Shown: in pieces, positions 1-20,402 of the stretch | Layout of the letters: each line of letters begins with the position of its first letter | How positions within the stretch are numbered: position 1 is the stretch's first letter | Virus genome (UHGV): UHGV-0113240 | Origin: a virus | Length of the DNA stretch: 20,402 nucleotides | Strand: one strand, 5' to 3' | The notes under the pieces: generated by a model | Seen by the model: the letters and a program-made list of their open reading frames with translations, nothing else | What the model was told of the DNA's origin: nothing | Database searches by the model: none | Made by a program: the position numbers and the translations under genes

Positions 1-49
1 GAAGGCTCACACTATAAAGTCAACAATAGTCTACTCCAGGAGCAGAATA

Positions 50-319
<270 letters not shown>

Positions 320-524
320 TTACCGTTAAATCATTTTAAAATCAGTAAGTTGTATCGAGTTCGTATGCTTTACTGTCATTAACTTACTGTATGTTGATCC
401 AGTATATTTAACCTTGATAAACTCAGTCCAGCAACACAAAACCGCAACACATTGCATTTTGTCCCGAAGAAAAGACTTGTATGTGTGAGCTTGTTTTCTG
501 CGCCTACGCAGATAAGGATTGAGA

Positions 525-1922
525 ATGCCGCGCACTGTAACACATAATCCGGATAGCCCCAATAATGACGATGTTTTAGCCGCATCTGAAAAATGGGACG
601 CCTGTAAACCACCCTATACCAGAGCACACATGAAAATCTGTGTTGCTGCCGCCAAAATCATCCTCACTGCTTCCGGCGTGGCTCGCCGTTCCAAATACGA
701 AAAAGAGAACTATCTCCGTATCGATTTCAGCAAAGCCGGTAAGGTTACATTTTACGCCGAGTTTCCAAAAAAGATGGGCCTCAAAGGTAAAAAGCTCGGC
801 GAGTGGCCGGAGCTCGCTATCCAGCTGGCGCGCGAAAAAGCACTAGGTATGGCTGACGGTGGACTGCGGGCTGAGTCCGTACATGCAGCGTTGGAAATGT
901 ACCGGGATGACCTCAAAGCCAAAGTAGCCCGGCAGAAGCTGAGCCCGGACAGTTTCACAACCTACGGGGTGCGTATCGACCGGATTAAAGCCACGTTCGG
1001 CGAGCGCGAGGTGTTCAGCGACGTAACATACAATCGGCTGGTGGAAGTGCTGGACGAGTGGATCGCCACTCGCTCGAACAATAACGCCCTGGAGTTGTTT
1101 GCCGAGCTCCGTCGGTTCTGGAAGTTCTGCGCACCTACTCTTTGCAACGGCCGCAATGTTGCCGCCAGTCTGCCAGATGATTATGTTTCCTCCCGCGTAC
1201 AGAAACCTACCCCCACACGGCTTTTTACCGATATTGAATCAATCGCCCGACTCTGGCTCAATGTTGCTGCCTGCACCTCTGTACACCAGAAGAATGCTGT
1301 TCGCTTCATGATCATCACTGGTGTTCGTCCGATTAATGTCCATAACCTGCGCTGGGACTACGTTCACGAGGAGGCTGGTGAAATTGTTTATCCGGAAGGG
1401 GTTATCGGCATGCGAGGGGCTATGAAAACACAAAAGGCTTTCCGCCTGCCGATAACGCCTGAGATCCGGCGGATTATCGACGAGCAGAAAGCCTGGCGTG
1501 ATTCAGTTCCTGAGTGCAACAGGGATTATGTATTTTTGCAGCCACGTGATCCAATGCAGCCATTTTCAAAACGATCACTGGATAAGCTAGTGAAAACATA
1601 CAGCCCGGATGGGGCTGTAAAAGGAATAAAACATGATGGGACTGTTAAAGGGAAAGACGGTGCATTTAATACGATGTGCCGTAAATTCCTTAAGAGCAAT
1701 GTTATTGCCTTGATGAAGGAAAGAGGCTATTCCCGATCAGACCGAAGGGAAATCAGCCTCCTTTGCCTTCACCACTCCAGCAAGTCAGATGACCCGATGG
1801 CAGAACATTACGACTTTTCTGATGAGATTTTGCAGGAAGAGATTGCGTTGAAGCGCGAAGCTTTCGAGGCTCACGAGCGGAGCATACTTGCGCAGGTGGC
1901 ATTGCTACGGCGGCGAGGTTAA
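525..1922 (+). CDS. int: phage tyrosine-type integrase (start taken at ATG 525 after an AAGGA; tracked ORF begins at TTG 519)
   Basis: Large ORF at the prophage/host junction, convergent with an excisionase-like gene; C-terminal LHHSS...EHY segment resembles the catalytic His/Tyr region of tyrosine recombinases; unusually long (about 465 aa). Confidence 0.7.
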   Translation: MPRTVTHNPDSPNNDDVLAASEKWDACKPPYTRAHMKICVAAAKIILTASGVARRSKYEKENYLRIDFSKAGKVTFYAEFPKKMGLKGKKLGEWPELAIQLAREKALGMADGGLRAESVHAALEMYRDDLKAKVARQKLSPDSFTTYGVRIDRIKATFGEREVFSDVTYNRLVEVLDEWIATRSNNNALELFAELRRFWKFCAPTLCNGRNVAASLPDDYVSSRVQKPTPTRLFTDIESIARLWLNVAACTSVHQKNAVRFMIITGVRPINVHNLRWDYVHEEAGEIVYPEGVIGMRGAMKTQKAFRLPITPEIRRIIDEQKAWRDSVPECNRDYVFLQPRDPMQPFSKRSLDKLVKTYSPDGAVKGIKHDGTVKGKDGAFNTMCRKFLKSNVIALMKERGYSRSDRREISLLCLHHSSKSDDPMAEHYDFSDEILQEEIALKREAFEAHERSILAQVALLRRRG

Positions 1923-2119
1923 TACCGGCTGCGACATTTTTGAATAAAAGCGTCGACATTTCGGCGCTCATAACGAACTACTTTTGCACTGAAACGAATT
2001 GGTGCCAGGATAGCCCGATGACGATGCTTAATATTCCACTCACATAGCGTTTTCTGTGTAATACCTAACTTTTGGCATACTTCATCCGGGGTGAGTAAAT
2101 CGTCGGGTTTCTCGCTCAT
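1919..2119 (-). CDS. xis: excisionase / AlpA-like helix-turn-helix DNA-binding protein
   Basis: 66-aa ORF; LTPDEVCQKLGITQKTLCEW motif is an AlpA/Xis-type HTH; adjacent to int; its ATG overlaps the upstream reading frame's TGA (ATGA). Confidence 0.65.
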   Translation of the reverse strand: MSEKPDDLLTPDEVCQKLGITQKTLCEWNIKHRHRAILAPIRFSAKVVRYERRNVDAFIQKCRSRY

Positions 2120-2649
2120 GCTATACCTCTCTTTTTCATGGCATCGAGCAGGATGTCCTGCACTGTTCGTTTTGAGTTGCGCCGCTCCATCACCATTTCG
2201 TCCATAGTGTCGGCAGCAATAATGTGGTGAATAAATACCGGACGATTGTGTCCGGCCTGTATCTGCCTGGTGGGACCGATACGTTCAATAATTTGCTGAT
2301 ACTGCTCCAGGTCCCACTAGTGTGAGAAAAATACCAGTATGTTTCCGCCGTCCTGCATGTTCAGACCGTGGCCAGCGATGGCTGGGTGTGCAAAGAGAAC
2401 AGGAATCTTTCCGGAATTCCAGTCGCGCAGTGTCTGTTGATCCTGGTCGAGGTGACGACCGCGAGGGAATGCTTTAAGCAAACGTTCAAGATCGTGTTTC
2501 CAGTGATAAGCAACCAGCACAGGTGCGCCAGCTGCTTCGGTCAGTATGCTGTCCAGCGCCTGCAGTTTTGTGTCATGCAGTTCTGACCAACTTCCGGCGT
2601 CGTCTGTGTATACGCCACCTCCATTGCAATCCCTACCGTGGTGAATGCT
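2116..2649 (-). pseudogene. helicase C-terminal domain remnant, N-terminally truncated and interrupted by an in-frame TAG
   Basis: Continuous minus-strand frame from 2649 to TGA 2116..2118 reads ...LFAHPAIAGHGLNMQDGGNILVFFSH*WDLEQYQQIIERIGPTRQ... (helicase C-terminal, motif VI-like Q..ER.G..RQ); in-frame amber at 2317..2319; no ATPase N-domain upstream, the frame is closed by TGA at 2650..2652. Confidence 0.5.
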
Positions 2650-2659
2650 TCAGGCCAGC

Positions 2660-3364
2660 TCATTGATTCACTTCCTGCGGCGGTTCTGGTAGTGGTATCC
2701 AGAACAAGGCGTTCCCTAACCACGATAAAGTGCCGTCGCTCAACTCCACGTATTCCCCTTGCACCTGTCCTGCCATATACTCACCGTGCTTTGAATAAAT
2801 TAAAATCCAATCATCTTGAGCGGGCATTCGCTCACTACAGCTTATCCAACCATCCGGAGTTACCGGAGAGTTGCCGGGTTCTTTAATGTGCAAGCGAGGC
2901 TCACCATCTTTTGGCTCAGGCCACTGGCGCTCCATGTTGATCTTCAATTTATCTTCCATAGCAGCGGTAATTTCAGCATCGCTGATGCCAGCACGGCGCT
3001 GTGCATCCCACAACAGAAACTGCATATCAGCCCACTCGCTAAGATCGTCTGGTTCGGCTGCGGCTTCCAGTGCCTCTTTTGAGAGGTGTTTCAGTGGACC
3101 AATGGGGCCAACGCAGCCAAATGTGGAGTCAGACCATTTGGCATGCTCGTGGCGAATCTGTTCGCGTTCCAGCGATGCCAGCACAATTCGTGCCAGCTCA
3201 CGCACTACTTCCGGTGGCGCGTAACGGTCATTCAGGTCATCCCACAGGCGTAGCATGTTATCGCTACCAGGGTGAACATCCTCGTTAGTTCCGGCAAGCG
3301 CACTAATAACCTCATCGGCTGCCTCAATAATTTTCAGAGTTTGTTCTCTGGTAATAGTGGTCAT
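2660..3364 (-). CDS. DUF550 (dATP/dGTP pyrophosphohydrolase-like) / DUF551 fusion protein
   Basis: 234-aa ORF; N-terminal half resembles prophage MazG-like DUF550 proteins, C-terminal WISCSERMP...WIPLPEPP resembles DUF551; assignment from recalled family features. Confidence 0.55.
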   Translation of the reverse strand: MTTITREQTLKIIEAADEVISALAGTNEDVHPGSDNMLRLWDDLNDRYAPPEVVRELARIVLASLEREQIRHEHAKWSDSTFGCVGPIGPLKHLSKEALEAAAEPDDLSEWADMQFLLWDAQRRAGISDAEITAAMEDKLKINMERQWPEPKDGEPRLHIKEPGNSPVTPDGWISCSERMPAQDDWILIYSKHGEYMAGQVQGEYVELSDGTLSWLGNALFWIPLPEPPQEVNQ

Positions 3365-3570
3365 TTGTTAATCCTCAAAACTTTATGCCCAGGTGCAAAG
3401 GCACGCGTTTTGTCTTTGCTTATTCGCCAGCCATCCTTGCGCGCCTCTTTTGCACAGCCAGCCCATGACGTACCGATATACTCACCGAAGTCTGGCGTTT
3501 GATATTTACCATTTGTACACTGGCGACAATCACAGTAGAGATGCATGGTGTAACTTGCAGCAATAGCCAT
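3361..3570 (-). CDS. small Cys-rich hypothetical phage protein
   Basis: 69-aa ORF with AAGGAG 7 nt upstream of its ATG; stop overlaps the start of the downstream DUF550 gene (ATGA coupling). Confidence 0.5.
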   Translation of the reverse strand: MAIAASYTMHLYCDCRQCTNGKYQTPDFGEYIGTSWAGCAKEARKDGWRISKDKTRAFAPGHKVLRINK

Positions 3571-3571
3571 A

Positions 3572-3922
3572 TCAGGCTCCTTTAGTGCGCAAGTGGTTTT
3601 TCCAGCGGTTTTGCGCCGCGCTGGGCTTTTTGCAACAACTGTGACCCATCACCCCGCAACACCCCGTCAACCTCACTCGTCTGTTACTAATCCTCAACCA
3701 TCGCCAGACCCCTACACCGTTTCTGCGAGCTAACAGAATCTTTGCTTTACGGTTTTTCATCGTTTTGCTCTCCTGCGTCTCTTTGCTGCTCGTCGTGCCG
3801 CTGCAATACCGGTATGGCGGCGCTTTGGTGCCGGGATGATGCTGCCAGCCATCAGGACCTGTGGCTTTGCAATTAGCGCAGAAGCCCAAAAACGAGTCGG
3901 GTACGGTAACAAGCCGATACAT
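3572..3922 (-). CDS. hypothetical small basic Cys-containing protein (start uncertain: ATG 3922 or internal ATG 3760 with AGGAGAG upstream)
   Basis: Open frame between ea22-like stop and the 3361..3570 gene; internal start at 3760 has a good SD; composition (R/W/C-rich) also fits out-of-frame translation, so weak. Confidence 0.3.
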   Translation of the reverse strand: MYRLVTVPDSFLGFCANCKATGPDGWQHHPGTKAPPYRYCSGTTSSKETQESKTMKNRKAKILLARRNGVGVWRWLRISNRRVRLTGCCGVMGHSCCKKPSAAQNRWKNHLRTKGA

Positions 3923-3932
3923 GCCACACGCA

Positions 3933-4709
3933 CTACTCACCTCCTTTGATGCGAATGCCAGCGGCGCGCTCGGCTTCACTTTGTTCCCAAAACCACTTGT
4001 GAAGCGCCATAAGCTTTTCGTCAATCGGTGCATATTTGCGATTAAAGTAGGCCTGAGCATCTTTCTCAGATTCGTCCGGCAATTCGCCTGGGCCAAACAG
4101 TGTGTTATAAATCCATGCCAGTCCGCTCTTAGCGTCGCCAGTTGCCTGCCATTCGATAATGGCAGCCTGCATGACCAGAATGTTTTTCCCGATTAATAGG
4201 TCCAGTTCTTTGTACCGGTTGCGGATGTATGCATTCTCGCTTTGTAATTTTGCGTTGCGCTTTTCTGAGGCTTCAAGTAACGCCTGCTTATCGCGTAGCG
4301 CTTCTTCCAGTTCAGCAACATGGCATTCACTATCAATAAGGTTGTTCTCTGCTGCTTCCAGCTCAACACGCAGCTTCCCTACCGTTAACGCCATCTCCTC
4401 GTTCTCCTGGTCGCGGCGTTTGATGTATTGCTGGTTTCTTTCCAGCTCATCCAGCAGCGCCAAGACGGTAGCAGGATTGGCTGCGGCGATGAATTCAGCA
4501 TTGGCCTGCTGTTCCATTTGGAAATCTTCATCGAAACCGCTTTCTGGATGCGCTCCTTCAATTCTGCAAATAGGAATATATCCAGCAACTTCACGATGAA
4601 TTAGCGCATCATCACCATCAAATCGGCTCTCTCCATATTCGAGCGACCACTCACCACACGTTGCTTTTTCTGCCGCCTCACGCAGTGCCTGATAATTAAT
4701 TTCGCTCAC
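3933..4709 (-). CDS. Ead/Ea22-like protein
   Basis: 258-aa ORF with N-terminal MSEINYQALREAAEKATCGEW... and a central coiled-coil-like segment, as in lambdoid ead/Ea22-family proteins; lies in the b2/ea region between xis and exo. Confidence 0.6.
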   Translation of the reverse strand: MSEINYQALREAAEKATCGEWSLEYGESRFDGDDALIHREVAGYIPICRIEGAHPESGFDEDFQMEQQANAEFIAAANPATVLALLDELERNQQYIKRRDQENEEMALTVGKLRVELEAAENNLIDSECHVAELEEALRDKQALLEASEKRNAKLQSENAYIRNRYKELDLLIGKNILVMQAAIIEWQATGDAKSGLAWIYNTLFGPGELPDESEKDAQAYFNRKYAPIDEKLMALHKWFWEQSEAERAAGIRIKGGE

Positions 4710-4927
4710 TTCGAACCTCTCTGTTTACTGATAAGCTCCAGATCCTCCTGGCAACTTGCACAAGTCCGACAACCCTGAACGGCCAGGCGTCTTCGCTCAT
4801 CTATGGGATCGCCACACTCACAACAATGAGTGGCAGATATAGCCTGGTGGTTCAGGCGGCGCATTTTTATTGCTGTGTTGCGCTGTAATTCTTCAATTTC
4901 TGATGCTGAATCAATGAGGTCTGCCAT
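4706..4927 (-). CDS. TraR/DksA-family C4 zinc-finger protein
   Basis: 73-aa ORF with CxxC-(17)-CxxC (CCECGDPI...CRTCASCQ); stop overlaps the ea22-like start. Confidence 0.7.
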   Translation of the reverse strand: MADLIDSASEIEELQRNTAIKMRRLNHQAISATHCCECGDPIDERRRLAVQGCRTCASCQEDLELISKQRGSK

Positions 4928-4975
4928 CTTCCATTAATCCCTGAATTGTTGGTTAATACGCTTGAAGGTGAATGC

Positions 4976-5003
4976 GAATAATAAAAAAGGAGCCTGTAGC
5001 TCC
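4976..5003 (-). terminator. intrinsic terminator on the minus strand
   Basis: Minus-strand GGAGC-tacag-GCTCC hairpin followed by TTTTTTATTATT, 3' of the 5026..5241 ORF. Confidence 0.55.
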
Positions 5004-5025
5004 CTGATGATTTTGCTTTTCATGT

Positions 5026-5241
5026 TTACCGTTCCTTAAAGACGCCGTTTAACATACCGATTGCCAGACTTAAGTGAGTCGGTGTGAATCCCATCAGCGT
5101 TACCGTTTCGCGGTGCTTCTTCAGTACGCTACGGCAAATGTCATCGACGTTTTTATCCGGAAACTGCTGTCTGGCATTTTTAATTTCAGAATTAGCCTGA
5201 CGGGCAATACTGCGAAGGGCGTTTTCTTGCTGAGGTGTCAT
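5026..5241 (-). CDS. lambda orf61-like small protein (start at internal ATG 5241)
   Basis: 71-aa ORF MTPQQENALRSIARQ...; its ATG overlaps the TGA of the upstream 27-aa peptide ORF; position matches the small ORFs between ea22 and exo in lambda. Confidence 0.5.
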   Translation of the reverse strand: MTPQQENALRSIARQANSEIKNARQQFPDKNVDDICRSVLKKHRETVTLMGFTPTHLSLAIGMLNGVFKER

Positions 5242-5321
5242 TGAACAAGTCCCATGTCGGCAAGCATAAGCACACAGAATATGAAGCCCGCTGCCAGAAA
5301 AATGCATTCAGTGGTTGTCAT
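5238..5321 (-). CDS. 27-aa hydrophobic peptide (MTTTECIFLAAGFIFCVLMLADMGLVQ), not in the ORF track
   Basis: ATG 5321..5319 overlaps the TGA of the upstream ORF and its TGA overlaps the ATG of the downstream ORF (two ATGA junctions); 16-residue hydrophobic core. Confidence 0.35.
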   Translation of the reverse strand: MTTTECIFLAAGFIFCVLMLADMGLVQ

Positions 5322-5509
5322 ACCTGGTCTCTCTCATCTGCTTCTGCTTTCGCCACCATCATTTCCAGCTTTTGTGAAAGGGATGTGGCTAACGTATGAA
5401 ATTCTTCATCTGTTTCTACTGGTATTGGCACAAACCTGACTCCAATTTGAGCAAGGCTATGTGCCATCTCAATACTCGTTCTTAACTTAACAGGAGATGC
5501 TTTGTGCAT
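5318..5509 (-). CDS. lambda orf63-like small protein
   Basis: 63-aa ORF; position between exo and ea22 matches lambda orf63; recalled similarity. Confidence 0.5.
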   Translation of the reverse strand: MHKASPVKLRTSIEMAHSLAQIGVRFVPIPVETDEEFHTLATSLSQKLEMMVAKAEADERDQV

Positions 5510-5670
5510 ATCGCCTCCCGTTTATTATTCATCTCCTCAGCCAGCCGCTGTGCTTTCAGGGGATTTCGGATAACAGAAAGACCGGGAAATACCCAGCCTC
5601 GCTTTGTAACGGAGTAGACGAAAGTGATTGCGCCCACCCGGATATTATCGTGAGGATGCTTCATCGCCAT
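5482..5670 (-). CDS. lambda orf60a-like / DUF1317-like small protein
   Basis: 62-aa ORF immediately upstream of exo, overlapping exo's start region as in lambda. Confidence 0.5.
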
Positions 5671-6341
5671 TGCTCCCCAAATACAAAACCAATTTCAGCC
5701 AGTGCCTCGTCCATTCTTTCGATGAACTCCGGCACCATCTCGTCAAAACTCGCTATGTACTTTTCATCCCGCTCAACCACGACATAATGCAGTCCTTCAC
5801 GCTTCATACGCGGGTCATAGTTGGCAAAGTACCAGGCATCTTTTCGTGTCACCCACATGCTGTACTGCACCTGGGCCATGTAAGCCGACTTTATGGCCTC
5901 GAAACCACCGAGCCGGAACTTCATGAAATCCCGGGAGGTAAACGGGCATTTCAGCTCAAGGCCATTGCCGTCACTGCATAAACCATCGGGAGAGCAGGCG
6001 GTGCGCATACTTTCGTCGCGATAGATGATCGGGGATTCAGTAACATTCACGCCGGAAGTGAACTCAAACAGGGTTCTGGCGTCGTTCTCGTACTGTTTTC
6101 CCCAGGCCAGTGCTTTAGCGTTAACTTCCGGAGCCACACCGGTGCAAACCTCGGCAAGCAGGGTGTGGAAGTAGGACATTTTCATGTCAGGCCACTTCTT
6201 TCCGGAGCGGGGTTTTGCTATCACGTTGTGAACTTCTGAAGCGGTGATGACGCCGAGCCGTAATTTGTGCCACGCATCATCCCCCTGTTCGACAGCTCTC
6301 ACGTCGATCCCGGTACGCTGCAGTATAATGTCCGGTGTCAT
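5661..6341 (-). CDS. exo: lambda exonuclease (Red-alpha)
   Basis: 226-aa protein recalled as near-identical to phage lambda Exo ([38 protein letters not shown]...). Confidence 0.95.
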
Positions 6342-7123
6342 GCTGCCACCTTCTGCTCAGTGGCTTTCTGTTTCAGGAATCCAAGAGCTTTTACTGCTTC
6401 GGCCTGTGTCAGTTCTGACGATGCGCGAATGTCGCGGCGAAATATCTGGGAACAGAGCGGTAATAAGTCGTCATCCCATGTTTTATCCAGGGCGATCAGC
6501 AGAGTGTTAATCTCCTGCATGGTTTCATCGTTAACCGGAGTGATGTCGCGTTCCGGCTGACGTTCTGCAGTGTATGCGGTATTTTCGACAATGCGCTCGG
6601 CTTCATCCTTGTCATAGATACCAGCAAATCCGAAGGCCAGACGGGCACACTGAATCATGGCTTTATGCCGTAACATCCGTTTGGGATGCGACTGCCACGG
6701 CCCCGTGATTTCTCTGCCTTCACGGGTTTTGAATGGTTCGCGGCGGCATTCATCCATCCACTCGGTAACGCAGATCGGATGATTGCGGTCTTTGCGGTAA
6801 ATCCTGCATGTACATGATTCATTGTCCTGCTCAAAGTCCATGCCATCAAACTGCTGGTTTTCATTGATGATGCGGGACCAGCCATCAACGCCCACCACCG
6901 GAACGATGCCGTTCTGCTTATCAGGGAAGGCGTAAATTTCTTTCGTCCACGGATTAAGGCCGTACTGGTTGGCGACGATCAACAATGCGATGAACTGCGC
7001 ATCGCTGGCATCACCTTTAAATGCCGTCTGGCGAAGAGTGGTGATCAGTTCCTGTGGGTCGACAGAATCCATGCCGACACGTTCAGCCAGCTTCCCAGCC
7101 AGCGTTGCGAGTGCTGTACTCAT
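6338..7123 (-). CDS. bet: recombination protein Bet (Red-beta single-strand annealing protein)
   Basis: 261-aa protein recalled as near-identical to lambda Bet; stop overlaps the exo start. Confidence 0.95.
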
Positions 7124-7128
7124 CCGTT

Positions 7129-7425
7129 TTATACCTCTGAATCAATATCAACCTGGTGGTGAGCAATGGTTTCAACCATGTACCGGATGTGTTCTGCCAT
7201 GCGCTCCTGAAACTCAACATCGTCATCAAACGCACGGGTAATGGCTTTTTTGCTGGCCCCGTGGCGTTGCAAATGATCGATGCATAGCGATTCAAACAGG
7301 TGCTGGGGCAGGCCTTTTTCCATGTTGTCTGCCAGTTCTGCCTCTTTCTCTTCACGGGCGATCTGCTGGTAGTGACGCGCCCAACTCTGAGCCTCAAGAC
7401 GATCCTGAATGTAATAAGCGTTCAT
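7129..7425 (-). CDS. gam: host-nuclease (RecBCD) inhibitor Gam, short form
   Basis: 98-aa protein [21 protein letters not shown]... matching lambda GamS; the upstream in-frame extension is closed by TAA 16 codons before the ATG. Confidence 0.9.
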
Positions 7426-7479
7426 GGCTGACCTCCTGAAAATGGCTGTGAAAATATCGCCCGCGAAATGCCAGGCTGA

Positions 7480-7791
7480 TTAGGAAAACAGGAAAGGGGG
7501 GTAGTGATTCAGGCCGTTACCGCGTCCGTCGAGAAAAACTTCCACGAGCAAATCACGGGTATAAGTGCGCTCGATGCCGCGATGCAGATAAAGCCGTCCG
7601 CGTAAATTAGCTGATGCAGTCCAGGTACCATCTTTGTGTTTGACCAGCATTCCTGGCATGACCGCGCCGCGATTAACGGTCTGCGTTCCGTAATGTTGAT
7701 GAACCATAAAAACTCCTGCCCGTAAGCTGGGCTGCTGAACATATAGAGACTTCTGCGCGTATTCAGGCGGTGGATGGCCGCCGGTTGTCAT
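7480..7791 (-). CDS. hypothetical protein in the kil/cIII position (start uncertain)
   Basis: 103-aa ORF, the only ORF between the OL-like operators and gam; GAGG upstream of ATG 7791; no arginine-rich N-terminus, so not an obvious N homolog. Confidence 0.35.
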
Positions 7792-7984
7792 AACTAAGCC
7801 GCCTCGTTGAAGCGACTAAGGTATGAAATGTTGAGTTGATTTCAGCTGGTCACACCGACGTTCACGCGTCCGTTTCACCCCTCGCACTCCCCGGAGCCTG
7901 CTGAAATTCAAGCTGCGGATCTAAGCGGTCATCGCAACGGTGAATCAGGTGGTTGCCGTATCGTTGTGTTGTTGCGACATGGTG

Positions 7985-8035
7985 ATAATAGCTATTGCTA
8001 TTGGTGATATCAATACTTATTGCTATTGTTAGATG
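7985..8035 (-). promoter_or_regulatory. OL-like operator cluster / presumed leftward early promoter
   Basis: Repeated ATTGCTATTG motifs and a TATTGgtgatatCAATA palindrome; the same TTGCTATTG motif recurs in the cI-cro intergenic region. Confidence 0.45.
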
Positions 8036-8149
8036 TGTTTTGATATTAAATGTTTGATAGCAAAAAGAATTAATTTTGTGACTTGCATCGCATAGCGATA
8101 ACTGAAGGGAGGTTGTGGTGGTTTTTTGAACGGTTTGTGTGATGAGGGG

Positions 8150-8178
8150 AGGGCAAAAGAAAACCCGGCAAGGCCGGG
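8150..8178 (-). terminator. intrinsic terminator ending the cI-kinase-DUF3037 transcription unit (tIMM analog)
   Basis: CCCGGC-AAG-GCCGGG hairpin followed on the minus strand by TTTTCTTTT, 36 nt after the stop of the 8214..9041 gene. Confidence 0.6.
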
Positions 8179-8213
8179 TTGTTGATAAGGTATGTCACAT
8201 ACAATAATAAATT

Positions 8214-9041
8214 TTAGACTTGAGGAAGTATTTTTTTTGCAAAATCAATAGTTTCTTTGTGGCTGGATGCAGGTATATGATTTATTTTCTTAGCATCCAT
8301 AGTTCTCTTTATGATGTCAATAACTTTGCTTTGGCCTGAGTTTGGTGATTCAGGGGTTTCAATTGTGAATAGAATGTCATCAAGTGAAAGCAGGTTTTCT
8401 TCTGCTGCTCGAGTTATTCTCATCACCCAAGTATCACTATGCTCCATCATTTTTCCGGGTTCAGTTTGAGTGAATGCCAGAGGTTTGATGGCACATTGGA
8501 TCCTGTCGTGCTTCTTGGCGACCAATGGCATTGAGAACTTTGCGAAATACCCATCAATAGTTGCTTGTTTGAAGACGTTCTTCAATCCATCTATTCTATC
8601 GATACTGCGTTTTAGCTCTCTAGCTAGGACATCTTCACGGCGCTCTTTTGTGTAGTCAGCGTGGTTTACATATTTATTGTAAATGCGAGCCAACTCTTCT
8701 TTCGGGTTTTCACTGAGGATAACTCTCGTAGAGCTGAACTGAAAAATTGATTCTTTTTTGTTTGTAAAATATCTGAAGAATTGTGCAAGTTGTTGATGTC
8801 CAACAATCTGGGTAGCATGCATTTTTGCGAACTGGAGTTCTCTTTGTATTGAGTCTTTTGCTACGGGAAAAATGCAATCATCATGGAAGAAATTCTTTAC
8901 ACGAGAGTCATTTCGCTTTGTGAGCTGGAAGTCAAAGTAATTTTCTTTTGGCGCGCACAGAAGTACGCCTATGTTTGCGAACTCTTCAGTCTCCGCATAA
9001 GGCGCATAGCGAACGATGCTATATAGGCATGGAGTTGTCAT
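8214..9041 (-). CDS. DUF3037-like protein (start at ATG 9041, overlapping the upstream TGA)
   Basis: 275-aa ORF; N-terminal CLYSIVRYAPYAETEEFANIGVLL resembles the conserved N-terminal motif recalled for DUF3037; ATGA overlap with the kinase-like gene. Confidence 0.55.
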   Translation of the reverse strand: MTTPCLYSIVRYAPYAETEEFANIGVLLCAPKENYFDFQLTKRNDSRVKNFFHDDCIFPVAKDSIQRELQFAKMHATQIVGHQQLAQFFRYFTNKKESIFQFSSTRVILSENPKEELARIYNKYVNHADYTKERREDVLARELKRSIDRIDGLKNVFKQATIDGYFAKFSMPLVAKKHDRIQCAIKPLAFTQTEPGKMMEHSDTWVMRITRAAEENLLSLDDILFTIETPESPNSGQSKVIDIIKRTMDAKKINHIPASSHKETIDFAKKILPQV

Positions 9042-9790
9042 TCTATTGCGCTCCAAAATTCATCACAATCACCTTTGCCTAGCGTAGTGCAGACAAAAGG
9101 TAAAAACTCATCATCTACTATCCACTCCTCTGGAATTTCGTCAAGGATAGCAGGAAGTTTGTGTAAACTGTCAACGACCCTCTGGCGGTACTCTACGCGA
9201 TCCACTAAATCATACTGCCATTTGCGGTTACCCGGGCCGTACACGTGTACAGAAAAATCTTCAGGCCCAGCATTCTGATCAAATGATAGATTATGGTCAA
9301 TCAGATAATACTTATCGTTACTGATGTCATAAAGGATATTGACGTTTCCGCCTTTATCAGTAAGCGTTCTGTCTGCATTTAATATCCACTTATCAAAAGC
9401 ATAGATTAATTTTTGCTGTTCGACTGGGATGATCATTTCGTTTCTTGACTGCGTAAACGTTAACGCGATTGCACCGTCTATGAACAATGAAGCAAAAGCA
9501 TACCCTGTACAAATTTGTTGCTGCAGATCAGGTGTGTACTCTACAAGTTCCTCTGGTACAAATACGATTTTAAAGTCAGGTAAAGGAAGGCCGATATCAT
9601 TAGCCAGGCACGCCGAAATGAACTCAGCTAAGAGATTTTTCGGGGGCATTGATGGTTTAGATTTCAAAACATACAACTGCCCATCATCACATTTGCAAAG
9701 AAATGGCTGAGTGGAACCTTCATTGATGCGACGTATTACTTCAACGACATTAGGTATTGCACTACTGCTGCTTGCTTCGCGCTCCATCAC
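9038..9790 (-). CDS. atypical HipA / PI-kinase-like kinase-domain protein
   Basis: 250-aa ORF with LYVLK (candidate beta3 Lys), WILNADRTLTDKGGNVNIL (DRxxxxxxN-type catalytic loop) and YYLIDHNLSFD (DFG-like) motifs; directly downstream of cI. Confidence 0.5.
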   Translation of the reverse strand: MMEREASSSSAIPNVVEVIRRINEGSTQPFLCKCDDGQLYVLKSKPSMPPKNLLAEFISACLANDIGLPLPDFKIVFVPEELVEYTPDLQQQICTGYAFASLFIDGAIALTFTQSRNEMIIPVEQQKLIYAFDKWILNADRTLTDKGGNVNILYDISNDKYYLIDHNLSFDQNAGPEDFSVHVYGPGNRKWQYDLVDRVEYRQRVVDSLHKLPAILDEIPEEWIVDDEFLPFVCTTLGKGDCDEFWSAIE

Positions 9791-9925
9791 TAACCCTTAC
9801 GTGATTCAAGTCTTCCACCTCATTACTCCGCATCTCAAAGAGCGGTTCTACACAGCGTGTTTAAAGAAAAACAACAGGCTTCATTGCTGTAGCTGTTTTT
9901 CCGTAATGTCACTTTTGGTCTCGTT

Positions 9926-10618
9926 TTAACCATGCTTCCTGTACGTCTGAGGCATGCTCCCGATGACCTTACCGAAGATGAATACACGGTTCATCTCGTC
10001 TTTCTCGATTGGGTCCCATGGTGAATAGCTCTTGTTGTCAGAGATAACCAGCAGCTTATCCTTCATCATTTGAAGGCGCTTAACATGGGCCGTATCGTCG
10101 TAAAGGAACGCATAAATCCCGTCGCCGTCGAAAGATTTGATGGCGATATCGACGAACAGCAAGTCACCCGGTTCGATCGTTCCTGACATGCTGTCACCGC
10201 GTACGTTAATGATGCGGATATTTTCTGCCTTCCTGCCATCGAACATGTGACGAGCATCGTCAAACGAGTACTCAACAGAGCGCAGGACTTCTACAAACTC
10301 ACGGTTGATGACACCCGGCCCAGCACTGACTTCTATATCAAGAACGTCAATCTTGAAGTATTTGGAATGGTTGACAGTAGGCTTCCCTGATTGTTGACCG
10401 TCATTTCTCATCGGGCCTATGCCTGATGAGAGCCACTCTGTTCGAACACCCAATGCATTAGCTATTTCAACAATTTTTGTTGAGCCGCGCGCGTTGCCGC
10501 TTGTCAGTCTCCAGATTGTGGGTTGAGCTACGCCAGACGCCTTTGCAAGAGCGCCTTGAGACATTCCAGATTGTTCCATCGCTAGGTTTAAGCGATCAGC
10601 AAGAGTTTCTTTTTTCAT
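9926..10618 (-). CDS. cI: CI-type prophage repressor (HTH + S24 LexA-like autopeptidase domain)
   Basis: N-terminal HTH (SQGALAKASGVAQPTIWRL), C-terminal GDSMSGT Ser and KRL Lys of the S24 dyad; divergent from cro; start taken at ATG 10618 (tracked ORF starts at TTG 10654). Confidence 0.85.
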   Translation of the reverse strand: MKKETLADRLNLAMEQSGMSQGALAKASGVAQPTIWRLTSGNARGSTKIVEIANALGVRTEWLSSGIGPMRNDGQQSGKPTVNHSKYFKIDVLDIEVSAGPGVINREFVEVLRSVEYSFDDARHMFDGRKAENIRIINVRGDSMSGTIEPGDLLFVDIAIKSFDGDGIYAFLYDDTAHVKRLQMMKDKLLVISDNKSYSPWDPIEKDEMNRVFIFGKVIGSMPQTYRKHG

Positions 10619-10725
10619 AAGTTTTAATTTATACGCTTGCGTATTGATGGTCAAAACACGTTTTGCTATTGCTATGGTTAATACGCATTGCTATTATTTG
10701 TTTGTTGCAATACCAATAGGAATTA
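10619..10725. promoter_or_regulatory. OR-like operator region with divergent promoters
   Basis: 107-bp cI-cro intergenic region containing TTGCTATTGCTATGG, ATTGCTATTATT, CAATACCAATAGG and the palindrome ATACGCttGCGTAT. Confidence 0.5.
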
Positions 10726-10956
10726 ATGATGACAAATCAAACCATTCAACTCGCAATCAGTATTACAGGTAGTCAAAAACGACTGGCAGATCTATGCGGT
10801 GTAGCCCAGCCCACTGTTTGGCGTTGGCTACACGGTGGCGGAATTGATGCCCGCTATGTAATGAAAATTGTCTCAGCCACTGGTGGAAAGATTAAGCCAG
10901 CAGATATTCGTCCCGACCTCGCACCATTGTTTAACGCGAGTAATTCTGCCGCCTAA
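10726..10956 (+). CDS. cro: Cro-like HTH repressor
   Basis: 76-aa ORF divergent from cI; HTH QKRLADLCGVAQPTVWRW. Confidence 0.8.
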   Translation: MMTNQTIQLAISITGSQKRLADLCGVAQPTVWRWLHGGGIDARYVMKIVSATGGKIKPADIRPDLAPLFNASNSAA

Positions 10957-10980
10957 TCTGCGGCGTTAACTGATAAGGCA

Positions 10981-11526
10981 ATGATTATGCAACCACTTAC
11001 ATACCAACAGACTAGCGGATTTAGCCCGACTGCGGTGATAAATCGTTCTCAAACAAAACAAGCTCCAGGCCACGAAAAAATCCGTGATGCCGTCCGCGCC
11101 TGGTCGGCTGTAGATAATCAGGATGTCGTTGCCGCACTCATTGTGAATGAGTATCGGGAGCAGGGCGGCGGCACCATCGATTTCCCTGATGATGTCAGCC
11201 GTGCACGCCAGAAGCTGTTCCGCTTCCTCGATAACAAATTCGATTCTGAAAAATACCGAAATAACGTGCGTGAACTGACCCCGGCAATTCTGGCGGTACT
11301 ACCGCTGGAATATCGCGGTTACCTGGTTGAGCAGGATAGCTTCATGGCTAGGTTGGCTGAAATGGAAAAGGAACTCAGTGAGGCAAAACAGGCTGTCATT
11401 CTCAACGCACCACGCCACCAGAAACTGAAGGAAATTAGTGAAGGTATTGTGTCGATGTTTCGTGTGGACCCAGATCTGGCTGGTCCATTGATGGCGATGG
11501 TTACTACCATGCTGGGGGCGATATGA
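10981..11526 (+). CDS. YdaT/CII-like regulatory protein
   Basis: 181-aa ORF in the cII position between cro and O; recalled resemblance to Rac YdaT-family proteins (NEYREQGGG segment). Confidence 0.45.
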   Translation: MIMQPLTYQQTSGFSPTAVINRSQTKQAPGHEKIRDAVRAWSAVDNQDVVAALIVNEYREQGGGTIDFPDDVSRARQKLFRFLDNKFDSEKYRNNVRELTPAILAVLPLEYRGYLVEQDSFMARLAEMEKELSEAKQAVILNAPRHQKLKEISEGIVSMFRVDPDLAGPLMAMVTTMLGAI

Positions 11527-11612
11527 CAGGTTCAGAAATGGCGAAAGCCGGTCTGCTGGAACAGAACCGACTTTCAGGTGCAAATCGTAACACACTCATT
11601 GCGGGAGGAATT

Positions 11613-12542
11613 ATGGCAAACACTGCTGAGATATTCAATTTTCCAGTGCCGGATGCGGCACAAAAGGAGCCGCGCGTGGCAGATCTCGATGATGGTTATA
11701 CGCGCATTGCAAATGAGTTGCTGGAAGCTGTGATGCTGGCCGGATTAACACAGCACCAGCTTCTGGTCTTCCTAGCTGTCATGCGCAAAACATATGGCTT
11801 TAATAAAAAACTGGATTGGGTGAGCAACGAGCAACTGTCCGAATTGACCGGGATATTGCCGCACAAGTGTTCTGCTGCAAAAAGCGTTCTGGTAAAGCGT
11901 GGGATTCTTATTCAGAGCGGGCGGAATATCGGCATTAATAATGTGGTCAGTGAATGGTCAACATTACCCGAATCAGGTAAGAAAAATAAAGTTTACCTGA
12001 AAGAGGTAAATTTACCTGAATCAGGTAAGAAAAGTTTACCCAAATCAGGTAAAGGCACTTACCCGAATCAGGTAAACACAAAAGACAAACTAACAAAAGA
12101 CAATATAAAACCTTTTTCGTCCGAGAATTCTGACGAATCCTCTGACCAGCCAGAAAATGCCCTTCCTGTGGTGAAACCGGATGCTGCGATTCAGAGCGGC
12201 AGCAAGTGGGGGACAGCAGAAGACCTGACCGCCGCAGAGTGGATGTTTGACATGGTGAAGACCATCGCGCCATCAGCCAGAAAACCGAATTTTGCAGGGT
12301 GGGCTAACGATATCCGCCTGATGCGTGAACGTGACGGACGTAACCACCGCGACATGTGCGTGCTGTTCCGCTGGGCATGCCAGGACAACTTCTGGTCCGG
12401 TAACGTGCTAAGTCCGGCCAAACTCCGCGACAAGTGGACCCAACTCGAAATCAACCGTAACAAGCAACAGGCTGGCGTGACAGCCGGAAAATCAAAACTC
12501 GACCTGACGAACACTGACTGGATTTACGGGGTGGAGCTATGA
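11613..12542 (+). CDS. O: replication initiator O (start at ATG 11613 after GGGAGGAA; tracked ORF begins 11523)
   Basis: N-terminus MANTAEIFNF...VADLDDGYTRIANELLEA...LLVFLAVMRKTYGFNK matches the lambda O DNA-binding domain; iterons inside the gene; stop overlaps the P start. Confidence 0.85.
   Translation: MANTAEIFNFPVPDAAQKEPRVADLDDGYTRIANELLEAVMLAGLTQHQLLVFLAVMRKTYGFNKKLDWVSNEQLSELTGILPHKCSAAKSVLVKRGILIQSGRNIGINNVVSEWSTLPESGKKNKVYLKEVNLPESGKKSLPKSGKGTYPNQVNTKDKLTKDNIKPFSSENSDESSDQPENALPVVKPDAAIQSGSKWGTAEDLTAAEWMFDMVKTIAPSARKPNFAGWANDIRLMRERDGRNHRDMCVLFRWACQDNFWSGNVLSPAKLRDKWTQLEINRNKQQAGVTAGKSKLDLTNTDWIYGVEL
11968..12077. repeat. origin-of-replication iterons inside O, followed by an A-rich tract
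   Basis: Four copies of ttaCCnGAATCAGGTAAg plus one degenerate copy at about 24-bp spacing, then ACACAAAAGACAAACTAACAAAAGACAATATAAAAC. Confidence 0.75.
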
Positions 12543-13228
12543 AAAACATCGCCGCACAGATAGTTAATTTTGACCGTGAGCAGATGCGCCGGATCGCCAA
12601 TAACATGCCGGAACAGTACGACGAAAAGCCGCAGGTACAGCAGGTAGCGCAGATTATCAATGGTGTGTTCCGCCAGTTACTGGCAACTTTCCCGGCGAGC
12701 GTGGCTAACCGGGACCAGAACGAACTGAACGAAATCCGCCGCCAGTGGGTTCTGGCTTTCCGGGAAAACGGGATCACCACAATGGAACAGGTTAACGCTG
12801 GAATGCGCGTAGCCCGTCGGCAGAATCGACCATTCCTGCCATCACCCGGGCAGTTTGTCGCCTGGTGCCGGGAAGAAGCATCCGTTACCGCCGGGCTGCC
12901 AAACGCCAGCGAGCTGGTTGATATGGTTTACGAGTATTGCCGGAAGCGCGGGCTGTATCCGGATGCAGAGTCTTATCCGTGGAAATCAAACGCGCACTAC
13001 TGGCTGGTTACCAACCTGTATCAGAACATGCGGGCCAATGCGTTGACTGACGCGGAATTACGGCGCAAGGCTGCCGATGAACTGTCCTGTATGACCGCAC
13101 GAATTAACCGTGGTGAGGCTATACCTGAACCAGTAAAACAACTTCCTGTCATGGGCGGTAGACCTCTAAATCGTGCACAGGCTCTGGCGAAGATCGCAGA
13201 AATCAAAGCTAAGTTTGGGCTGAAATGA
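12539..13228 (+). CDS. P: replication protein P (DnaB helicase loader)
   Basis: 229-aa protein recalled as near-identical to lambda P (MKNIAAQ.VNFDREQMRRIANNMPEQYDEKPQVQQ...). Confidence 0.95.
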   Translation: MKNIAAQIVNFDREQMRRIANNMPEQYDEKPQVQQVAQIINGVFRQLLATFPASVANRDQNELNEIRRQWVLAFRENGITTMEQVNAGMRVARRQNRPFLPSPGQFVAWCREEASVTAGLPNASELVDMVYEYCRKRGLYPDAESYPWKSNAHYWLVTNLYQNMRANALTDAELRRKAADELSCMTARINRGEAIPEPVKQLPVMGGRPLNRAQALAKIAEIKAKFGLK

Positions 13229-13530
13229 GCAAGGGTATGACGGGCAAAGAGGCAATTATTCATTACCTGGGGACTCATAAGAAATTCTGTGCGCAGGACG
13301 TTGCCGCGGTAACAGGCGCAACGGTAACCAGCATAAATCAGGCTGCGGCTAAAATGGCGCGGGCAGGAATCCTGGTCGTTGATGGTAAGGTCTGGCGAAC
13401 GGTGTATTATCGGTTCGCTACCAGAGAAGAACGGGAAGGAAAGGTGAGCACGAATTTGATTTTTAAGGAGTGTCGCCAGAGTGCCGCGATGAAGCGGGTG
13501 TTGGCGGTATATGGGAGGACTACAGCATAA
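13225..13530 (+). CDS. ren: Ren protein (start may be the internal ATG at 13237)
   Basis: Sequence MTGKEAIIHYLGTH...VTGATVTSINQAAAKMARAG...VYYRFATREEREGK matches lambda Ren; immediately follows P. Confidence 0.85.
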   Translation: MSKGMTGKEAIIHYLGTHKKFCAQDVAAVTGATVTSINQAAAKMARAGILVVDGKVWRTVYYRFATREEREGKVSTNLIFKECRQSAAMKRVLAVYGRTTA

Positions 13531-14007
13531 GCATAACTTATGGATTATATGGAAAACTGGTAATTATGCTCTTTTCTTATGAAAATAAAGAGAAGTTTTC
13601 GCTGGCGTTTTATTTCTTCTGTTTTTTCTTGCGGGTTATTCTGATTTGTTTTGATTTGATTTTTTCTGACAAAAGTAGGGAAAAAATATGTCGCAAGTAC
13701 TTTCTGTCTTTACCTCCTAAATTACATTCTCTATCAAATGTTGCCATAGTTATGACCCCAGTTTTATATAGTGTTTCAGCAATTTTTCTGTAGTTTTTTT
13801 CTCGCAAAATTGAAGAGTTTTTCTTTGCTGTATTTTCAAGGCTATCTCCTTGTGGTTTAAGACTATTTGGGCCAAAAAACGTTGTGGATACTGCTGCACT
13901 TGTTGTCCGTTTTTTTTGGCCCATTTGGATAGTACTTGGGAGAGGCATGATTTTAATACGCATATAAATAACTCCTCTATCAATTGGATTTTGGGAAAAT
14001 GTTAACA

Positions 14008-14325
14008 TTAATCATGATTAAGGAGTAATTTTAAATCTTCCAATAAAATTTGTTTAAACTCTTGTGTTCTATGATCGATATACAACGCAAGTTTGCTTGC
14101 ATTATCTTCCAGGTCACGTATCTCTCTGTCACCTCGAATAAACCCAACTAAATTTAAACGTTTAGATAGTTCAGAACTTCCTTCTATGGCATCTTGGAGT
14201 ATTTGAATGATTTCTGAATTCATTGAGCGCCCGTTTCGTTTGGCTCGTTCAGCTATAGCTTCACGCATCCCATCAGGGAAACGGAGGTTAAACTTATCGT
14301 AGTCTTTTACTTGTTTGTCAGCCAT
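14008..14325 (-). CDS. Mnt/Arc-family ribbon-helix-helix repressor (start at ATG 14325)
   Basis: 105-aa ORF MADKQVKDYDKFNLRFPDGMREAIAERAKRNGRSMNSEIIQILQDAI with an RHH N-terminus; GGGGG SD; divergent from a second RHH gene. Confidence 0.6.
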   Translation of the reverse strand: MADKQVKDYDKFNLRFPDGMREAIAERAKRNGRSMNSEIIQILQDAIEGSSELSKRLNLVGFIRGDREIRDLEDNASKLALYIDHRTQEFKQILLEDLKLLLNHD

Positions 14326-14345
14326 TGAACCCCCCAAAAAAATGA

Positions 14346-14401
14346 ATGGTGCCATATTGCCACATCAATTCAATGGTGGCATTATGGCCTCATGGTGTCA
14401 T
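14346..14401. promoter_or_regulatory. candidate operator: three direct repeats of ATGGTGNCAT between the divergent RHH genes
   Basis: ATGGTGCCAT (14346), ATGGTGGCAT (14373), ATGGTGTCAT (14392) at 27- and 19-bp spacing. Confidence 0.4.
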
Positions 14402-14424
14402 TGTGGCCTCATGAGGTTATGTCA

Positions 14425-14583
14425 ATGGAAAAGAAAGAGGTAAAAATTACCCTTCGCTATCCGCAAAAAGTGAAGGATGAATTCAAGCGAATTGCTCAGG
14501 AGGAAGGGATGTCTGAGAACGCAGCTATTGTTCAGGCGCTTGTATGGGCATTGAAATTTAGAACACGGATACATGCTCGCTAG
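14425..14583 (+). CDS. Arc-like ribbon-helix-helix repressor (52 aa; start at ATG 14425)
   Basis: MEKKEVKITLRYPQKVKDEFKRIAQEEGMSENAAIVQALV has the RHH pattern and P22 Arc-like size; GAGG 8 nt upstream; directly precedes an antirepressor-like gene. Confidence 0.55.
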   Translation: MEKKEVKITLRYPQKVKDEFKRIAQEEGMSENAAIVQALVWALKFRTRIHAR

Positions 14584-14653
14584 AAACAGCGAAGCCCCAC
14601 TGGCGGCAACCTTAGGGGCTTCTATCGAAAATAACCGCGAAGGAAATATCGAC

Positions 14654-15322
14654 ATGAGTATTGTAGCAACATCAGATCTGAACTTCCAAGGTGAAGCACT
14701 AGTGCCAGTGGCAAATATTGCCGGAATATGGCTAACTTCATCCAACCTAGCAAGAGCACTGAAGTATTCGAATAGTCGCGCAGTCACGATGATTTACAAC
14801 AAATATGCTGACGAATTTTCCAGTAGTATGACTAGAGTGCTTGAAGTCAGTACCTTAGAGAATGATGTCGAGGTACTTGATCTGAGTACCTCGAAAAGTA
14901 CTCGAAACTTGAAGAAGAAAGTACGCGTTTTCTCTCTCCGCGGAGCCCATTTGATCGCCATGTTCGCCCGCACTCCTGTAGCCAAAGAGTTCCGCCGTTG
15001 GGTTCTGGATATTCTCGATCGAGAAGTTCAACAATCCCCAATCATAAAACAATTCACTGATAACGAACTTTGCACACTTGCTTGGTTGTGGCGAGCTGGG
15101 GATGCGATGTTAACCGCCTGCCAGAACGTTACTCCTCTTCTTCAGGTTGCGGAGCATCGTGAAGCTGGTCGCTTCACTTCTATCGAGCAAGAATATCCCC
15201 AGATACTCAATAAGGCACAGGCAATCCTTGCCAGAGAAACGGCACATGTAAAATTCCGGCCGTGGCAGGATGATAAGTGGAGTCGAGTTTTGCCGCATTT
15301 ACGTTCGGATCGATTACAGTAG
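14654..15322 (+). CDS. Bro-N domain antirepressor-like protein (start at ATG 14654 after AAGGAA)
   Basis: RVFSLRGAHLIAMFARTPVAKEFRRWVLDIL matches the conserved Bro-N/antirepressor N-domain signature; follows the arc-like gene as in P22 immI. Confidence 0.6.
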   Translation: MSIVATSDLNFQGEALVPVANIAGIWLTSSNLARALKYSNSRAVTMIYNKYADEFSSSMTRVLEVSTLENDVEVLDLSTSKSTRNLKKKVRVFSLRGAHLIAMFARTPVAKEFRRWVLDILDREVQQSPIIKQFTDNELCTLAWLWRAGDAMLTACQNVTPLLQVAEHREAGRFTSIEQEYPQILNKAQAILARETAHVKFRPWQDDKWSRVLPHLRSDRLQ

Positions 15323-15783
15323 ATTCCAATTAACAATGAGAAACACATAGCCACCCCGTGGTATTGAAACCATATAATGTTGGATTTGAAAACAGATCTT
15401 TTTCCATGTATTAATAACTACATCCCCGCGAGTGATTCAAAAAGGAGGGCCCAATTTTGTCCGAGTTTTTGTATTCCCCCGCATGCCGCTGCGGAGCACT
15501 ACATCTGAGTGTCTGACTAGGGGATAAAATTAGACTGGATAGTGAGAAGAAAGTGGCGTGCTAGGCTGTGCCGAGTGCTACCAGTACACCCTGGGGGTGT
15601 GCAGCTTTCGCCGAGACTGTAGTGGGTATCGGTTAATGCACGAAAAACCGAGAGGTCAGACAACCAATTTGCCGTAGGATTGTTTCCGGTGCGATACCGG
15701 TGTACTAACTGAAAGCAATGCGAAAAAGCATAAACTCGGTCCTTCAGTCGCCCTACACACTATTTACTAAGAAGGGCTAAAGC

Positions 15784-16140
15784 ATGGATACAATTATCAC
15801 ATGGATGGGAGATCGTCTGTTGGGGTGGATAACAAACAAATCCGATCTGCGGCAGAGGGCAATCACTGGATTAACTCCTGCGATTTGTTCAACAATTTTA
15901 TATACTGAAAAATTAAAACGTGGTGAGCCTAATAACCCAAACGAAGAAGAAAAACTTTATAGGCTTTGGTATGAAGCGTCTTCCCAAGTCGTAGACTTTG
16001 ATCGAGAGCTGGCTAAAAGATGTTTAGATAAATCAGAATATTGGCTTCATTCTGAATTATATAGCCCTGAGAAAGTTGAAGAGCTAAACATTTCTTTGGT
16101 TGGTATGAAGGCAATGCTTGAAGGAATAAAGCACAATTAA
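15784..16140 (+). CDS. hypothetical protein (orphan, no recognised family)
   Basis: 118-aa ORF with AAGAAGGG SD; preceded by about 460 bp without any tracked ORF. Confidence 0.4.
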   Translation: MDTIITWMGDRLLGWITNKSDLRQRAITGLTPAICSTILYTEKLKRGEPNNPNEEEKLYRLWYEASSQVVDFDRELAKRCLDKSEYWLHSELYSPEKVEELNISLVGMKAMLEGIKHN

Positions 16141-16327
16141 AACCTTTGATTTGCGATAATCAACTCGCCATAATCATGTCATCGGAGCCTGAACAACTCC
16201 GGTGACTTCTGCGCTAAACGGGGACGTTTATGCGCACACACAATCCAAACTCTCTTCTCCCTCCGCAGATGCAGAAATGCACCTGCGATATATTGTATCC
16301 AGCGTTTCACCTCTACGGAGGTGAAGC

Positions 16328-16783
16328 GTGAACCTCCCACAAGATGGTATCAAATTGCATCGCGGTAACTTCACCGCTATCGGTCGGCAGATCCAGCCTT
16401 ATCTGGAGGACGGCAAATGCTTTCGCATGGTGCTTAAACCGTGGCGCGAGAGACGCAGTCTTTCCCAGAATGCACTCAGCCACATGTGGTACAGCGAAAT
16501 CAGTGAATACCTCATCAGCAAGGGTAAAACGTTCGCCACTCCAGCTTGGGTAAAAGATGCTCTCAAACACACATATCTCGGTTATGAAACCAAAGACCTG
16601 GTTGATGTCGTAACCGGTGATATCACCACTATCCAGTCGTTACGCCATACCTCCGATCTTGATACCGGAGAGATGTATGTCTTCCTCTGTAAGGTTGAAG
16701 CCTGGGCGATGAATATTGGCTGCCACCTGACTATTCCGCAGAGCTGCGAGTTCCAGCAGCTCCGCGACAAGCAGGAGGCGTAA
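16328..16783 (+). CDS. ybcN: YbcN-like protein (DLP12-type nin region)
   Basis: 151-aa ORF, GTG start 4 nt after GGAGGTGA; recalled near-identity to E. coli DLP12 YbcN. Confidence 0.75.
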
Positions 16784-16953
16784 TGGCTACACCGCTTATT
16801 CGTGTCATGAACGGACACATCTACAGAGTACCAAATCGTCGTAAGCGTAAACCTGAGCTGAAGCCTTCCGAAATACCAACACTGCTCGGATATACCGCCA
16901 GCCTGGTTGATAAAAAATGGTTGCGACTGGCAGCAAGGAGGAATCATGGCTGA
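16783..16953 (+). CDS. ninE: NinE-like protein (not in ORF track, 56 aa)
   Basis: ATG overlaps the ybcN stop (TAATG); [56 protein letters not shown] resembles lambda/DLP12 NinE. Confidence 0.65.
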   Translation: MATPLIRVMNGHIYRVPNRRKRKPELKPSEIPTLLGYTASLVDKKWLRLAARRNHG

Positions 16954-17236
16954 TTTGAGAAAAGCAGCGCGTGGTCGGGAATGCCAGGTAAGAATCCCTG
17001 GCGTATGTAATGGCAACCCTGAAACGTCTGTACTGGCACATATCCGGCTGGCTGGATTGTGCGGCACCGGTATTAAACCGCCAGACCTGATTGCCACCAT
17101 TGCATGTTCTGCCTGTCACGATGAGATCGACCGTCGCACGAATTTTGTTAACGCTGGATATGCAAAAGAATGCGCGCTGGAAGGTATGGCGAGAACGCAG
17201 GTTATCTGGCTGAAAGAGGGGGTAATTAAGGCGTGA
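16946..17236 (+). CDS. ybcO: YbcO-like (DUF1364) protein
   Basis: 96-aa ORF from internal ATG ([28 protein letters not shown]...); recalled near-identity to DLP12 YbcO; overlaps ninE end and rusA start. Confidence 0.75.
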
Positions 17237-17595
17237 ATACTTACCACATCACACTACCCTGGCCGCCGAGCAATAACCGCTACTACCGCCATAATCGCGG
17301 GCGCACACACATCAGCGCAGAAGGGCAGGCATACCGCGATAACGTCACCCGAATCATTAAAAACGCAATGCTGGATATCGGCCTGGCTATGCCAGTGAAA
17401 ATCCGTATTGAGTGCCACATGCCGGATCGCCGTCGCCGTGACCTGGATAATCTGCAAAAAGCCGCTTTTGACGCACTCACCAAAGCAGGTTTCTGGCTGG
17501 ATGATGCTCAGGTCGTTGATTACCGCGTTGTGAAGATGCCTGTTACCAAAGGTGGGAGGCTGGAACTGACCATCACCGAAATGGGGAATGAATGA
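17233..17595 (+). CDS. rusA: Holliday-junction resolvase RusA
   Basis: 120-aa protein [25 protein letters not shown]... recalled as near-identical to E. coli RusA. Confidence 0.9.
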
Positions 17596-17732
17596 TGTTT
17601 GAGTTTTATATGGCAGAACTTCTTCGCCACCGCTGGGGGCGTCTGCGCTTATATCGTTTCCCCGGTTCTGTTTTGACCGATTACCGGATACTGAAGAATT
17701 ACGCCAAAACACTGAAAGGAGCTGCCGCATGA
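17592..17732 (+). CDS. ylcG: YlcG-like small protein (not in ORF track, 46 aa)
   Basis: [46 protein letters not shown]; ATGA overlaps with rusA stop and with the next gene's start. Confidence 0.6.
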
Positions 17733-18418
17733 ATACCCAATATTTACAGTATGTCCGCGAGCAACTCATTGTGGCTACTGCTGATTTGGGCGGAGCAACG
17801 AAAGGCCAGCTTGAAGCCTGGCTGGAGCATGCACAATTTGATACTGGTACATATAAACGAAAGAAGCCGCGCATTATGGATGAGGTAACGGGCAAGATGA
17901 TTACGCTGGATAATCCGCCGATTTCCGGTAAGCAGTCGTACGCAAAAGGTTCATCCATTGCACTGGTCAGCCAGGTTGAGTTCTCAACATCTTCATGGCG
18001 CCGCGCGGTTCTGTCTCTCGAAGAACATCAGAAAGCGTGGTTGCTGTGGAGTTACAGCGAAAGTGTTCGCTGGGAACATCAGGTCACCATAACGCAGTGG
18101 GTATGGAGCGAGTTTAAGACTCTGTTGGGTACCAGGAAAATTGCAGGTAAGACACTGGAACGTTTGAAGAAGTTGATCTGGCTGGCGGCACAGGATGTGA
18201 AGAACGAGCTGGCAGGGCGTAAGACCTATGAATACCAGGAGCTGGCATTACTGGCGGGAGTGACAACTAAAAACTGGTCCAAAACATTTACTCGTCACTG
18301 GGTTGCAATGAAACACATTTTTCACCGACTGGATAGTGAGGCTTTATTGTTTGTAATGAGAACACGTTCAAAACAAAAGGTGGCATTTTCAAAGCAAAGT
18401 GTTGCAAAAGTAGATTGA
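17729..18418 (+). CDS. late-gene antiterminator Q-like protein
   Basis: 229-aa ORF in the canonical Q position: after rusA/ylcG and immediately before a promoter-like stretch plus strong intrinsic terminator (pR'-tR' arrangement); family assignment by position, not sequence. Confidence 0.55.
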   Translation: MNTQYLQYVREQLIVATADLGGATKGQLEAWLEHAQFDTGTYKRKKPRIMDEVTGKMITLDNPPISGKQSYAKGSSIALVSQVEFSTSSWRRAVLSLEEHQKAWLLWSYSESVRWEHQVTITQWVWSEFKTLLGTRKIAGKTLERLKKLIWLAAQDVKNELAGRKTYEYQELALLAGVTTKNWSKTFTRHWVAMKHIFHRLDSEALLFVMRTRSKQKVAFSKQSVAKVD

Positions 18419-18484
18419 AAGGCATATATTTCATGCAAATCTGATATTTTGCCGATTTTGTACGTGATGGCAAAAGCAAACAAA

Positions 18485-18508
18485 ACCCGCCCACAAGCGG
18501 GTTTTTTT
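18485..18508 (+). terminator. tR'-like intrinsic terminator downstream of Q
   Basis: ACCCGC-ccacaa-GCGGGT hairpin followed by TTTTTTT; about 65 nt downstream of the Q stop. Confidence 0.8.
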
Positions 18509-18628
18509 GTGCCACTTATCTCGGATAGACATGGTGAATGCGCTGGTGGAGGCGATAAGGGTGATTTTTAACCAGGTGATTTTTGAATGCTTGCTACATT
18601 GATTTCGTAACGTTATTATCCTGCGCCC

Positions 18629-18704
18629 GGCCCTTTAGCTCAGTGGTGAGAGCGAGCGACTCATAATCGCCAGGTCGCTGGTTCAAATCCAGCAAGGGCC
18701 ACCA
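18629..18704 (+). tRNA. ileZ: tRNA-Ile2 (anticodon CAU, lysidine type; could alternatively read as Met)
   Basis: 76-nt cloverleaf: acceptor GGCCCTT/AAGGGCC, anticodon loop CUCAUAA, T-loop GGTTCAAATCC, 3' ACCA; recalled close match to E. coli ileX-type tRNA. Confidence 0.8.
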
Positions 18705-18713
18705 TATCACATA

Positions 18714-18790
18714 CCGCCATTAGCTCATCGTGACAGAGCGCCAGCCTTCGAAGCTGGCTGCGCGGGGTTCAAGTCCCCGATGGCGGTCCA
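18714..18790 (+). tRNA. argN: tRNA-Arg (anticodon UCG)
   Basis: Acceptor CCGCCAT/ATGGCGG, anticodon stem CCAGC/GCTGG with loop CUUCGAA, T-arm CGGGG-TTCAAGT-CCCCG, 3' TCCA. Confidence 0.75.
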
Positions 18791-18803
18791 TTATCGGTAT
18801 TCT

Positions 18804-18880
18804 GCGTTGTTAGCTCAGCCGGACAGAACAATTGCCTTCTAAGCAATCGGTCACTGGTTCGAATCCAGTACAACGCGCCA
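18804..18880 (+). tRNA. argO: tRNA-Arg (anticodon UCU)
   Basis: Acceptor GCGTTGT/ACAACGC, anticodon stem ATTGC/GCAAT with loop CUUCUAA, T-loop GGTTCGAATCC, 3' GCCA. Confidence 0.8.
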
Positions 18881-19169
18881 CACCACACTTATCTGCCCTG
18901 ACTCTCTTTTGCGGGCTTTTTATTACAGGAAAGACACCGGACAGTGAAATGTTAAATGCCTCACAATTCAGGCAGTTGACTGTTGCCTGACATGCTGAGC
19001 GTTTGTTAAAAAAATCCTGCATGATGAATCCCCCTGAGCGGCGGGGCATAATGACAGATGTTTGGTTGCGTATTGTATAGGCAAGTTGCGGATTCTGTCT
19101 GGTCATTGCAGAATTCACCGGGAGGCACCCGGCATCATGCATCTGGTGAATTAAATGTGCATACGTAAT

Positions 19170-19194
19170 GCCCCTCTTCGGAGGGGCTTTTTTT
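19170..19194 (+). terminator. strong intrinsic terminator
   Basis: GCCCCTC-ttcg-GAGGGGC hairpin followed by TTTTTTT. Confidence 0.75.
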
Positions 19195-19369
19195 CGGAAA
19201 AAGCACGCAATGGGCGTGCATTAGCATGAGATATTGAGGCTTTAAATTTTTTCGTGCGGGTTTTAACCCGGTTTCATGAGGCTGCGCAACTGCGTGGCCT
19301 TTTTTGTTTTTCTGGCTGCTGAAAGTGGCAGTCACAGTCCTTCATATCACCCGTGACCGGGGAGGAACA

Positions 19370-20402
19370 ATGACGTTTAAACATTATGATGTGGTCAGGG
19401 CAGGTTCAGCATCAGGGCTTGCTGAGCAGCTGACACAGAAGATAAAAGAAGGGTGGCAACCGTTTGGCAGTCCTGTGGCTGTCACACCAAACATCCTGAT
19501 GCAGGCTGTTGCTGCAGAGGGGGATGTGAGCACGCCTGTGGTTGTTCCCGGCACGGGAGCCGGCGGAGCATCGGGAGTGACATCCGGGGAGCCGGATTAT
19601 TACTACGTGGTGGTACTCGCCGGACAGTCGAACGGGATGGCGTATGGTGAGGGTATTCCTCTTCCGGAGACTTACGACCGTCCTGACCCGCGTATCAAGC
19701 AACTGGCCAGACGCAGTACGGTAACGCCGGGTGGTGAAGCCTGTTCTTATAATGATGTCATTCAGGCAGACCACTGCCTGCATGATGTGCAGGATATGAG
19801 CAGCTTTAACCATCCGAAAGCTGATCTGAGCAAAGGGCAGTACGGGACTGTCGGTCAGGGACTGCATATTGCCAAAAAACTGCTGCCTTACATTCCGCAG
19901 AATGCCGGGATACTTCTGGTTCCCTGCTGTCGTGGTGGTTCGGCATTCACCACCGGGGCTGATGGCTCATTCAGTGAGGCCAGAGGTGCTTCTGCTGACT
20001 CTGCATGCTGGGGAGCCGGTAAACCCCTGTATCAGGACCTGGTAAGCCGCACCAGAGCGGCACTGGTGAAGAACCCGAAAAATAAACTTCTGGCTGTGGT
20101 ATGGATGCAGGGAGAGACAGACCTTGCATCAGGAAGTCAGCAGCATAATGGTTTATTCACTGCCATGGTTCAGCAGTTCAGAACAGACCTGTCTTCAGTT
20201 GCAGCGCAGTGCGTGAGTGGAAATGCTGGCACGGTGCCGTGGATTTGTGGTGACACGACATATTACTGGAAGGCAACGTACGGTACGCAGTATGACGCCT
20301 TGTACAGCGCGTATAAAACGCTGTCAGCACAGCATATTTTCTTTGTACCGTTCCTGACGGATGAGAATGGACAGAACACGCCAACGAATGCTCCGGCGGA
20401 AG
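19370..20402 (+). CDS. NanS-p-like sialate O-acetylesterase (DUF1737 N-terminus + SGNH/SASA domain), 3' end outside the window
   Basis: ATG 19370 after GGGGAGGA; hand-checked open frame to the window end (not in the ORF track because there is no stop); MTFKHYDVVRAGSASGLAEQL... N-terminus and VVLAGQSNGMAYGE (GQSN catalytic Ser motif). Confidence 0.7.
   Translation, partial: MTFKHYDVVRAGSASGLAEQLTQKIKEGWQPFGSPVAVTPNILMQAVAAEGDVSTPVVVPGTGAGGASGVTSGEPDYYYVVVLAGQSNGMAYGEGIPLPETYDRPDPRIKQLARRSTVTPGGEACSYNDVIQADHCLHDVQDMSSFNHPKADLSKGQYGTVGQGLHIAKKLLPYIPQNAGILLVPCCRGGSAFTTGADGSFSEARGASADSACWGAGKPLYQDLVSRTRAALVKNPKNKLLAVVWMQGETDLASGSQQHNGLFTAMVQQFRTDLSSVAAQCVSGNAGTVPWICGDTTYYWKATYGTQYDALYSAYKTLSAQHIFFVPFLTDENGQNTPTNAPAE

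Follow-up and report, generated by a model that had tools for sequence, protein, structure and literature searches.

The exo-xis region of the lambda pL operon contains the genes orf60a, orf63, orf61, orf73, and ea22, in that order (Wegrzyn and Donaldson laboratories; PMC8614690, PMC6213356, PMC4195576). Lambda serves as the reference among temperate phages, and its exo-xis block is actively studied as a modulator of Stx-prophage induction in EHEC. The exo-xis literature assigns the interval between orf63 and orf61 to the N-terminus of Orf61, and the delta-orf61 mutants published on this region lack both of the reading frames that we describe below as a 27-aa ORF and a 71-aa gene. An NMR structure has been published for lambda Orf63 (PMC10869804), and a 31-aa peptide gene was reportedly found in the exo-xis block by ribosome profiling (review PMC8614690). 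The new peptides from lambda ribosome profiling that this review lists for the block are 7 and 31 aa long only.

Small membrane proteins of at most 50 aa in E. coli sets (PMC10723866) resemble the 27-aa peptide in length, in the single helix predicted here, in omission from annotation, and in an overlapping polycistronic position. Compared with the described small membrane protein families, the putative peptide shows no sequence relationship and has no flanking Lys or Arg. Cistrons joined by ATGA termination–reinitiation are common in phage operons and share with the 27-aa ORF the four-base overlap, present here at both ends, and the weak downstream Shine–Dalgarno (SD) sequence; the ORF may be translationally coupled as well. 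Because this middle cistron has only 27 codons, its main role could be that of a relay, unlike in the usual coupled cistrons. The lambda pL operon also carries the host-killing gene kil, and the Hok/Gef and lambda Kil peptides are likewise small, Hok being a hydrophobic membrane peptide.

The lambda gene order, with the DUF1317, DUF1382, TraR/DksA, and Ea22 domains, recurs in the window analyzed here, a stretch of 20,402 nucleotides of viral DNA (UHGV-0113240). The relevant segment is 96–97% identical in nucleotide sequence to lambda, 434, 933W, and phi24B. Where the literature places the N-terminus of Orf61, we distinguish the 27-aa ORF, which may be a separate cistron, from a 71-aa gene (orf71). 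We consider it fairly likely that the exo-xis block has a genuine additional cistron, the third in this trio, in the 84-nt stretch leading from orf63 to the 71-aa gene. It would code for a coupled small hydrophobic peptide that relays ribosomes to orf71 and probably also has a separate function.

Gene Organization of the Locus

The segment corresponds to the lambdoid exo-xis region of the pL operon and comprises the following features, given in the order of transcription.

7129–7425: gam, with the 27-aa ORF about 2 kb further down the transcript
5661–6341, minus strand: exo (lambda exonuclease, 226 aa; Pfam YqaJ, 6e-30; annotated as exo in homologous records)
5482–5670, minus strand: orf60a homologue (Pfam DUF1317, 1.5e-38)
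5318–5509, minus strand: orf63 homologue (63 aa; Pfam DUF1382, 1.7e-30), with its stop codon TGA at 5320–5318
5318–5321, minus strand: first ATGA junction, orf63 stop and 27-aa ORF start, read directly from the sequence
5242–5307, minus strand: claimed N-terminal extension of a 93-aa "Orf61" (MHFSGSGLHILCAYACRHGTCS), judged non-coding in that frame
5238–5321, minus strand: 27-aa ORF (MTTTECIFLAAGFIFCVLMLADMGLVQ), with ATG at 5321–5319 and TGA at 5240–5238, from the ORF list
5238–5241, minus strand: second ATGA junction, 27-aa ORF stop and 71-aa ORF start, read directly from the sequence
5026–5241, minus strand: 71-aa gene (MTPQQ...), the true "orf61" homologue, called as 71 aa by PGAP
4934–5023, minus strand: 29-aa ORF (MKSKIIRELQAPFLL...), homologue of a 31-aa lambda ORF, from the ORF list
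4706–4927, minus strand: orf73 homologue (73 aa; TraR/DksA C4 zinc finger; Pfam zf-dskA_traR, 7.7e-9), the next exo-xis gene
3933–4709, minus strand: ea22 (Pfam Ea22, 3.6e-34)

On the minus strand, orf63 (5509–5318), the 27-aa ORF (5321–5238), and the 71-aa ORF (5241–5026) are linked by two ATGA stop/start overlaps. A preliminary description of this DNA had reported the ORF coordinates, both junctions, and a 16-residue hydrophobic core, all of which we find as described in the sequence and the ORF list. It had also placed the trio upstream of exo, which is an error. Because these genes are transcribed from the minus strand, the trio lies downstream of exo, and exo is its upstream neighbor in the pL transcript.

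Overlaps of this kind recur in the same operon, with other ATGA or GTGA junctions at bet/exo, exo/orf60a, and orf73/ea22. The start of exo overlaps the bet stop (ATGA, 6341–6338), and the stop of orf73 overlaps the GTG start of ea22 (4709–4706). The orf60a homologue has 62 aa if read from ATG 5670. Read from ATG 5664, which is the second Met and the PGAP choice, it has 60 aa, and this start forms an ATGA with the exo stop (5664–5661). The overlap between orf63 and orf60a is 28 nt.

The 31-aa lambda ORF in the orf61/orf73 interval, apparently the "orf2313" cited in PMC8614690, is also very short and adjoins the 71-aa gene. Its 29-aa homologue in the window contains an intrinsic-terminator-like hairpin (5005–4987 plus a T run) and has no significant coding signature (8 synonymous to 16 nonsynonymous changes, P = 0.18), whereas the 27-aa ORF has such a signature and is not listed among the new ORFs reported in that review.

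Properties of the Predicted 27-Residue Peptide

The hydrophobic core of the peptide, C6–A21, consists of 16 uncharged residues and reaches 22 residues with E5 and D22 included. Its best 16-residue Kyte–Doolittle segment scores 2.81, the second-highest value among the window's 357 ORFs with 20 aa or more, and the ORF shows a strong period-3 hydrophobic composition. Judging from the hydrophobicity profile, the single hydrophobic helix proposed in the preliminary description is plausible. E5 and D22 are the only charged residues, giving a net charge of –2 with no Lys or Arg. The peptide has the helix-length hydrophobic segment of a small inner-membrane protein and does not have the positively charged flank called for by the positive-inside rule. 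Without Lys or Arg, it is atypical among small inner-membrane proteins, which obey this rule.

We found no Pfam match to the peptide even at E ≤ 10, and searches against NCBIfam and PHROGs gave only sub-threshold matches to generic transmembrane segments. A tblastn search of 50,697 phage records (E ≤ 10) retrieved 176 records with the peptide, including lambda, 434, 933W, and VT2-Sakai. At least 80% of the peptide is covered in 175 of these, and 175 of the 176 are at least 92.6% identical to it; the remaining one is a chance match, and no distant relatives appeared in this search. Neither tblastn nor the Pfam, NCBIfam, and PHROG profiles detected homologues outside the exo-xis module.

Rfam has no match over the stretch that contains the ORF. 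A structured RNA element was rejected on this basis and on folding, as the RNA of the ORF folds worse than 200 of 200 shuffled sequences (z = +2.2). Programmed frameshifting from orf63 into the downstream frames was considered as well and seems unlikely, with no slippery heptamer visible at the junction when the sequence was read by eye.

Distribution and Existing Annotation

Phage lambda encodes an identical peptide (31008–30925), hidden beneath the annotated orf61. Among 5426 complete E. coli genomes, 3144 (about 58%) carry the ORF, with about 4,260 copies in total, and it is therefore a widespread candidate small protein absent from current annotation. The peptide had been called unannotated, which is accurate for RefSeq lambda, for the current PGAP annotation of E. 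coli, and for the phage records that we inspected. Public protein collections do contain the exact peptide, as a "hypothetical protein" and as the UniRef entry A0A0A2SGE8_ECOLX, on 981 contigs. The omission had been ascribed to length-filtered ORF calling. This holds in part; most phage records cover the stretch with an over-extended "orf61" call in another frame, which is 93 aa long in most phage records and 61 aa in lambda.

A full-text literature search with the peptide string returned no match, and we found no discussion of the peptide; it is not contained in the supplements of a small-gene Ribo-seq study of EHEC Sakai. The family is narrow: it is restricted to E. coli, with at least 90% identity throughout. 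A scan of genome contigs for host range gave 17 matches in unrelated taxa, several of them lying on low-coverage, lambda-sized contigs of about 48.4–48.5 kb. Because these contigs carry the lambda-specific frameshift described below, we attribute them to lambda contamination, and they give no information on host range.

Conservation and Frame-Specific Selection

We assembled 399 copies of the locus, which fall into 147 distinct contexts and carry 31 different nucleotide haplotypes. The 27-aa ORF is intact in about 397 of the 399 copies, and its peptide sequence is unchanged in 122 of the 147 contexts. One of the two disruptions is a 1-nt deletion in a metagenome contig of 1.3× coverage; the other is a single locus in which the 5' two-thirds of the ORF are replaced. 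In two contexts, the last codon is a stop (TAATGA) and the start overlap is kept. In one lineage, the second junction reads GTGA, so that the 71-aa gene starts with GTG, and the overlap is again kept. The preliminary description had named disruption of the frame in close homologs with conserved flanking ORFs as an observation that would count against it; we found the ORF intact and conserved alongside conserved flanking genes. As the whole block is 93–98% identical among copies, intactness of the ORF by itself is weak evidence.

We also compared substitutions between reading frames. At 30 variant sites, the peptide frame shows 15 synonymous and 15 nonsynonymous changes, against 23–26% synonymous changes expected (P = 0.001–0.004, omega ~0.3); these 30 events are phylogenetically non-independent, since the copies are at least 90% identical and restricted to E. 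coli. Among variants present in at least three contexts, the ratio is 10 synonymous to 3 nonsynonymous. The two other sense frames show 7 synonymous to 23 nonsynonymous changes (omega ~1). The signal in the peptide frame is as strong as in the accepted neighbors orf60a (DUF1317; 23:30, P = 0.007), orf71 (22:27, P = 0.002), and orf73, and stronger than in orf63. The antisense shadow frame shows a weaker signal (9:13), which is lost where this frame continues into orf63. This pattern of substitutions indicates purifying selection on the peptide sequence, exactly in the 27-aa frame.

A 61-aa antisense ORF (5254–5439, plus strand) has its third codon positions in common with the peptide frame. We considered it for this reason and rejected it, as it has no signal over the two-thirds that overlap orf63 and no promoter.

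Mosaic Boundary and Possible Translational Coupling

In some copies, a gene for a phage N6-adenine methyltransferase takes the place of orf63, the replacement reaching exactly to the first ATGA. The contexts upstream of the ORF are of the methyltransferase type in 34 cases and of the orf63 type in 276, and the methyltransferase mosaic provides the sequence GGGAGG five bases upstream of the peptide start. Calculated SD duplex energies are –5.6 kcal/mol for the 27-aa ORF, –3.9 for orf71, and –3.8 for the 93-aa start; those of bet, exo, orf63, and gam range from –7 to –11 kcal/mol. As in coupled cistrons, a stop/start overlap is combined at orf71 with the lack of a strong independent ribosome binding site. 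Coupled translation, as put forward in the preliminary description, is plausible with only a weak SD at the 71-aa start. In a common mosaic without the peptide (a cluster of 344 members), the 71-aa gene has an unchanged start, lies directly behind another gene, and is preceded by a GAGG SD of its own, so that this gene can do without the peptide.

A possible explanation would involve a relay and nothing else, in which translation of the ORF carries ribosomes over the 80-nt gap between orf63 and the SD-poor orf71 and keeps the mRNA occupied, with the peptide as a functionless by-product. This would account for the stop/start overlap at each end, for a weak SD at orf71 that gives way to a proper one where the 27-aa ORF is absent, and for retention of the overlap with a GTG start of orf71 or a peptide one codon shorter. 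The lack of detectable peptide homologues outside the module is likewise in line with it. A relay needs only an open frame, however, and yet amino-acid changes are depleted (omega ~0.3; 10:3 among common variants), the identical peptide is retained in 122 of 147 contexts, and a period-3 hydrophobic composition is present that a relay does not require. We regard a pure relay as unlikely.

The stretch could also be an untranslated spacer, with a fortuitous ORF, fortuitous ATGA overlaps on both sides, and a conservation that merely reflects recent ancestry of a 96%-identical module. The high identity of the block (93–98% among copies) and the only moderate SD before the peptide AUG would fit this view, as would the fact that the 27-aa ORF is not among the new lambda ribosome-profiling ORFs as summarised in PMC8614690. 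Against it stand the frame-specific, period-3 excess of synonymous changes (P ~0.002) and the position of the mosaic breakpoint, which falls exactly at the start codon and is accompanied by a strong SD from the alternative upstream gene. A bridging ORF with an ATGA at each end would arise in the spacer by chance with a probability that we roughly estimate at about 0.9%, in agreement with the earlier claim that two consecutive junctions are improbable by chance. Finally, neither an RNA structure nor an RNA family explains the conservation. We consider an untranslated spacer very unlikely.

Orf61 and Other Alternatives

The 71-aa protein is helical, with AF2 pLDDT values of 74–91 in its core. 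It has no significant family match and no NCBIfam match, and its PDB Foldseek matches, among which there is no ZapA structure, are all at E > 1. With no significant PDB fold match, neither a published homeodomain idea nor the name "ZapA" is supported. Many database entries give the protein this latter name, which we rejected; the Pfam ZapA model scores 15.5 bits (E = 0.021), under its 23.8-bit cutoff.

In lambda, the 71-aa gene has a one-base insertion (A7 versus A6). Because this insertion shifts the frame, the annotated lambda orf61 is a composite, in which an out-of-frame spacer is fused to a frameshifted copy of the 71-aa gene. With its 71-aa gene frameshifted and its peptide ORF intact, lambda would be the clearest case if delta-orf61 phenotypes were due to the peptide, a reading taken up below.

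A long Orf61 is annotated in phi24B, BP-4795, PHROG 303, and RefSeq lambda. In this reading, the stretch encodes the N-terminal part of a longer protein, which in the window starts at ATG 5307 and has 93 aa and in lambda has 61 aa, and the 27-aa frame is accidental. On the lambda map, the 61-aa and 93-aa starts correspond to positions 31024 and 30994. The ORF is continuous in that frame in the window, many records as well as PHROG 303 use it, and published work treats the stretch as Orf61. However, the 22 N-terminal codons of the 93-aa frame show 7 synonymous to 23 nonsynonymous changes (omega ~1) and, among variants in at least three contexts, 2 to 11. The codon preceding the 93-aa ATG is polymorphic (TGA, GGA, or AGA), so that annotated "Orf61" lengths range from 61 to 100 aa; the start shifts with this codon, is not conserved, and has no usable, well-placed SD. 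In the AF2 model of the 93-aa protein, residues 1–20 have pLDDT values of 40–52, versus 74–91 for the remainder, and published models also disagree on residues 1–23. The mosaic carries the 71-aa protein from the same Met behind another gene, in line with the PGAP call, and in published work the product of the annotated ORF formed insoluble aggregates when over-expressed. We judge the N-terminal extension to be non-coding in that frame, and a long Orf61 to be highly improbable.

A toxic host-killing peptide of the Hok or Kil type, a special case of a functional peptide suggested in the preliminary description, is barely credible: the peptide is small and hydrophobic (rank 2 of 357) and comes from the early pL operon, yet Pfam, NCBIfam, PHROGs, and Rfam give no match to Hok/Gef, Kil, or any other toxin family; unlike Hok, its 27 residues include no basic residue and no periplasmic tail, and its size and charge pattern differ from those of Hok/Gef; its ORF forms part of the pL polycistron, overlapping a neighbor at each end, lies between orf63 and orf61 and not between cIII and gam as Kil does, and does not form an independent locus with a promoter or mok-like leader of its own; a consensus scan, which may miss weak promoters, found no plus-strand promoter-like site for an antisense RNA in or next to 5238–5321, the only sites being at 4953 and 5761; and no cognate antitoxin is evident for an ORF found in 58% of complete E. 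coli genomes.

Proposed Role and Implications

The reading that we favor is a third, coupled cistron of the exo-xis block. We infer that this cistron is transcribed early from pL. Ribosomes that end orf63 at the UGA would reinitiate at the overlapping AUG, aided by a GAGAGAG SD (GGGAGG in one mosaic). The product would be a very hydrophobic, acidic peptide of 27 residues with a single 16-residue helix, located most likely in the inner membrane. Ribosomes that terminate at the second UGA/AUG overlap would pass to the 71-aa gene, which itself is almost SD-less. The peptide probably has its own function, because its sequence is under purifying selection, and most plausibly it would bind or modulate a membrane protein of the host early in infection or during induction.

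A further step would be to regard the peptide as an early phage membrane factor and to hold that it, and not the "Orf61" protein, accounts for at least part of the lysis–lysogeny, induction, and survival phenotypes of delta-orf61 mutants; we think this quite unlikely. If the 27-aa ORF is a separate cistron, the reference annotation (lambda, phi24B, 933W, and PHROG 303) misplaces the 5' end of orf61, and the insoluble 93-aa protein used for modelling and expression carries 22 non-native residues. In that case, the delta-orf61 and frameshift phenotypes could not be traced to a single product, as the conserved 27-aa hydrophobic peptide is lost in the deletions too. If the membrane-factor reading is true as well, a functional inner-membrane gene would have been overlooked in the best-studied of all phages and in the majority of E. 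coli genomes.

Gene Order and Junctions

All genes in this part of the window are carried by the minus strand.

Genes of the operon segment, in transcript order
7425-7129, minus strand, gam
7123-6338, minus strand, bet
6341-5661, minus strand, exo
5670-5482, minus strand, DUF1317 gene (lambda orf60a)
5509-5318, minus strand, DUF1382 gene (lambda orf63)
5321-5238, minus strand, 27-aa ORF
5241-5026, minus strand, 71-aa ORF
5023-4934, minus strand, 29-aa ORF
4927-4706, minus strand, TraR/DksA zinc-finger gene (orf73)
4709-3933, minus strand, Ea22-like gene

Because of this order, the chain of small ORFs that the preliminary description placed upstream of exo lies downstream of it in the transcript. 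The 645-base block is 96-97.5% identical to its counterpart in 180 phage records, including 434, BP-4795, 933W, VT2-Sakai, and lambda, and is found in 3,352 of 5,426 complete E. coli genomes.

The TGA of orf63 (5320-5318) shares bases with the ATG of the 27-aa ORF (5321-5319), whose own TGA (5240-5238) runs into the ATG (5241-5239) that opens the 71-aa ORF; both of the consecutive ATGA junctions described earlier are thus present, at 5321-5318 and 5241-5238. Their supposed improbability is borne out by a rough null (window-derived sequence, base frequencies, right length modulo 3), which gives a chance of ~0.9% for an ORF that links two genes through an ATGA on either side. The same operon contains further overlaps at bet/exo (ATGA), exo/orf60a (ATGA, at the second Met), and orf73/ea22 (GTGA). 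The peptide has the 16-residue hydrophobic core that had been noticed, all of it uncharged, and ranks second in hydrophobicity among the 357 window ORFs of at least 20 aa.

Which ATG begins the orf60a homologue is ambiguous (5661-5670): ATG 5670 gives 62 aa, as in the 434 and BP-4795 records, and ATG 5664 gives 60 aa and the ATGA with the exo stop, as in PGAP and RefSeq lambda. Upstream of gam, the early left operon carries a two-gene cassette (8214-9790, minus strand) in which a HipA-like kinase gene (9790-9038, minus strand; HipA_2, 2e-76) overlaps a gene for a DUF3037 protein (9056-8214, minus strand; 8e-24). The cassette is possibly a moron, or else a module for defence or toxicity; the name 'HipD' appears here in the record of a related phage. 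A stretch with no gene assigned to it, flanked by gam and the DUF3037 gene, holds two overlapping ORFs of 30 aa and 20 aa (7940-8057, plus strand), which rank third and first in hydrophobicity among the window's ORFs.

Competing Gene Models

Three gene models claim the 80 bases from orf63 to MTPQQ: a 27-aa cistron followed by the 71-aa gene (model A); a 93-aa "Orf61" from ATG 5307, which shares its reading frame with the 71-aa gene (model B; IdasGreatGrand, BP-4795, phi24B, and PHROG 303); and a non-coding spacer followed by the 71-aa gene (model C; current PGAP and the phage 434 record). RefSeq lambda instead has a 61-aa orf61 starting 16 nt upstream of the peptide AUG. We consider the 27-aa ORF to be probably a real, translationally coupled cistron for a small hydrophobic peptide, likely membrane-associated and with its own function, that would secondarily deliver ribosomes to the 71-aa gene.

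The exact peptide occurs in public protein collections as a "hypothetical protein" (UniRef A0A0A2SGE8, on 981 contigs), so the term "unannotated" used previously holds only in part, namely for RefSeq lambda and the inspected PGAP rows and phage records, from which the peptide is absent. It has no family match in Pfam, NCBIfam, or PHROG and was not found in full-text literature or supplement searches. The exo-xis literature counts the interval as part of orf61. Published delta-orf61 mutants of lambda and phi24B had the whole annotated ORF replaced and therefore lost the peptide ORF too, and over-expression of annotated orf61 yielded insoluble aggregates. A review of the exo-xis block credits lambda ribosome profiling with adding 7-aa and 31-aa peptide genes to it (PMC8614690). 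Of the short ORFs in the window, it is the 29-aa one and not the 27-aa one that corresponds to the lambda 31-aa ORF; footprints on the 27-aa ORF would have been assigned to orf61 in such data.

In lambda, the peptide ORF is identical (31008-30925, by alignment). There, a synonymous ACT-to-ACG change removes the TGA closing another frame, which consequently opens further upstream, and the 71-aa gene is frameshifted by an extra A (A7 instead of A6). Together these changes produce the 61-aa composite that is lambda orf61 (NC_001416 30839-31024, locus L088; cf. locus L005, 1630-1846), consisting of out-of-frame spacer, codons 1-29 of the 71-aa gene, and a frameshifted tail. The BL21(DE3) copy is marked by PGAP as a pseudogene with a frameshift. 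The A7 allele occurs in only 22 loci, all lambda itself or lambda contamination, and the other 293 copies are intact. The anchor sequence was also matched in assemblies labelled Shewanella, Bradyrhizobium, Chromatium, Paenibacillus, Pseudomonas, Kitasatospora, Enterococcus, and others (loci L209-L225). Several of these matches are low-coverage contigs of ~48.4-48.5 kb, equal to the lambda genome size, with the lambda-specific frameshift; these public assemblies look contaminated with lambda DNA.

Translation Signals

The anti-Shine-Dalgarno (anti-SD) duplex at the peptide AUG (-5.6 kcal/mol) ranks close to the top 10% of AUGs on this strand. Values are -3.9 kcal/mol at the 71-aa start, -3.8 kcal/mol at the 93-aa start, where pairing lies 13 nt away, and -7 to -11 kcal/mol for bet, exo, orf63, and gam. 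Such a weak SD before the 71-aa gene is compatible with ribosomes reinitiating there after they finish the peptide ORF. A pure relay, in which translation of the ORF would serve this delivery alone, appears unlikely.

Just 2 nt separate the 71-aa stop from the 29-aa ORF (31 aa in lambda), which holds a strong intrinsic-terminator-like hairpin (5005-4987) with a T run.

Conservation and Substitution Pattern

Phage records, IMG/VR contigs, metagenome contigs, and E. coli chromosomes yielded 399 copies, which fall into 147 different contexts of 384 nt; the 84-nt ORF itself occurs as 31 nucleotide haplotypes. The 27-codon frame is conserved in relatives, with the identical peptide encoded in 122 of the 147 contexts and few disruptions. 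These are a 1-nt deletion in one metagenome contig at 1.3x coverage; replacement of the 5' two-thirds in a viral contig (L194), the sole rearranged copy among about 400, where unrelated sequence takes up the first ~55 nt and the final 30 nt persist along with the 71-aa gene; and a last-codon stop in two contexts (TAATGA) that still overlaps the next start.

Thirty variant events, which are few, phylogenetically non-independent, and drawn from a young family, divide into 15 synonymous and 15 non-synonymous in the peptide frame (23-26% synonymous expected; P 0.001-0.004 depending on transition bias; omega ~0.3), compared with 7:23 in the other two sense frames (omega 0.85-1.3). Variants shared by at least three contexts have a ratio of 10:3 in the peptide frame, against 2:11 for the remaining frames. 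The antisense frame sharing third positions is weaker (9:13), and the continuation of that ORF into orf63 gives no signal (18:49).

Same test on neighbouring ORFs, earlier 322-copy set (synonymous:non-synonymous)
DUF1317 gene, 23:30, P=0.007
orf63, 21:46, P=0.11
71-aa gene, 22:27, P=0.002
orf73, 42:47, P=3e-6
29-aa ORF, 8:16, P=0.18

By these ratios, the 27-aa ORF appears no less "coding" than the accepted genes around it; a clear coding signature was not seen in the 29-aa ORF polymorphism. In a diverged lineage (91.7% identity over the ORF, ~65 genomes), five synonymous and two non-synonymous changes give a peptide reading ...MLSGMGLVQ (L330 1027-1033; L332, E. coli LR130532, CRE444). One of these synonymous changes, CAA to CAG, turns the orf71 ATG into GTG, and the overlap with the peptide stop is kept.

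An RNA element was rejected as the cause of conservation, since RNA 5345-5215 folds worse than 200 of 200 shuffles (z=+2.2) and Rfam has no family match for the ORF region. The scan found no plus-strand promoter-like site near the ORF. We regard an untranslated spacer, as drawn in model C, as quite improbable.

Mosaic Joints and the 71-aa Start

In 34 contexts (L012, L094, and 32 others), and among E. coli genome matches H65, H66, and H165-H167, a phage N6-adenine methyltransferase gene stands in place of orf63. Homology to the window starts exactly at the ATGA of the 27-aa ORF, so that the peptide ORF and the 71-aa gene travel as a module and the peptide ORF begins at an intergenic recombination joint. 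The methyltransferase 3' end provides GGGAGG at a proper distance before the peptide AUG.

In a second common mosaic (344-member protein cluster; L086 1741-2716, L331 762-1737), orf63, the peptide ORF, and the 71-aa gene up to about codon 7 have given way to an uncharacterised 250-aa gene for which no Pfam match is recorded. The 71-aa protein here still has the equivalent Met as its start, which follows the upstream stop by 8 nt; it has its own GAGG SD and a variant N-terminus (MTIEHNNALRS...). This arrangement confirms the 71-aa start and shows that the 71-aa gene can do without the peptide. The equivalent start also argues against the 93-aa Orf61 of model B, which we judge very improbable. 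AlphaFold2 assigns the 93-aa form a pLDDT of 40 (residues 1-10) and 52 (residues 11-20) versus 74-91 (residues 21-90), which fits a 71-aa protein that is helical and folded, preceded by a non-native extension; published models likewise disagree on residues 1-23 (PMC8614690).

Foldseek against the PDB returned nothing significant for the Orf61/71-aa protein, and the ZapA fold was not among the matches. Many NCBI entries name it 'cell division protein ZapA' (database homologues P0007, P0010, P0017, and others). This name is unsupported, the sole basis found for it being a sub-threshold Pfam match (E=0.021; 15.5 bits versus a 23.8-bit cut-off); it is probably a propagated mis-annotation.

Implications for orf61

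From the preliminary interpretation, the coupled small hydrophobic ORF is supported, whereas the position relative to exo and the Hok/Kil analogy are not. A toxin resembling Hok or Kil, which would be one form of a functional peptide, has no support and is very improbable. The absence of basic residues counts among the main weaknesses of the coupled-cistron reading. Under that reading, the 27-aa ORF would join the small coupled membrane-peptide genes, a kind already known, and the practical upshot would be re-annotation of orf61 in lambda and Stx phages.

Follow-up and report, generated by a model that had tools for sequence, protein, structure and literature searches.

The lambdoid prophage studied here appears, judging by its sequence, to lack the antiterminator gene N, and we lean towards the reading that the terminator on which N would act is missing as well, so that kil, gam, bet and exo would be reached from pL without an early antiterminator. 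In lambda, the genes N, sieB, ral, ea10, cIII and kil lie between pL and gam, and N reads through the early terminators; the N/nut system of lambda and the put RNA of HK022 are the two textbook routes past such terminators. The lineage to which this prophage belongs, present in about 40% of the complete E. coli genomes, ST131 and O157 strains included, has neither N/nut nor put. The N-less layout is the ordinary state of a very common and viable E. coli lineage, and was already contained in public records.

Organization of the early region

The window, i.e., the whole stretch of 20,402 nt that was analysed, contains the early region of a lambdoid prophage, whose features are summarized in Table 1. 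Genes of the HipA_2 and DUF3037 types belong to the same transcript as cI and lie upstream of pL. On the plus strand, cII is followed by O, P, ren, the nin region and then the Q-like antiterminator gene. Positions 5313-7507 of the window are 97% identical in DNA sequence to positions 31000-33193 of lambda, and the homology to lambda ends abruptly at 7507. From this match, the 98-aa product of gam is recognized as the short Gam form. The original prediction that no other form of Gam is encoded was borne out: the TAA at 7482-7480, which is the stop codon of kil, is in frame with the gam ATG at 7425, and the match to phrog_259 is full-length.

Table 1. Features of the early region, with coordinates referred to the window
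Feature	Coordinates	Strand	Remarks
Intrinsic terminator, after the orf61 homologue	4987..5005	minus	good terminator; 8-bp stem, then TTTTTTATTATT
First sizeable terminator-like hairpin downstream of pL	5578..5600	minus	inside the lambda-homologous orf60a region
exo	5661-6341	minus	
bet	6338-7123	minus	
gam, short form	7129..7425	minus	98 aa; phrog_259, E 4e-60, profile positions 1-98 of 98
kil (probable start)	7480..7707	minus	75 aa; KilR-type FtsZ/cell-division inhibitor by family; AGGAG ribosome-binding site 7717-7713
Early-left transcript leader	7708..7978	minus	~270 nt, without annotated gene
kil 5′ UTR	7762-7708	minus	resembles the motif before kil in other genera
Conserved two-hairpin RNA element	7763..7829	minus	folding z −4.17; stability reached by none of 200 shuffles
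Hairpin B	7782-7766	minus	GGCGG-CCAUCCA-CCGCC, nearly invariant
Hairpin A	7826-7788	minus	variable, covarying stem; at its base CAUA paired with UAUG, sequestering AUG 7791
Arg-rich mini-ORF	7816..7911	minus	possible starts TTG 7911, GTG 7887 or GTG 7878; stop TAG 7818-7816
5′-terminal stem	7932..7977	minus	7 bp, UCGCAAC/GUUGCGA; C/A-rich loop CAACAACACAAC...
pL-like promoter	7985..8013	minus	−35 TTGATA 8013-8008; 17-bp spacer; −10 TATTAT 7990-7985
OL-type operator repeats	7989..8043		TTGCTATTG motif, common to the OR region 10651-10722
Intrinsic terminator of the cI/HipA_2/DUF3037 transcript	8162..8180	minus	8 pairs, 6 of them GC; T-rich tail; just upstream of pL
Two-gene block	8214-9056 and 9038-9790	minus	
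cI-type repressor gene	9926-10654	minus	
YdaS-type cro	10726-10956	plus	
YdaT-type cII	10981-11526	plus	
Q-like antiterminator gene	17729-18418	plus	

The pL-like promoter matches the sigma-70 consensus at 10 of 12 positions, a similarity expected by chance once per 1 kb, and its predicted transcript start is at ~7978. It was assigned as pL because of the operator repeats, its position downstream of cI and the point, at ~7977, where homology to phages and prophages of different immunity begins, which coincides with the predicted start. The terminator that closes the upstream transcript is a further support. The OL-like repeats anticipated near 7985..8035 are indeed there: the TTGCTATTG motif, allowing one mismatch at most, has three copies here (7989, 7995 and 8020) and five more beside cro (10663-10722), which together make up eight of the eleven matches in the window. 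Moreover, 8019-8043 is an inverted copy of 10651-10675.

Between 7985 and 7425, the only minus-strand ORF of at least 40 aa with a family match is 7480..7791, in agreement with the single 103-aa ORF originally noted between OL and gam. It corresponds to Kil (phrog_294, E 1e-38; aa 20-96 matched to profile positions 4-80 of 83), with 36% identity to Rac KilR (E 2e-12) and 21 invariant columns in an alignment of six Kil homologues. By family membership, the Kil of the window is classed as a KilR-type cell-division inhibitor; an inhibitory effect on FtsZ and cell division has been described for Rac KilR (PMC5793797, PMC12482147). The mechanically delimited ORF reaches up to the ATG at 7791, but kil likely starts at the ATG at 7707 and encodes 75 aa. 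The homologues of HK225, HK639, KO-TP1 and E. coli prophages, as annotated by PGAP and RefSeq, have 68 aa and start at the ATG equivalent to 7707, with AGGAG 5 nt upstream, and the in-frame sequence preceding this ATG is not conserved in other genera. The window protein has 75 aa instead of 68 because the usual stop is now a Tyr codon. With this start, the untranslated leader comes to ~270 nt, and not to the ~190 nt proposed at first.

Search for N, nut and put

The N families of PHROG and Pfam were looked for in about 40 ORFs of the window, including the 103-aa ORF and an Arg-rich mini-ORF of the leader, and none was found. The sole ORF with a family match between OL and gam being Kil, the statement that no N-like gene lies there holds, and the 103-aa ORF aligns to Kil rather than to any known N family. 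The observation that this ORF has no arginine-rich N-terminus is correct as well, with the Arg-rich mini-ORF sitting 25 codons upstream in the same frame. An Arg-rich motif, KRTRERR, thus occurs downstream of pL, but in an ORF of 20-31 aa, of doubtful translation, that most alleles fuse to Kil, whereas N proteins have ~100 aa. In RefSeq, the complete genome of 4A7, a close relative, has an annotated Q-like antiterminator and no N-like one, and the annotation vocabulary used for 4A7 does label lambda N as N-like. An N-independent mode, one of the options left by the original prediction, is supported as far as the sequence goes; the option that N is encoded elsewhere found no N family in the window ORFs tested and none annotated in 4A7.

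Repeats common to the pL leader and the pR transcript were also sought, and none were found, i.e., there is no nutL/nutR or putL/putR pair. The gap between cro and cII is just 24 nt, which leaves no intergenic tR1 region.

Concerning put, a put-like RNA is the usual guess for N-less lambdoid phages (PMC12315714), and one like that of HK022 was among the original options. A pattern based on HK022 putL, HK022 putR and HK639 putL served to gather put sequences from IMG/VR, and 22 of them were aligned to prepare a covariance model (R1), which scored the three reference sites at 99, 77 and 93 bits, respectively. Run across the window with filters off, R1 reached at best 7.4 bits (E 1.2), outside the leader. 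Nothing significant was obtained across the whole of 4A7 (top score 12.8 bits at E 0.16, within structural genes) or in Perceval, PhiR5_1, EC958 and an O157 prophage, and blastn with the same three put sites found no match in the window. Membership of the put family is thereby ruled out, and the put guess for N-less phages is wrong for this lineage.

Other known RNAs were considered too. Against Rfam 15, with gathering and permissive thresholds, the best score over 7400-8250 was 16.8 bits for a threshold of 35, which is at chance level. The 5′ end of the leader, CAACAACACAAC, looks like a GcvB R1 target; an anti-sRNA of the AgvB type was rejected, as AgvB maps downstream of PR′ and not of pL (PMC4104026). 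The Pas sRNAs were discarded for a position unrelated to the leader of the window, and the KilS sRNA of Rac for showing no homology to it.

A conserved two-hairpin RNA element

The most concrete new item is a covarying two-hairpin element located just upstream of the kil 5′ UTR. Its covariance model (R2) gives 88.4 bits (E 3.5e-21) for the one copy in the window. In 65 distinct sequences aligned to R2, 97.9% of the cells are paired and nine of the fifteen pairs of hairpin A have changed on both sides; the covariation score, computed on an alignment fitted to the model itself, is 0.368 versus a shuffled mean of 0.134, a value reached by none of 500 shuffles, while slid registers give 0.08 at most. 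Three parts are invariant: hairpin B, the CAUA/UAUG pairing that includes AUG 7791, and a GAG on the loop's 3′ side. The element matches no family of Rfam 15 and is absent from lambda 31000-39000, which spans from pL to past N.

Copies are found in HK225, HK639, KO-TP1, several species-representative genomes and dozens of IMG/VR contigs; phi80 carries one, at 67.5 bits, just after the gene annotated as N. Among 83 copies outside the window type, 75 are preceded by a GC hairpin and a run of at least five T within 16 nt, and six by the 3′ end of putL, whereas in the window type neither a terminator nor putL comes before the element. Six IMG/VR loci fetched, with five distinct upstream contexts, have the order pL, putL, two-hairpin element, and there putL fills exactly the slot of the 150-nt leader segment found here (7978-7830). 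In the phages with a terminator or putL before it, the element marks the start of the delayed-early left genes, and N or put must carry the polymerase past the terminator. The element is an RNA motif of wide occurrence where the delayed-early left genes of lambdoid phages begin, common to phages that use N, that use put and that use neither. No description of it was found in the literature searched.

A small protein starting at AUG 7791 (MTTGGHPPP) was considered and rejected. Variants with indels of 1 or 2 nt after the AUG shift the frame, so that the conserved feature is RNA or DNA rather than a peptide, and the linker shows three synonymous to seven non-synonymous changes. The apparent conservation of the peptide is at the nucleotide level and due to hairpin B.

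Intrinsic terminators downstream of pL and pR

From pL to exo and from pR to Q, no credible intrinsic terminator was found. On the minus strand, the stretch 7978-5661 contains weak hairpins only, at 7558, 7476 and 7005; on the plus strand, 10704-17729 contains only 5-bp hairpins with three GC pairs, at 14087, 16270 and 17637. These results, together with the lack of a terminator before the two-hairpin element and the lack of tR1, point to early genes that would need no antiterminator.

Some observations run against this reading. The left operon is not free of terminators past exo: the hairpin at 5600-5578, presumably at the place of lambda tL3, and the terminator at 5005-4987 precede DksA-like, Ea22-like and xis-like genes, where a read-through device or internal promoters may be needed. 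In addition, a 270-nt untranslated leader is itself a target for Rho, and the terminator scan covers the intrinsic kind only. Lastly, the occupation by putL of the same slot as the 150-nt segment hints, by analogy, that the slot serves antitermination devices.

The leader between pL and kil

The leader consists of a C-rich 5′ part, an E. coli-only segment with the mini-ORF, the two-hairpin element and the kil 5′ UTR. The inverted repeat noted originally does exist at the 5′ end of the transcript, but it is a perfect stem of 7 bp (7932-7938 with 7971-7977) and its folding is unremarkable (z −1.1). The C/G ratio over 7978-7930 is 1.6. An O157-type variant has another sequence in place of the first ~35 nt. 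In Citrobacter, Kluyvera, Leclercia, Enterobacter and other genera, a CA-rich hairpin of a similar kind opens the pL transcripts of N-less prophages, and their leaders from pL to kil measure only ~85-100 nt; 7929-7830 is so far known from E. coli only.

It is unlikely, though worth weighing by analogy with the putL loci, that the 150-nt segment is a third kind of lambdoid early antitermination device, either a cis RNA unrelated to put or an Arg-rich mini-N. The larger share of that low probability goes to the first version, in which 7978-7830 would encode a cis-acting antiterminator RNA, put-like in function and unrelated in sequence, that would modify the RNA polymerase leaving pL. Its position in the slot of putL in the six IMG/VR loci, the onset at the transcript start of the homology among phages of different immunity, and the terminators present further down the left operon would all fit such a device, which would also satisfy the guess already made in the field (PMC12315714). 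Moreover, a fold into two stem-loops (7918-7891 and 7879-7848) can be drawn for the segment, with the common polymorphisms being wobble changes or falling at unpaired positions. Yet the segment folds no better than shuffled sequences (z ~0), a test devoid of power as genuine put RNAs give z −0.7 to +0.3, and it has no put similarity by blastn or covariance model and no second copy downstream of pR. Diverged homologues were sought in 25 species-representative loci of other genera and none was found, hence there is no covariation to support a fold; all the copies are at least 95% identical, and the adjoining genes are equally conserved. The segment is wholly missing from the N-less prophages of other genera, and the O157-type variant does without its first ~35 nt. 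A cis-acting RNA is, on balance, a rather improbable explanation.

The second version concerns the mini-ORF, which contains ...VKRTRERRCDQLK..., can be read as M-KRTRERRCDQLKSTQHFIP, and is in the same frame as the 103-aa ORF. Its product of 20-31 aa, M-KRTRERRCDQLK..., would act as a minimal N-like RNA-binding antiterminator or regulator, fused to Kil in the majority CAG allele. The Arg-rich motifs of N proteins read TRRRERR in lambda N and TRRHERRR in P22 gp24; KRTRERR resembles them, and lies at the N-terminus of an ORF located where phi80 has its N; an N-like ORF of L027 reads MDAQARRRERR. The GTG at 7878 is preceded by GGAG 8 nt upstream and is ATG in seven of 48 unique related leaders. 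However, the stop TAG is CAG in 32 of the 48, and this stop/sense polymorphism is hard to square with a defined product; the CAG allele, by fusing the mini-ORF to the kil frame, accounts for the annotation of Perceval Kil as a 139-aa protein.

A coding test on the polymorphisms of 84 related sequences gave a divided result. With the common polymorphisms, the mini-ORF frame has six synonymous and four non-synonymous changes versus two and eight in each other frame, but with all the polymorphisms the figures are eight to nine, against seven to nine in another frame and 22 to eight in the kil control. No homologue appeared in PHROG, Pfam or the N families, and when protein databases were searched with the read-through ORF, nothing came up beyond scattered annotations of this one E. 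coli locus. Further points against a mini-N are that the pR operon contains no repeated partner of the boxA/boxB type, that the mini-ORF is absent from the N-less relatives of other genera, and that G-rich RNA readily yields Arg codons by chance. Translation of the mini-ORF is possible; that it supplies an N function is very doubtful.

A possible antiterminator elsewhere and viability of the lineage

A very small chance, barely below that of a mini-N, is left for an N analogue without detectable similarity, encoded by small early-left or nin ORFs or outside the window. N proteins are short and diverge strongly in sequence, the gene annotated as N in phi80 has no obvious Arg-rich N-terminus, and the window ORFs 13610-14008, 15784-16140, 3361-3570 and 3572-4096 have no assigned function. 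Against this, an early antiterminator has to be produced ahead of the first terminator and, to our knowledge, all early antiterminators adjoin pL or pR, but neither the pL-kil nor the pR-O interval contains a candidate. Nor is there a nut-like repeat common to both early transcripts, or an N analogue annotated in the complete genome of 4A7.

Plaque-forming Bievrevirus phages have this layout at 92-99% identity. The nearest phages across the region (92-98% identity) are the Bievrevirus members 4A7, 4C10 and Perceval, plus PhiR68_2, PhiR5_1 and others, all of which have only Kil and Gam annotated in it. At least 15 sequenced free phages share this arrangement. Of 5426 complete E. coli genomes, 2231 (41%) carry the leader, nearly always with at least 95% identity and with no PGAP feature assigned; its carriers include ST131 strain EC958 and an O157 strain. 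The prophages of 4C10 and 4A7 have been induced and titrated as plaques (bioRxiv 10.64898/2026.05.26.727859). The idea of a defective prophage, derived by a deletion that removed N and adjoining genes, was allowed by the original prediction, and the shortness of the region compared to that of lambda and the abrupt stop of lambda homology at 7507 might suggest it, but it is refuted by this layout in plaque-forming phages and in so many genomes.

Proposed transcription of the early-left genes

The preferred reading is thus that of an operon free of early antitermination. In this lineage, formed by the genus Bievrevirus and many E. coli prophages with YdaS/YdaT-type cro and cII, the lambda block from N through sieB, ral, ea10 and cIII to kil would have been replaced by the leader and a KilR-type kil, and the terminator normally overcome by N would have been lost together with N. 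Transcription from pL would proceed through the leader, in which no ORF has a demonstrable product, and directly reach kil, gam, bet and exo; no processive antiterminator would be dedicated to this step, and only the late antitermination of Q type would be kept.

The role of the leader would then be to control kil and not to antiterminate. Silencing of Rac kilR is said, after Cardinale, to work via Rho-dependent termination. According to PMC5793797, Rac kilR is silenced through NusG, with credit given to Cardinale 2008 for the NusG suppression of horizontally acquired toxic genes, and the kilR 5′ UTR gives rise to a regulatory sRNA, KilS (PMC8175672). These two precedents are the reason to think of the leader mainly as a control region for toxic kil. 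Its C-rich, untranslated 5′ part could let Rho and NusG damp leaky transcription into kil, while hairpin A, which hides the invariant AUG and a GAG, may regulate how the RNA is translated or processed where the delayed-early genes begin. What the data show is which genes are present, that N and put are absent, how far the region is conserved and that the element covaries; read-through for want of terminators, attenuation by Rho and a translational part for the element are inferred. In the literature searched, no paper was found on the mechanism of the N-less layout.

If no early antiterminator is needed, natural phages could do without the N module once the terminators it acts on are missing too, and the absence of N would not equal a defect, so the completeness of prophages would have to be judged differently. 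If, instead, the leader carries a device, it would represent a new class of processive antiterminator. Either way, in very many clinical strains this leader precedes, as their control region, a toxic FtsZ inhibitor and the Red recombination genes.

Comparison with known systems

The window shares with the pL-nutL-N-tL1 region of lambda the place beside cI and OL, a leftward promoter with repeated operators, the 97% identical gam-bet-exo genes and late antitermination of Q type. Unlike lambda, it has no N, nutL/nutR pair, tL1, sieB, ral, ea10 or cIII, and its KilR-type kil is unrelated to the 47-aa kil of lambda.

HK022 and HK639 are also N-less lambdoids, with a non-coding RNA segment directly downstream of pL, in their case put, which acts in cis through the zinc-binding domain of the β′ subunit of RNA polymerase, and HK639 and many put phages have the same two-hairpin element and a KilR-type kil in the left operon. 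The differences are that the window lacks a member of the put family and a rightward copy, and that HK022 Nun has no counterpart in it.

The kilR locus of Rac resembles the window in the Kil family, the YdaS/YdaT-type cro and cII, a regulatory RNA region upstream of kil and the absence of an annotated N. However, the Rac leader and KilS are not homologous to the window leader or to the two-hairpin element, and in Rac the repressor gene is separated from kilR by ydaG, ydaF and sieB, and recET takes the place of bet-exo.

With phi80 (X13065), the window has in common the two-hairpin element upstream of the left-operon genes and a related cII type. What lies between OL and the element differs: in phi80 it is a 98-aa gene annotated as N and, after it, a terminator-like hairpin and T-run, in the window the 150-nt segment.

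Finally, in the N-independent lambda derivatives nin5 and byp, the terminators are removed or bypassed and N becomes dispensable. The arrangement proposed here would be alike in principle, with the difference that nin5 and byp are laboratory mutants of an N-dependent phage, while the N-less arrangement, poor in terminators, is the natural state of a widespread lineage.

The kil reading frame and the leader of the pL transcript

A TAG/CAG polymorphism occurs at window positions 7816-7818 (minus strand), where the window carries the stop, which is the minority allele (16 of the 48 unique variants, i.e., distinct related leader sequences). With the CAG allele, a single open frame runs from 7920 across hairpins A and B, the conserved two-hairpin RNA element of the leader, and on into kil, and this accounts for the 139-aa 'Kil' annotated in phage Perceval, a relative of the window prophage. 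The window Kil itself has 75 aa versus 68 aa in most homologues, since the usual stop codon reads TAC (Tyr), which adds the residues YPPFLFS (7480-7503, minus strand). The longer form is also present in many IMG/VR prophages.

Concerning the kil 5′ UTR, its segment 7740-7713, GUUCAGCAGCCCAGCUUACGGGCAGGAG, looks related to AACGUUCCGCYRGCCNGGCGAYAAGG, a motif common to N-less prophages of other Enterobacteriaceae (loci L013-L028), in which it is located between pL and the first gene, about 100 nt 5′ of kil (e.g., L019:3410-3500). At its 5′ end, the pL transcript displays CAACAACACAAC (window 7940-7975, minus strand), which includes CACAAC(A), the consensus of GcvB R1 targets, and two neighbouring AAC triplets that match the A-R-N pattern of Hfq binding. 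This stretch could serve as an interaction site for GcvB or Hfq, as a Rho-binding element or in the manner of a translational enhancer.

The put antiterminator RNAs, known from HK022 and HK639, are common in IMG/VR, with more than 120 viral contigs fitting a strict put pattern (L117-L236), and the left and right copies, putL and putR, often on the same contig. The two sides of stem II clearly covary (GGGAGCGC/GCUGCUC, GGACCAUA/UUAUGGC and GGACGCCC/GGUGCG).

Other genes of the window and comparison with known prophages

The features located outside the leader are summarized in the table. Those of the P22 immI-like module lie inside the nin region (13610-15322).

Features of the window outside the pL leader
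Feature	Position	Strand	Match
Integrase ORF	519-1922	plus	
Excisionase-like gene	1919-2119	minus	
Early-left gene, dATP/dGTP pyrophosphohydrolase domain + DUF551	2660-3364	minus	PF04447, E 4e-42
HipA_2-type kinase + DUF3037 gene pair, between cI and pL	8214-9790	minus	PF20613, E 2e-76; DUF3037, E 8e-24
immI-like module, two genes, one Arc-like	14008-14355 (Arc-like one)	leftward	
immI-like module, small Arc-like ORF	14392-14583		
immI-like module, Ant anti-repressor	14573-15322		
Three tRNA genes, 3′ of Q	18629-18877		
Prophage sRNA STnc100, 3′ of Q	18990-19199		155 bits
Convergent terminator-like hairpin	19219-19203	opposite to STnc100	

The integrase and excisionase-like genes are convergent and overlapping (519-2119). 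In contrast to lambda int, the int of the window cannot belong to the pL transcript. The HipA_2/DUF3037 pair occupies the cI-pL interval that in lambda contains rexA/rexB; the two genes probably form a toxin/defence moron that the lysogen expresses, and the record of PhiR5_1, another relative, annotates a HipA/HipD pair at the corresponding site (8739-9488 and 7915-8742). Finally, the arrangement of tRNAs, STnc100 and convergent terminator-like hairpin in 18629-19221 corresponds to the organization that has been described at the PR′ moron site in EHEC prophages.

Follow-up and report, generated by a model that had tools for sequence, protein, structure and literature searches.

Organisation of the locus

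The cassette occupies positions 8150 to 9925 of the window, by which we mean the whole analysed stretch of 20,402 nt from the virus genome UHGV-0113240. Two minus-strand genes are present in it, appearing as 9038..9790(-) and 8214..9056(-) in the list of open reading frames. The first gene, hipA (9038..9787(-)), encodes a 249-aa HipA_2-family Ser/Thr-type kinase, the putative toxin and effector. The second gene, hipD (8214..9041(-)), starts with an ATG at 9041 and encodes a 275-aa partner, the putative antitoxin; the stop codon is counted in both intervals. Because RefSeq and the published protein DS-6A use the ATG, and because a Shine-Dalgarno sequence AAGGG lies at 9798..9794, the ATG at 9787 is likelier to be the start of hipA than the GTG at 9790. 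The intergenic spacer between cI and hipA (9788..9925(-)) thus measures 138 nt from the ATG and 135 nt from the GTG. As read from the sequence, the TGA stop codon of hipA and the ATG start codon of hipD share bases in an ATGA overlap (9038..9041(-)), which suggests translational coupling. The original prediction, made from the raw sequence, had described two minus-strand genes downstream of cI behind a 135-bp gap, the same ATGA overlap, and proteins of 250 and 275 aa. These genes, the gap (as counted from the GTG), the overlap and the second length were all confirmed, and only the length of the first protein had to be corrected to 249 aa. The block had also been judged more AT-rich than its flanks, and the measured GC content of 8150..9925 was 0.41; for comparison, exo-bet-gam-kil had 0.52 and the O/P genes had 0.51. 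A GC content as low was seen in just 2% of the stretches of this length.

The gene before hipA is a cI-type repressor gene (9926..10654(-); Peptidase_S24, E=1e-17, together with HTH_3 and Phage_CI_repr in Pfam). On the left, the immunity region is bounded by OL/pL (7985..8028(-)), where two operator repeats overlap a promoter-like site (TTGATA-17-TATTAT, 10/12 matches), and on the right by OR (10655..10764), with operator repeats in the cI/cro interval. The operator motif AATANNNATTGCTATT lies at 7987-8002 and 8012-8027 in OL, and at 10655, 10680, 10709(-) and 10749(-) in OR. It had 8 matches versus 0.7 expected, confined to OL/pL and OR, and therefore the block is in the position of lambda rexAB, between OL/pL and cI, as had been proposed. 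OL/pL is the one stretch in which the sequence departs from that of the hetero-immune phage PhiR5_1.

The presumed cI-hipA-hipD unit is closed by an intrinsic terminator at 8152..8180(-). The stem (8180..8162(-)) has 8 pairs, 6 of them G-C, with a 3-nt loop, and is followed by UUUCUUUU as far as approximately 8152. Folded in context, it reached -15.6 kcal/mol (z=-2.4); it is kept in PhiR5_1, where the loop has a 3-nt insertion. A hairpin plus U-run terminator had been placed at 8150..8178, so that the element itself stands and its coordinates move. In the spacer at 9788..9925, a consensus scan revealed no promoter-like or terminator-like site, and the fold contained just a weak A/U-rich hairpin and was overall no better than shuffles (z=-1.2); a promoter or terminator of its own in the spacer was rejected on these results. 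The spacer matches that of PhiR5_1 except for a 14-nt indel directly past the cI stop, and Rfam gave no match within or near the cassette. As the spacer shows neither a terminator nor a recognisable promoter, and hipD is followed by a strong terminator, we infer, solely from the signals missing in the spacer, that hipAD would be transcribed with cI.

The cassette was found in 284 of 5,426 complete E. coli genomes (~5%), and every copy was in the cI-pL slot. The sole 100% match of the cassette was in isolate F467, where the prophage around it has another left arm, and the best coverage of the window at a single place by any complete E. coli genome was at most 58%. In related prophages the cargo of the slot is swapped, and SIR2, MqsA with SecB, SocA, ASCH, PP2C with a kinase, and HipAD were all found there, in agreement with the earlier view of the slot as a moron hotspot. 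The cassette is moron cargo of a lambdoid prophage, placed in its immunity region at the rexAB position. In lambda, the position of rexAB, its co-expression with the repressor and its role in exclusion are established. The cassette is like RexAB in its cI-to-OL/pL position, its strand, its presumed co-expression with the repressor in the lysogen and its expected exclusion function. However, the two have no sequence or domain kinship, since RexAB consists of a sensor and a membrane ion channel and has no kinase. Rex families were absent among the Pfam, PHROGs and PADLOC matches of both proteins. Membership in RexAB was rejected, the position alone counting as common to both. The prophage kinase Stk of 933W and the cargo made up of a PP2C phosphatase and a Ser/Thr kinase also place a kinase beside a lambdoid repressor gene, but these kinases have a eukaryote-like Pkinase fold instead of HipA_2 and come without a DUF3037 partner.

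The HipA kinase and its HipD partner

HipA matched the Pfam family HipA_2 (PF20613) with E=2.3e-76; this was its sole Pfam match at E<=1, and HipA_C, HipA_N and Couple_hipA were not matched. The kinase motifs singled out in the original prediction (LYVLK, NADRTLTDKGGNVN and LIDHNLSFD) were all found in HipA, and they hold the family-invariant residues K42, N137, D139, N148, N150 and D164-H165-N166. D139 lies within 'NADR' and is invariant across 46 homologues. Judged by these residues, the catalytic core of this compact kinase is complete, with K42, D139 in the loop 'NADR', N148/N150, and D164 in 'IDHN'. The structure model of HipA (pLDDT 89, pTM 0.89) matched PI4KII-alpha, CtkA, HipA and HipT, and its best solved neighbours were PI4KII-alpha and CtkA; the TMq was 0.60-0.63 for PI4KII-alpha, and HipA followed behind both with 0.40-0.48. 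The profile-HMM search and the structure prediction that had been proposed as checks of the kinase fold both confirm a kinase, and the HipA_2 match and the likeness of the model to PI4KII-alpha and HipA bear out the type suggested (HipA/PI3-4-kinase). PI4KII-alpha is a lipid kinase, and HipA, HipT and CtkA are protein kinases. Because the best neighbours are PI4KII-alpha and CtkA and not HipA, the proposal that the substrate is a protein of translation is made by analogy. In RefSeq the kinase is labelled 'HipA family kinase'. For both HipA and HipD, the PDB sequence search gave no meaningful match, NCBIfam contained no family, and PHROGs yielded matches only to the unknown-function families phrog_3162 and phrog_5137.

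Residues 7-125 of HipD are a DUF3037 domain (PF11236, E=7.7e-24), as had been suspected for its N-terminus. Residues ~132-275 are an alpha/beta domain with a loose likeness to restriction endonucleases, for which the PD-(D/E)xK core is alpha-beta-beta-beta-alpha-beta. The Foldseek search of HipD against the PDB gave nothing at E<=1e-3, and Pfam gave no HTH match. The presumed equivalents of the PD-(D/E)xK carboxylates, placed on the strands by topology and not by residue-level superposition, are P172-[L/F]173 and A184-I185-K186 in 69/69 homologues, with the Lys alone being kept. HipD as an active PD-(D/E)xK nuclease was rejected on the absence of the canonical acidic residues in all of these homologues. 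Because a nuclease-like domain is present without them, the C-terminal domain of HipD is more likely to bind nucleic acid or to serve as a sensor than to be a cutting enzyme. As a side observation, DUF1829 was detected by HMMER in 0/69 homologues and not in the window protein; its sole support in HipD is a published HHpred probability of 0.78 and a weak fold similarity.

Relation to HipAD/DS-6 and other systems

HipA is identical to DS-6A (WP_000389051.1) at 239 of 249 residues (96%), with D139 conserved, and HipD is identical to DS-6B (WP_000210934.1) at 272 of 275 residues (99%). Each of the 10 and 3 substitutions, respectively, is at a non-conserved position. The HipA and HipD proteins of PhiR5_1 (GenBank PV340545.1) match DS-6A and DS-6B at 100% identity; their annotations read "HipA toxin" and "HipD antitoxin", and their genes lie in the kil-cI slot. 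The cassette and that of PhiR5_1 agree in gene order, protein lengths (249/275 aa), ATGA overlap, terminator, kil/pL-cI location and catalytic D139, with a DNA identity of 95.6%. They differ in that the host prophages are hetero-immune, with different cI N-terminal domains and operators. As in the gene pair by which HipAD/DS-6 is recognised, a HipA_2 gene (PF20613) is directly followed by a DUF3037 gene (PF11236) with a 4-nt overlap.

DS-6 is one of the DefensePredictor systems (DeWeirdt et al., Science 2026, PMC13092281), and that paper credits Brenes & Laub (Cell Host Microbe 2025) with its new name, HipAD. With the pair carried on a low-copy plasmid (PMC13092281), wild-type DS-6 lowered the Bas1 titer 10^3.9 and 10^5.2, and the D139A mutation abolished the protection, with a drop of 10^0.9 (PMC13092281 supplement). 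The interface between DS-6A and DS-6B was predicted by AlphaFold3 with an ipTM of 0.76-0.79, and a toxin-antitoxin/abortive model was put forward as the authors' hypothesis (PMC13092281). From the sequence comparison, we consider it highly probable that HipAD (DS-6; PDC-M66), a toxin-antitoxin-type anti-phage system, is present here as an intact allele. Because the pair has already been named, tested and annotated in GenBank, this is not a new system. The original prediction erred in treating the pair as one without a name, since it is known as HipAD, DS-6 and PDC-M66 and is annotated in PV340545.1. Its proposal of a repressor-linked, kinase-based exclusion or toxin-like module is supported, among other results by a 96%/99%-identical allele that defends and needs the kinase Asp (PMC13092281).

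The discovery value is small, as HipAD is published, named, in GenBank and carried by ~5% of complete E. coli genomes. What the locus offers is a defence system correctly recognised from raw sequence at the first stage of reading, a clean natural HipAD variant with 13 substitutions in a hetero-immune prophage, and documented cargo swapping at the cI-pL slot of this backbone.

In PADLOC-DB v2.0.0, PDC-M66A (E=4.7e-15) and PDC-M66B (E=4.2e-16) matched the adjacent genes, the former over residues 16-171 of HipA only and the latter over the full length of B. The matches are moderate, so that distant homologues were evidently used to build the models. Both models match the pair, and PDC-M66 is a candidate put forward by computation and does not count as validated. 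A HipA-like gene with a DUF3037 gene, which has been equated with PDC-M66 (PMC12548924), is found beside Retron-Sda1, where the pair is a stand-alone defence against Bas51 (PLoS Biol 2025, PMC12548924). Deletion of HipA there abolished defence, and deletion of DUF3037 was toxic (PMC12548924); this fits the kinase being the toxin and HipD its neutraliser. The two pairs were compared by domains and have the domain pair in common, but the Sda1 pair belongs to another host and lies within a type III-A1 retron locus. The neighbourhood survey that had been suggested showed that the overlapping pair is kept in 4/4 distant homologues (Pseudomonas, Idiomarina, Sphingomonas and Yersinia), with a 4-nt overlap in each. 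The Yersinia pair lies in a P4-like satellite, and the Idiomarina pair lies beside AAA/SMC-HNH genes.

Canonical HipBA and HipBST likewise join a growth-arresting kinase toxin of the HipA superfamily to a protein neutraliser in the same operon, and the kinase fold is related. However, the cassette lacks both a HipB-type HTH antitoxin and HipS, and its partner lies downstream instead of upstream. Its HipA_2 kinase is short, with 249 aa, whereas canonical HipA has ~440 aa with N-terminal domains and HipA_C. Upstream of hipA lies the gene for the 242-aa cI repressor, which carries an S24 peptidase domain, and not one for HipB (HTH_3/XRE), the antitoxin that in HipBA represses the operon as well. 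Membership in canonical HipBA was rejected on the missing upstream HipB, the short kinase and the TMq to HipA given above.

Proposed mechanism and alternatives

In the lysogen, hipAD would be transcribed with cI from pRM (and pRE), and HipD would bind the kinase and keep it inactive. Infection by another phage would free or activate the kinase, which might then phosphorylate an essential host factor. This factor would most likely belong to the translation apparatus, by analogy with HipA and HipT, whose targets are GltX and TrpS, respectively. Growth would be arrested, and the infection would abort.

A different action of the kinase has to be weighed, in which it does not poison the host but phosphorylates a phage protein, or a lipid or nucleotide, and blocks replication without cell death. 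The lead of PI4KII-alpha and CtkA over HipA among the solved folds points in this direction, and 933W Stk and the PP2C plus Ser/Thr kinase cargo show that kinase-based exclusion takes several forms. However, the TM-score lead of PI4KII may just reflect the shared absence of the extra N-terminal domains of HipA, and the enzymes HipA, HipT and CtkA phosphorylate proteins. The loss of the partner is toxic in the Sda1 homologue (PMC12548924), and therefore the kinase can harm uninfected cells; we regard this alternative as quite unlikely. The roles might also be reversed, with the kinase as a regulator and HipD as the effector, whose C-terminal domain, after phosphorylation or release by the kinase, would cleave nucleic acid of the phage or of the host. 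Against this reversal, DUF3037 deletion was toxic and not harmless, and kinase deletion ended defence (PMC12548924). The expected carboxylate positions are L/F173 and A184 in every HipD homologue, and neither Foldseek at E<=1e-3 nor the HMMER search for DUF1829 gave any match; the reversal is hardly credible.

HipA-family kinases are the classic persistence toxins. The cassette could thus serve addiction or persistence, stabilising the prophage or imposing a HipA-style dormancy, with plasmid-borne defence a side effect that is inoperative at native expression in the lysogen. The toxin-antitoxin-like layout and the toxicity of DUF3037 loss in the homologue (PMC12548924) agree with such a module, as does the low DefensePredictor log-odds of the kinase gene alone (0.38, versus 6.4 for DS-6B; PMC13092281). 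But the pair is found in recognised defence hotspots, namely the cI-pL slot, the Yersinia P4-like satellite and the Idiomarina AAA/SMC-HNH neighbourhood, and we believe this explanation to be very improbable.

We tentatively add a combined reading, rather unlikely as a whole, in which HipD goes beyond a passive antitoxin and is the phage sensor, the kinase is held by a hairpin and released on binding, and hipAD is read through from cI. The C-terminal domain of HipD, as a restriction-endonuclease-like fold without its former catalytic carboxylates but with invariant E136, K186, H201 and W205, would bind a nucleic-acid structure or protein made by the phage. Binding would free the kinase from the invariant DUF3037 hairpin (Y7-R11-P14-E17-T18-E19-E20-F21-A22-N23-G25), and this N-terminal hairpin could act as a pseudosubstrate. 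Read-through from cI into hipAD would make the strength of defence track the expression of the repressor.

Identity of the gene pair with HipAD

The two minus-strand genes of the block 8150-9925, hipA (kinase) and hipD (partner), are an already named and already validated system, known as HipAD, DS-6 or PDC-M66. The PADLOC-DB models PDC-M66A and PDC-M66B matched the kinase (E = 5e-15) and the partner (E = 4e-16), respectively. A retron study reported a strong association of DUF3037 genes with HipA-like ones, a pair labelled PDC-M66 by PADLOC (PMC12548924). The pair adjacent to Retron-Sda1 in that study behaves as toxin and neutraliser: deletion of the kinase abolished defence against the phage Bas51, deletion of the DUF3037 gene was toxic, and the retron parts were dispensable (PMC12548924).

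DefensePredictor validated DS-6, in which a HipA-related kinase (DS-6A) is paired with a DUF3037 + DUF1829 protein (DS-6B), with a predicted interface between them (ipTM 0.76-0.79) and a proposed HipAB-like toxin-antitoxin, possibly abortive, mechanism (PMC13092281). According to the same paper, DS-6 was independently discovered by the same laboratory and renamed HipAD in Brenes & Laub 2025. Its supplement lists the DS-6 sequences together with raw titers. The window proteins are identical to DS-6A at 239/249 residues and to DS-6B at 272/275, and none of the 13 differences affects an invariant column. Defence by this near-identical allele is kinase-dependent: it is lost in the catalytic mutant (PMC13092281), and the titer of phage Bas1 falls 10^3.9 and 10^5.2 with wild-type DS-6 vs 10^0.9 with the kinase mutant D139A (PMC13092281 supplement). 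In the Escherichia phage PhiR5_1 (PV340545.1), two proteins encoded between Kil and cI match DS-6A and DS-6B at 100% identity and are annotated as "HipA toxin" and "HipD antitoxin". The original prediction of a kinase-based exclusion or toxin-like function was right.

Gene layout, protein models and proposed mechanism

In the ORF list, hipA spans 9038..9790 and hipD spans 8214..9056, both on the minus strand. The two genes appear to be translationally coupled; as read from the sequence, the hipA stop TGA and the hipD start ATG overlap in the tetranucleotide ATGA (9038..9041), and translation from ATG 9041 gives a HipD of 275 aa. The kinase has 249 aa, not 250, because the mechanically called GTG (9790) is immediately followed by ATG 9787, which RefSeq and the published protein use as start and which has AAGGG 6 nt upstream. 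Upstream of hipA lies the gene of a cI-type repressor (9926..10654; 242 aa, HTH and Peptidase_S24 domains). Downstream of hipD, a G+C-rich hairpin of 8 pairs (8180..8162, minus strand) followed by UUUCUUUU was the sole terminator-like site found by scanning the minus strand within 7700..11000, and its folding beats that of shuffled sequence (z = -2.4). The GC content of 8150..9925 is 0.41 vs 0.52 in exo-bet-gam-kil and 0.51 in the replication genes; only 2% of same-length windows are equally low. All that had been described from sequence holds, except the kinase start and the terminator coordinates, which are revised here.

The HipA kinase core is intact. The match of the kinase to Pfam HipA_2 (PF20613) spans the full protein (E = 2.3e-76), with no match to the Pfam HipA_C and HipA N-terminal families. 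In an alignment of 46 homologues, K42 (in LYVLK), N137, D139 and R140 (in NADR), G147, N148, N150, and I163, D164, H165 and N166 (in LIDHN) were invariant. The AlphaFold2 model was confident (pLDDT 89, pTM 0.89). Its closest solved fold was PI4KII-alpha (E = 3e-6, TMq 0.60-0.63), and Helicobacter CtkA, Shewanella and E. coli HipA, and Legionella HipT were the other top neighbours. The label "HipA/PI3-4-kinase type" was apt.

Residues 7-125 of HipD matched DUF3037 (E = 7.7e-24). The HipD model had a pLDDT of 91 and a pTM of 0.56, values that indicate two domains. Foldseek gave no match at E<=1e-3, and its weak list was rich in nucleases; HMMER detected DUF1829 in 0/69 HipD homologues. In 69/69 sequences, the positions expected for catalytic carboxylates read P172-[L/F]173 and A184-I185-K186. 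The C-terminal domain is therefore tentatively read as a probable restriction-endonuclease-like fold that is catalytically degenerate. The residue-level indication that this nuclease-like domain lacks catalytic acids is a modest addition to the literature consulted.

We propose that hipAD would be expressed with cI in the lysogen and that HipD would sequester HipA. Infection would free the kinase. HipA is known to act on GltX, and HipT on TrpS; by analogy, the freed kinase may phosphorylate an essential host factor, and the resulting growth arrest would abort the infection. Three other explanations were weighed: HipAD may be purely an addiction or persistence module, HipD may be a nuclease effector, or the kinase may directly target phage components or substrates other than proteins. 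These three are less probable, given the published phenotypes and the lack of the carboxylates in HipD.

Position in the immunity region and distribution

The 16-nt motif AATANNNATTGCTATT, searched in the window with <=2 mismatches, occurred 8 times vs 0.7 expected and was confined to two clusters. One (7987-8027) overlaps a minus-strand promoter-like site, TTGATA-17-TATTAT (8013..7985, 10/12 consensus matches), and the other (10655-10764) lies between cI and cro. These clusters are OL/pL and OR, so the cassette is part of the immunity region and occupies the rexAB position, with pL on one side and cI on the other. Homology to PhiR5_1 is continuous from the 3' part of cI over both genes and the terminator, is interrupted only at the operators, a pattern that hetero-immune phages should show, and picks up again in the pL leader and kil. 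Scanning of the 138-nt cI-hipA spacer found no promoter-like or terminator-like site, and its fold was unremarkable; the simplest expectation is thus that transcription from pRM would read through into hipAD.

The presumed pL and kil are separated by a leader of ~190 nt (7792-7990, minus strand) that lacks an N-like ORF. PhiR5_1 and some 16 further viable lambdoid phages, among them the PhiR series, 4A7, Lambda_4C10 and Perceval, have an almost identical leader; blastn did not find it in HK022, and it had no Rfam match. It may encode an antitermination element made of RNA (put-like) or something else.

The cassette was present in 284/5,426 complete E. coli genomes, always chromosomal and in one copy per genome, under the RefSeq names "HipA family kinase" and "DUF3037 domain-containing protein". 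A 3.35-kb query extended into the kil and cI flanks was matched over >=80% of its length by these 284 genomes again, so the location is constant. Full-length HipD homologues also occur in Pseudomonas, Idiomarina, Marinobacterium and sphingomonads, and in 4/4 distant cases examined the gene directly upstream encodes a HipA_2 protein and again overlaps by 4 nt. These pairs lie at a chromosomal site (Pseudomonas), near AAA/KAP-NTPase and SMC/AAA_15 + HNH genes (Idiomarina), in an integrase island (Sphingomonas) and in a P4-like satellite (Yersinia). The operator-defined placement, its constancy over 284 genomes and the overlap conserved across classes are modest additions to the literature consulted. 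The Yersinia enterocolitica HipA_2/DUF3037 pair (locus 5264-6819, 54% identical) lies at the end of the satellite (Phage_ASH, D5/Toprim primase) beside an IS110 transposase, a position that agrees with the known P4 defence hotspot.

The slot between cI and kil/gam is a cargo hotspot. Prophages sharing these flanks carry an MqsA-family antitoxin with SecB, a SocA-domain antitoxin, BamE, ASCH with or without an acetyltransferase, a SIR2 protein (O157:H7), a PP2C phosphatase with a Ser/Thr kinase, or an empty slot. The sister phages PhiR70_1 and PhiR30_1 have two or three hypothetical genes there.

Other loci in the window

A second low-GC block (13500-15322, GC 0.34-0.39) resembles a P22 immI-type module. 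It contains an Arc-like ribbon-helix-helix gene (14011..14355, minus; PF03869, E = 6e-20), a small divergent Arc-like gene (14392..14580, plus) and, next, a Bro-N + P22_AR_C antirepressor gene (14573..15319, plus); a 132-aa ORF (13613..14008, minus) had no Pfam or PADLOC match. In related prophages the position is taken by "SNIPE associated domain", DUF4041 or ybcK recombinase genes, so that the block may be a further hotspot for cargo. The cII position (10981-11523) is occupied by a gene for a YdaT_toxin-domain protein (PF06254, E = 9e-30); in PhiR5_1 the protein encoded there is annotated as cII.

Genes for tRNA-Met, tRNA-Arg(TCG) and tRNA-Arg(TCT), followed by the sRNA STnc100 (155 bits), lie at 18629-19199, downstream of a 229-aa ORF (17729..18418) that we take, from position only, to be a putative Q-type antiterminator. 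Late regions of Stx-type and related lambdoid phages typically have this layout. A 467-aa ORF in 50-1922, presumably integrase-like, runs on the plus strand, whereas the early-left operon is on the other strand. Next to this ORF is the gene of an 86-aa cysteine-rich, ferredoxin-like protein (50..310, minus) that we assume to be YfhL-like. The sole 100% match to the cassette was E. coli F467, where the left arm is different, with intD at tRNA-Arg. The largest coverage of the window by any complete E. coli genome was 58%, so the prophage is a mosaic absent from that collection. In a 258-aa Ea22-like protein (3936-4709, minus), residues 146-249 strongly matched the PADLOC "DpdH" model (E = 6e-37), which unexpectedly connects an early-left gene of a lambdoid prophage with the model of a Dpd-system component.

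Follow-up and report, generated by a model that had tools for sequence, protein, structure and literature searches.

A probable homologue of the P22 immI region and a structured RNA gene between the replication and nin genes of a lambda-like prophage

The ren-ybcN interval and its cargo

In the stretch of viral DNA analysed here as one window (UHGV-0113240, 20,402 nt), a lambda-like prophage carries the following elements between ren and ybcN, from left to right: orf117 and an mnt-like gene on the minus strand, an arc-like and an ant-like gene on the plus strand with a short antisense RNA between them, a cassette for a 331-nt structured RNA, and orf118. The mnt/arc/ant module is thereby placed between the replication and nin genes. 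In the original prediction, positions 13531-16327 were described as a single AT-rich insertion of 2.8 kb. The low G+C content was borne out by measurement (42.0%, as compared with 53.5% for P plus ren and 51.4% for ninB-rusA on the flanks), and every element named in that prediction was found where it had been placed. The unity of the insertion was not upheld, since orf117, the RNA gene and orf118 each form a cassette of their own. G+C content is uneven across the cargo (34% in orf117, 37% in the mnt-like gene, 43-48% in arc/ant and 38% in orf118), and an island of 51% G+C is located at 15421-15752 inside the otherwise low-G+C interval. The extent also had to be narrowed. BLASTN homology to lambda, L003 and L030 ends at 13502-13514 on the left, and homology to phage 82, PhiR5_1 and L023 restarts at 16142-16146 on the right, leaving a variable cargo at about 13515-16141 that forms a mosaic of at least four cassettes; the remaining positions, 16142-16327, contain a promoter-like site and orf33 and are part of a conserved phage-82-type nin region. 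The same spot is occupied by other cargo in other prophages, namely emrE/ybcK in L003 and acyltransferase and lipoprotein genes in PhiR30_1. On these comparisons, the cargo is best described as several independently distributed cassettes rather than one insertion; orf117, the 331-nt RNA gene and orf118 are unrelated to the switch and use a common recombination hot spot.

The RNA cassette (15386-15753, plus strand) consists of a promoter-like site, with a -35 element TTGAAA at 15386-15391, a 17-nt spacer and a -10 element TATTAA at 15409-15414, followed by the 331-nt RNA (15421-15753). The RNAalifold consensus of 12 sequences is a multi-domain fold of 91 pairs, 17 of them with compensatory changes; 97.6% of the cells are paired, as opposed to 34-46% when the partners are slid, and the covariation score was reached by none of 500 shuffles. 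Invariant G-U pairs fix the plus strand, the promoter lies at a conserved distance from the RNA, and in other lineages, which are the majority, an intrinsic terminator follows on the 3' side. Protein coding in 15323-15783 was rejected: no open reading frame exceeds 48 aa, the indels are not multiples of three, and the substitutions are clustered and compensatory. Searches of the window and four divergent copies against Rfam 15 at permissive thresholds (E<=5, E<=1) gave no match to the RNA, and a literature search on it returned no relevant paper. Of 5426 E. coli genomes, 159 contain the RNA; it is annotated in none of these, nor in any other record examined. A metagenome scan yielded further copies, none more divergent than 78%; the 16-mer matches in L107 and L127 were discarded as chance matches.

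Downstream of the RNA, orf118 (15784-16140, plus strand) belongs to phrog_12412, a family of unknown function (1.7e-68), and has no match in Pfam, NCBIfam, PADLOC or PDB. It follows the 331-nt RNA at 53 of 55 E. coli-like loci and, in the divergent lineages, at 2 of the 23 loci where sufficient sequence was available downstream, a distribution suggesting that orf118 replaces the terminator of the RNA in the E. coli lineage. It is about an even call whether the RNA represents an undescribed class of large structured RNAs of the enterobacterial lambdoid nin region, which in the E. coli lineage would have lost its terminator, serve as the leader of orf118 and lie directly downstream of antirepressor genes.

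Genes and control elements of the mnt/arc/ant module

The predicted presence of ribbon-helix-helix (RHH; Arc) and Bro-N/ANT domains was confirmed by HMM searches, in which all were detected above the cut-offs. The leftward repressor gene (14008-14325, minus strand) encodes a 105-aa RHH protein that matches Pfam Arc at 5e-20 (71.5 bits; cut-off 20.4) and is nearest to P22 Mnt: its RHH domain is 47% identical to Mnt residues 2-50, and its top PDB match is 1mnt (E 1.7e-8). The protein is 69% identical to gp54 of Stx2 phage WGPS6. The C-terminal tetramerisation domain Repressor_Mnt (PF11423), which P22 Mnt itself matches at 1.6e-20, gave no Pfam match in the mnt-like protein, the C-terminal ~50 residues of which form an extension unrelated to Mnt. 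The rightward, Arc-sized RHH repressor is encoded by the first gene of the rightward operon (14425-14583, plus strand; 52 aa). It also scores over the Pfam Arc cut-off (1.4e-4; 22.1 bits against 20.4), shares 36% identity with P22 Arc across 45 residues, matches PHROG 582 'Arc-like repressor' at 4e-9, and has Arc repressor entries as its PDB matches. The assignment is thus reciprocal, the left gene best matching Mnt and the right gene matching Arc. Longer forms of both open reading frames (115 aa for the mnt-like and 63 aa for the arc-like gene) were rejected, as they start inside the promoter/operator region and are absent from relatives.

The ant-like gene (14654-15322, plus strand) encodes a 222-aa protein with the expected Bro-N domain (7.6e-9) and a P22_AR_C domain (1.8e-16), both over their Pfam cut-offs. 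It matches the PHROG 'anti-repressor Ant' at 1.9e-48, and the PHROG families matched are dominated by Ant annotations. The similarity to P22 Ant is restricted to the C-domain, which aligns with Ant residues 177-271 (21% identity, pairwise E 6e-4). The start annotated in RefSeq (14573, with an 11-nt overlap with arc) was rejected in favour of 14654, the start indicated by the sar-type RNA, which is located as in P22. ATG 14654 aligns with the ant ATG of P22; in the numbering of the 222-aa form, tblastn matches to relatives start at residue 1, 3 or 6, and none begins within the 27-codon extension given by the RefSeq start.

The three direct repeats noticed earlier in the divergent intergenic region are copies of ATGGTGNCAT, found exactly three times in the 20.4-kb window (14346-55, 14373-82 and 14392-401), all inside the 99-bp mnt-arc spacer; 0.27 copies are expected by chance, and a count of three anywhere in the window was reached by 1 of 100 shuffles. 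Repeat families D1 and D2 and the inverted repeat I2 define three 19-bp operator-like units, O1 (14347-14365), O2 (14374-14392) and O3 (14393-14411), in each of which a box TGGTGNCA is followed 11 bp on by a box TGGCCTCA (TGCCACAT in O1). Together they form a predicted control region (14347-14411) that overlaps back-to-back promoter-like sites. The rightward Pant-like promoter, with a -35 element TTGCCA at 14357-62 and an extended -10 element TGgCATTAT ending at 14385, scores 9/12 with its TG extension, and its -10 element lies 39 nt from the arc ATG, equal to the distance in P22. The leftward Pmnt-like promoter (-35 at 14382-77, -10 at 14359-54) is weak, with a score of 7/12 and an offset of ~8 bp relative to P22. 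Stx2 phages with the same Mnt N-terminus have conserved copies of O1, O2 and the left half of O3. Across relatives, the sequence of the Mnt beta-strand covaries with that of the operator box: KFNLR pairs with TGGYGNCA, KFMLR with ATGTCAT/ATGACAT palindromes, and PQLRIR with CCCCACGGTGGGG, which resembles P22 Omnt. These observations support the three repeats as predicted two-box operators over promoters with P22 geometry. Which RHH protein uses which operator can be assigned tentatively at best, and so can the identity of the Pmnt-like site. LexA control of ant, as in the Gifsy-type LexA-controlled antirepressors, was rejected: no CTGT-N8-ACAG box with up to one mismatch occurs within 13098-18177, a range that covers the module and its surroundings.

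The arc-ant gap provides an agreement with immI beyond the checks proposed with the original prediction. It encodes, on the minus strand (14653→14584), a sar-like antisense RNA of ~70 nt complementary to the ant ribosome-binding site. Its 5' hairpin has the anti-Shine-Dalgarno sequence UUCCU in the loop region, and a terminator hairpin (stem 14591-98/14615-22) precedes a U-rich tail; the minimum free energy is -24.6 kcal/mol (z -2.3). P22 sar and the Stx2-phage copy can both be aligned to the region base for base, and the two-hairpin fold is common to 18 of 18 relatives, with covariation in the terminator stem (alignment columns 45/65: AU 7, CG 5, GC 4, UG 1, UA 1). The Rfam model RF00262 matches over all of its positions (1-68/68; E 1.4e-5 to 2.3e-4) with 34 bits, below its gathering score of 43 bits, which was missed by all relatives searched and reached by P22 alone (97.8 bits). 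The Psar-like promoter (14660-14689, minus strand; -35 TTGGAA at 14689-84, TG-extended -10 TACAAT at 14665-60) lies within the first 12 ant codons, at +7 to +36, as compared with +7 to +35 for the annotated P22 sar promoter; at the same aligned position, the -10 element of P22 reads TATACT and that of the Stx2 phage TAAACT. By synteny and alignment, the intercistronic RNA is identified as a putative sar homologue outside the curated boundary of RF00262.

Related cassettes and alternative readings

The organisation proposed by analogy with P22 immI, i.e. mnt leftward, arc and then ant rightward, and operators between them, is supported by the domains, the identities to P22 proteins and the geometry. 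Shared with P22 are the gene order and orientation, a pair of RHH repressors that are homologues of Mnt and Arc, the sar RNA and its promoter at matching positions relative to ant, P22_AR_C in the effector, and the location of the module inside a rightward phage operon with mnt antisense to it. The mnt-arc spacer is 99 bp here and 90 bp in P22, and the arc-ant spacer 70 nt and 68 nt, respectively. The two systems differ in the Ant N-domain (Bro-N here, P22_AR_N in P22), in the Mnt-like protein, which here has no Repressor_Mnt C-domain, and in the operators, which here have TGGTGNCA boxes instead of the P22 Oarc/Omnt sequences. Moreover, the P22 module lies between late genes 16 and 9, whereas the present one lies in the nin region of the early operon, where no sieA-type gene is found and the unrelated orf117 follows mnt. 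We therefore consider 14008-15322 to be probably a homologue of the P22 immI region, i.e. a secondary immunity switch controlling an antirepressor.

An immI-like cassette is also found in the Stx2 phages WGPS6, 2851, 1717 and YYZ-2008, where it is inserted among tail genes and thus outside the nin region. It shares with the present module the Mnt-like N-terminus (~78% identical over residues 1-55), O1, O2 and the promoters (~85% identical in DNA), a sar-like hairpin with compensatory changes, and the 11-nt overlap of arc with the annotated ant start, which recurs in the RefSeq annotation of the present locus. In contrast, its Arc is only 33% identical, and its Ant is of the P22 type (P22_AR_N + P22_AR_C, 334 aa). 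P22-related ant loci were described in the lambdoid or P22-like coliphages Phi24B and Kapi1 (PMC3064807, PMC12922286), and neither of the two papers describes a Bro-N-type module in the nin region. The Ant of Phi24B shares the C-terminal 104 residues of P22 Ant at 82% identity (PMC3064807) and is thus much closer to the P22 C-terminus than the ant-like protein. Deletion of this ant gene, with its P22-type C-domain, left superinfection unchanged, and the role suggested by the authors is limited to efficient induction (PMC3064807). In Kapi1, mnt expression is undetectable in lysogens (PMC12922286). Both findings count against the immI reading of the present module.

The third group of relatives comprises the isrK/C4 cassettes (P1 immI type; isrK-orf45-anrP of Gifsy-1), which are controlled by the isrK and C4 RNAs instead of Mnt/Arc/sar. 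In more than 50 viral contigs, a protein 66-70% identical to the ant-like protein, with Bro-N and P22_AR_C, occupies the same ren-ninB position; in L030, L033, L045 and L068 the homologous ant is preceded by C4/isrK RNA genes, and in a few cases (L030, L044, L060) the same 331-nt RNA gene and orf118 follow it. C4 and isrK RNA genes are absent from the window. Among the effectors controlled by Mnt/Arc/sar, P22_AR_C is the constant part, whereas the N-domain is P22_AR_N, Bro-N or ORF6N. The P22_AR_C effectors thus appear to be a family with interchangeable N-domains found at three or more genomic positions, and the antirepressor slot appears to be combinatorial, one such family being placed under either Mnt/Arc/sar or isrK/C4 control. 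The AnrP protein of Gifsy-1 is an experimentally tested effector under isrK/C4 control, and the isrK/C4 cassette also occurs in the E. coli relatives. AnrP (STM2616) has no detectable homology to the ant-like protein, so that transfer of this experimental evidence was dropped and only the argument from the shared effector slot remains.

The constancy of P22_AR_C bears on the function of the effector, for which an immI-like circuit could in principle keep some other protein tightly off: a DNA-binding regulator of the Bro/KilA-N type, or an effector with a toxic or anti-defence role. The DNA-binding-type domain Bro-N is common to many proteins of other or unknown function; the gene is annotated as 'Rha protein' in PhiR5_1, its N-domain differs from that of P22, and the protein has neither homology to the tested AnrP nor a solved structure that we could find. 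However, with the invariant P22_AR_C, the occurrence of one protein family in the effector slot of two distinct control cassettes for antirepressors, and the predominance of Ant annotations in its PHROG families, such a function is unlikely. A CI-type repressor (HTH_3 + Peptidase_S24) is encoded in the same prophage at 9926-10654 of the window, and we infer that the ant-like protein may act as an antirepressor against a repressor of this type.

It is very improbable that a decaying prophage passively carries the module along as an inactive remnant. The whole module does occur in five complete E. coli genomes, always in a DLP12-type defective prophage, and many E. coli genomes retain only the 3' third of ant. 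On the other hand, all four genes are intact in the window, three viral contigs share the Ant protein at 100% identity, and the isolated phage PhiR5_1 is 97.8% identical over 13200-15304, which runs from the end of P through ren and the module almost to the ant stop. In addition, relatives at 60-85% identity have retained the promoter, operator and sar features, a sign of purifying selection.

The gene downstream of mnt, orf117 (13610-13963, minus strand), encodes a basic protein. Its start at 13963 is preceded by a GAGGAG Shine-Dalgarno sequence and agrees with RefSeq. No match was found in Pfam, PHROG, PADLOC or NCBIfam; 12 homologues were identified. The AF2 model (pLDDT 71) has three helices and a disordered basic N-terminus, and Foldseek found no fold match to it in PDB at E<=0.001 (best E 2.1). 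Least probable of all is a type II toxin-antitoxin pair with the RHH gene as the upstream antitoxin and orf117 as the toxin: the two genes lie 44 nt apart on one strand, and the former has weak Pfam matches to the FitA-like and HicB antitoxin families, but its best matches are Mnt and its divergent arrangement with arc is exactly that of P22, while orf117 resembles no toxin family or fold, is split into two open reading frames in the viable phage PhiR5_1, and has a Hafnia homologue (P0005, 61% identical) that stands alone and antisense at four prophage loci, on the boundary between the replication and nin genes, where no RHH gene lies upstream of it. By this distribution, orf117 is a putative independent 'moron' outside the switch.

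Proposed operation of the switch and its implications

For the immI-like switch, the following operation can be proposed from the P22 analogy and the arrangement of the sites. In the lysogen, the Mnt-like protein bound to O3, over the Pant-like start site, would silence arc-ant. Once Pant fired, the Arc-like protein would shut it off after a burst, and the sar RNA, by pairing with the ant ribosome-binding site, would limit translation. The Ant protein would then bind the CI-type repressor, or the repressors of co-resident lambdoid prophages, and take them off their operators without RecA. The arc-ant genes are co-oriented with the PR operon, mnt being antisense to it, and N-antiterminated early transcription would therefore also be expected to read into ant after induction and to reinforce lytic commitment. 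Induction of its own or of co-resident prophages, as originally proposed, could thus result.

The immI-type switch is already known as a kind of module, to which the present copy adds a member; the 331-nt RNA is the more unusual and novel finding, and a concrete candidate for a new class of phage RNA. The sar homologues identified here and in the relatives searched are missed by the Rfam gathering threshold, and the covariation of Mnt beta-strands with operator boxes provides a small natural data set for the rules of RHH recognition. The comparison also illustrates how immunity modules are assembled: one effector family, two unrelated cassettes of antisense RNAs and repressors, and swapped N-domains. 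If the Bro-N-type Ant is active, it would offer this prophage a RecA-independent route of derepression. The same route could then extend to other lambdoid prophages resident in the cell, among them Stx phages, whose Mnt and operator set are closely related. The activity of this Ant would therefore bear on prophage cross-talk and toxin release.

Genomic setting and borders of the ren-ninB interval

By its gene content, Pfam domains and RNA annotation, the window corresponds to a lambdoid prophage's early region. An integrase gene (519-1922) lies at one end, and a CI-type repressor with HTH_3 and Peptidase_S24 domains (9926-10654, minus strand) is followed by cro-like and YdaT-like genes, O, P and ren (13225-13530), the last directly preceding the interval under study. 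On its other side are ybcN/ninB (16328-16783), ninE, ybcO, rusA and Q (17729-18418). Downstream of Q, three tRNA genes and the STnc100 sRNA occupy 18629-19199, an arrangement typical of Stx-type lambdoid phages. The CI-type repressor gene is adjoined by a minus-strand gene pair (8214-9790) encoding a HipA_2-like kinase of 250 aa and a DUF3037 protein of 280 aa, which matches the PADLOC candidate defence pair PDC-M66A/B (4.7e-15 and 4.4e-16). LexA-box-like sites (CTGT-N8-ACAG, at most one mismatch) number 14 in the whole window versus 6.9 expected, a count reached in none of 100 shuffles; by the same definition, no LexA box lies in the interval 13531-16327.

The interval had been described as an AT-rich insertion carrying a P22 immI-like module. 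Its composition agrees with that description: the G+C content is 42.0%, compared with 53.5% in P and ren and 51.4% in ninB-rusA, and it is patchy, with 34% in orf117, 37% in the mnt-like gene, 43-48% in arc and ant, 38% in orf118 (15784-16140, plus strand) and a 51% island at 15421-15752. As an insert, the interval has to be shortened. Homology shared with lambda, phage 82 and related prophages stops at about 13514 and restarts at about 16142; the last 186 bp of the interval, comprising orf33 and a promoter-like site, are therefore part of the conserved phage-82-type nin region. Both elements lie at 16146-16331 and have counterparts in the phage 82 nin record X92588, which annotates a putative promoter, a regulator-binding repeat and orf33; the promoter-like site reads TTGATT-17-CATAAT.

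Of 5426 complete E. coli genomes, only 5 carry the entire module, in every case within a DLP12-type prophage; it is also present, at 97.8% identity, in the isolated phage PhiR5_1 (PV340545). In many more E. coli genomes ant is reduced to its 3' third (15012 onward), which lies beside ybcK. What is left of the gene is labelled a 107-aa "P22AR C-terminal domain-containing protein"; together with the structured RNA described below, orf118 and orf33 it makes up a block (15012-16450; related locus L003) that joins, at 15012, the ybcK or emrE gene of a DLP12-type prophage.

Homology of the module to P22 immI

The annotated immI region of P22 served as the reference for all comparisons. Pfam detected every domain anticipated in the original prediction: both small ORFs encode ribbon-helix-helix (RHH) proteins with scores above the Pfam cut-offs, and the third ORF combines Bro-N with P22_AR_C. 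The leftward RHH protein (14008-14325) shares 47% identity with Mnt across the RHH domain, its best match among solved structures being 1mnt, and the rightward one (14425-14583) shares 36% identity with Arc over 45 residues, its PDB matches being Arc entries. The Ant-like protein has weak but specific similarity to residues 177-271 of P22 Ant, which consists of P22_AR_N and P22_AR_C, whereas Bro-N takes the N-terminal position in the window.

The P22 sar RNA is a 70-nt antisense transcript whose promoter lies inside the start of ant, which crosses the ant ribosome-binding site and whose terminator abuts arc. When the interval was scanned against Rfam at permissive thresholds, the single meaningful match was to this family (RF00262), at 14588-14652 on the minus strand, covering model positions 1-68 of 68 with 34 bits, short of the gathering score of 43 (E-value 2.3e-4 over 2.9 kb, 1.4e-5 over 181 nt). 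The arc-ant spacer (70 nt here, 68 nt in P22) aligns base for base with those of P22 and an Stx2 phage, through the ant ATG and first codons, and the terminator stem carries compensatory changes in this alignment. An independent promoter scan placed a TG-extended minus-strand promoter at 14689-14660, corresponding to +7 to +36 of ant, compared with the annotated +7 to +35 in P22. All 18 relatives examined share a fold with a 5' hairpin bearing an anti-Shine-Dalgarno sequence in its loop, a terminator hairpin with a covarying stem, and a U tail. Taken together, the family match, spacer alignment, promoter position and conserved fold identify the module, as judged from sequence, as a homologue of P22 immI down to its antisense RNA, a sar homologue previously unrecognised here. 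The spacer alignment and the sar placement also set the predicted start of ant at 14654 (222 aa) rather than at the RefSeq position 14573, which was rejected because the upstream stretch is the sar region; the additional 27 codons overlie sar and are absent from relatives. RefSeq and phage records use 14573, creating an 11-nt overlap with arc, and Stx2 phage WGPS6 is annotated with the same overlap.

The mnt-arc spacer measures 99 bp, versus 90 bp in P22, and contains a Pant-like promoter (14357-14385; TTGCCA-17-CATTAT with TG before the -10 element). Between this promoter and the arc ATG lie 39 nt, as in P22. The predicted direct repeats were recovered as three copies of ATGGTGNCAT, which are the only ones in 20.4 kb and all fall within this divergent spacer (0.27 expected). 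They form the left halves of predicted 19-bp units, O1 (14347-14365), O2 (14374-14392) and O3 (14393-14411), in each of which the box TGGTGNCA is followed 11 bp on by TGGCCTCA, or by TGCCACAT in O1. Boxes one helical turn apart match the arrangement expected if RHH dimers bind as a dimer of dimers. O3 overlies the predicted Pant start, the position of Omnt in P22, while O2 overlies the Pant -10 element and O1 the -35 element together with a weak Pmnt-like promoter. In Stx2 phages with a Mnt-like N-terminus about 78% identical, O1, O2 and both promoters retain about 85% DNA identity, and Arc is only 33% identical. Across relatives the Mnt beta-strand covaries with the box: KFNLR occurs with TGGYGNCA, KFMLR with ATGTCAT/ATGACAT palindromes, and PQLRIR with CCCCACGGTGGGG, which is similar to P22 Omnt. 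Pairing of the beta-strand with a palindromic operator at the Omnt-equivalent position was seen in the related loci L010-L014, L024, L025, L058, L087 and L093, and the covariation spans Photorhabdus, Xenorhabdus, Klebsiella and E. coli cassettes. The proposed mnt/arc/ant organisation is supported by Mnt and Arc homology, P22_AR_C, sar, the position of the Pant-like promoter and the spacer lengths.

Effector exchange and predicted operation of the switch

A scan of viral contigs yielded 463 Ant relatives. In one group within the best 79 loci, ant is preceded by the Mnt/Arc/sar cassette, both in the nin region (in loci whose sequence is the same, or nearly the same, as that of the window, together with related locus L023) and in other contexts. 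In a larger group, of more than 50 loci, an Ant 66-70% identical occupies the same ren-ninB position, and Mnt/Arc/sar is replaced by the isrK and C4 RNAs preceding ant, both above Rfam gathering scores (at about 3770-3960 in viral contigs L030, L033, L045 and L068). The two classes have different initial ant codons, consistent with Psar being embedded there. The isrK-C4 pair is the control cassette of P1/Gifsy-type antirepressors, arranged in Gifsy-1 as isrK-C4-anrP-isrJ, and expression of AnrP induces Gifsy-1 (PMC4825925). Comparison of AnrP with the window Ant revealed no homology, so the AnrP evidence carries over solely as an argument about the slot. By this positional argument, a single effector family is found in the slot that two antirepressor control systems, each characterised independently, reserve for their effector. 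Where control is by Mnt/Arc/sar, P22_AR_C is the invariant part of the effector, and the N-domain is P22_AR_N in P22 and the Stx2 phage, Bro-N in the window and ORF6N in Photorhabdus.

The anatomy of the switch rests on the present analysis, and its working we infer from P22. By analogy, the Mnt-like protein would keep Pant off in the lysogen, the Arc-like protein would act as an autoregulated shut-off, sar would restrict translation of ant, and Ant would inactivate CI-type repressors non-covalently. The arc and ant genes are co-directional with the PR operon and mnt is opposed, as P22 immI relates to the late operon; given this orientation, N-antiterminated early transcripts should read into ant after induction. 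Published results counsel caution here: deletion of ant in Phi24B left superinfection unaffected, the authors suggesting for it solely a role in efficient induction (PMC3064807), and in Kapi1 lysogens mnt expression was not detectable (PMC12922286). An antirepressor function of the window Ant is plausible by analogy, and the system is a P22 immI-type antirepressor switch, of a known kind, with a domain-swapped effector and a nin-region location.

Independent cassettes flanking the switch

The orf117 gene (13610-13963) is a real, conserved gene independent of the switch. A toxin-antitoxin pairing of orf117 with the adjacent RHH gene was rejected, as the 61%-identical Hafnia homologue of orf117, traced at four prophage loci, stands alone there, in antisense orientation at the same replication/nin boundary. 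The homologue in the viable phage PhiR5_1 (L001) is annotated as two short ORFs (3211-3500), suggesting a frameshift and a gene dispensable for lytic growth.

The 461-bp "non-coding" gap after ant contains an unannotated structured RNA of 331 nt (15421-15753, plus strand), which is 78-83% identical in several Klebsiella and other enterobacterial prophage lineages with different flanking genes. From a sequence-based alignment of 12 distinct copies, RNAalifold derived a consensus structure of 17 helices; of its 91 pairs, 17 show compensatory changes. Under this structure 97.6% of cells are paired, versus 34-46% with partners slid by 1-3 columns; pairs with double changes number 17 versus 2-6, and none of 500 shuffles reached the covariation score. 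Invariant G-U pairs assign the RNA to the plus strand. Upstream of it, every lineage has a promoter-like sequence (in the window TTGAAA-17-TATTAA, 15386-15414) whose distance to the RNA is constant even though the spacer sequence varies. Most lineages also have an intrinsic terminator, with a covarying stem, no more than about 10 nt beyond the RNA. Only the E. coli lineage shows the ant association; there orf118 takes the place of the terminator, and in the window the RNA runs directly into orf118. Among 5426 complete E. coli genomes, 159 carry the element; none among the records listed bears an annotation for it, and it matched no Rfam 15 family at permissive thresholds. It is a candidate for a new RNA class and, adjoining the switch, merits attention in its own right.

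What the first reader, a model, noticed from the sequence alone, without database searches (positions are those of the whole stretch)
15323..16140. About 460 bp with no tracked ORF and strong pairing potential, upstream of an orphan 118-aa protein
Seen in sequence: the tracked ORFs leave 15355..15783 empty on both strands. The stretch contains an AAAGGAGGG SD followed by a 19-codon TTG-initiated frame, a recurring CCGAG pentamer (about 15462, 15570, 15611, 15648), and complementary segments such as GGGTATCGG and CGATACCGG that could pair. The downstream 118-aa protein has no family I recognise and sits in low-GC DNA. Inference: a structured leader, small RNA or RNA-protein module (a type III toxin-antitoxin-like arrangement is one possibility, though no clean tandem repeats are evident).
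Basis: inference. Interest (0 to 1): 0.5.

Follow-up and report, generated by a model that had tools for sequence, protein, structure and literature searches.

The report
New structured RNA gene in lambdoid prophages
The "empty" 460 bp is a previously undescribed, about 335-nt intricately folded RNA gene with its own promoter, carried by lambda-like prophages of E. coli, Klebsiella and relatives; its function is unknown, and it is not a type III toxin-antitoxin partner of the 118-aa protein next to it.

Summary
The gap is real and holds something. Window 15386-15752 (+) is a self-contained module found in about 100 fetched loci and in 159 of 5426 complete E. coli genomes, always once, always in the nin region of a lambdoid prophage. 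It has a conserved sigma-70-like -35 and -10 around a variable spacer. Then comes an RNA core of about 335 nt, ended in many lineages by an intrinsic terminator. The window's lineage lacks that terminator, so the RNA runs into the 118-aa ORF.

Nineteen representatives (57-97% identical) support 15 helices. 96.5% of cells pair, against 29-41% for slid controls, and 28 pairs show compensatory changes. A 6-bp kissing loop occurs in four covarying versions. G.U pairs place the RNA on the + strand.

The SD-like AAAGGAGGG and the 19-codon TTG frame are helix strands, not a gene: third codon positions are invariant and there is no 3-periodicity. No Rfam family matches, PGAP annotates nothing here, and I found no paper.

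Flanking genes differ between loci. At least six unrelated orphan ORFs, or none, follow the RNA, and homologues of those ORFs occur without it. There are no repeats. The type III TA reading is therefore unsupported.

Most likely this is an autonomous folded RNA that binds a protein or ligand. A cis-acting leader remains a live rival.

The parts
15386..15391 (+). -35 hexamer TTGAAA of the RNA's own sigma-70-type promoter
   Evidence: TTGAAA, TTGAAT or TTGTAT is conserved in all lineages, while the 17-18 nt spacer and everything upstream are not alignable.
15409..15415 (+). -10 region (TATTAA/ATTAAT, preceded by TG at 15407-15408); other lineages have TTTAAT, TTAAAT or TTATAT
   Evidence: Conserved columns. 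The simple promoter scan missed it because position 6 of the hexamer is not T in this lineage. The transcription start is inferred at about 15420-15422.
15420..15752 (+). Core of the structured RNA (about 333 nt), from AUCCCCGCGAG to CAGUCGCC
   Evidence: 78-83% identical to Klebsiella phage Kp4856-1 and to an unrelated E. coli prophage with different flanks. About 100 loci carry it. RNAalifold gives 85 pairs, 28 of them compensatory. The + strand is 96.6% canonical against 85.4% for the - strand. No Rfam match.
15423..15449 (+).
   Evidence: 96.8% of cells paired, with C-to-U changes giving G.U.
15457..15516 (+). 19-codon TTG frame, judged non-coding; its first codons are the 5' strand of H2
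   Evidence: Third codon positions are invariant and the changes fall at first positions. The frame is 11, 16 or 19 codons long depending on lineage. No 3-periodicity.
15459..15472 (+). Long-range closing helix H2, 5' strand GUCCGAGUUUUUGU; pairs with 15728-15741
   Evidence: 12 pairs, 97.4% paired, one compensatory G-C to C-G change in L080. It is the only inverted repeat found by the repeat finder.
15728..15741 (+). H2, 3' strand GCAUAAACUCGGUC
15488..15510 (+). Hairpin H4; its loop carries CACUAC (15497-15502), one partner of the kissing loop
15511..15518 (+). H5, 5' strand GUCUGACU; pairs with GGUCAGAC at 15654-15661 and encloses the central domain
   Evidence: 99.3% paired, 3 pairs with compensatory changes.
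15549..15609 (+). Central three-branch domain, helices H8-H11 (15549-15554/15604-15609, 15555-15560/15576-15582, 15564-15566/15570-15572, 15586-15591/15595-15600)
   Evidence: Multiple A-U to G-C and C-G to A-U swaps.
15610..15633 (+). Hairpin H12 (GCCGAGACU / GGUAUCGGU); its loop GUAGUG (15619-15624) is the other kissing-loop partner
   Evidence: The stem exists in four different sequence versions, all paired. Kissing loop versions: CACUAC/GUAGUG, CACCAC/GUGGUG, CGCAAC/GUUGCG, CAUCAC/GUGAUG. 98.2% paired against 13-57% when slid.
15654..15661 (+). H5, 3' strand GGUCAGAC
15670..15717 (+). 3' domain, helices H13-H15, with the terminal hairpin CCGGU GCGAU ACCGG (15686-15700)
   Evidence: 6 of the 8 pairs of H15 show compensatory changes.
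15753..15783 (+). Linker to the 118-aa ORF, carrying its ribosome-binding site (GAAGGG, 15771-15776). Many other lineages have an intrinsic terminator (CCGCCnnnnGGCGG + U-run) at this point
   Evidence: The terminator is absent in every locus where the 118-aa family follows the RNA.
15784..16140 (+). 118-aa orphan protein (PHROG 12412), co-transcribed cargo; not an obligate partner of the RNA

Best explanation
Window 15386-15752 (+) is an autonomous gene for a new family of structured non-coding RNA.

Shown:
- A conserved sigma-70-type promoter, with the transcript inferred to start at about 15420.
- A core of about 333 nt that folds into about 15 helices. These comprise a long-range closing helix, a nested central domain, a 3' domain and a covarying 6-bp kissing loop.
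- An intrinsic terminator in many lineages. It is missing in the window's lineage, so here the RNA is also the 5' leader of the 118-aa ORF.

Inferred:
- It is transcribed constitutively, including in lysogens. Its promoter is self-contained and carries no conserved operator.
- It works as a folded particle, binding a protein or a small ligand, and not by antisense pairing or by encoding a peptide.
- It acts independently of whichever accessory gene lies downstream. In effect it is an 'RNA moron' sitting at a recombination-prone junction of the nin region.

The partner or ligand, and the benefit to phage or host, are unknown.
For: - Conservation with changed flanks.
- Conserved -35 and -10 around a variable spacer.
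- Terminators of different sequence in different lineages.
- 85 pairs, 28 of them compensatory. 96.5% of cells paired against 29-41% when slid. Covariation score 0.281 against 0.073 or less.
- Kissing loop in four complementary versions.
- Strand test, with 200 G.U cells.
- No coding signal.
- One locus (L009) where the RNA and its terminator are followed directly by an ordinary nin gene (DUF1367).
- Downstream ORFs are unrelated to one another, and their homologues occur without the RNA.
- RNA helix variants do not track cargo type.
- Single copy in 159 of 5426 E. coli genomes, unannotated.
Against: - I have no transcript data. Promoter, start site and 3' end are all inferred.
- Folding energy of the single sequence is not better than shuffles.
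- In every locus an ORF starts on the same strand soon after the RNA (about 30-110 nt) and has no room for its own promoter. That fits a leader as well as an independent gene.
- No protein partner or ligand was identified.
- The alignment rests on roughly 15 effective sequences from one bacterial order.
Confidence: 0.55

Rival explanations
1. The RNA is a cis-acting leader, like a riboswitch or attenuator. It folds to sense a signal and sets how much transcription or translation passes into the accessory gene immediately downstream, by terminator read-through or by masking the ribosome-binding site.
For: - An ORF on the same strand always begins soon after the RNA or its terminator (about 30-110 nt), with no space for its own promoter.
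- Roughly half the lineages, the window's included, have no terminator, so RNA and ORF share one transcript.
- A multi-helix fold with a loop-loop contact is typical of large riboswitches (established knowledge).
- The conserved 3' tail (UCCUUC..GCCCU at 15742-15755) is complementary to the ribosome-binding site GAAGGGC of the 118-aa ORF. This is read directly from the sequence and was not tested.
Against: - The downstream genes are unrelated orphans rather than one pathway.
- Terminator sequences differ between lineages, and I found no conserved alternative antiterminator pairing.
- L009 has the RNA and terminator with no cargo.
- Cargo homologues function elsewhere without the RNA.
Confidence: 0.25
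2. This is a type III-like toxin-antitoxin or abortive-infection pair. The RNA neutralises the 118-aa protein, or in other lineages the other cargo proteins, which are toxic.
For: - The layout of promoter, RNA, optional terminator and small ORF resembles toxIN loci.
- The location is an accessory region of a prophage.
- Close homologues of the 118-aa protein (69% identity or more) always follow the RNA.
Against: - No tandem or direct repeats.
- One conserved RNA is paired with at least six unrelated ORFs, or with none.
- The 51% homologue of the 118-aa protein, and homologues of the 176/183-aa cargo, lack the RNA.
- No match to ToxN/AbiQ or any PADLOC model.
- The 118-aa model is a generic helical bundle.
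- A truncated 66-aa form is common, in about 60 E. coli genomes.
Confidence: 0.05
3. The region encodes one or more small proteins, as in the phage Turner record, which annotates 43-aa and 39-aa CDSs, or the 19-codon TTG frame. Alternatively it is a decayed gene.
For: - The GenBank record PP925837 annotates two small CDSs here.
- A GGAGG motif lies 5-8 nt upstream of an invariant UUG in most lineages.
Against: - No 3-periodicity of substitutions in any 60-nt window.
- No frame is open in all representatives.
- Single-base indels occur within the region.
- Third codon positions of the mini-ORF are invariant, while first positions change.
- The 43-aa ORF starts upstream of the conserved promoter.
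Confidence: 0.04
4. This is a DNA-level element, such as a recombination site, origin or protein-binding array, and not an RNA.
For: It sits at a mosaic junction where the flanks change on both sides.
Against: - Covariation keeps G.U pairs that would be A.C mismatches on the other strand.
- Promoter and terminator bracket the conserved block.
- No repeats.
Confidence: 0.03

Closest known systems
Large orphan structured RNAs carried by phages and prophages (GOLLD, ROOL and similar Rfam families)
   Same: Long, intricately folded and covariation-supported, carried by temperate phages, with function unknown.
   Different: No covariance-model match even at E <= 10. It is smaller, at about 335 nt, and confined to lambdoid prophages of Enterobacterales. 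It has a clear sigma-70 promoter and often its own terminator.
Type III toxin-antitoxin loci (ToxIN, CptIN, TenpIN)
   Same: The order promoter, RNA gene, optional terminator, ORF, in a mobile-element setting.
   Different: No tandem repeats, no ToxN/AbiQ-like protein, and the RNA is constant while the ORFs swap or are absent.
Large riboswitches and leader RNAs with loop-loop contacts (for example lysine and cobalamin riboswitches)
   Same: A closing helix, a multi-helix junction and a kissing loop, positioned directly upstream of an ORF.
   Different: No coherent downstream gene function, no conserved expression platform, and no Rfam match. The comparison of architecture rests on my own knowledge and was not tested here.
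put RNAs of phage HK022 (processive antitermination)
   Same: A structured RNA of a lambdoid phage lying in the rightward early transcription unit.
   Different: put is about 70 nt with two stem-loops and lies next to PL/PR. This RNA is about 335 nt, lies in the nin region, and has its own promoter and usually its own terminator. The function was not testable here.
STnc100/PasD and other prophage sRNAs
   Same: Prophage-encoded and promoter-driven. STnc100 is present in this same window at 18990-19199.
   Different: Those are base-pairing sRNAs of about 200 nt or less. This RNA has 15 covarying helices, and I found no conserved target complementarity.

Membership tests
Type III toxin-antitoxin (ToxIN-like) | Antitoxin gene made of tandem direct repeats (about 34-40 nt units) | tested here: not met
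   TRF at minimum score 30 returned nothing, and the repeat finder found no direct repeats.
Type III toxin-antitoxin (ToxIN-like) | Toxin is a ToxN/AbiQ-fold endoribonuclease | tested here: not met
   [not shown]
Type III toxin-antitoxin (ToxIN-like) | RNA and toxin are inherited as an obligate, cognate pair | tested here: not met
   The RNA occurs with at least six unrelated ORFs, or with none. Protein homologues occur without the RNA.
Type III toxin-antitoxin (ToxIN-like) | The protein is toxic and the RNA neutralises it | not testable with these tools
   Needs expression experiments.
Any Rfam 15 family (including riboswitches, ribozymes, C4/CI immunity RNAs, tmRNA, 6S, GOLLD, ROOL, HEARO) | Covariance-model score at or near the gathering threshold | tested here: not met
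   The only hit in 15250-16250 at E <= 10 is a chance one, inside the 118-aa ORF (snoR127, 15.6 bits, E = 5.7), and none falls in the RNA. Divergent members L080 and L072 gave only chance hits. ARAGORN finds no tRNA or tmRNA here.
Riboswitch or attenuator leader | Conserved structured sensor domain | tested here: met
   15 helices and a kissing loop with covariation.
Riboswitch or attenuator leader | Expression platform with mutually exclusive pairing to the sensor domain | tested here: inconclusive
   Terminators differ in sequence or are absent, and the helix scan found no conserved alternative helix. Weak complementarity between the tail and the ribosome-binding site was seen only by eye.
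Riboswitch or attenuator leader | Downstream genes share a pathway or function | tested here: not met
   Downstream ORFs are mutually unrelated orphans.
Type I toxin-antitoxin (hok/sok-like) | Small hydrophobic membrane toxin ORF within the structured mRNA | tested here: not met
   The only recurrent frame is 11-19 codons, is not hydrophobic (MSEFLYSPACRCGALHLSV) and shows no coding signature.
Independent sigma-70 transcription unit | Conserved -35 and -10 at 17-18 bp spacing, and an intrinsic terminator | tested here: met
   The hexamers are conserved and the spacer is not. Terminators are found in many lineages but not in the window's. Activity itself was not tested.

The most novel reading that the evidence does not exclude
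The RNA is a stand-alone sensor or regulator that gates a swappable slot for small toxic or defensive effector genes. It would be an RNA-based counterpart of the 'conserved sensor plus variable effector' design of protein defence systems. Alternatively it is a new ligand-binding or catalytic RNA class living in E. coli prophages. Either way it would be a large, experimentally tractable functional RNA class in the best-studied phage-host pair.
Probability: 0.12. Interest if true: 0.9.

Novelty: categorically new. Interest (0 to 1): 0.68.

Why it matters
Lambdoid phages of E. coli are among the most intensively studied genetic systems. A 335-nt RNA there, with 15 covarying helices, a kissing loop, its own promoter and no match to any of 4227 Rfam families, would be an unrecognised functional RNA class in plain sight. 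About 3% of complete E. coli genomes carry it, as do isolated, culturable phages (Turner, IdasGreatGrand, Klebsiella Kp4856-1). Deletion, compensatory mutagenesis, pull-downs and structure determination are therefore immediately feasible. It also corrects existing annotation: the phage Turner record calls two small CDSs inside the RNA. And it marks a recombination junction where orphan accessory genes are exchanged.

Tried and rejected
- Known RNA family. Rfam at gathering threshold and at E <= 10, on the window and on two divergent members, gave nothing.
- Thermodynamic evidence. MFE z-scores are not significant, so the case rests on comparison alone.
- Coding. No periodicity and no conserved frame.
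- Repeats, and hence type III TA. None found.
- Conserved protein neighbour as a partner. ORFs within 4.5 kb were clustered, and only general lambdoid genes (O, P, NinB and so on) recur.
- Antisense target. The loop segment GACUGGAUAGUG has a 12-nt complement in ninB (16627-16638) and a 14-nt identical copy in Q (18327-18340). Neither appears in any other locus checked, including L014 of the window's own lineage, so I treat both as chance.
- Resemblance to tmRNA segments. Judged to be at chance level by estimate, and ARAGORN and Rfam are negative.
- Single-column mutual information for further pseudoknots. Too noisy with about 15 effective sequences. A stacked-helix scan yielded the kissing loop and one weak candidate, GCGA 15428-15431 x UUGC 15669-15672, which I did not pursue.
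- Covariance model of the whole RNA.
- Literature. Five searches found no description. svsR is a different RNA, 77 nt long, at cI. One 2026 preprint on mining non-coding elements could not be opened.

Full report
**Setting.** The window is a lambdoid prophage, about 100% identical over the finding to Escherichia phage Turner. Reading left to right it carries:
- integrase and an exo/RecT-type recombination module
- a HipA-like kinase with DUF3037, next to the CI repressor
- cro, then a YdaT-like gene
- O (11523-12542), P (12539-13228) and Ren (13225-13530)
- a P22 immI-like insert with two Arc-like genes and an anti-repressor (13610-15322)
- the finding itself
- NinB (16328-16783), Q (17729-18418), three tRNAs and the known sRNA STnc100

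**Observation.** The gap is real. Nothing of 60 aa or more lies in 15355-15783. The SD-like AAAGGAGGG, the TTG at 15457 with its 19-codon frame, and four CCGAG pentamers (4 of the window's 10) are all there. Folding energy, however, is no better than for shuffled sequence: z = -1.26 on + and -0.58 on -.

**What comparison shows.** About 335 nt of the gap recur at 78-83% identity in Klebsiella phage Kp4856-1 and in an unrelated E. coli prophage, with different genes on both sides.
- Scans with three different conserved blocks each recovered nearly the same set of about 65 IMG/VR loci.
- A scan of one genome per species found Enterobacter pasteurii and Escherichia sp. ESNIH1, plus 10 hits in unrelated taxa that I take to be chance; a profile search confirmed the RNA only in the two enterobacterial loci.
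- A metagenome scan added 30 loci.
- Loci reached through protein homologues added Obesumbacterium, Enterobacter bugandensis and Citrobacter braakii.
- Among 5426 complete E. coli genomes, 159 carry it. Each has one copy, and PGAP annotates nothing over the RNA.
- Only 4 of 50,697 phage records and no plasmid hold it.

**Boundaries.**
- Left edge: alignability begins exactly at a -35 hexamer (TTGAAA, TTGAAT or TTGTAT; window 15386-15391). The 17-18 nt spacer is not conserved, and the -10 (TTTAAT, TTAAAT or TTATAT; window TATTAA/ATTAAT at 15409-15415) is conserved again. That is the signature of a promoter, and it places the start at about 15420.
- Right edge: conservation ends at CAGUCGCC (15745-15752).
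- About 10 nt further on, many lineages have an intrinsic terminator. Its sequence differs between lineages: CCGCCnnnnGGCGG + U-run, or GCCACCgaaaGGUGG + U-run in L009.
- The window's lineage has none, and neither does any other locus where the 118-aa family follows the RNA.

**Structure.** I aligned nineteen representatives, 57-97% identical to one another (alignment A2). RNAalifold predicts 85 pairs in 15 helices, and 28 pairs show changes on both sides.

| Measure | Observed | Control |
|---|---|---|
| Cells forming a standard pair | 96.5% | 29-41% with partners slid; 89.2% in shuffles |
| Pairs with compensatory changes | 28 | 4-13 slid |
| Covariation score | 0.281 | 0.073 or less slid |
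| Shuffles reaching the observed value | 0 of 500 | |

In window coordinates the architecture is:
- H1: 15423-15427 with 15444-15449. This is the 'SD' pairing with the 5' end.
- H2, the long-range closing helix: 15459-15472 with 15728-15741. It is the only inverted repeat that the repeat finder reports.
- H3: 15480-15484 with 15718-15722.
- H4: a hairpin at 15488-15510.
- H5: 15511-18 with 15654-61, enclosing a central domain (H7-H12).
- H13-H15: a 3' domain at 15670-15717.

A scan for stacked covarying helices outside this model found a 6-bp loop-loop contact between the H4 loop (CACUAC, 15497-15502) and the H12 loop (GUAGUG, 15619-15624). It exists as CACUAC/GUAGUG, CACCAC/GUGGUG, CGCAAC/GUUGCG and CAUCAC/GUGAUG. 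98.2% of cells pair, against 13-57% when slid.

The + strand is the RNA. It has 200 G.U cells and is 96.6% canonical, against 85.4% for the complementary strand.

**Not coding.** No 60-nt window shows 3-periodicity of substitutions, and no frame on either strand is open in all representatives. In the TTG mini-frame the third codon positions are invariant while first positions change. The frame is 11, 16 or 19 codons long depending on lineage. The two small CDSs annotated in the phage Turner record are therefore probably mis-calls.

**Context.** The genes upstream differ from locus to locus: anti-repressor, dATP/dGTP pyrophosphohydrolase-like, and others. An ORF on the same strand always begins soon after the RNA or its terminator (about 30-110 nt), but it varies:

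| ORF that follows the RNA | Terminator between RNA and ORF |
|---|---|
| 118-aa family (or its 66-aa truncation) | no |
| 178-aa protein with hydrophobic segments at both ends (probably membrane-spanning; read from the sequence, not tested) | yes |
| 176/183-aa protein | yes |
| 177-aa protein | no |
| 95-aa followed by 162-aa | no |
| 69-aa followed by 98-aa (L080) | yes |
| none; DUF1367, an ordinary nin gene, follows directly (L009) | yes |

None of these ORFs matches Pfam, PADLOC or NCBIfam. RNA helix variants do not track the type of cargo. Homologues of the cargo proteins occur without the RNA: a 51% homologue of the 118-aa protein sits beside an integrase, and three homologues of the 176-aa protein also lack it. 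RNA and cargo are therefore separable modules joined at a recombination junction.

**Mechanism.** What is shown is a conserved, promoter-bracketed, + strand RNA with an elaborate and tertiary-stabilised fold. From that I infer that it acts as a folded particle, binding a protein or ligand, and independently of its neighbour. I put this at 0.55.
- Main rival, 0.25: a cis-acting leader that governs passage into the downstream ORF. In its favour, the ORFs lack promoters of their own, and half the lineages, the window's included, have no terminator. Against it, the cargos are unrelated, the terminators are not conserved, and L009 has no cargo at all.
- Type III TA (0.05), small proteins (0.04) and a DNA-level element (0.03) are each contradicted by specific tests.

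**Comparison and novelty.** No Rfam 15 family matches, even at E <= 10, for three divergent members. Five literature searches found no description. One 2026 preprint on mining non-coding elements could not be read, so prior description cannot be fully excluded. As a family it has no known relatives. In kind it resembles orphan structured phage RNAs such as GOLLD and ROOL, and in layout it resembles type III TA loci, but it fails their defining tests.

**Limits.**
- There is no expression data.
- The alignment has about 15 effective sequences, all from one bacterial order.
- A whole-RNA covariance model could not be built, so more distant relatives were not sought.

Noticed in passing
window 18990-19199 (+), with tRNAs at 18629-18880: A full-length copy of the known prophage sRNA STnc100 (154.8 bits) lies just downstream of a tRNA-Met/Arg/Arg cluster and of the Q gene.
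   Followed up: no
window 8214-9790 (-): A HipA_2-like kinase (250 aa) overlaps a DUF3037 protein (280 aa). Both sit in low-GC DNA (0.36-0.42) immediately beside the CI repressor, in the position where lambda carries rexAB. This is a plausible lysogen-expressed toxin or defence pair.
   Followed up: no
window 13610-15322: A P22 immI-like insert lies between ren and the RNA: an unknown 132-aa ORF and an Arc-like gene on the - strand, then an Arc-like gene and a Bro-N/P22_AR_C anti-repressor on the + strand. Part of it is the lowest-GC stretch of the window, about 0.34. Phage Turner carries different genes at this spot.
   Followed up: partly
window 15533-15546, against 16627-16638 and 18327-18340: The conserved unpaired RNA segment GACUGGAUAGUG(AG) has a perfect 12-nt complement inside ninB and a 14-nt identical copy inside Q. 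About 0.8 such 12-mers are expected for the whole RNA. Neither match appears in any other locus checked, including L014 of the window's own lineage, so I treated them as chance.
   Followed up: yes
window 15784-15976; P0017; about 60 E. coli genomes: A 66-aa version of the 118-aa gene is common. It has the same N-terminal half and then a different end (PHROG 8527). The match in those genomes stops at window position 15976.
   Followed up: partly
window 16179-16205 (+): A 9-bp perfect hairpin (UCAUCGGAG ... CUCCGGUGA, with a 9-nt loop) and no U-run lies between the 118-aa ORF and ninB. A promoter-like site (TTGATT-17-CATAAT) at 16146-16174 sits just before it.
   Followed up: no
[not shown]
   Followed up: partly
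PP925837.1 (phage Turner), L001 4055-4186 and 4236-4355: Two 'hypothetical protein' CDSs are annotated inside the structured RNA. They are probably mis-annotations.
   Followed up: yes

What the first reader, a model, noticed from the sequence alone, without database searches (positions are those of the whole stretch)
18419..20402. Stx-phage-style late region (Q, tR', ileZ-argN-argO, nanS-p-like esterase) with no toxin genes at the stx position
Seen in sequence: a Q-position gene, a tR'-type terminator, three tRNAs (CAU, UCG, UCU anticodons), then about 490 bp of non-coding DNA carrying two hairpin terminators, then a gene beginning MTFKHYDVV... with a GQSN esterase motif. Established knowledge: in Shiga-toxin phages such as 933W the order is Q, tR', ileZ-argN-argO, stxAB, nanS-p esterase, lysis genes. 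Here the tRNA-to-esterase interval is too short to hold stxAB and encodes no ORF. Inference: this is either an stx-negative relative or a derivative that lost the toxin operon; the terminator at 19170..19194 would gate Q-dependent read-through into the esterase gene.
Basis: partly seen in the sequence, partly recalled or inferred. Interest (0 to 1): 0.6.

Follow-up and report, generated by a model that had tools for sequence, protein, structure and literature searches.

The report
Toxin-free Stx-type prophage late region
This is the ordinary late-gene control region of an E. coli lambdoid prophage built like a Shiga-toxin phage but with the toxin slot empty, and the supposedly non-coding gap actually holds a known pair of small regulatory RNA genes.

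Summary
Alignment to phage 933W places the missing toxin exactly. Window 18603..18921 matches the 933W tRNA module at 92.5%. Window 18961 onward matches 933W from 46 nt after the stxB2 stop. So 39 bp (18922..18960) stand where 933W has 1341 bp of stx2 promoter plus stxA2B2. No stx remnant is detectable. The same empty junction occurs at 99% identity or more in 455 complete E. coli records, O157:H7 included, so this is a common stx-negative configuration, not a fresh deletion. The interval is not plain spacer. On the – strand is a divergent, rare element at the AgvB/AsxR anti-sRNA position. Q is phage-82 type, joined to the tRNA–sRNA–esterase module at about 18464. Ordinary and already described; low interest.

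The parts
17729..18418 (+). Q antiterminator gene, phage-82 type (229 aa)
   Evidence: Pfam PF06323 at 308.8 bits. 94.7% nt identity to phage 82 Q, X92588.
18402..18430 (+). Candidate late promoter pR' (TTGCAA-17-TATATT), overlapping the end of Q
   Evidence: Promoter scan. Its position matches lambdoid pR'. Homology with Q82-type E. coli prophages runs through it to about 18464. Function is inferred.
18482..18510 (+). tR'-type intrinsic terminator ending a short leader RNA of about 75 nt; the hairpin reads as a terminator on both strands
   Evidence: -24.3 kcal/mol, z = -3.3. The phage 434 record annotates a terminator at the equivalent place after its Q82-like gene.
18591..18619 (+). Candidate tRNA promoter pT (TTGCTA-17-TATTAT)
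   Evidence: Promoter scan. Aligns exactly to the feature annotated 'pT; putative tRNA promoter' in 933W, L003 1583..1611.
18629..18704 (+). tRNA with CAU anticodon (ileZ)
   Evidence: ARAGORN. Rfam 72.5 bits. 76/76 identical to 933W ileZ. PGAP names the homologues tRNA-Ile.
18714..18790 (+). tRNA-Arg UCG (argN)
   Evidence: 74/77 identical to 933W argN, including a T-arm G-U to G-C change.
18804..18880 (+). tRNA-Arg UCU (argO)
   Evidence: 75/77 identical to 933W argO.
18895..18921 (+). Weak hairpin plus T run after argO
   Evidence: Aligns to the 933W feature 'possible rho-independent terminator upstream of the stx genes', L003 1886..1909. The fold is weak: -6 kcal/mol, z = -1.4.
18922..18960 (.). 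Empty stx (moron) slot: 39 bp where 933W has 1341 bp of stx2 promoter plus stxA2B2. It also holds the candidate -10 (TGTTAAAT, 18950..18957) of the STnc100 gene.
   Evidence: blastn breakpoints against 933W and two Stx1 phages. No stx remnant. Junction shared at 99% or more by 455 E. coli records.
18963..19199 (+). STnc100 / EcOnc27-family Hfq-type sRNA gene. The Rfam model covers 18990..19199. The 5' end near 18963 is inferred.
   Evidence: RF02076 at 154.8 bits against a gathering score of 47, full length. 9 of 39 consensus pairs show compensatory changes across 8 homologues. The 235/247-nt size of EcOnc27 and its probe sequence come from Tree et al. 2014 supplement.
19170..19194 (+).
   Evidence: Terminator scan. 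It is the 3' helix of the Rfam alignment.
19196..19254 (-). Divergent sRNA-like element at the AgvB/AsxR/EcOnc03 anti-sRNA position, convergent with STnc100. Predicted 59 nt: CGAAAAAAUUUAAAGCCUCAAUAUCUCAUGCUAAUGCACGCCCAUUGCGUGCUUUUUCC.
   Evidence: Sub-threshold AgvB hit, 20.6 bits against a gathering score of 56. Shared core AUCUCAUGCU, conserved start CGA and its own terminator 19219..19203.
19260..19289 (-). Promoter-like region of the minus-strand element: -35 TTGCGC (19289..19284, invariant), 18-nt spacer, -10 TAAAAC (19265..19260). Characterised loci have TAAAAT.
   Evidence: Minus-strand alignment A2. Activity was not tested.
19278..19310 (+). Conserved + strand intrinsic terminator just upstream of the esterase gene; its loop carries the -35 of the minus-strand promoter
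   Evidence: -16.1 kcal/mol, z = -3.7. Nearly invariant in all 7 aligned loci.
19370..20402 (+). nanS-p-type 9-O-acetyl sialic acid esterase gene: first 344 codons, cut by the contig end. RBS GGGAGGA at 19360..19366.
   Evidence: Pfam DUF1737 plus SASA. PDB 3PT5 NanS at E = 2.9e-100. 70.7% aa identity to Stx1-phage NanS-p. The 96.9%-identical relative L021 shows a 646-aa ORF with DUF6645, then DUF1378, lysozyme and Rz.

Best explanation
Window 17729..20402 is the start of the late operon of an E. coli lambdoid prophage. It has the same layout as Stx-converting phages, but the moron slot that holds stxAB in those phages is empty.

Proposed mechanism, by analogy with lambda, phage 82 and 933W (inferred, not tested here):
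- Transcription starts at pR' (about 18402..18430) and, without Q, stops at the terminator 18482..18510.
- After induction, the phage-82-type Q protein modifies RNA polymerase at pR'.
- The modified polymerase reads through that terminator and the three further + strand terminators (18895..18921, 19170..19194, 19278..19310).
- It then transcribes the nanS-p esterase gene and the lysis genes beyond it.

The three tRNAs (ileZ, argN, argO; rare-codon readers) have their own promoter, pT.

The 489-bp interval is almost fully occupied:
- A 39-bp junction stands in place of the toxin cassette.
- An autonomous STnc100/EcOnc27-family sRNA gene lies on the + strand.
- Convergent with it is a short element at the position of the AgvB/AsxR anti-sRNAs.

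The prophage is a mosaic. A phage-82-type Q/pR' module is joined at about 18464 to a tRNA-sRNA-esterase module.
For: - Slot mapping: window 18603..18921 matches 933W at 92.5%. Window 18961..20388 matches 933W from 46 nt after the stxB2 stop. Two Stx1 phages align from 40 nt after the stxB1 stop (annotations).
- sRNA module: STnc100 (+) followed by AsxR or an AgvB-type RNA (-) lies between stxB and the esterase in 933W, BP-4795 and phage 75/02. It lies between argO and the esterase in stx-negative E. coli prophages.
- Window STnc100: 154.8 bits, full length, with compensatory pairs.
- Literature: Tree et al. 2014 describe convergent sRNAs between the moron CDS and the conserved downstream ORF in Sp3, 4, 5, 9, 10, 11, 15 and 17. 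Zhu et al. 2026 describe the pasD/STnc100-esterase-holin-lysozyme arrangement.
- Commonness: the empty junction is contiguous in 491 of 5426 complete E. coli genomes, at 99% or more in 455 records. Same-layout loci.
- Mosaic: window 4743..18464 is about 96% identical to prophages in which the Q82-type gene is followed directly by holin.
- Lysis genes follow the esterase in the 96.9%-identical relative L021.
Against: - Nothing here shows transcription, Q action or sRNA expression. Promoters and the STnc100 5' end are inferred from consensus matches, alignment and published northern sizes for a homologue.
- The window ends inside the esterase gene, so the lysis genes of this particular prophage are not seen. 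They are seen only in relatives.
- The minus-strand element fails the Rfam AgvB threshold (20.6 against 56 bits) and has C instead of T at the last -10 position. It may be inactive.
- The hairpin after argO is weak (z = -1.4).
Confidence: 0.9

Rival explanations
1. The prophage is a recent derivative of a Stx-converting phage that deleted stxAB.
For: The gene order is that of Stx phages, and the tRNA module is 92.5% identical to 933W with ileZ 76/76. Zhu et al. 2026 raise repeated stx loss as one possible history of such loci.
Against: - There is no stx promoter or coding remnant in 18915..18965; local alignment scores lie within the shuffle range.
- The same junction is fixed at 99% or more in 455 E. 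coli records of many serotypes.
- The sRNA/esterase module is only 67-71% identical to Stx1 and Stx2 phages, and Q is a different family.
- An ancient loss cannot be told apart from a slot that was never filled.
Confidence: 0.06
2. The 489-bp interval is plain non-coding spacer whose hairpins only serve as Q-sensitive terminators.
For: There is no credible protein ORF. Eleven terminator-like sites were found in 17600..20402, against 3.1 expected from shuffles.
Against: - Full-length RF02076 match at 154.8 bits, with compensatory base pairs across homologues.
- The 933W homologue contains the EcOnc27 northern-probe sequence; EcOnc27, from the related Stx2 prophage Sp5, is an Hfq-bound RNA of about 235/247 nt.
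- The sequence blocks are conserved far better than the flanks.
Confidence: 0.03
3. This concerns one sub-feature. The minus-strand element 19254..19196 is a decayed remnant of an anti-sRNA gene rather than a working allele.
For: - AgvB model score is only 20.6 bits against a gathering score of 56.
- The -10 reads TAAAAC where all characterised loci have TAAAAT.
- Beyond this prophage's own contigs, the allele was found in one E. coli plasmid fragment among IS elements and one metagenome contig. It is absent from GTDB species representatives and IMG/VR.
Against: - The -35, the start CGA, the AUCUCAUGCU core and a complete hairpin plus U tract are all kept.
- The cM8a copy is 95.5% identical over the 154 nt around the element and keeps the same architecture.
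- The 5' part is A-rich, as expected for Hfq distal-face ARN motifs.
Confidence: 0.5

Closest known systems
Late region of Stx2 phage 933W (NC_000924): Q, pR', tR', pT, ileZ-argN-argO, stx2AB, STnc100/EcOnc27, AsxR, nanS-p, S-R-Rz
   Same: - Same order of parts.
- The tRNA module with pT and the post-argO terminator is 92.5% identical (ileZ 100%).
- STnc100 and the esterase are homologous (67% nt).
- Both have a conserved terminator upstream of the esterase.
   Different: - There is no stxAB: 39 bp stand in place of 1341 bp.
- Q is PF06323 (phage-82 type), not the 933W Q.
- No extra terminators or spacer lie between tR' and pT.
- The minus-strand RNA is not AsxR.
Non-Stx lambdoid prophages of EHEC and other E. 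coli (e.g. the Sakai Sp3/4/9/10/11/15/17 type; loci L005, L006, L007, L017, L018)
   Same: - Same empty-slot layout: tRNAs, STnc100, convergent sRNA, SASA esterase, DUF1378, DUF826, holin, lysozyme.
- The junction sequence is 99-100% identical to hundreds of such prophages (Tree et al. 2014).
   Different: - Most carry other Q types (DUF1133 or other) and extra genes, such as a DNA methyltransferase, between Q and the tRNAs.
- The window's esterase and minus-strand sRNA alleles are divergent: best whole-region identity is about 84-86%.
Rfam RF02076 STnc100 = EcOnc27; related to PasD (Zhu, Shabalina and Storz 2026)
   Same: [quoted passage not shown]
   Different: Its function is unknown even for the family. 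The window copy has its own 3' variable stretch and terminator sequence, with a compensatory A-U in the closing helix.
Anti-sRNAs AgvB (EcOnc01), AsxR (EcOnc02) and EcOnc03 (Tree et al. 2014; RF02702, RF02703)
   Same: Same position, same orientation convergent with STnc100, invariant -35, start CGA, core AUCUCAUGCU, predicted length 59 nt, variable 5' part.
   Different: - It fails both Rfam models.
- The terminator hairpin sequence is entirely different (GCACGC/GCGUGC against GCCCGA/UCGGGC).
- The -10 ends in C.
- The 5' variable part matches neither the GcvB-mimic CACAACA motif nor the AsxR sequence.
Phage 82 Q / pR' module
   Same: 94.7% nt identity over Q. Promoter and terminator lie at the expected places.
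   Different: Downstream of about 18464 the sequence leaves the phage-82/434-type relatives, which go straight to other genes or to lysis genes.

Membership tests
Stx-converting phage | stxA and stxB genes downstream of Q/pR' | tested here: not met
   39 bp stand where 933W has Pstx2-stxA2B2. No remnant. No ORF with a Pfam hit in the interval.
Stx-phage-type late region (layout) | Order Q, terminator, ileZ-argN-argO, moron slot, nanS-p, lysis genes | tested here: met
   Lysis genes are seen only in relatives (L005-L007, L017, L018, L021) because the contig ends at 20402.
Rfam RF02076 STnc100 | Covariance-model score at or above the gathering score (47 bits), full-length match | tested here: met
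   154.8 bits, model positions 1-206 of 206.
Rfam RF02076 STnc100 | Conserved secondary structure supported by covariation | tested here: met
   39 consensus pairs, 9 with both-sides changes in 8 homologues.
Rfam RF02076 STnc100 | Expressed, Hfq-associated RNA | not testable with these tools
   Shown only for the Sp5 homologue EcOnc27 (Tree et al. 2014).
AgvB/AsxR anti-sRNA family (RF02702/RF02703) | Covariance-model score at or above the gathering score (56 / 63 bits) | tested here: not met
   AgvB 20.6 bits, E = 0.38. No AsxR hit at E of 1 or below.
AgvB/AsxR anti-sRNA family (RF02702/RF02703) | Position and orientation: convergent with STnc100/EcOnc27, between the moron slot and the esterase | tested here: met
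   Alignments A1 and A2.
AgvB/AsxR anti-sRNA family (RF02702/RF02703) | Highly conserved 3' region of about 42 nt, variable 5' region of 14-18 nt, length 51-60 nt | tested here: inconclusive
   Only the first roughly 17 nt of the conserved part are kept (AUAUCUCAUGCUAAUGC against GUAUCUCAUGCUGUUGC). The terminator differs. Predicted length is 59 nt.
AgvB/AsxR anti-sRNA family (RF02702/RF02703) | Active sigma-70 promoter | tested here: inconclusive
   -35 TTGCGC is invariant. The -10 is TAAAAC instead of TAAAAT.
NanS-p (prophage 9-O-acetyl sialic acid esterase) | DUF1737 N-terminal domain plus SASA esterase domain with the GQSN serine motif | tested here: met
   Pfam. GQSN aligns with that of NanS 3PT5.
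NanS-p (prophage 9-O-acetyl sialic acid esterase) | C-terminal DUF6645 domain, total length about 645 aa | not testable with these tools
   The gene is cut by the contig end. It is present in the 96.9%-identical relative L021.
Phage antitermination protein Q, phage-82 type (PF06323) | Pfam score above cut-off; located just upstream of a promoter plus terminator | tested here: met
   308.8 bits. Promoter and terminator.
ileZ-argN-argO phage tRNA cluster | Three tRNAs with CAU, UCG and UCU anticodons, homologous to those of 933W | tested here: met
   Identities 76/76, 74/77 and 75/77.

The most novel reading that the evidence does not exclude
The minus-strand element 19254..19196 may be a working anti-sRNA of a specificity class not yet described. 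It has a new 5' variable region (CGAAAAAAUUUAAAGCCUCAA) and a new terminator. It sits in the same promoter and position scaffold as AgvB, AsxR and EcOnc03. It would sponge a different host sRNA, or pair with the antisense late transcript.
Probability: 0.3. Interest if true: 0.35.

Novelty: already known. Interest (0 to 1): 0.12.

Why it matters
It matters little beyond correct annotation. Three practical points follow.

- The stx insertion point can be pinned to a 39-bp junction between the argO terminator and the STnc100 promoter. That makes a convenient marker for typing empty and occupied slots.
- "Intergenic" DNA in lambdoid late regions should be screened for the STnc100/anti-sRNA pair before it is called non-coding.
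- The rare minus-strand allele is a cheap candidate to test if one wants to extend the anti-sRNA family.

Tried and rejected
- **stx remnants.** I looked in 18915..18965 against the stx regions of 933W, BP-4795 and phage 75/02, on both strands. Local alignment scores were within the shuffle range.
- **Protein coding in the interval.** The three mechanical ORFs have no Pfam hit at E of 0.1 or below. The 110-aa ORF is not kept open in relatives. Rejected.
- **Finding the minus-strand allele elsewhere.**
  - Two exact-pattern scans of GTDB species representatives and one of IMG/VR found nothing.
  - One metagenome scan found a single contig, L021.
  - blastn against complete E. coli genomes found one plasmid fragment.
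- **Non-E. coli source.** I considered this because the best whole-region identity is only about 84-86%. I rejected it: the flank with yfhL is 98% E. coli and the early region is about 96%. The low figure reflects divergent esterase and sRNA alleles.
- **Sub-threshold Rfam hits on the pR' leader.** The hits to isrK, isrJ and amino-acid leader families at 18410..18511 look like generic hairpin-plus-U-tract matches. I did not treat them as membership.
- **Target prediction.** I did not attempt it for the new 5' variable region because no sRNA set was available offline.
Full report
**Observation**

- ORF 17729..18418 (229 aa) is a Q antiterminator. It hits Pfam PF06323 at 308.8 bits and is 94.7% nt identical to phage 82 Q.
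- A sigma-70-like promoter, TTGCAA-17-TATATT, lies at 18402..18430. It is followed by a strong hairpin plus T run at 18482..18510. The leader 18437..18512 folds at -24.3 kcal/mol, z = -3.3.
- The curated phage 434 record, which has a Q82-like gene, annotates a terminator at the equivalent place.
- ARAGORN finds tRNAs at 18629..18704 (CAU), 18714..18790 (UCG) and 18804..18880 (UCU). The Rfam tRNA model scores them 72.5, 55.5 and 61.3 bits.
- The esterase ORF starts at 19370 (MTFKHYDVV) with GQSN encoded at 19622..19633. It carries DUF1737 plus SASA. It matches the solved NanS/YjhS structure 3PT5 at E = 2.9e-100. It is 70.7% identical to NanS-p of Stx1 phages.

**Source of the window**

- The window is the last 20.4 kb of a human-associated metagenome contig, ENA ERZ651900 NODE_608 (100% identity).
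- The window end is the contig end, which is why the esterase is truncated.
- The same prophage occurs at 99.7-99.9% in four other assemblies.
- The left flank (yfhL) is 98% E. coli, and the early region is about 96% identical to E. coli lambdoid prophages.

**Where the toxin genes would be**

- Against 933W, window 18603..18921 aligns at 92.5% to the segment holding the annotated tRNA promoter pT, ileZ-argN-argO and the "possible terminator upstream of the stx genes".
- Window 18961..20388 aligns at 67% to 933W starting 46 nt after the stxB2 stop.
- Two Stx1 phages (BP-4795 and Shigella phage 75/02) align from 40 nt after the stxB1 stop.
- So 39 bp (18922..18960) replace the 1341 bp that carry the stx2 promoter and stxA2B2 in 933W.
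- ileZ is 76/76 identical to 933W, argN 74/77 and argO 75/77.
- The slot shows no similarity to stx cassettes beyond shuffled controls.

**What the "non-coding" interval holds**

- Rfam finds a full-length STnc100 sRNA (RF02076) at 18990..19199 on the + strand: 154.8 bits against a gathering score of 47.
- The same family lies directly downstream of stxB in 933W (207.7 bits), BP-4795 (190.7) and 75/02 (141.3). In each it is followed on the opposite strand by AsxR or an AgvB-type RNA, then the esterase.
- Stx-negative E. coli prophages have the same module directly after argO.
- Across eight homologues the consensus fold has 39 pairs, nine of them with compensatory changes.
- Tree et al. [quoted passage not shown]
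- Their EcOnc27 northern probe is the reverse complement of the 933W STnc100 3' part, and the RNA runs at about 235/247 nt.
- This implies a start about 30-40 nt upstream of the Rfam model. In the window that is near 18963, behind a candidate -10 TGTTAAAT at 18950..18957. This is an inference.
- Zhu, Shabalina and Storz 2026 relate STnc100 to PasD. [quoted passage not shown]
- The function of the family is still unknown.

**The minus-strand element**

- At 19254..19196 the window has a predicted 59-nt RNA with its own terminator at 19219..19203.
- It shares several features with AgvB, AsxR and EcOnc03: the invariant -35 TTGCGC, the start CGA and the core AUCUCAUGCU.
- It differs in three ways: a different 5' variable part, a wholly different terminator stem, and TAAAAC instead of TAAAAT at the -10.
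- It scores only 20.6 bits on the AgvB model, whose gathering score is 56. It therefore occupies the family's position but fails its sequence test.
- Outside this prophage's own contigs, the allele turned up in two places.
  - One is an IS-ridden fragment on E. coli cM8a plasmid p2.
  - The other is one metagenome contig, L021.
- It is absent from GTDB species representatives and IMG/VR.
- Whether it is active or decaying is open. I put it at about even odds.

**Mechanism**

- By analogy with lambda, phage 82 and 933W (established knowledge, not tested here), Q loads at pR' and makes RNA polymerase terminator-resistant.
- There are four + strand terminators to pass: 18482..18510, 18895..18921 (weak, z = -1.4), 19170..19194 and the highly conserved 19278..19310 (z = -3.7).
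- In L021, which is 96.9% identical over window 19010..20402, the esterase is 646 aa (DUF1737, SASA, DUF6645). It is followed by DUF1378, a lysozyme and Rz. Annotated E. coli relatives show the same.

**Loss or never present**

- The empty junction (window 18850..19030) is contiguous in 491 of 5426 complete E. coli genomes.
- It is 99% or more identical in 455 records, including O157:H7 and O111 strains that carry it in non-Stx prophages.
- With no remnant and only 67-71% identity to Stx phages in the adjacent module, a recent deletion is unlikely.
- An ancient loss cannot be told apart from an unfilled slot.

**Mosaicism**

- Homology with Q82-type prophages stops at about 18464-18466, just after the promoter-proximal part of the leader.
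- Those relatives continue straight into holin.
- PPompW-type prophages share Q through the tRNAs at 84-88%.

**Verdict**

This is an ordinary, already described stx-negative lambdoid late region. The one mildly new item is the rare minus-strand sRNA allele.

Noticed in passing
window 18464..18466: A mosaic junction lies just downstream of the candidate pR' and the early leader. To the left, the window is about 96% identical to E. coli prophages whose Q82-type gene is followed directly by holin. To the right, the tRNA-sRNA-esterase module begins.
   Followed up: partly
window 18434..18511 (+): The short pR'-to-terminator leader (about 75 nt) gives sub-threshold Rfam hits to isrK and isrJ (22.7 and 24.5 bits). 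It is the positional counterpart of lambda 6S RNA and of StxS in Stx phages (the StxS comparison is from my own knowledge). It could itself be a small RNA.
   Followed up: no
window 8214..9790 (-): A HipA-like kinase (PF20613, 256.7 bits) and a DUF3037 protein sit as a pair between the early-left genes and the S24/HTH repressor gene (9926..10654). This looks like a moron or defence-type insert.
   Followed up: no
window 50..1922: The host gene yfhL (50..310, -) is next to a 467-aa tyrosine recombinase (519..1922, +), so the prophage sits beside yfhL. In E. coli MLI108K3 the same integrase borders a different element carrying a DEAD-box helicase and a DNA polymerase.
   Followed up: partly
window 20402 (contig end); L010 from 9895: The assembly breaks inside nanS-p, probably because the gene is multi-copy. 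A 99.9%-identical MAG contig (GCA_050550605.1) diverges from the window at 19622, right at the GQSN codons, leaving only a 97-aa DUF1737 ORF. This is either recombination or an assembly chimera.
   Followed up: partly
window 18804..18880: argO differs from the 933W copy at the base 3' of the anticodon (A instead of G) and in the D arm. argN has a T-arm change that turns a G-U pair into G-C.
   Followed up: no
L008 (E. coli cM8a plasmid p2, 5843..6154): A fragment carrying STnc100 and the same rare minus-strand allele lies on an 87-kb plasmid, between iraM and several IS remnants and detached from any Q or esterase gene.
   Followed up: partly
L001, L002, L006 (Rfam 'AgvB' hits at 56.6 bits): The RNAs that Rfam calls AgvB in Stx1 phages and in E. 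coli OkiPb01678 have the EcOnc03 sequence (AAAUGACAAUGCAAG...). They lack the GcvB-mimic CACAACA of true AgvB. The Rfam label therefore overstates their identity.
   Followed up: partly
window 2660..3364 (-) and 3933..4709 (-): A dATP/dGTP pyrophosphohydrolase plus DUF551 protein, and an Ead/Ea22-like protein, lie in the early-left region.
   Followed up: no
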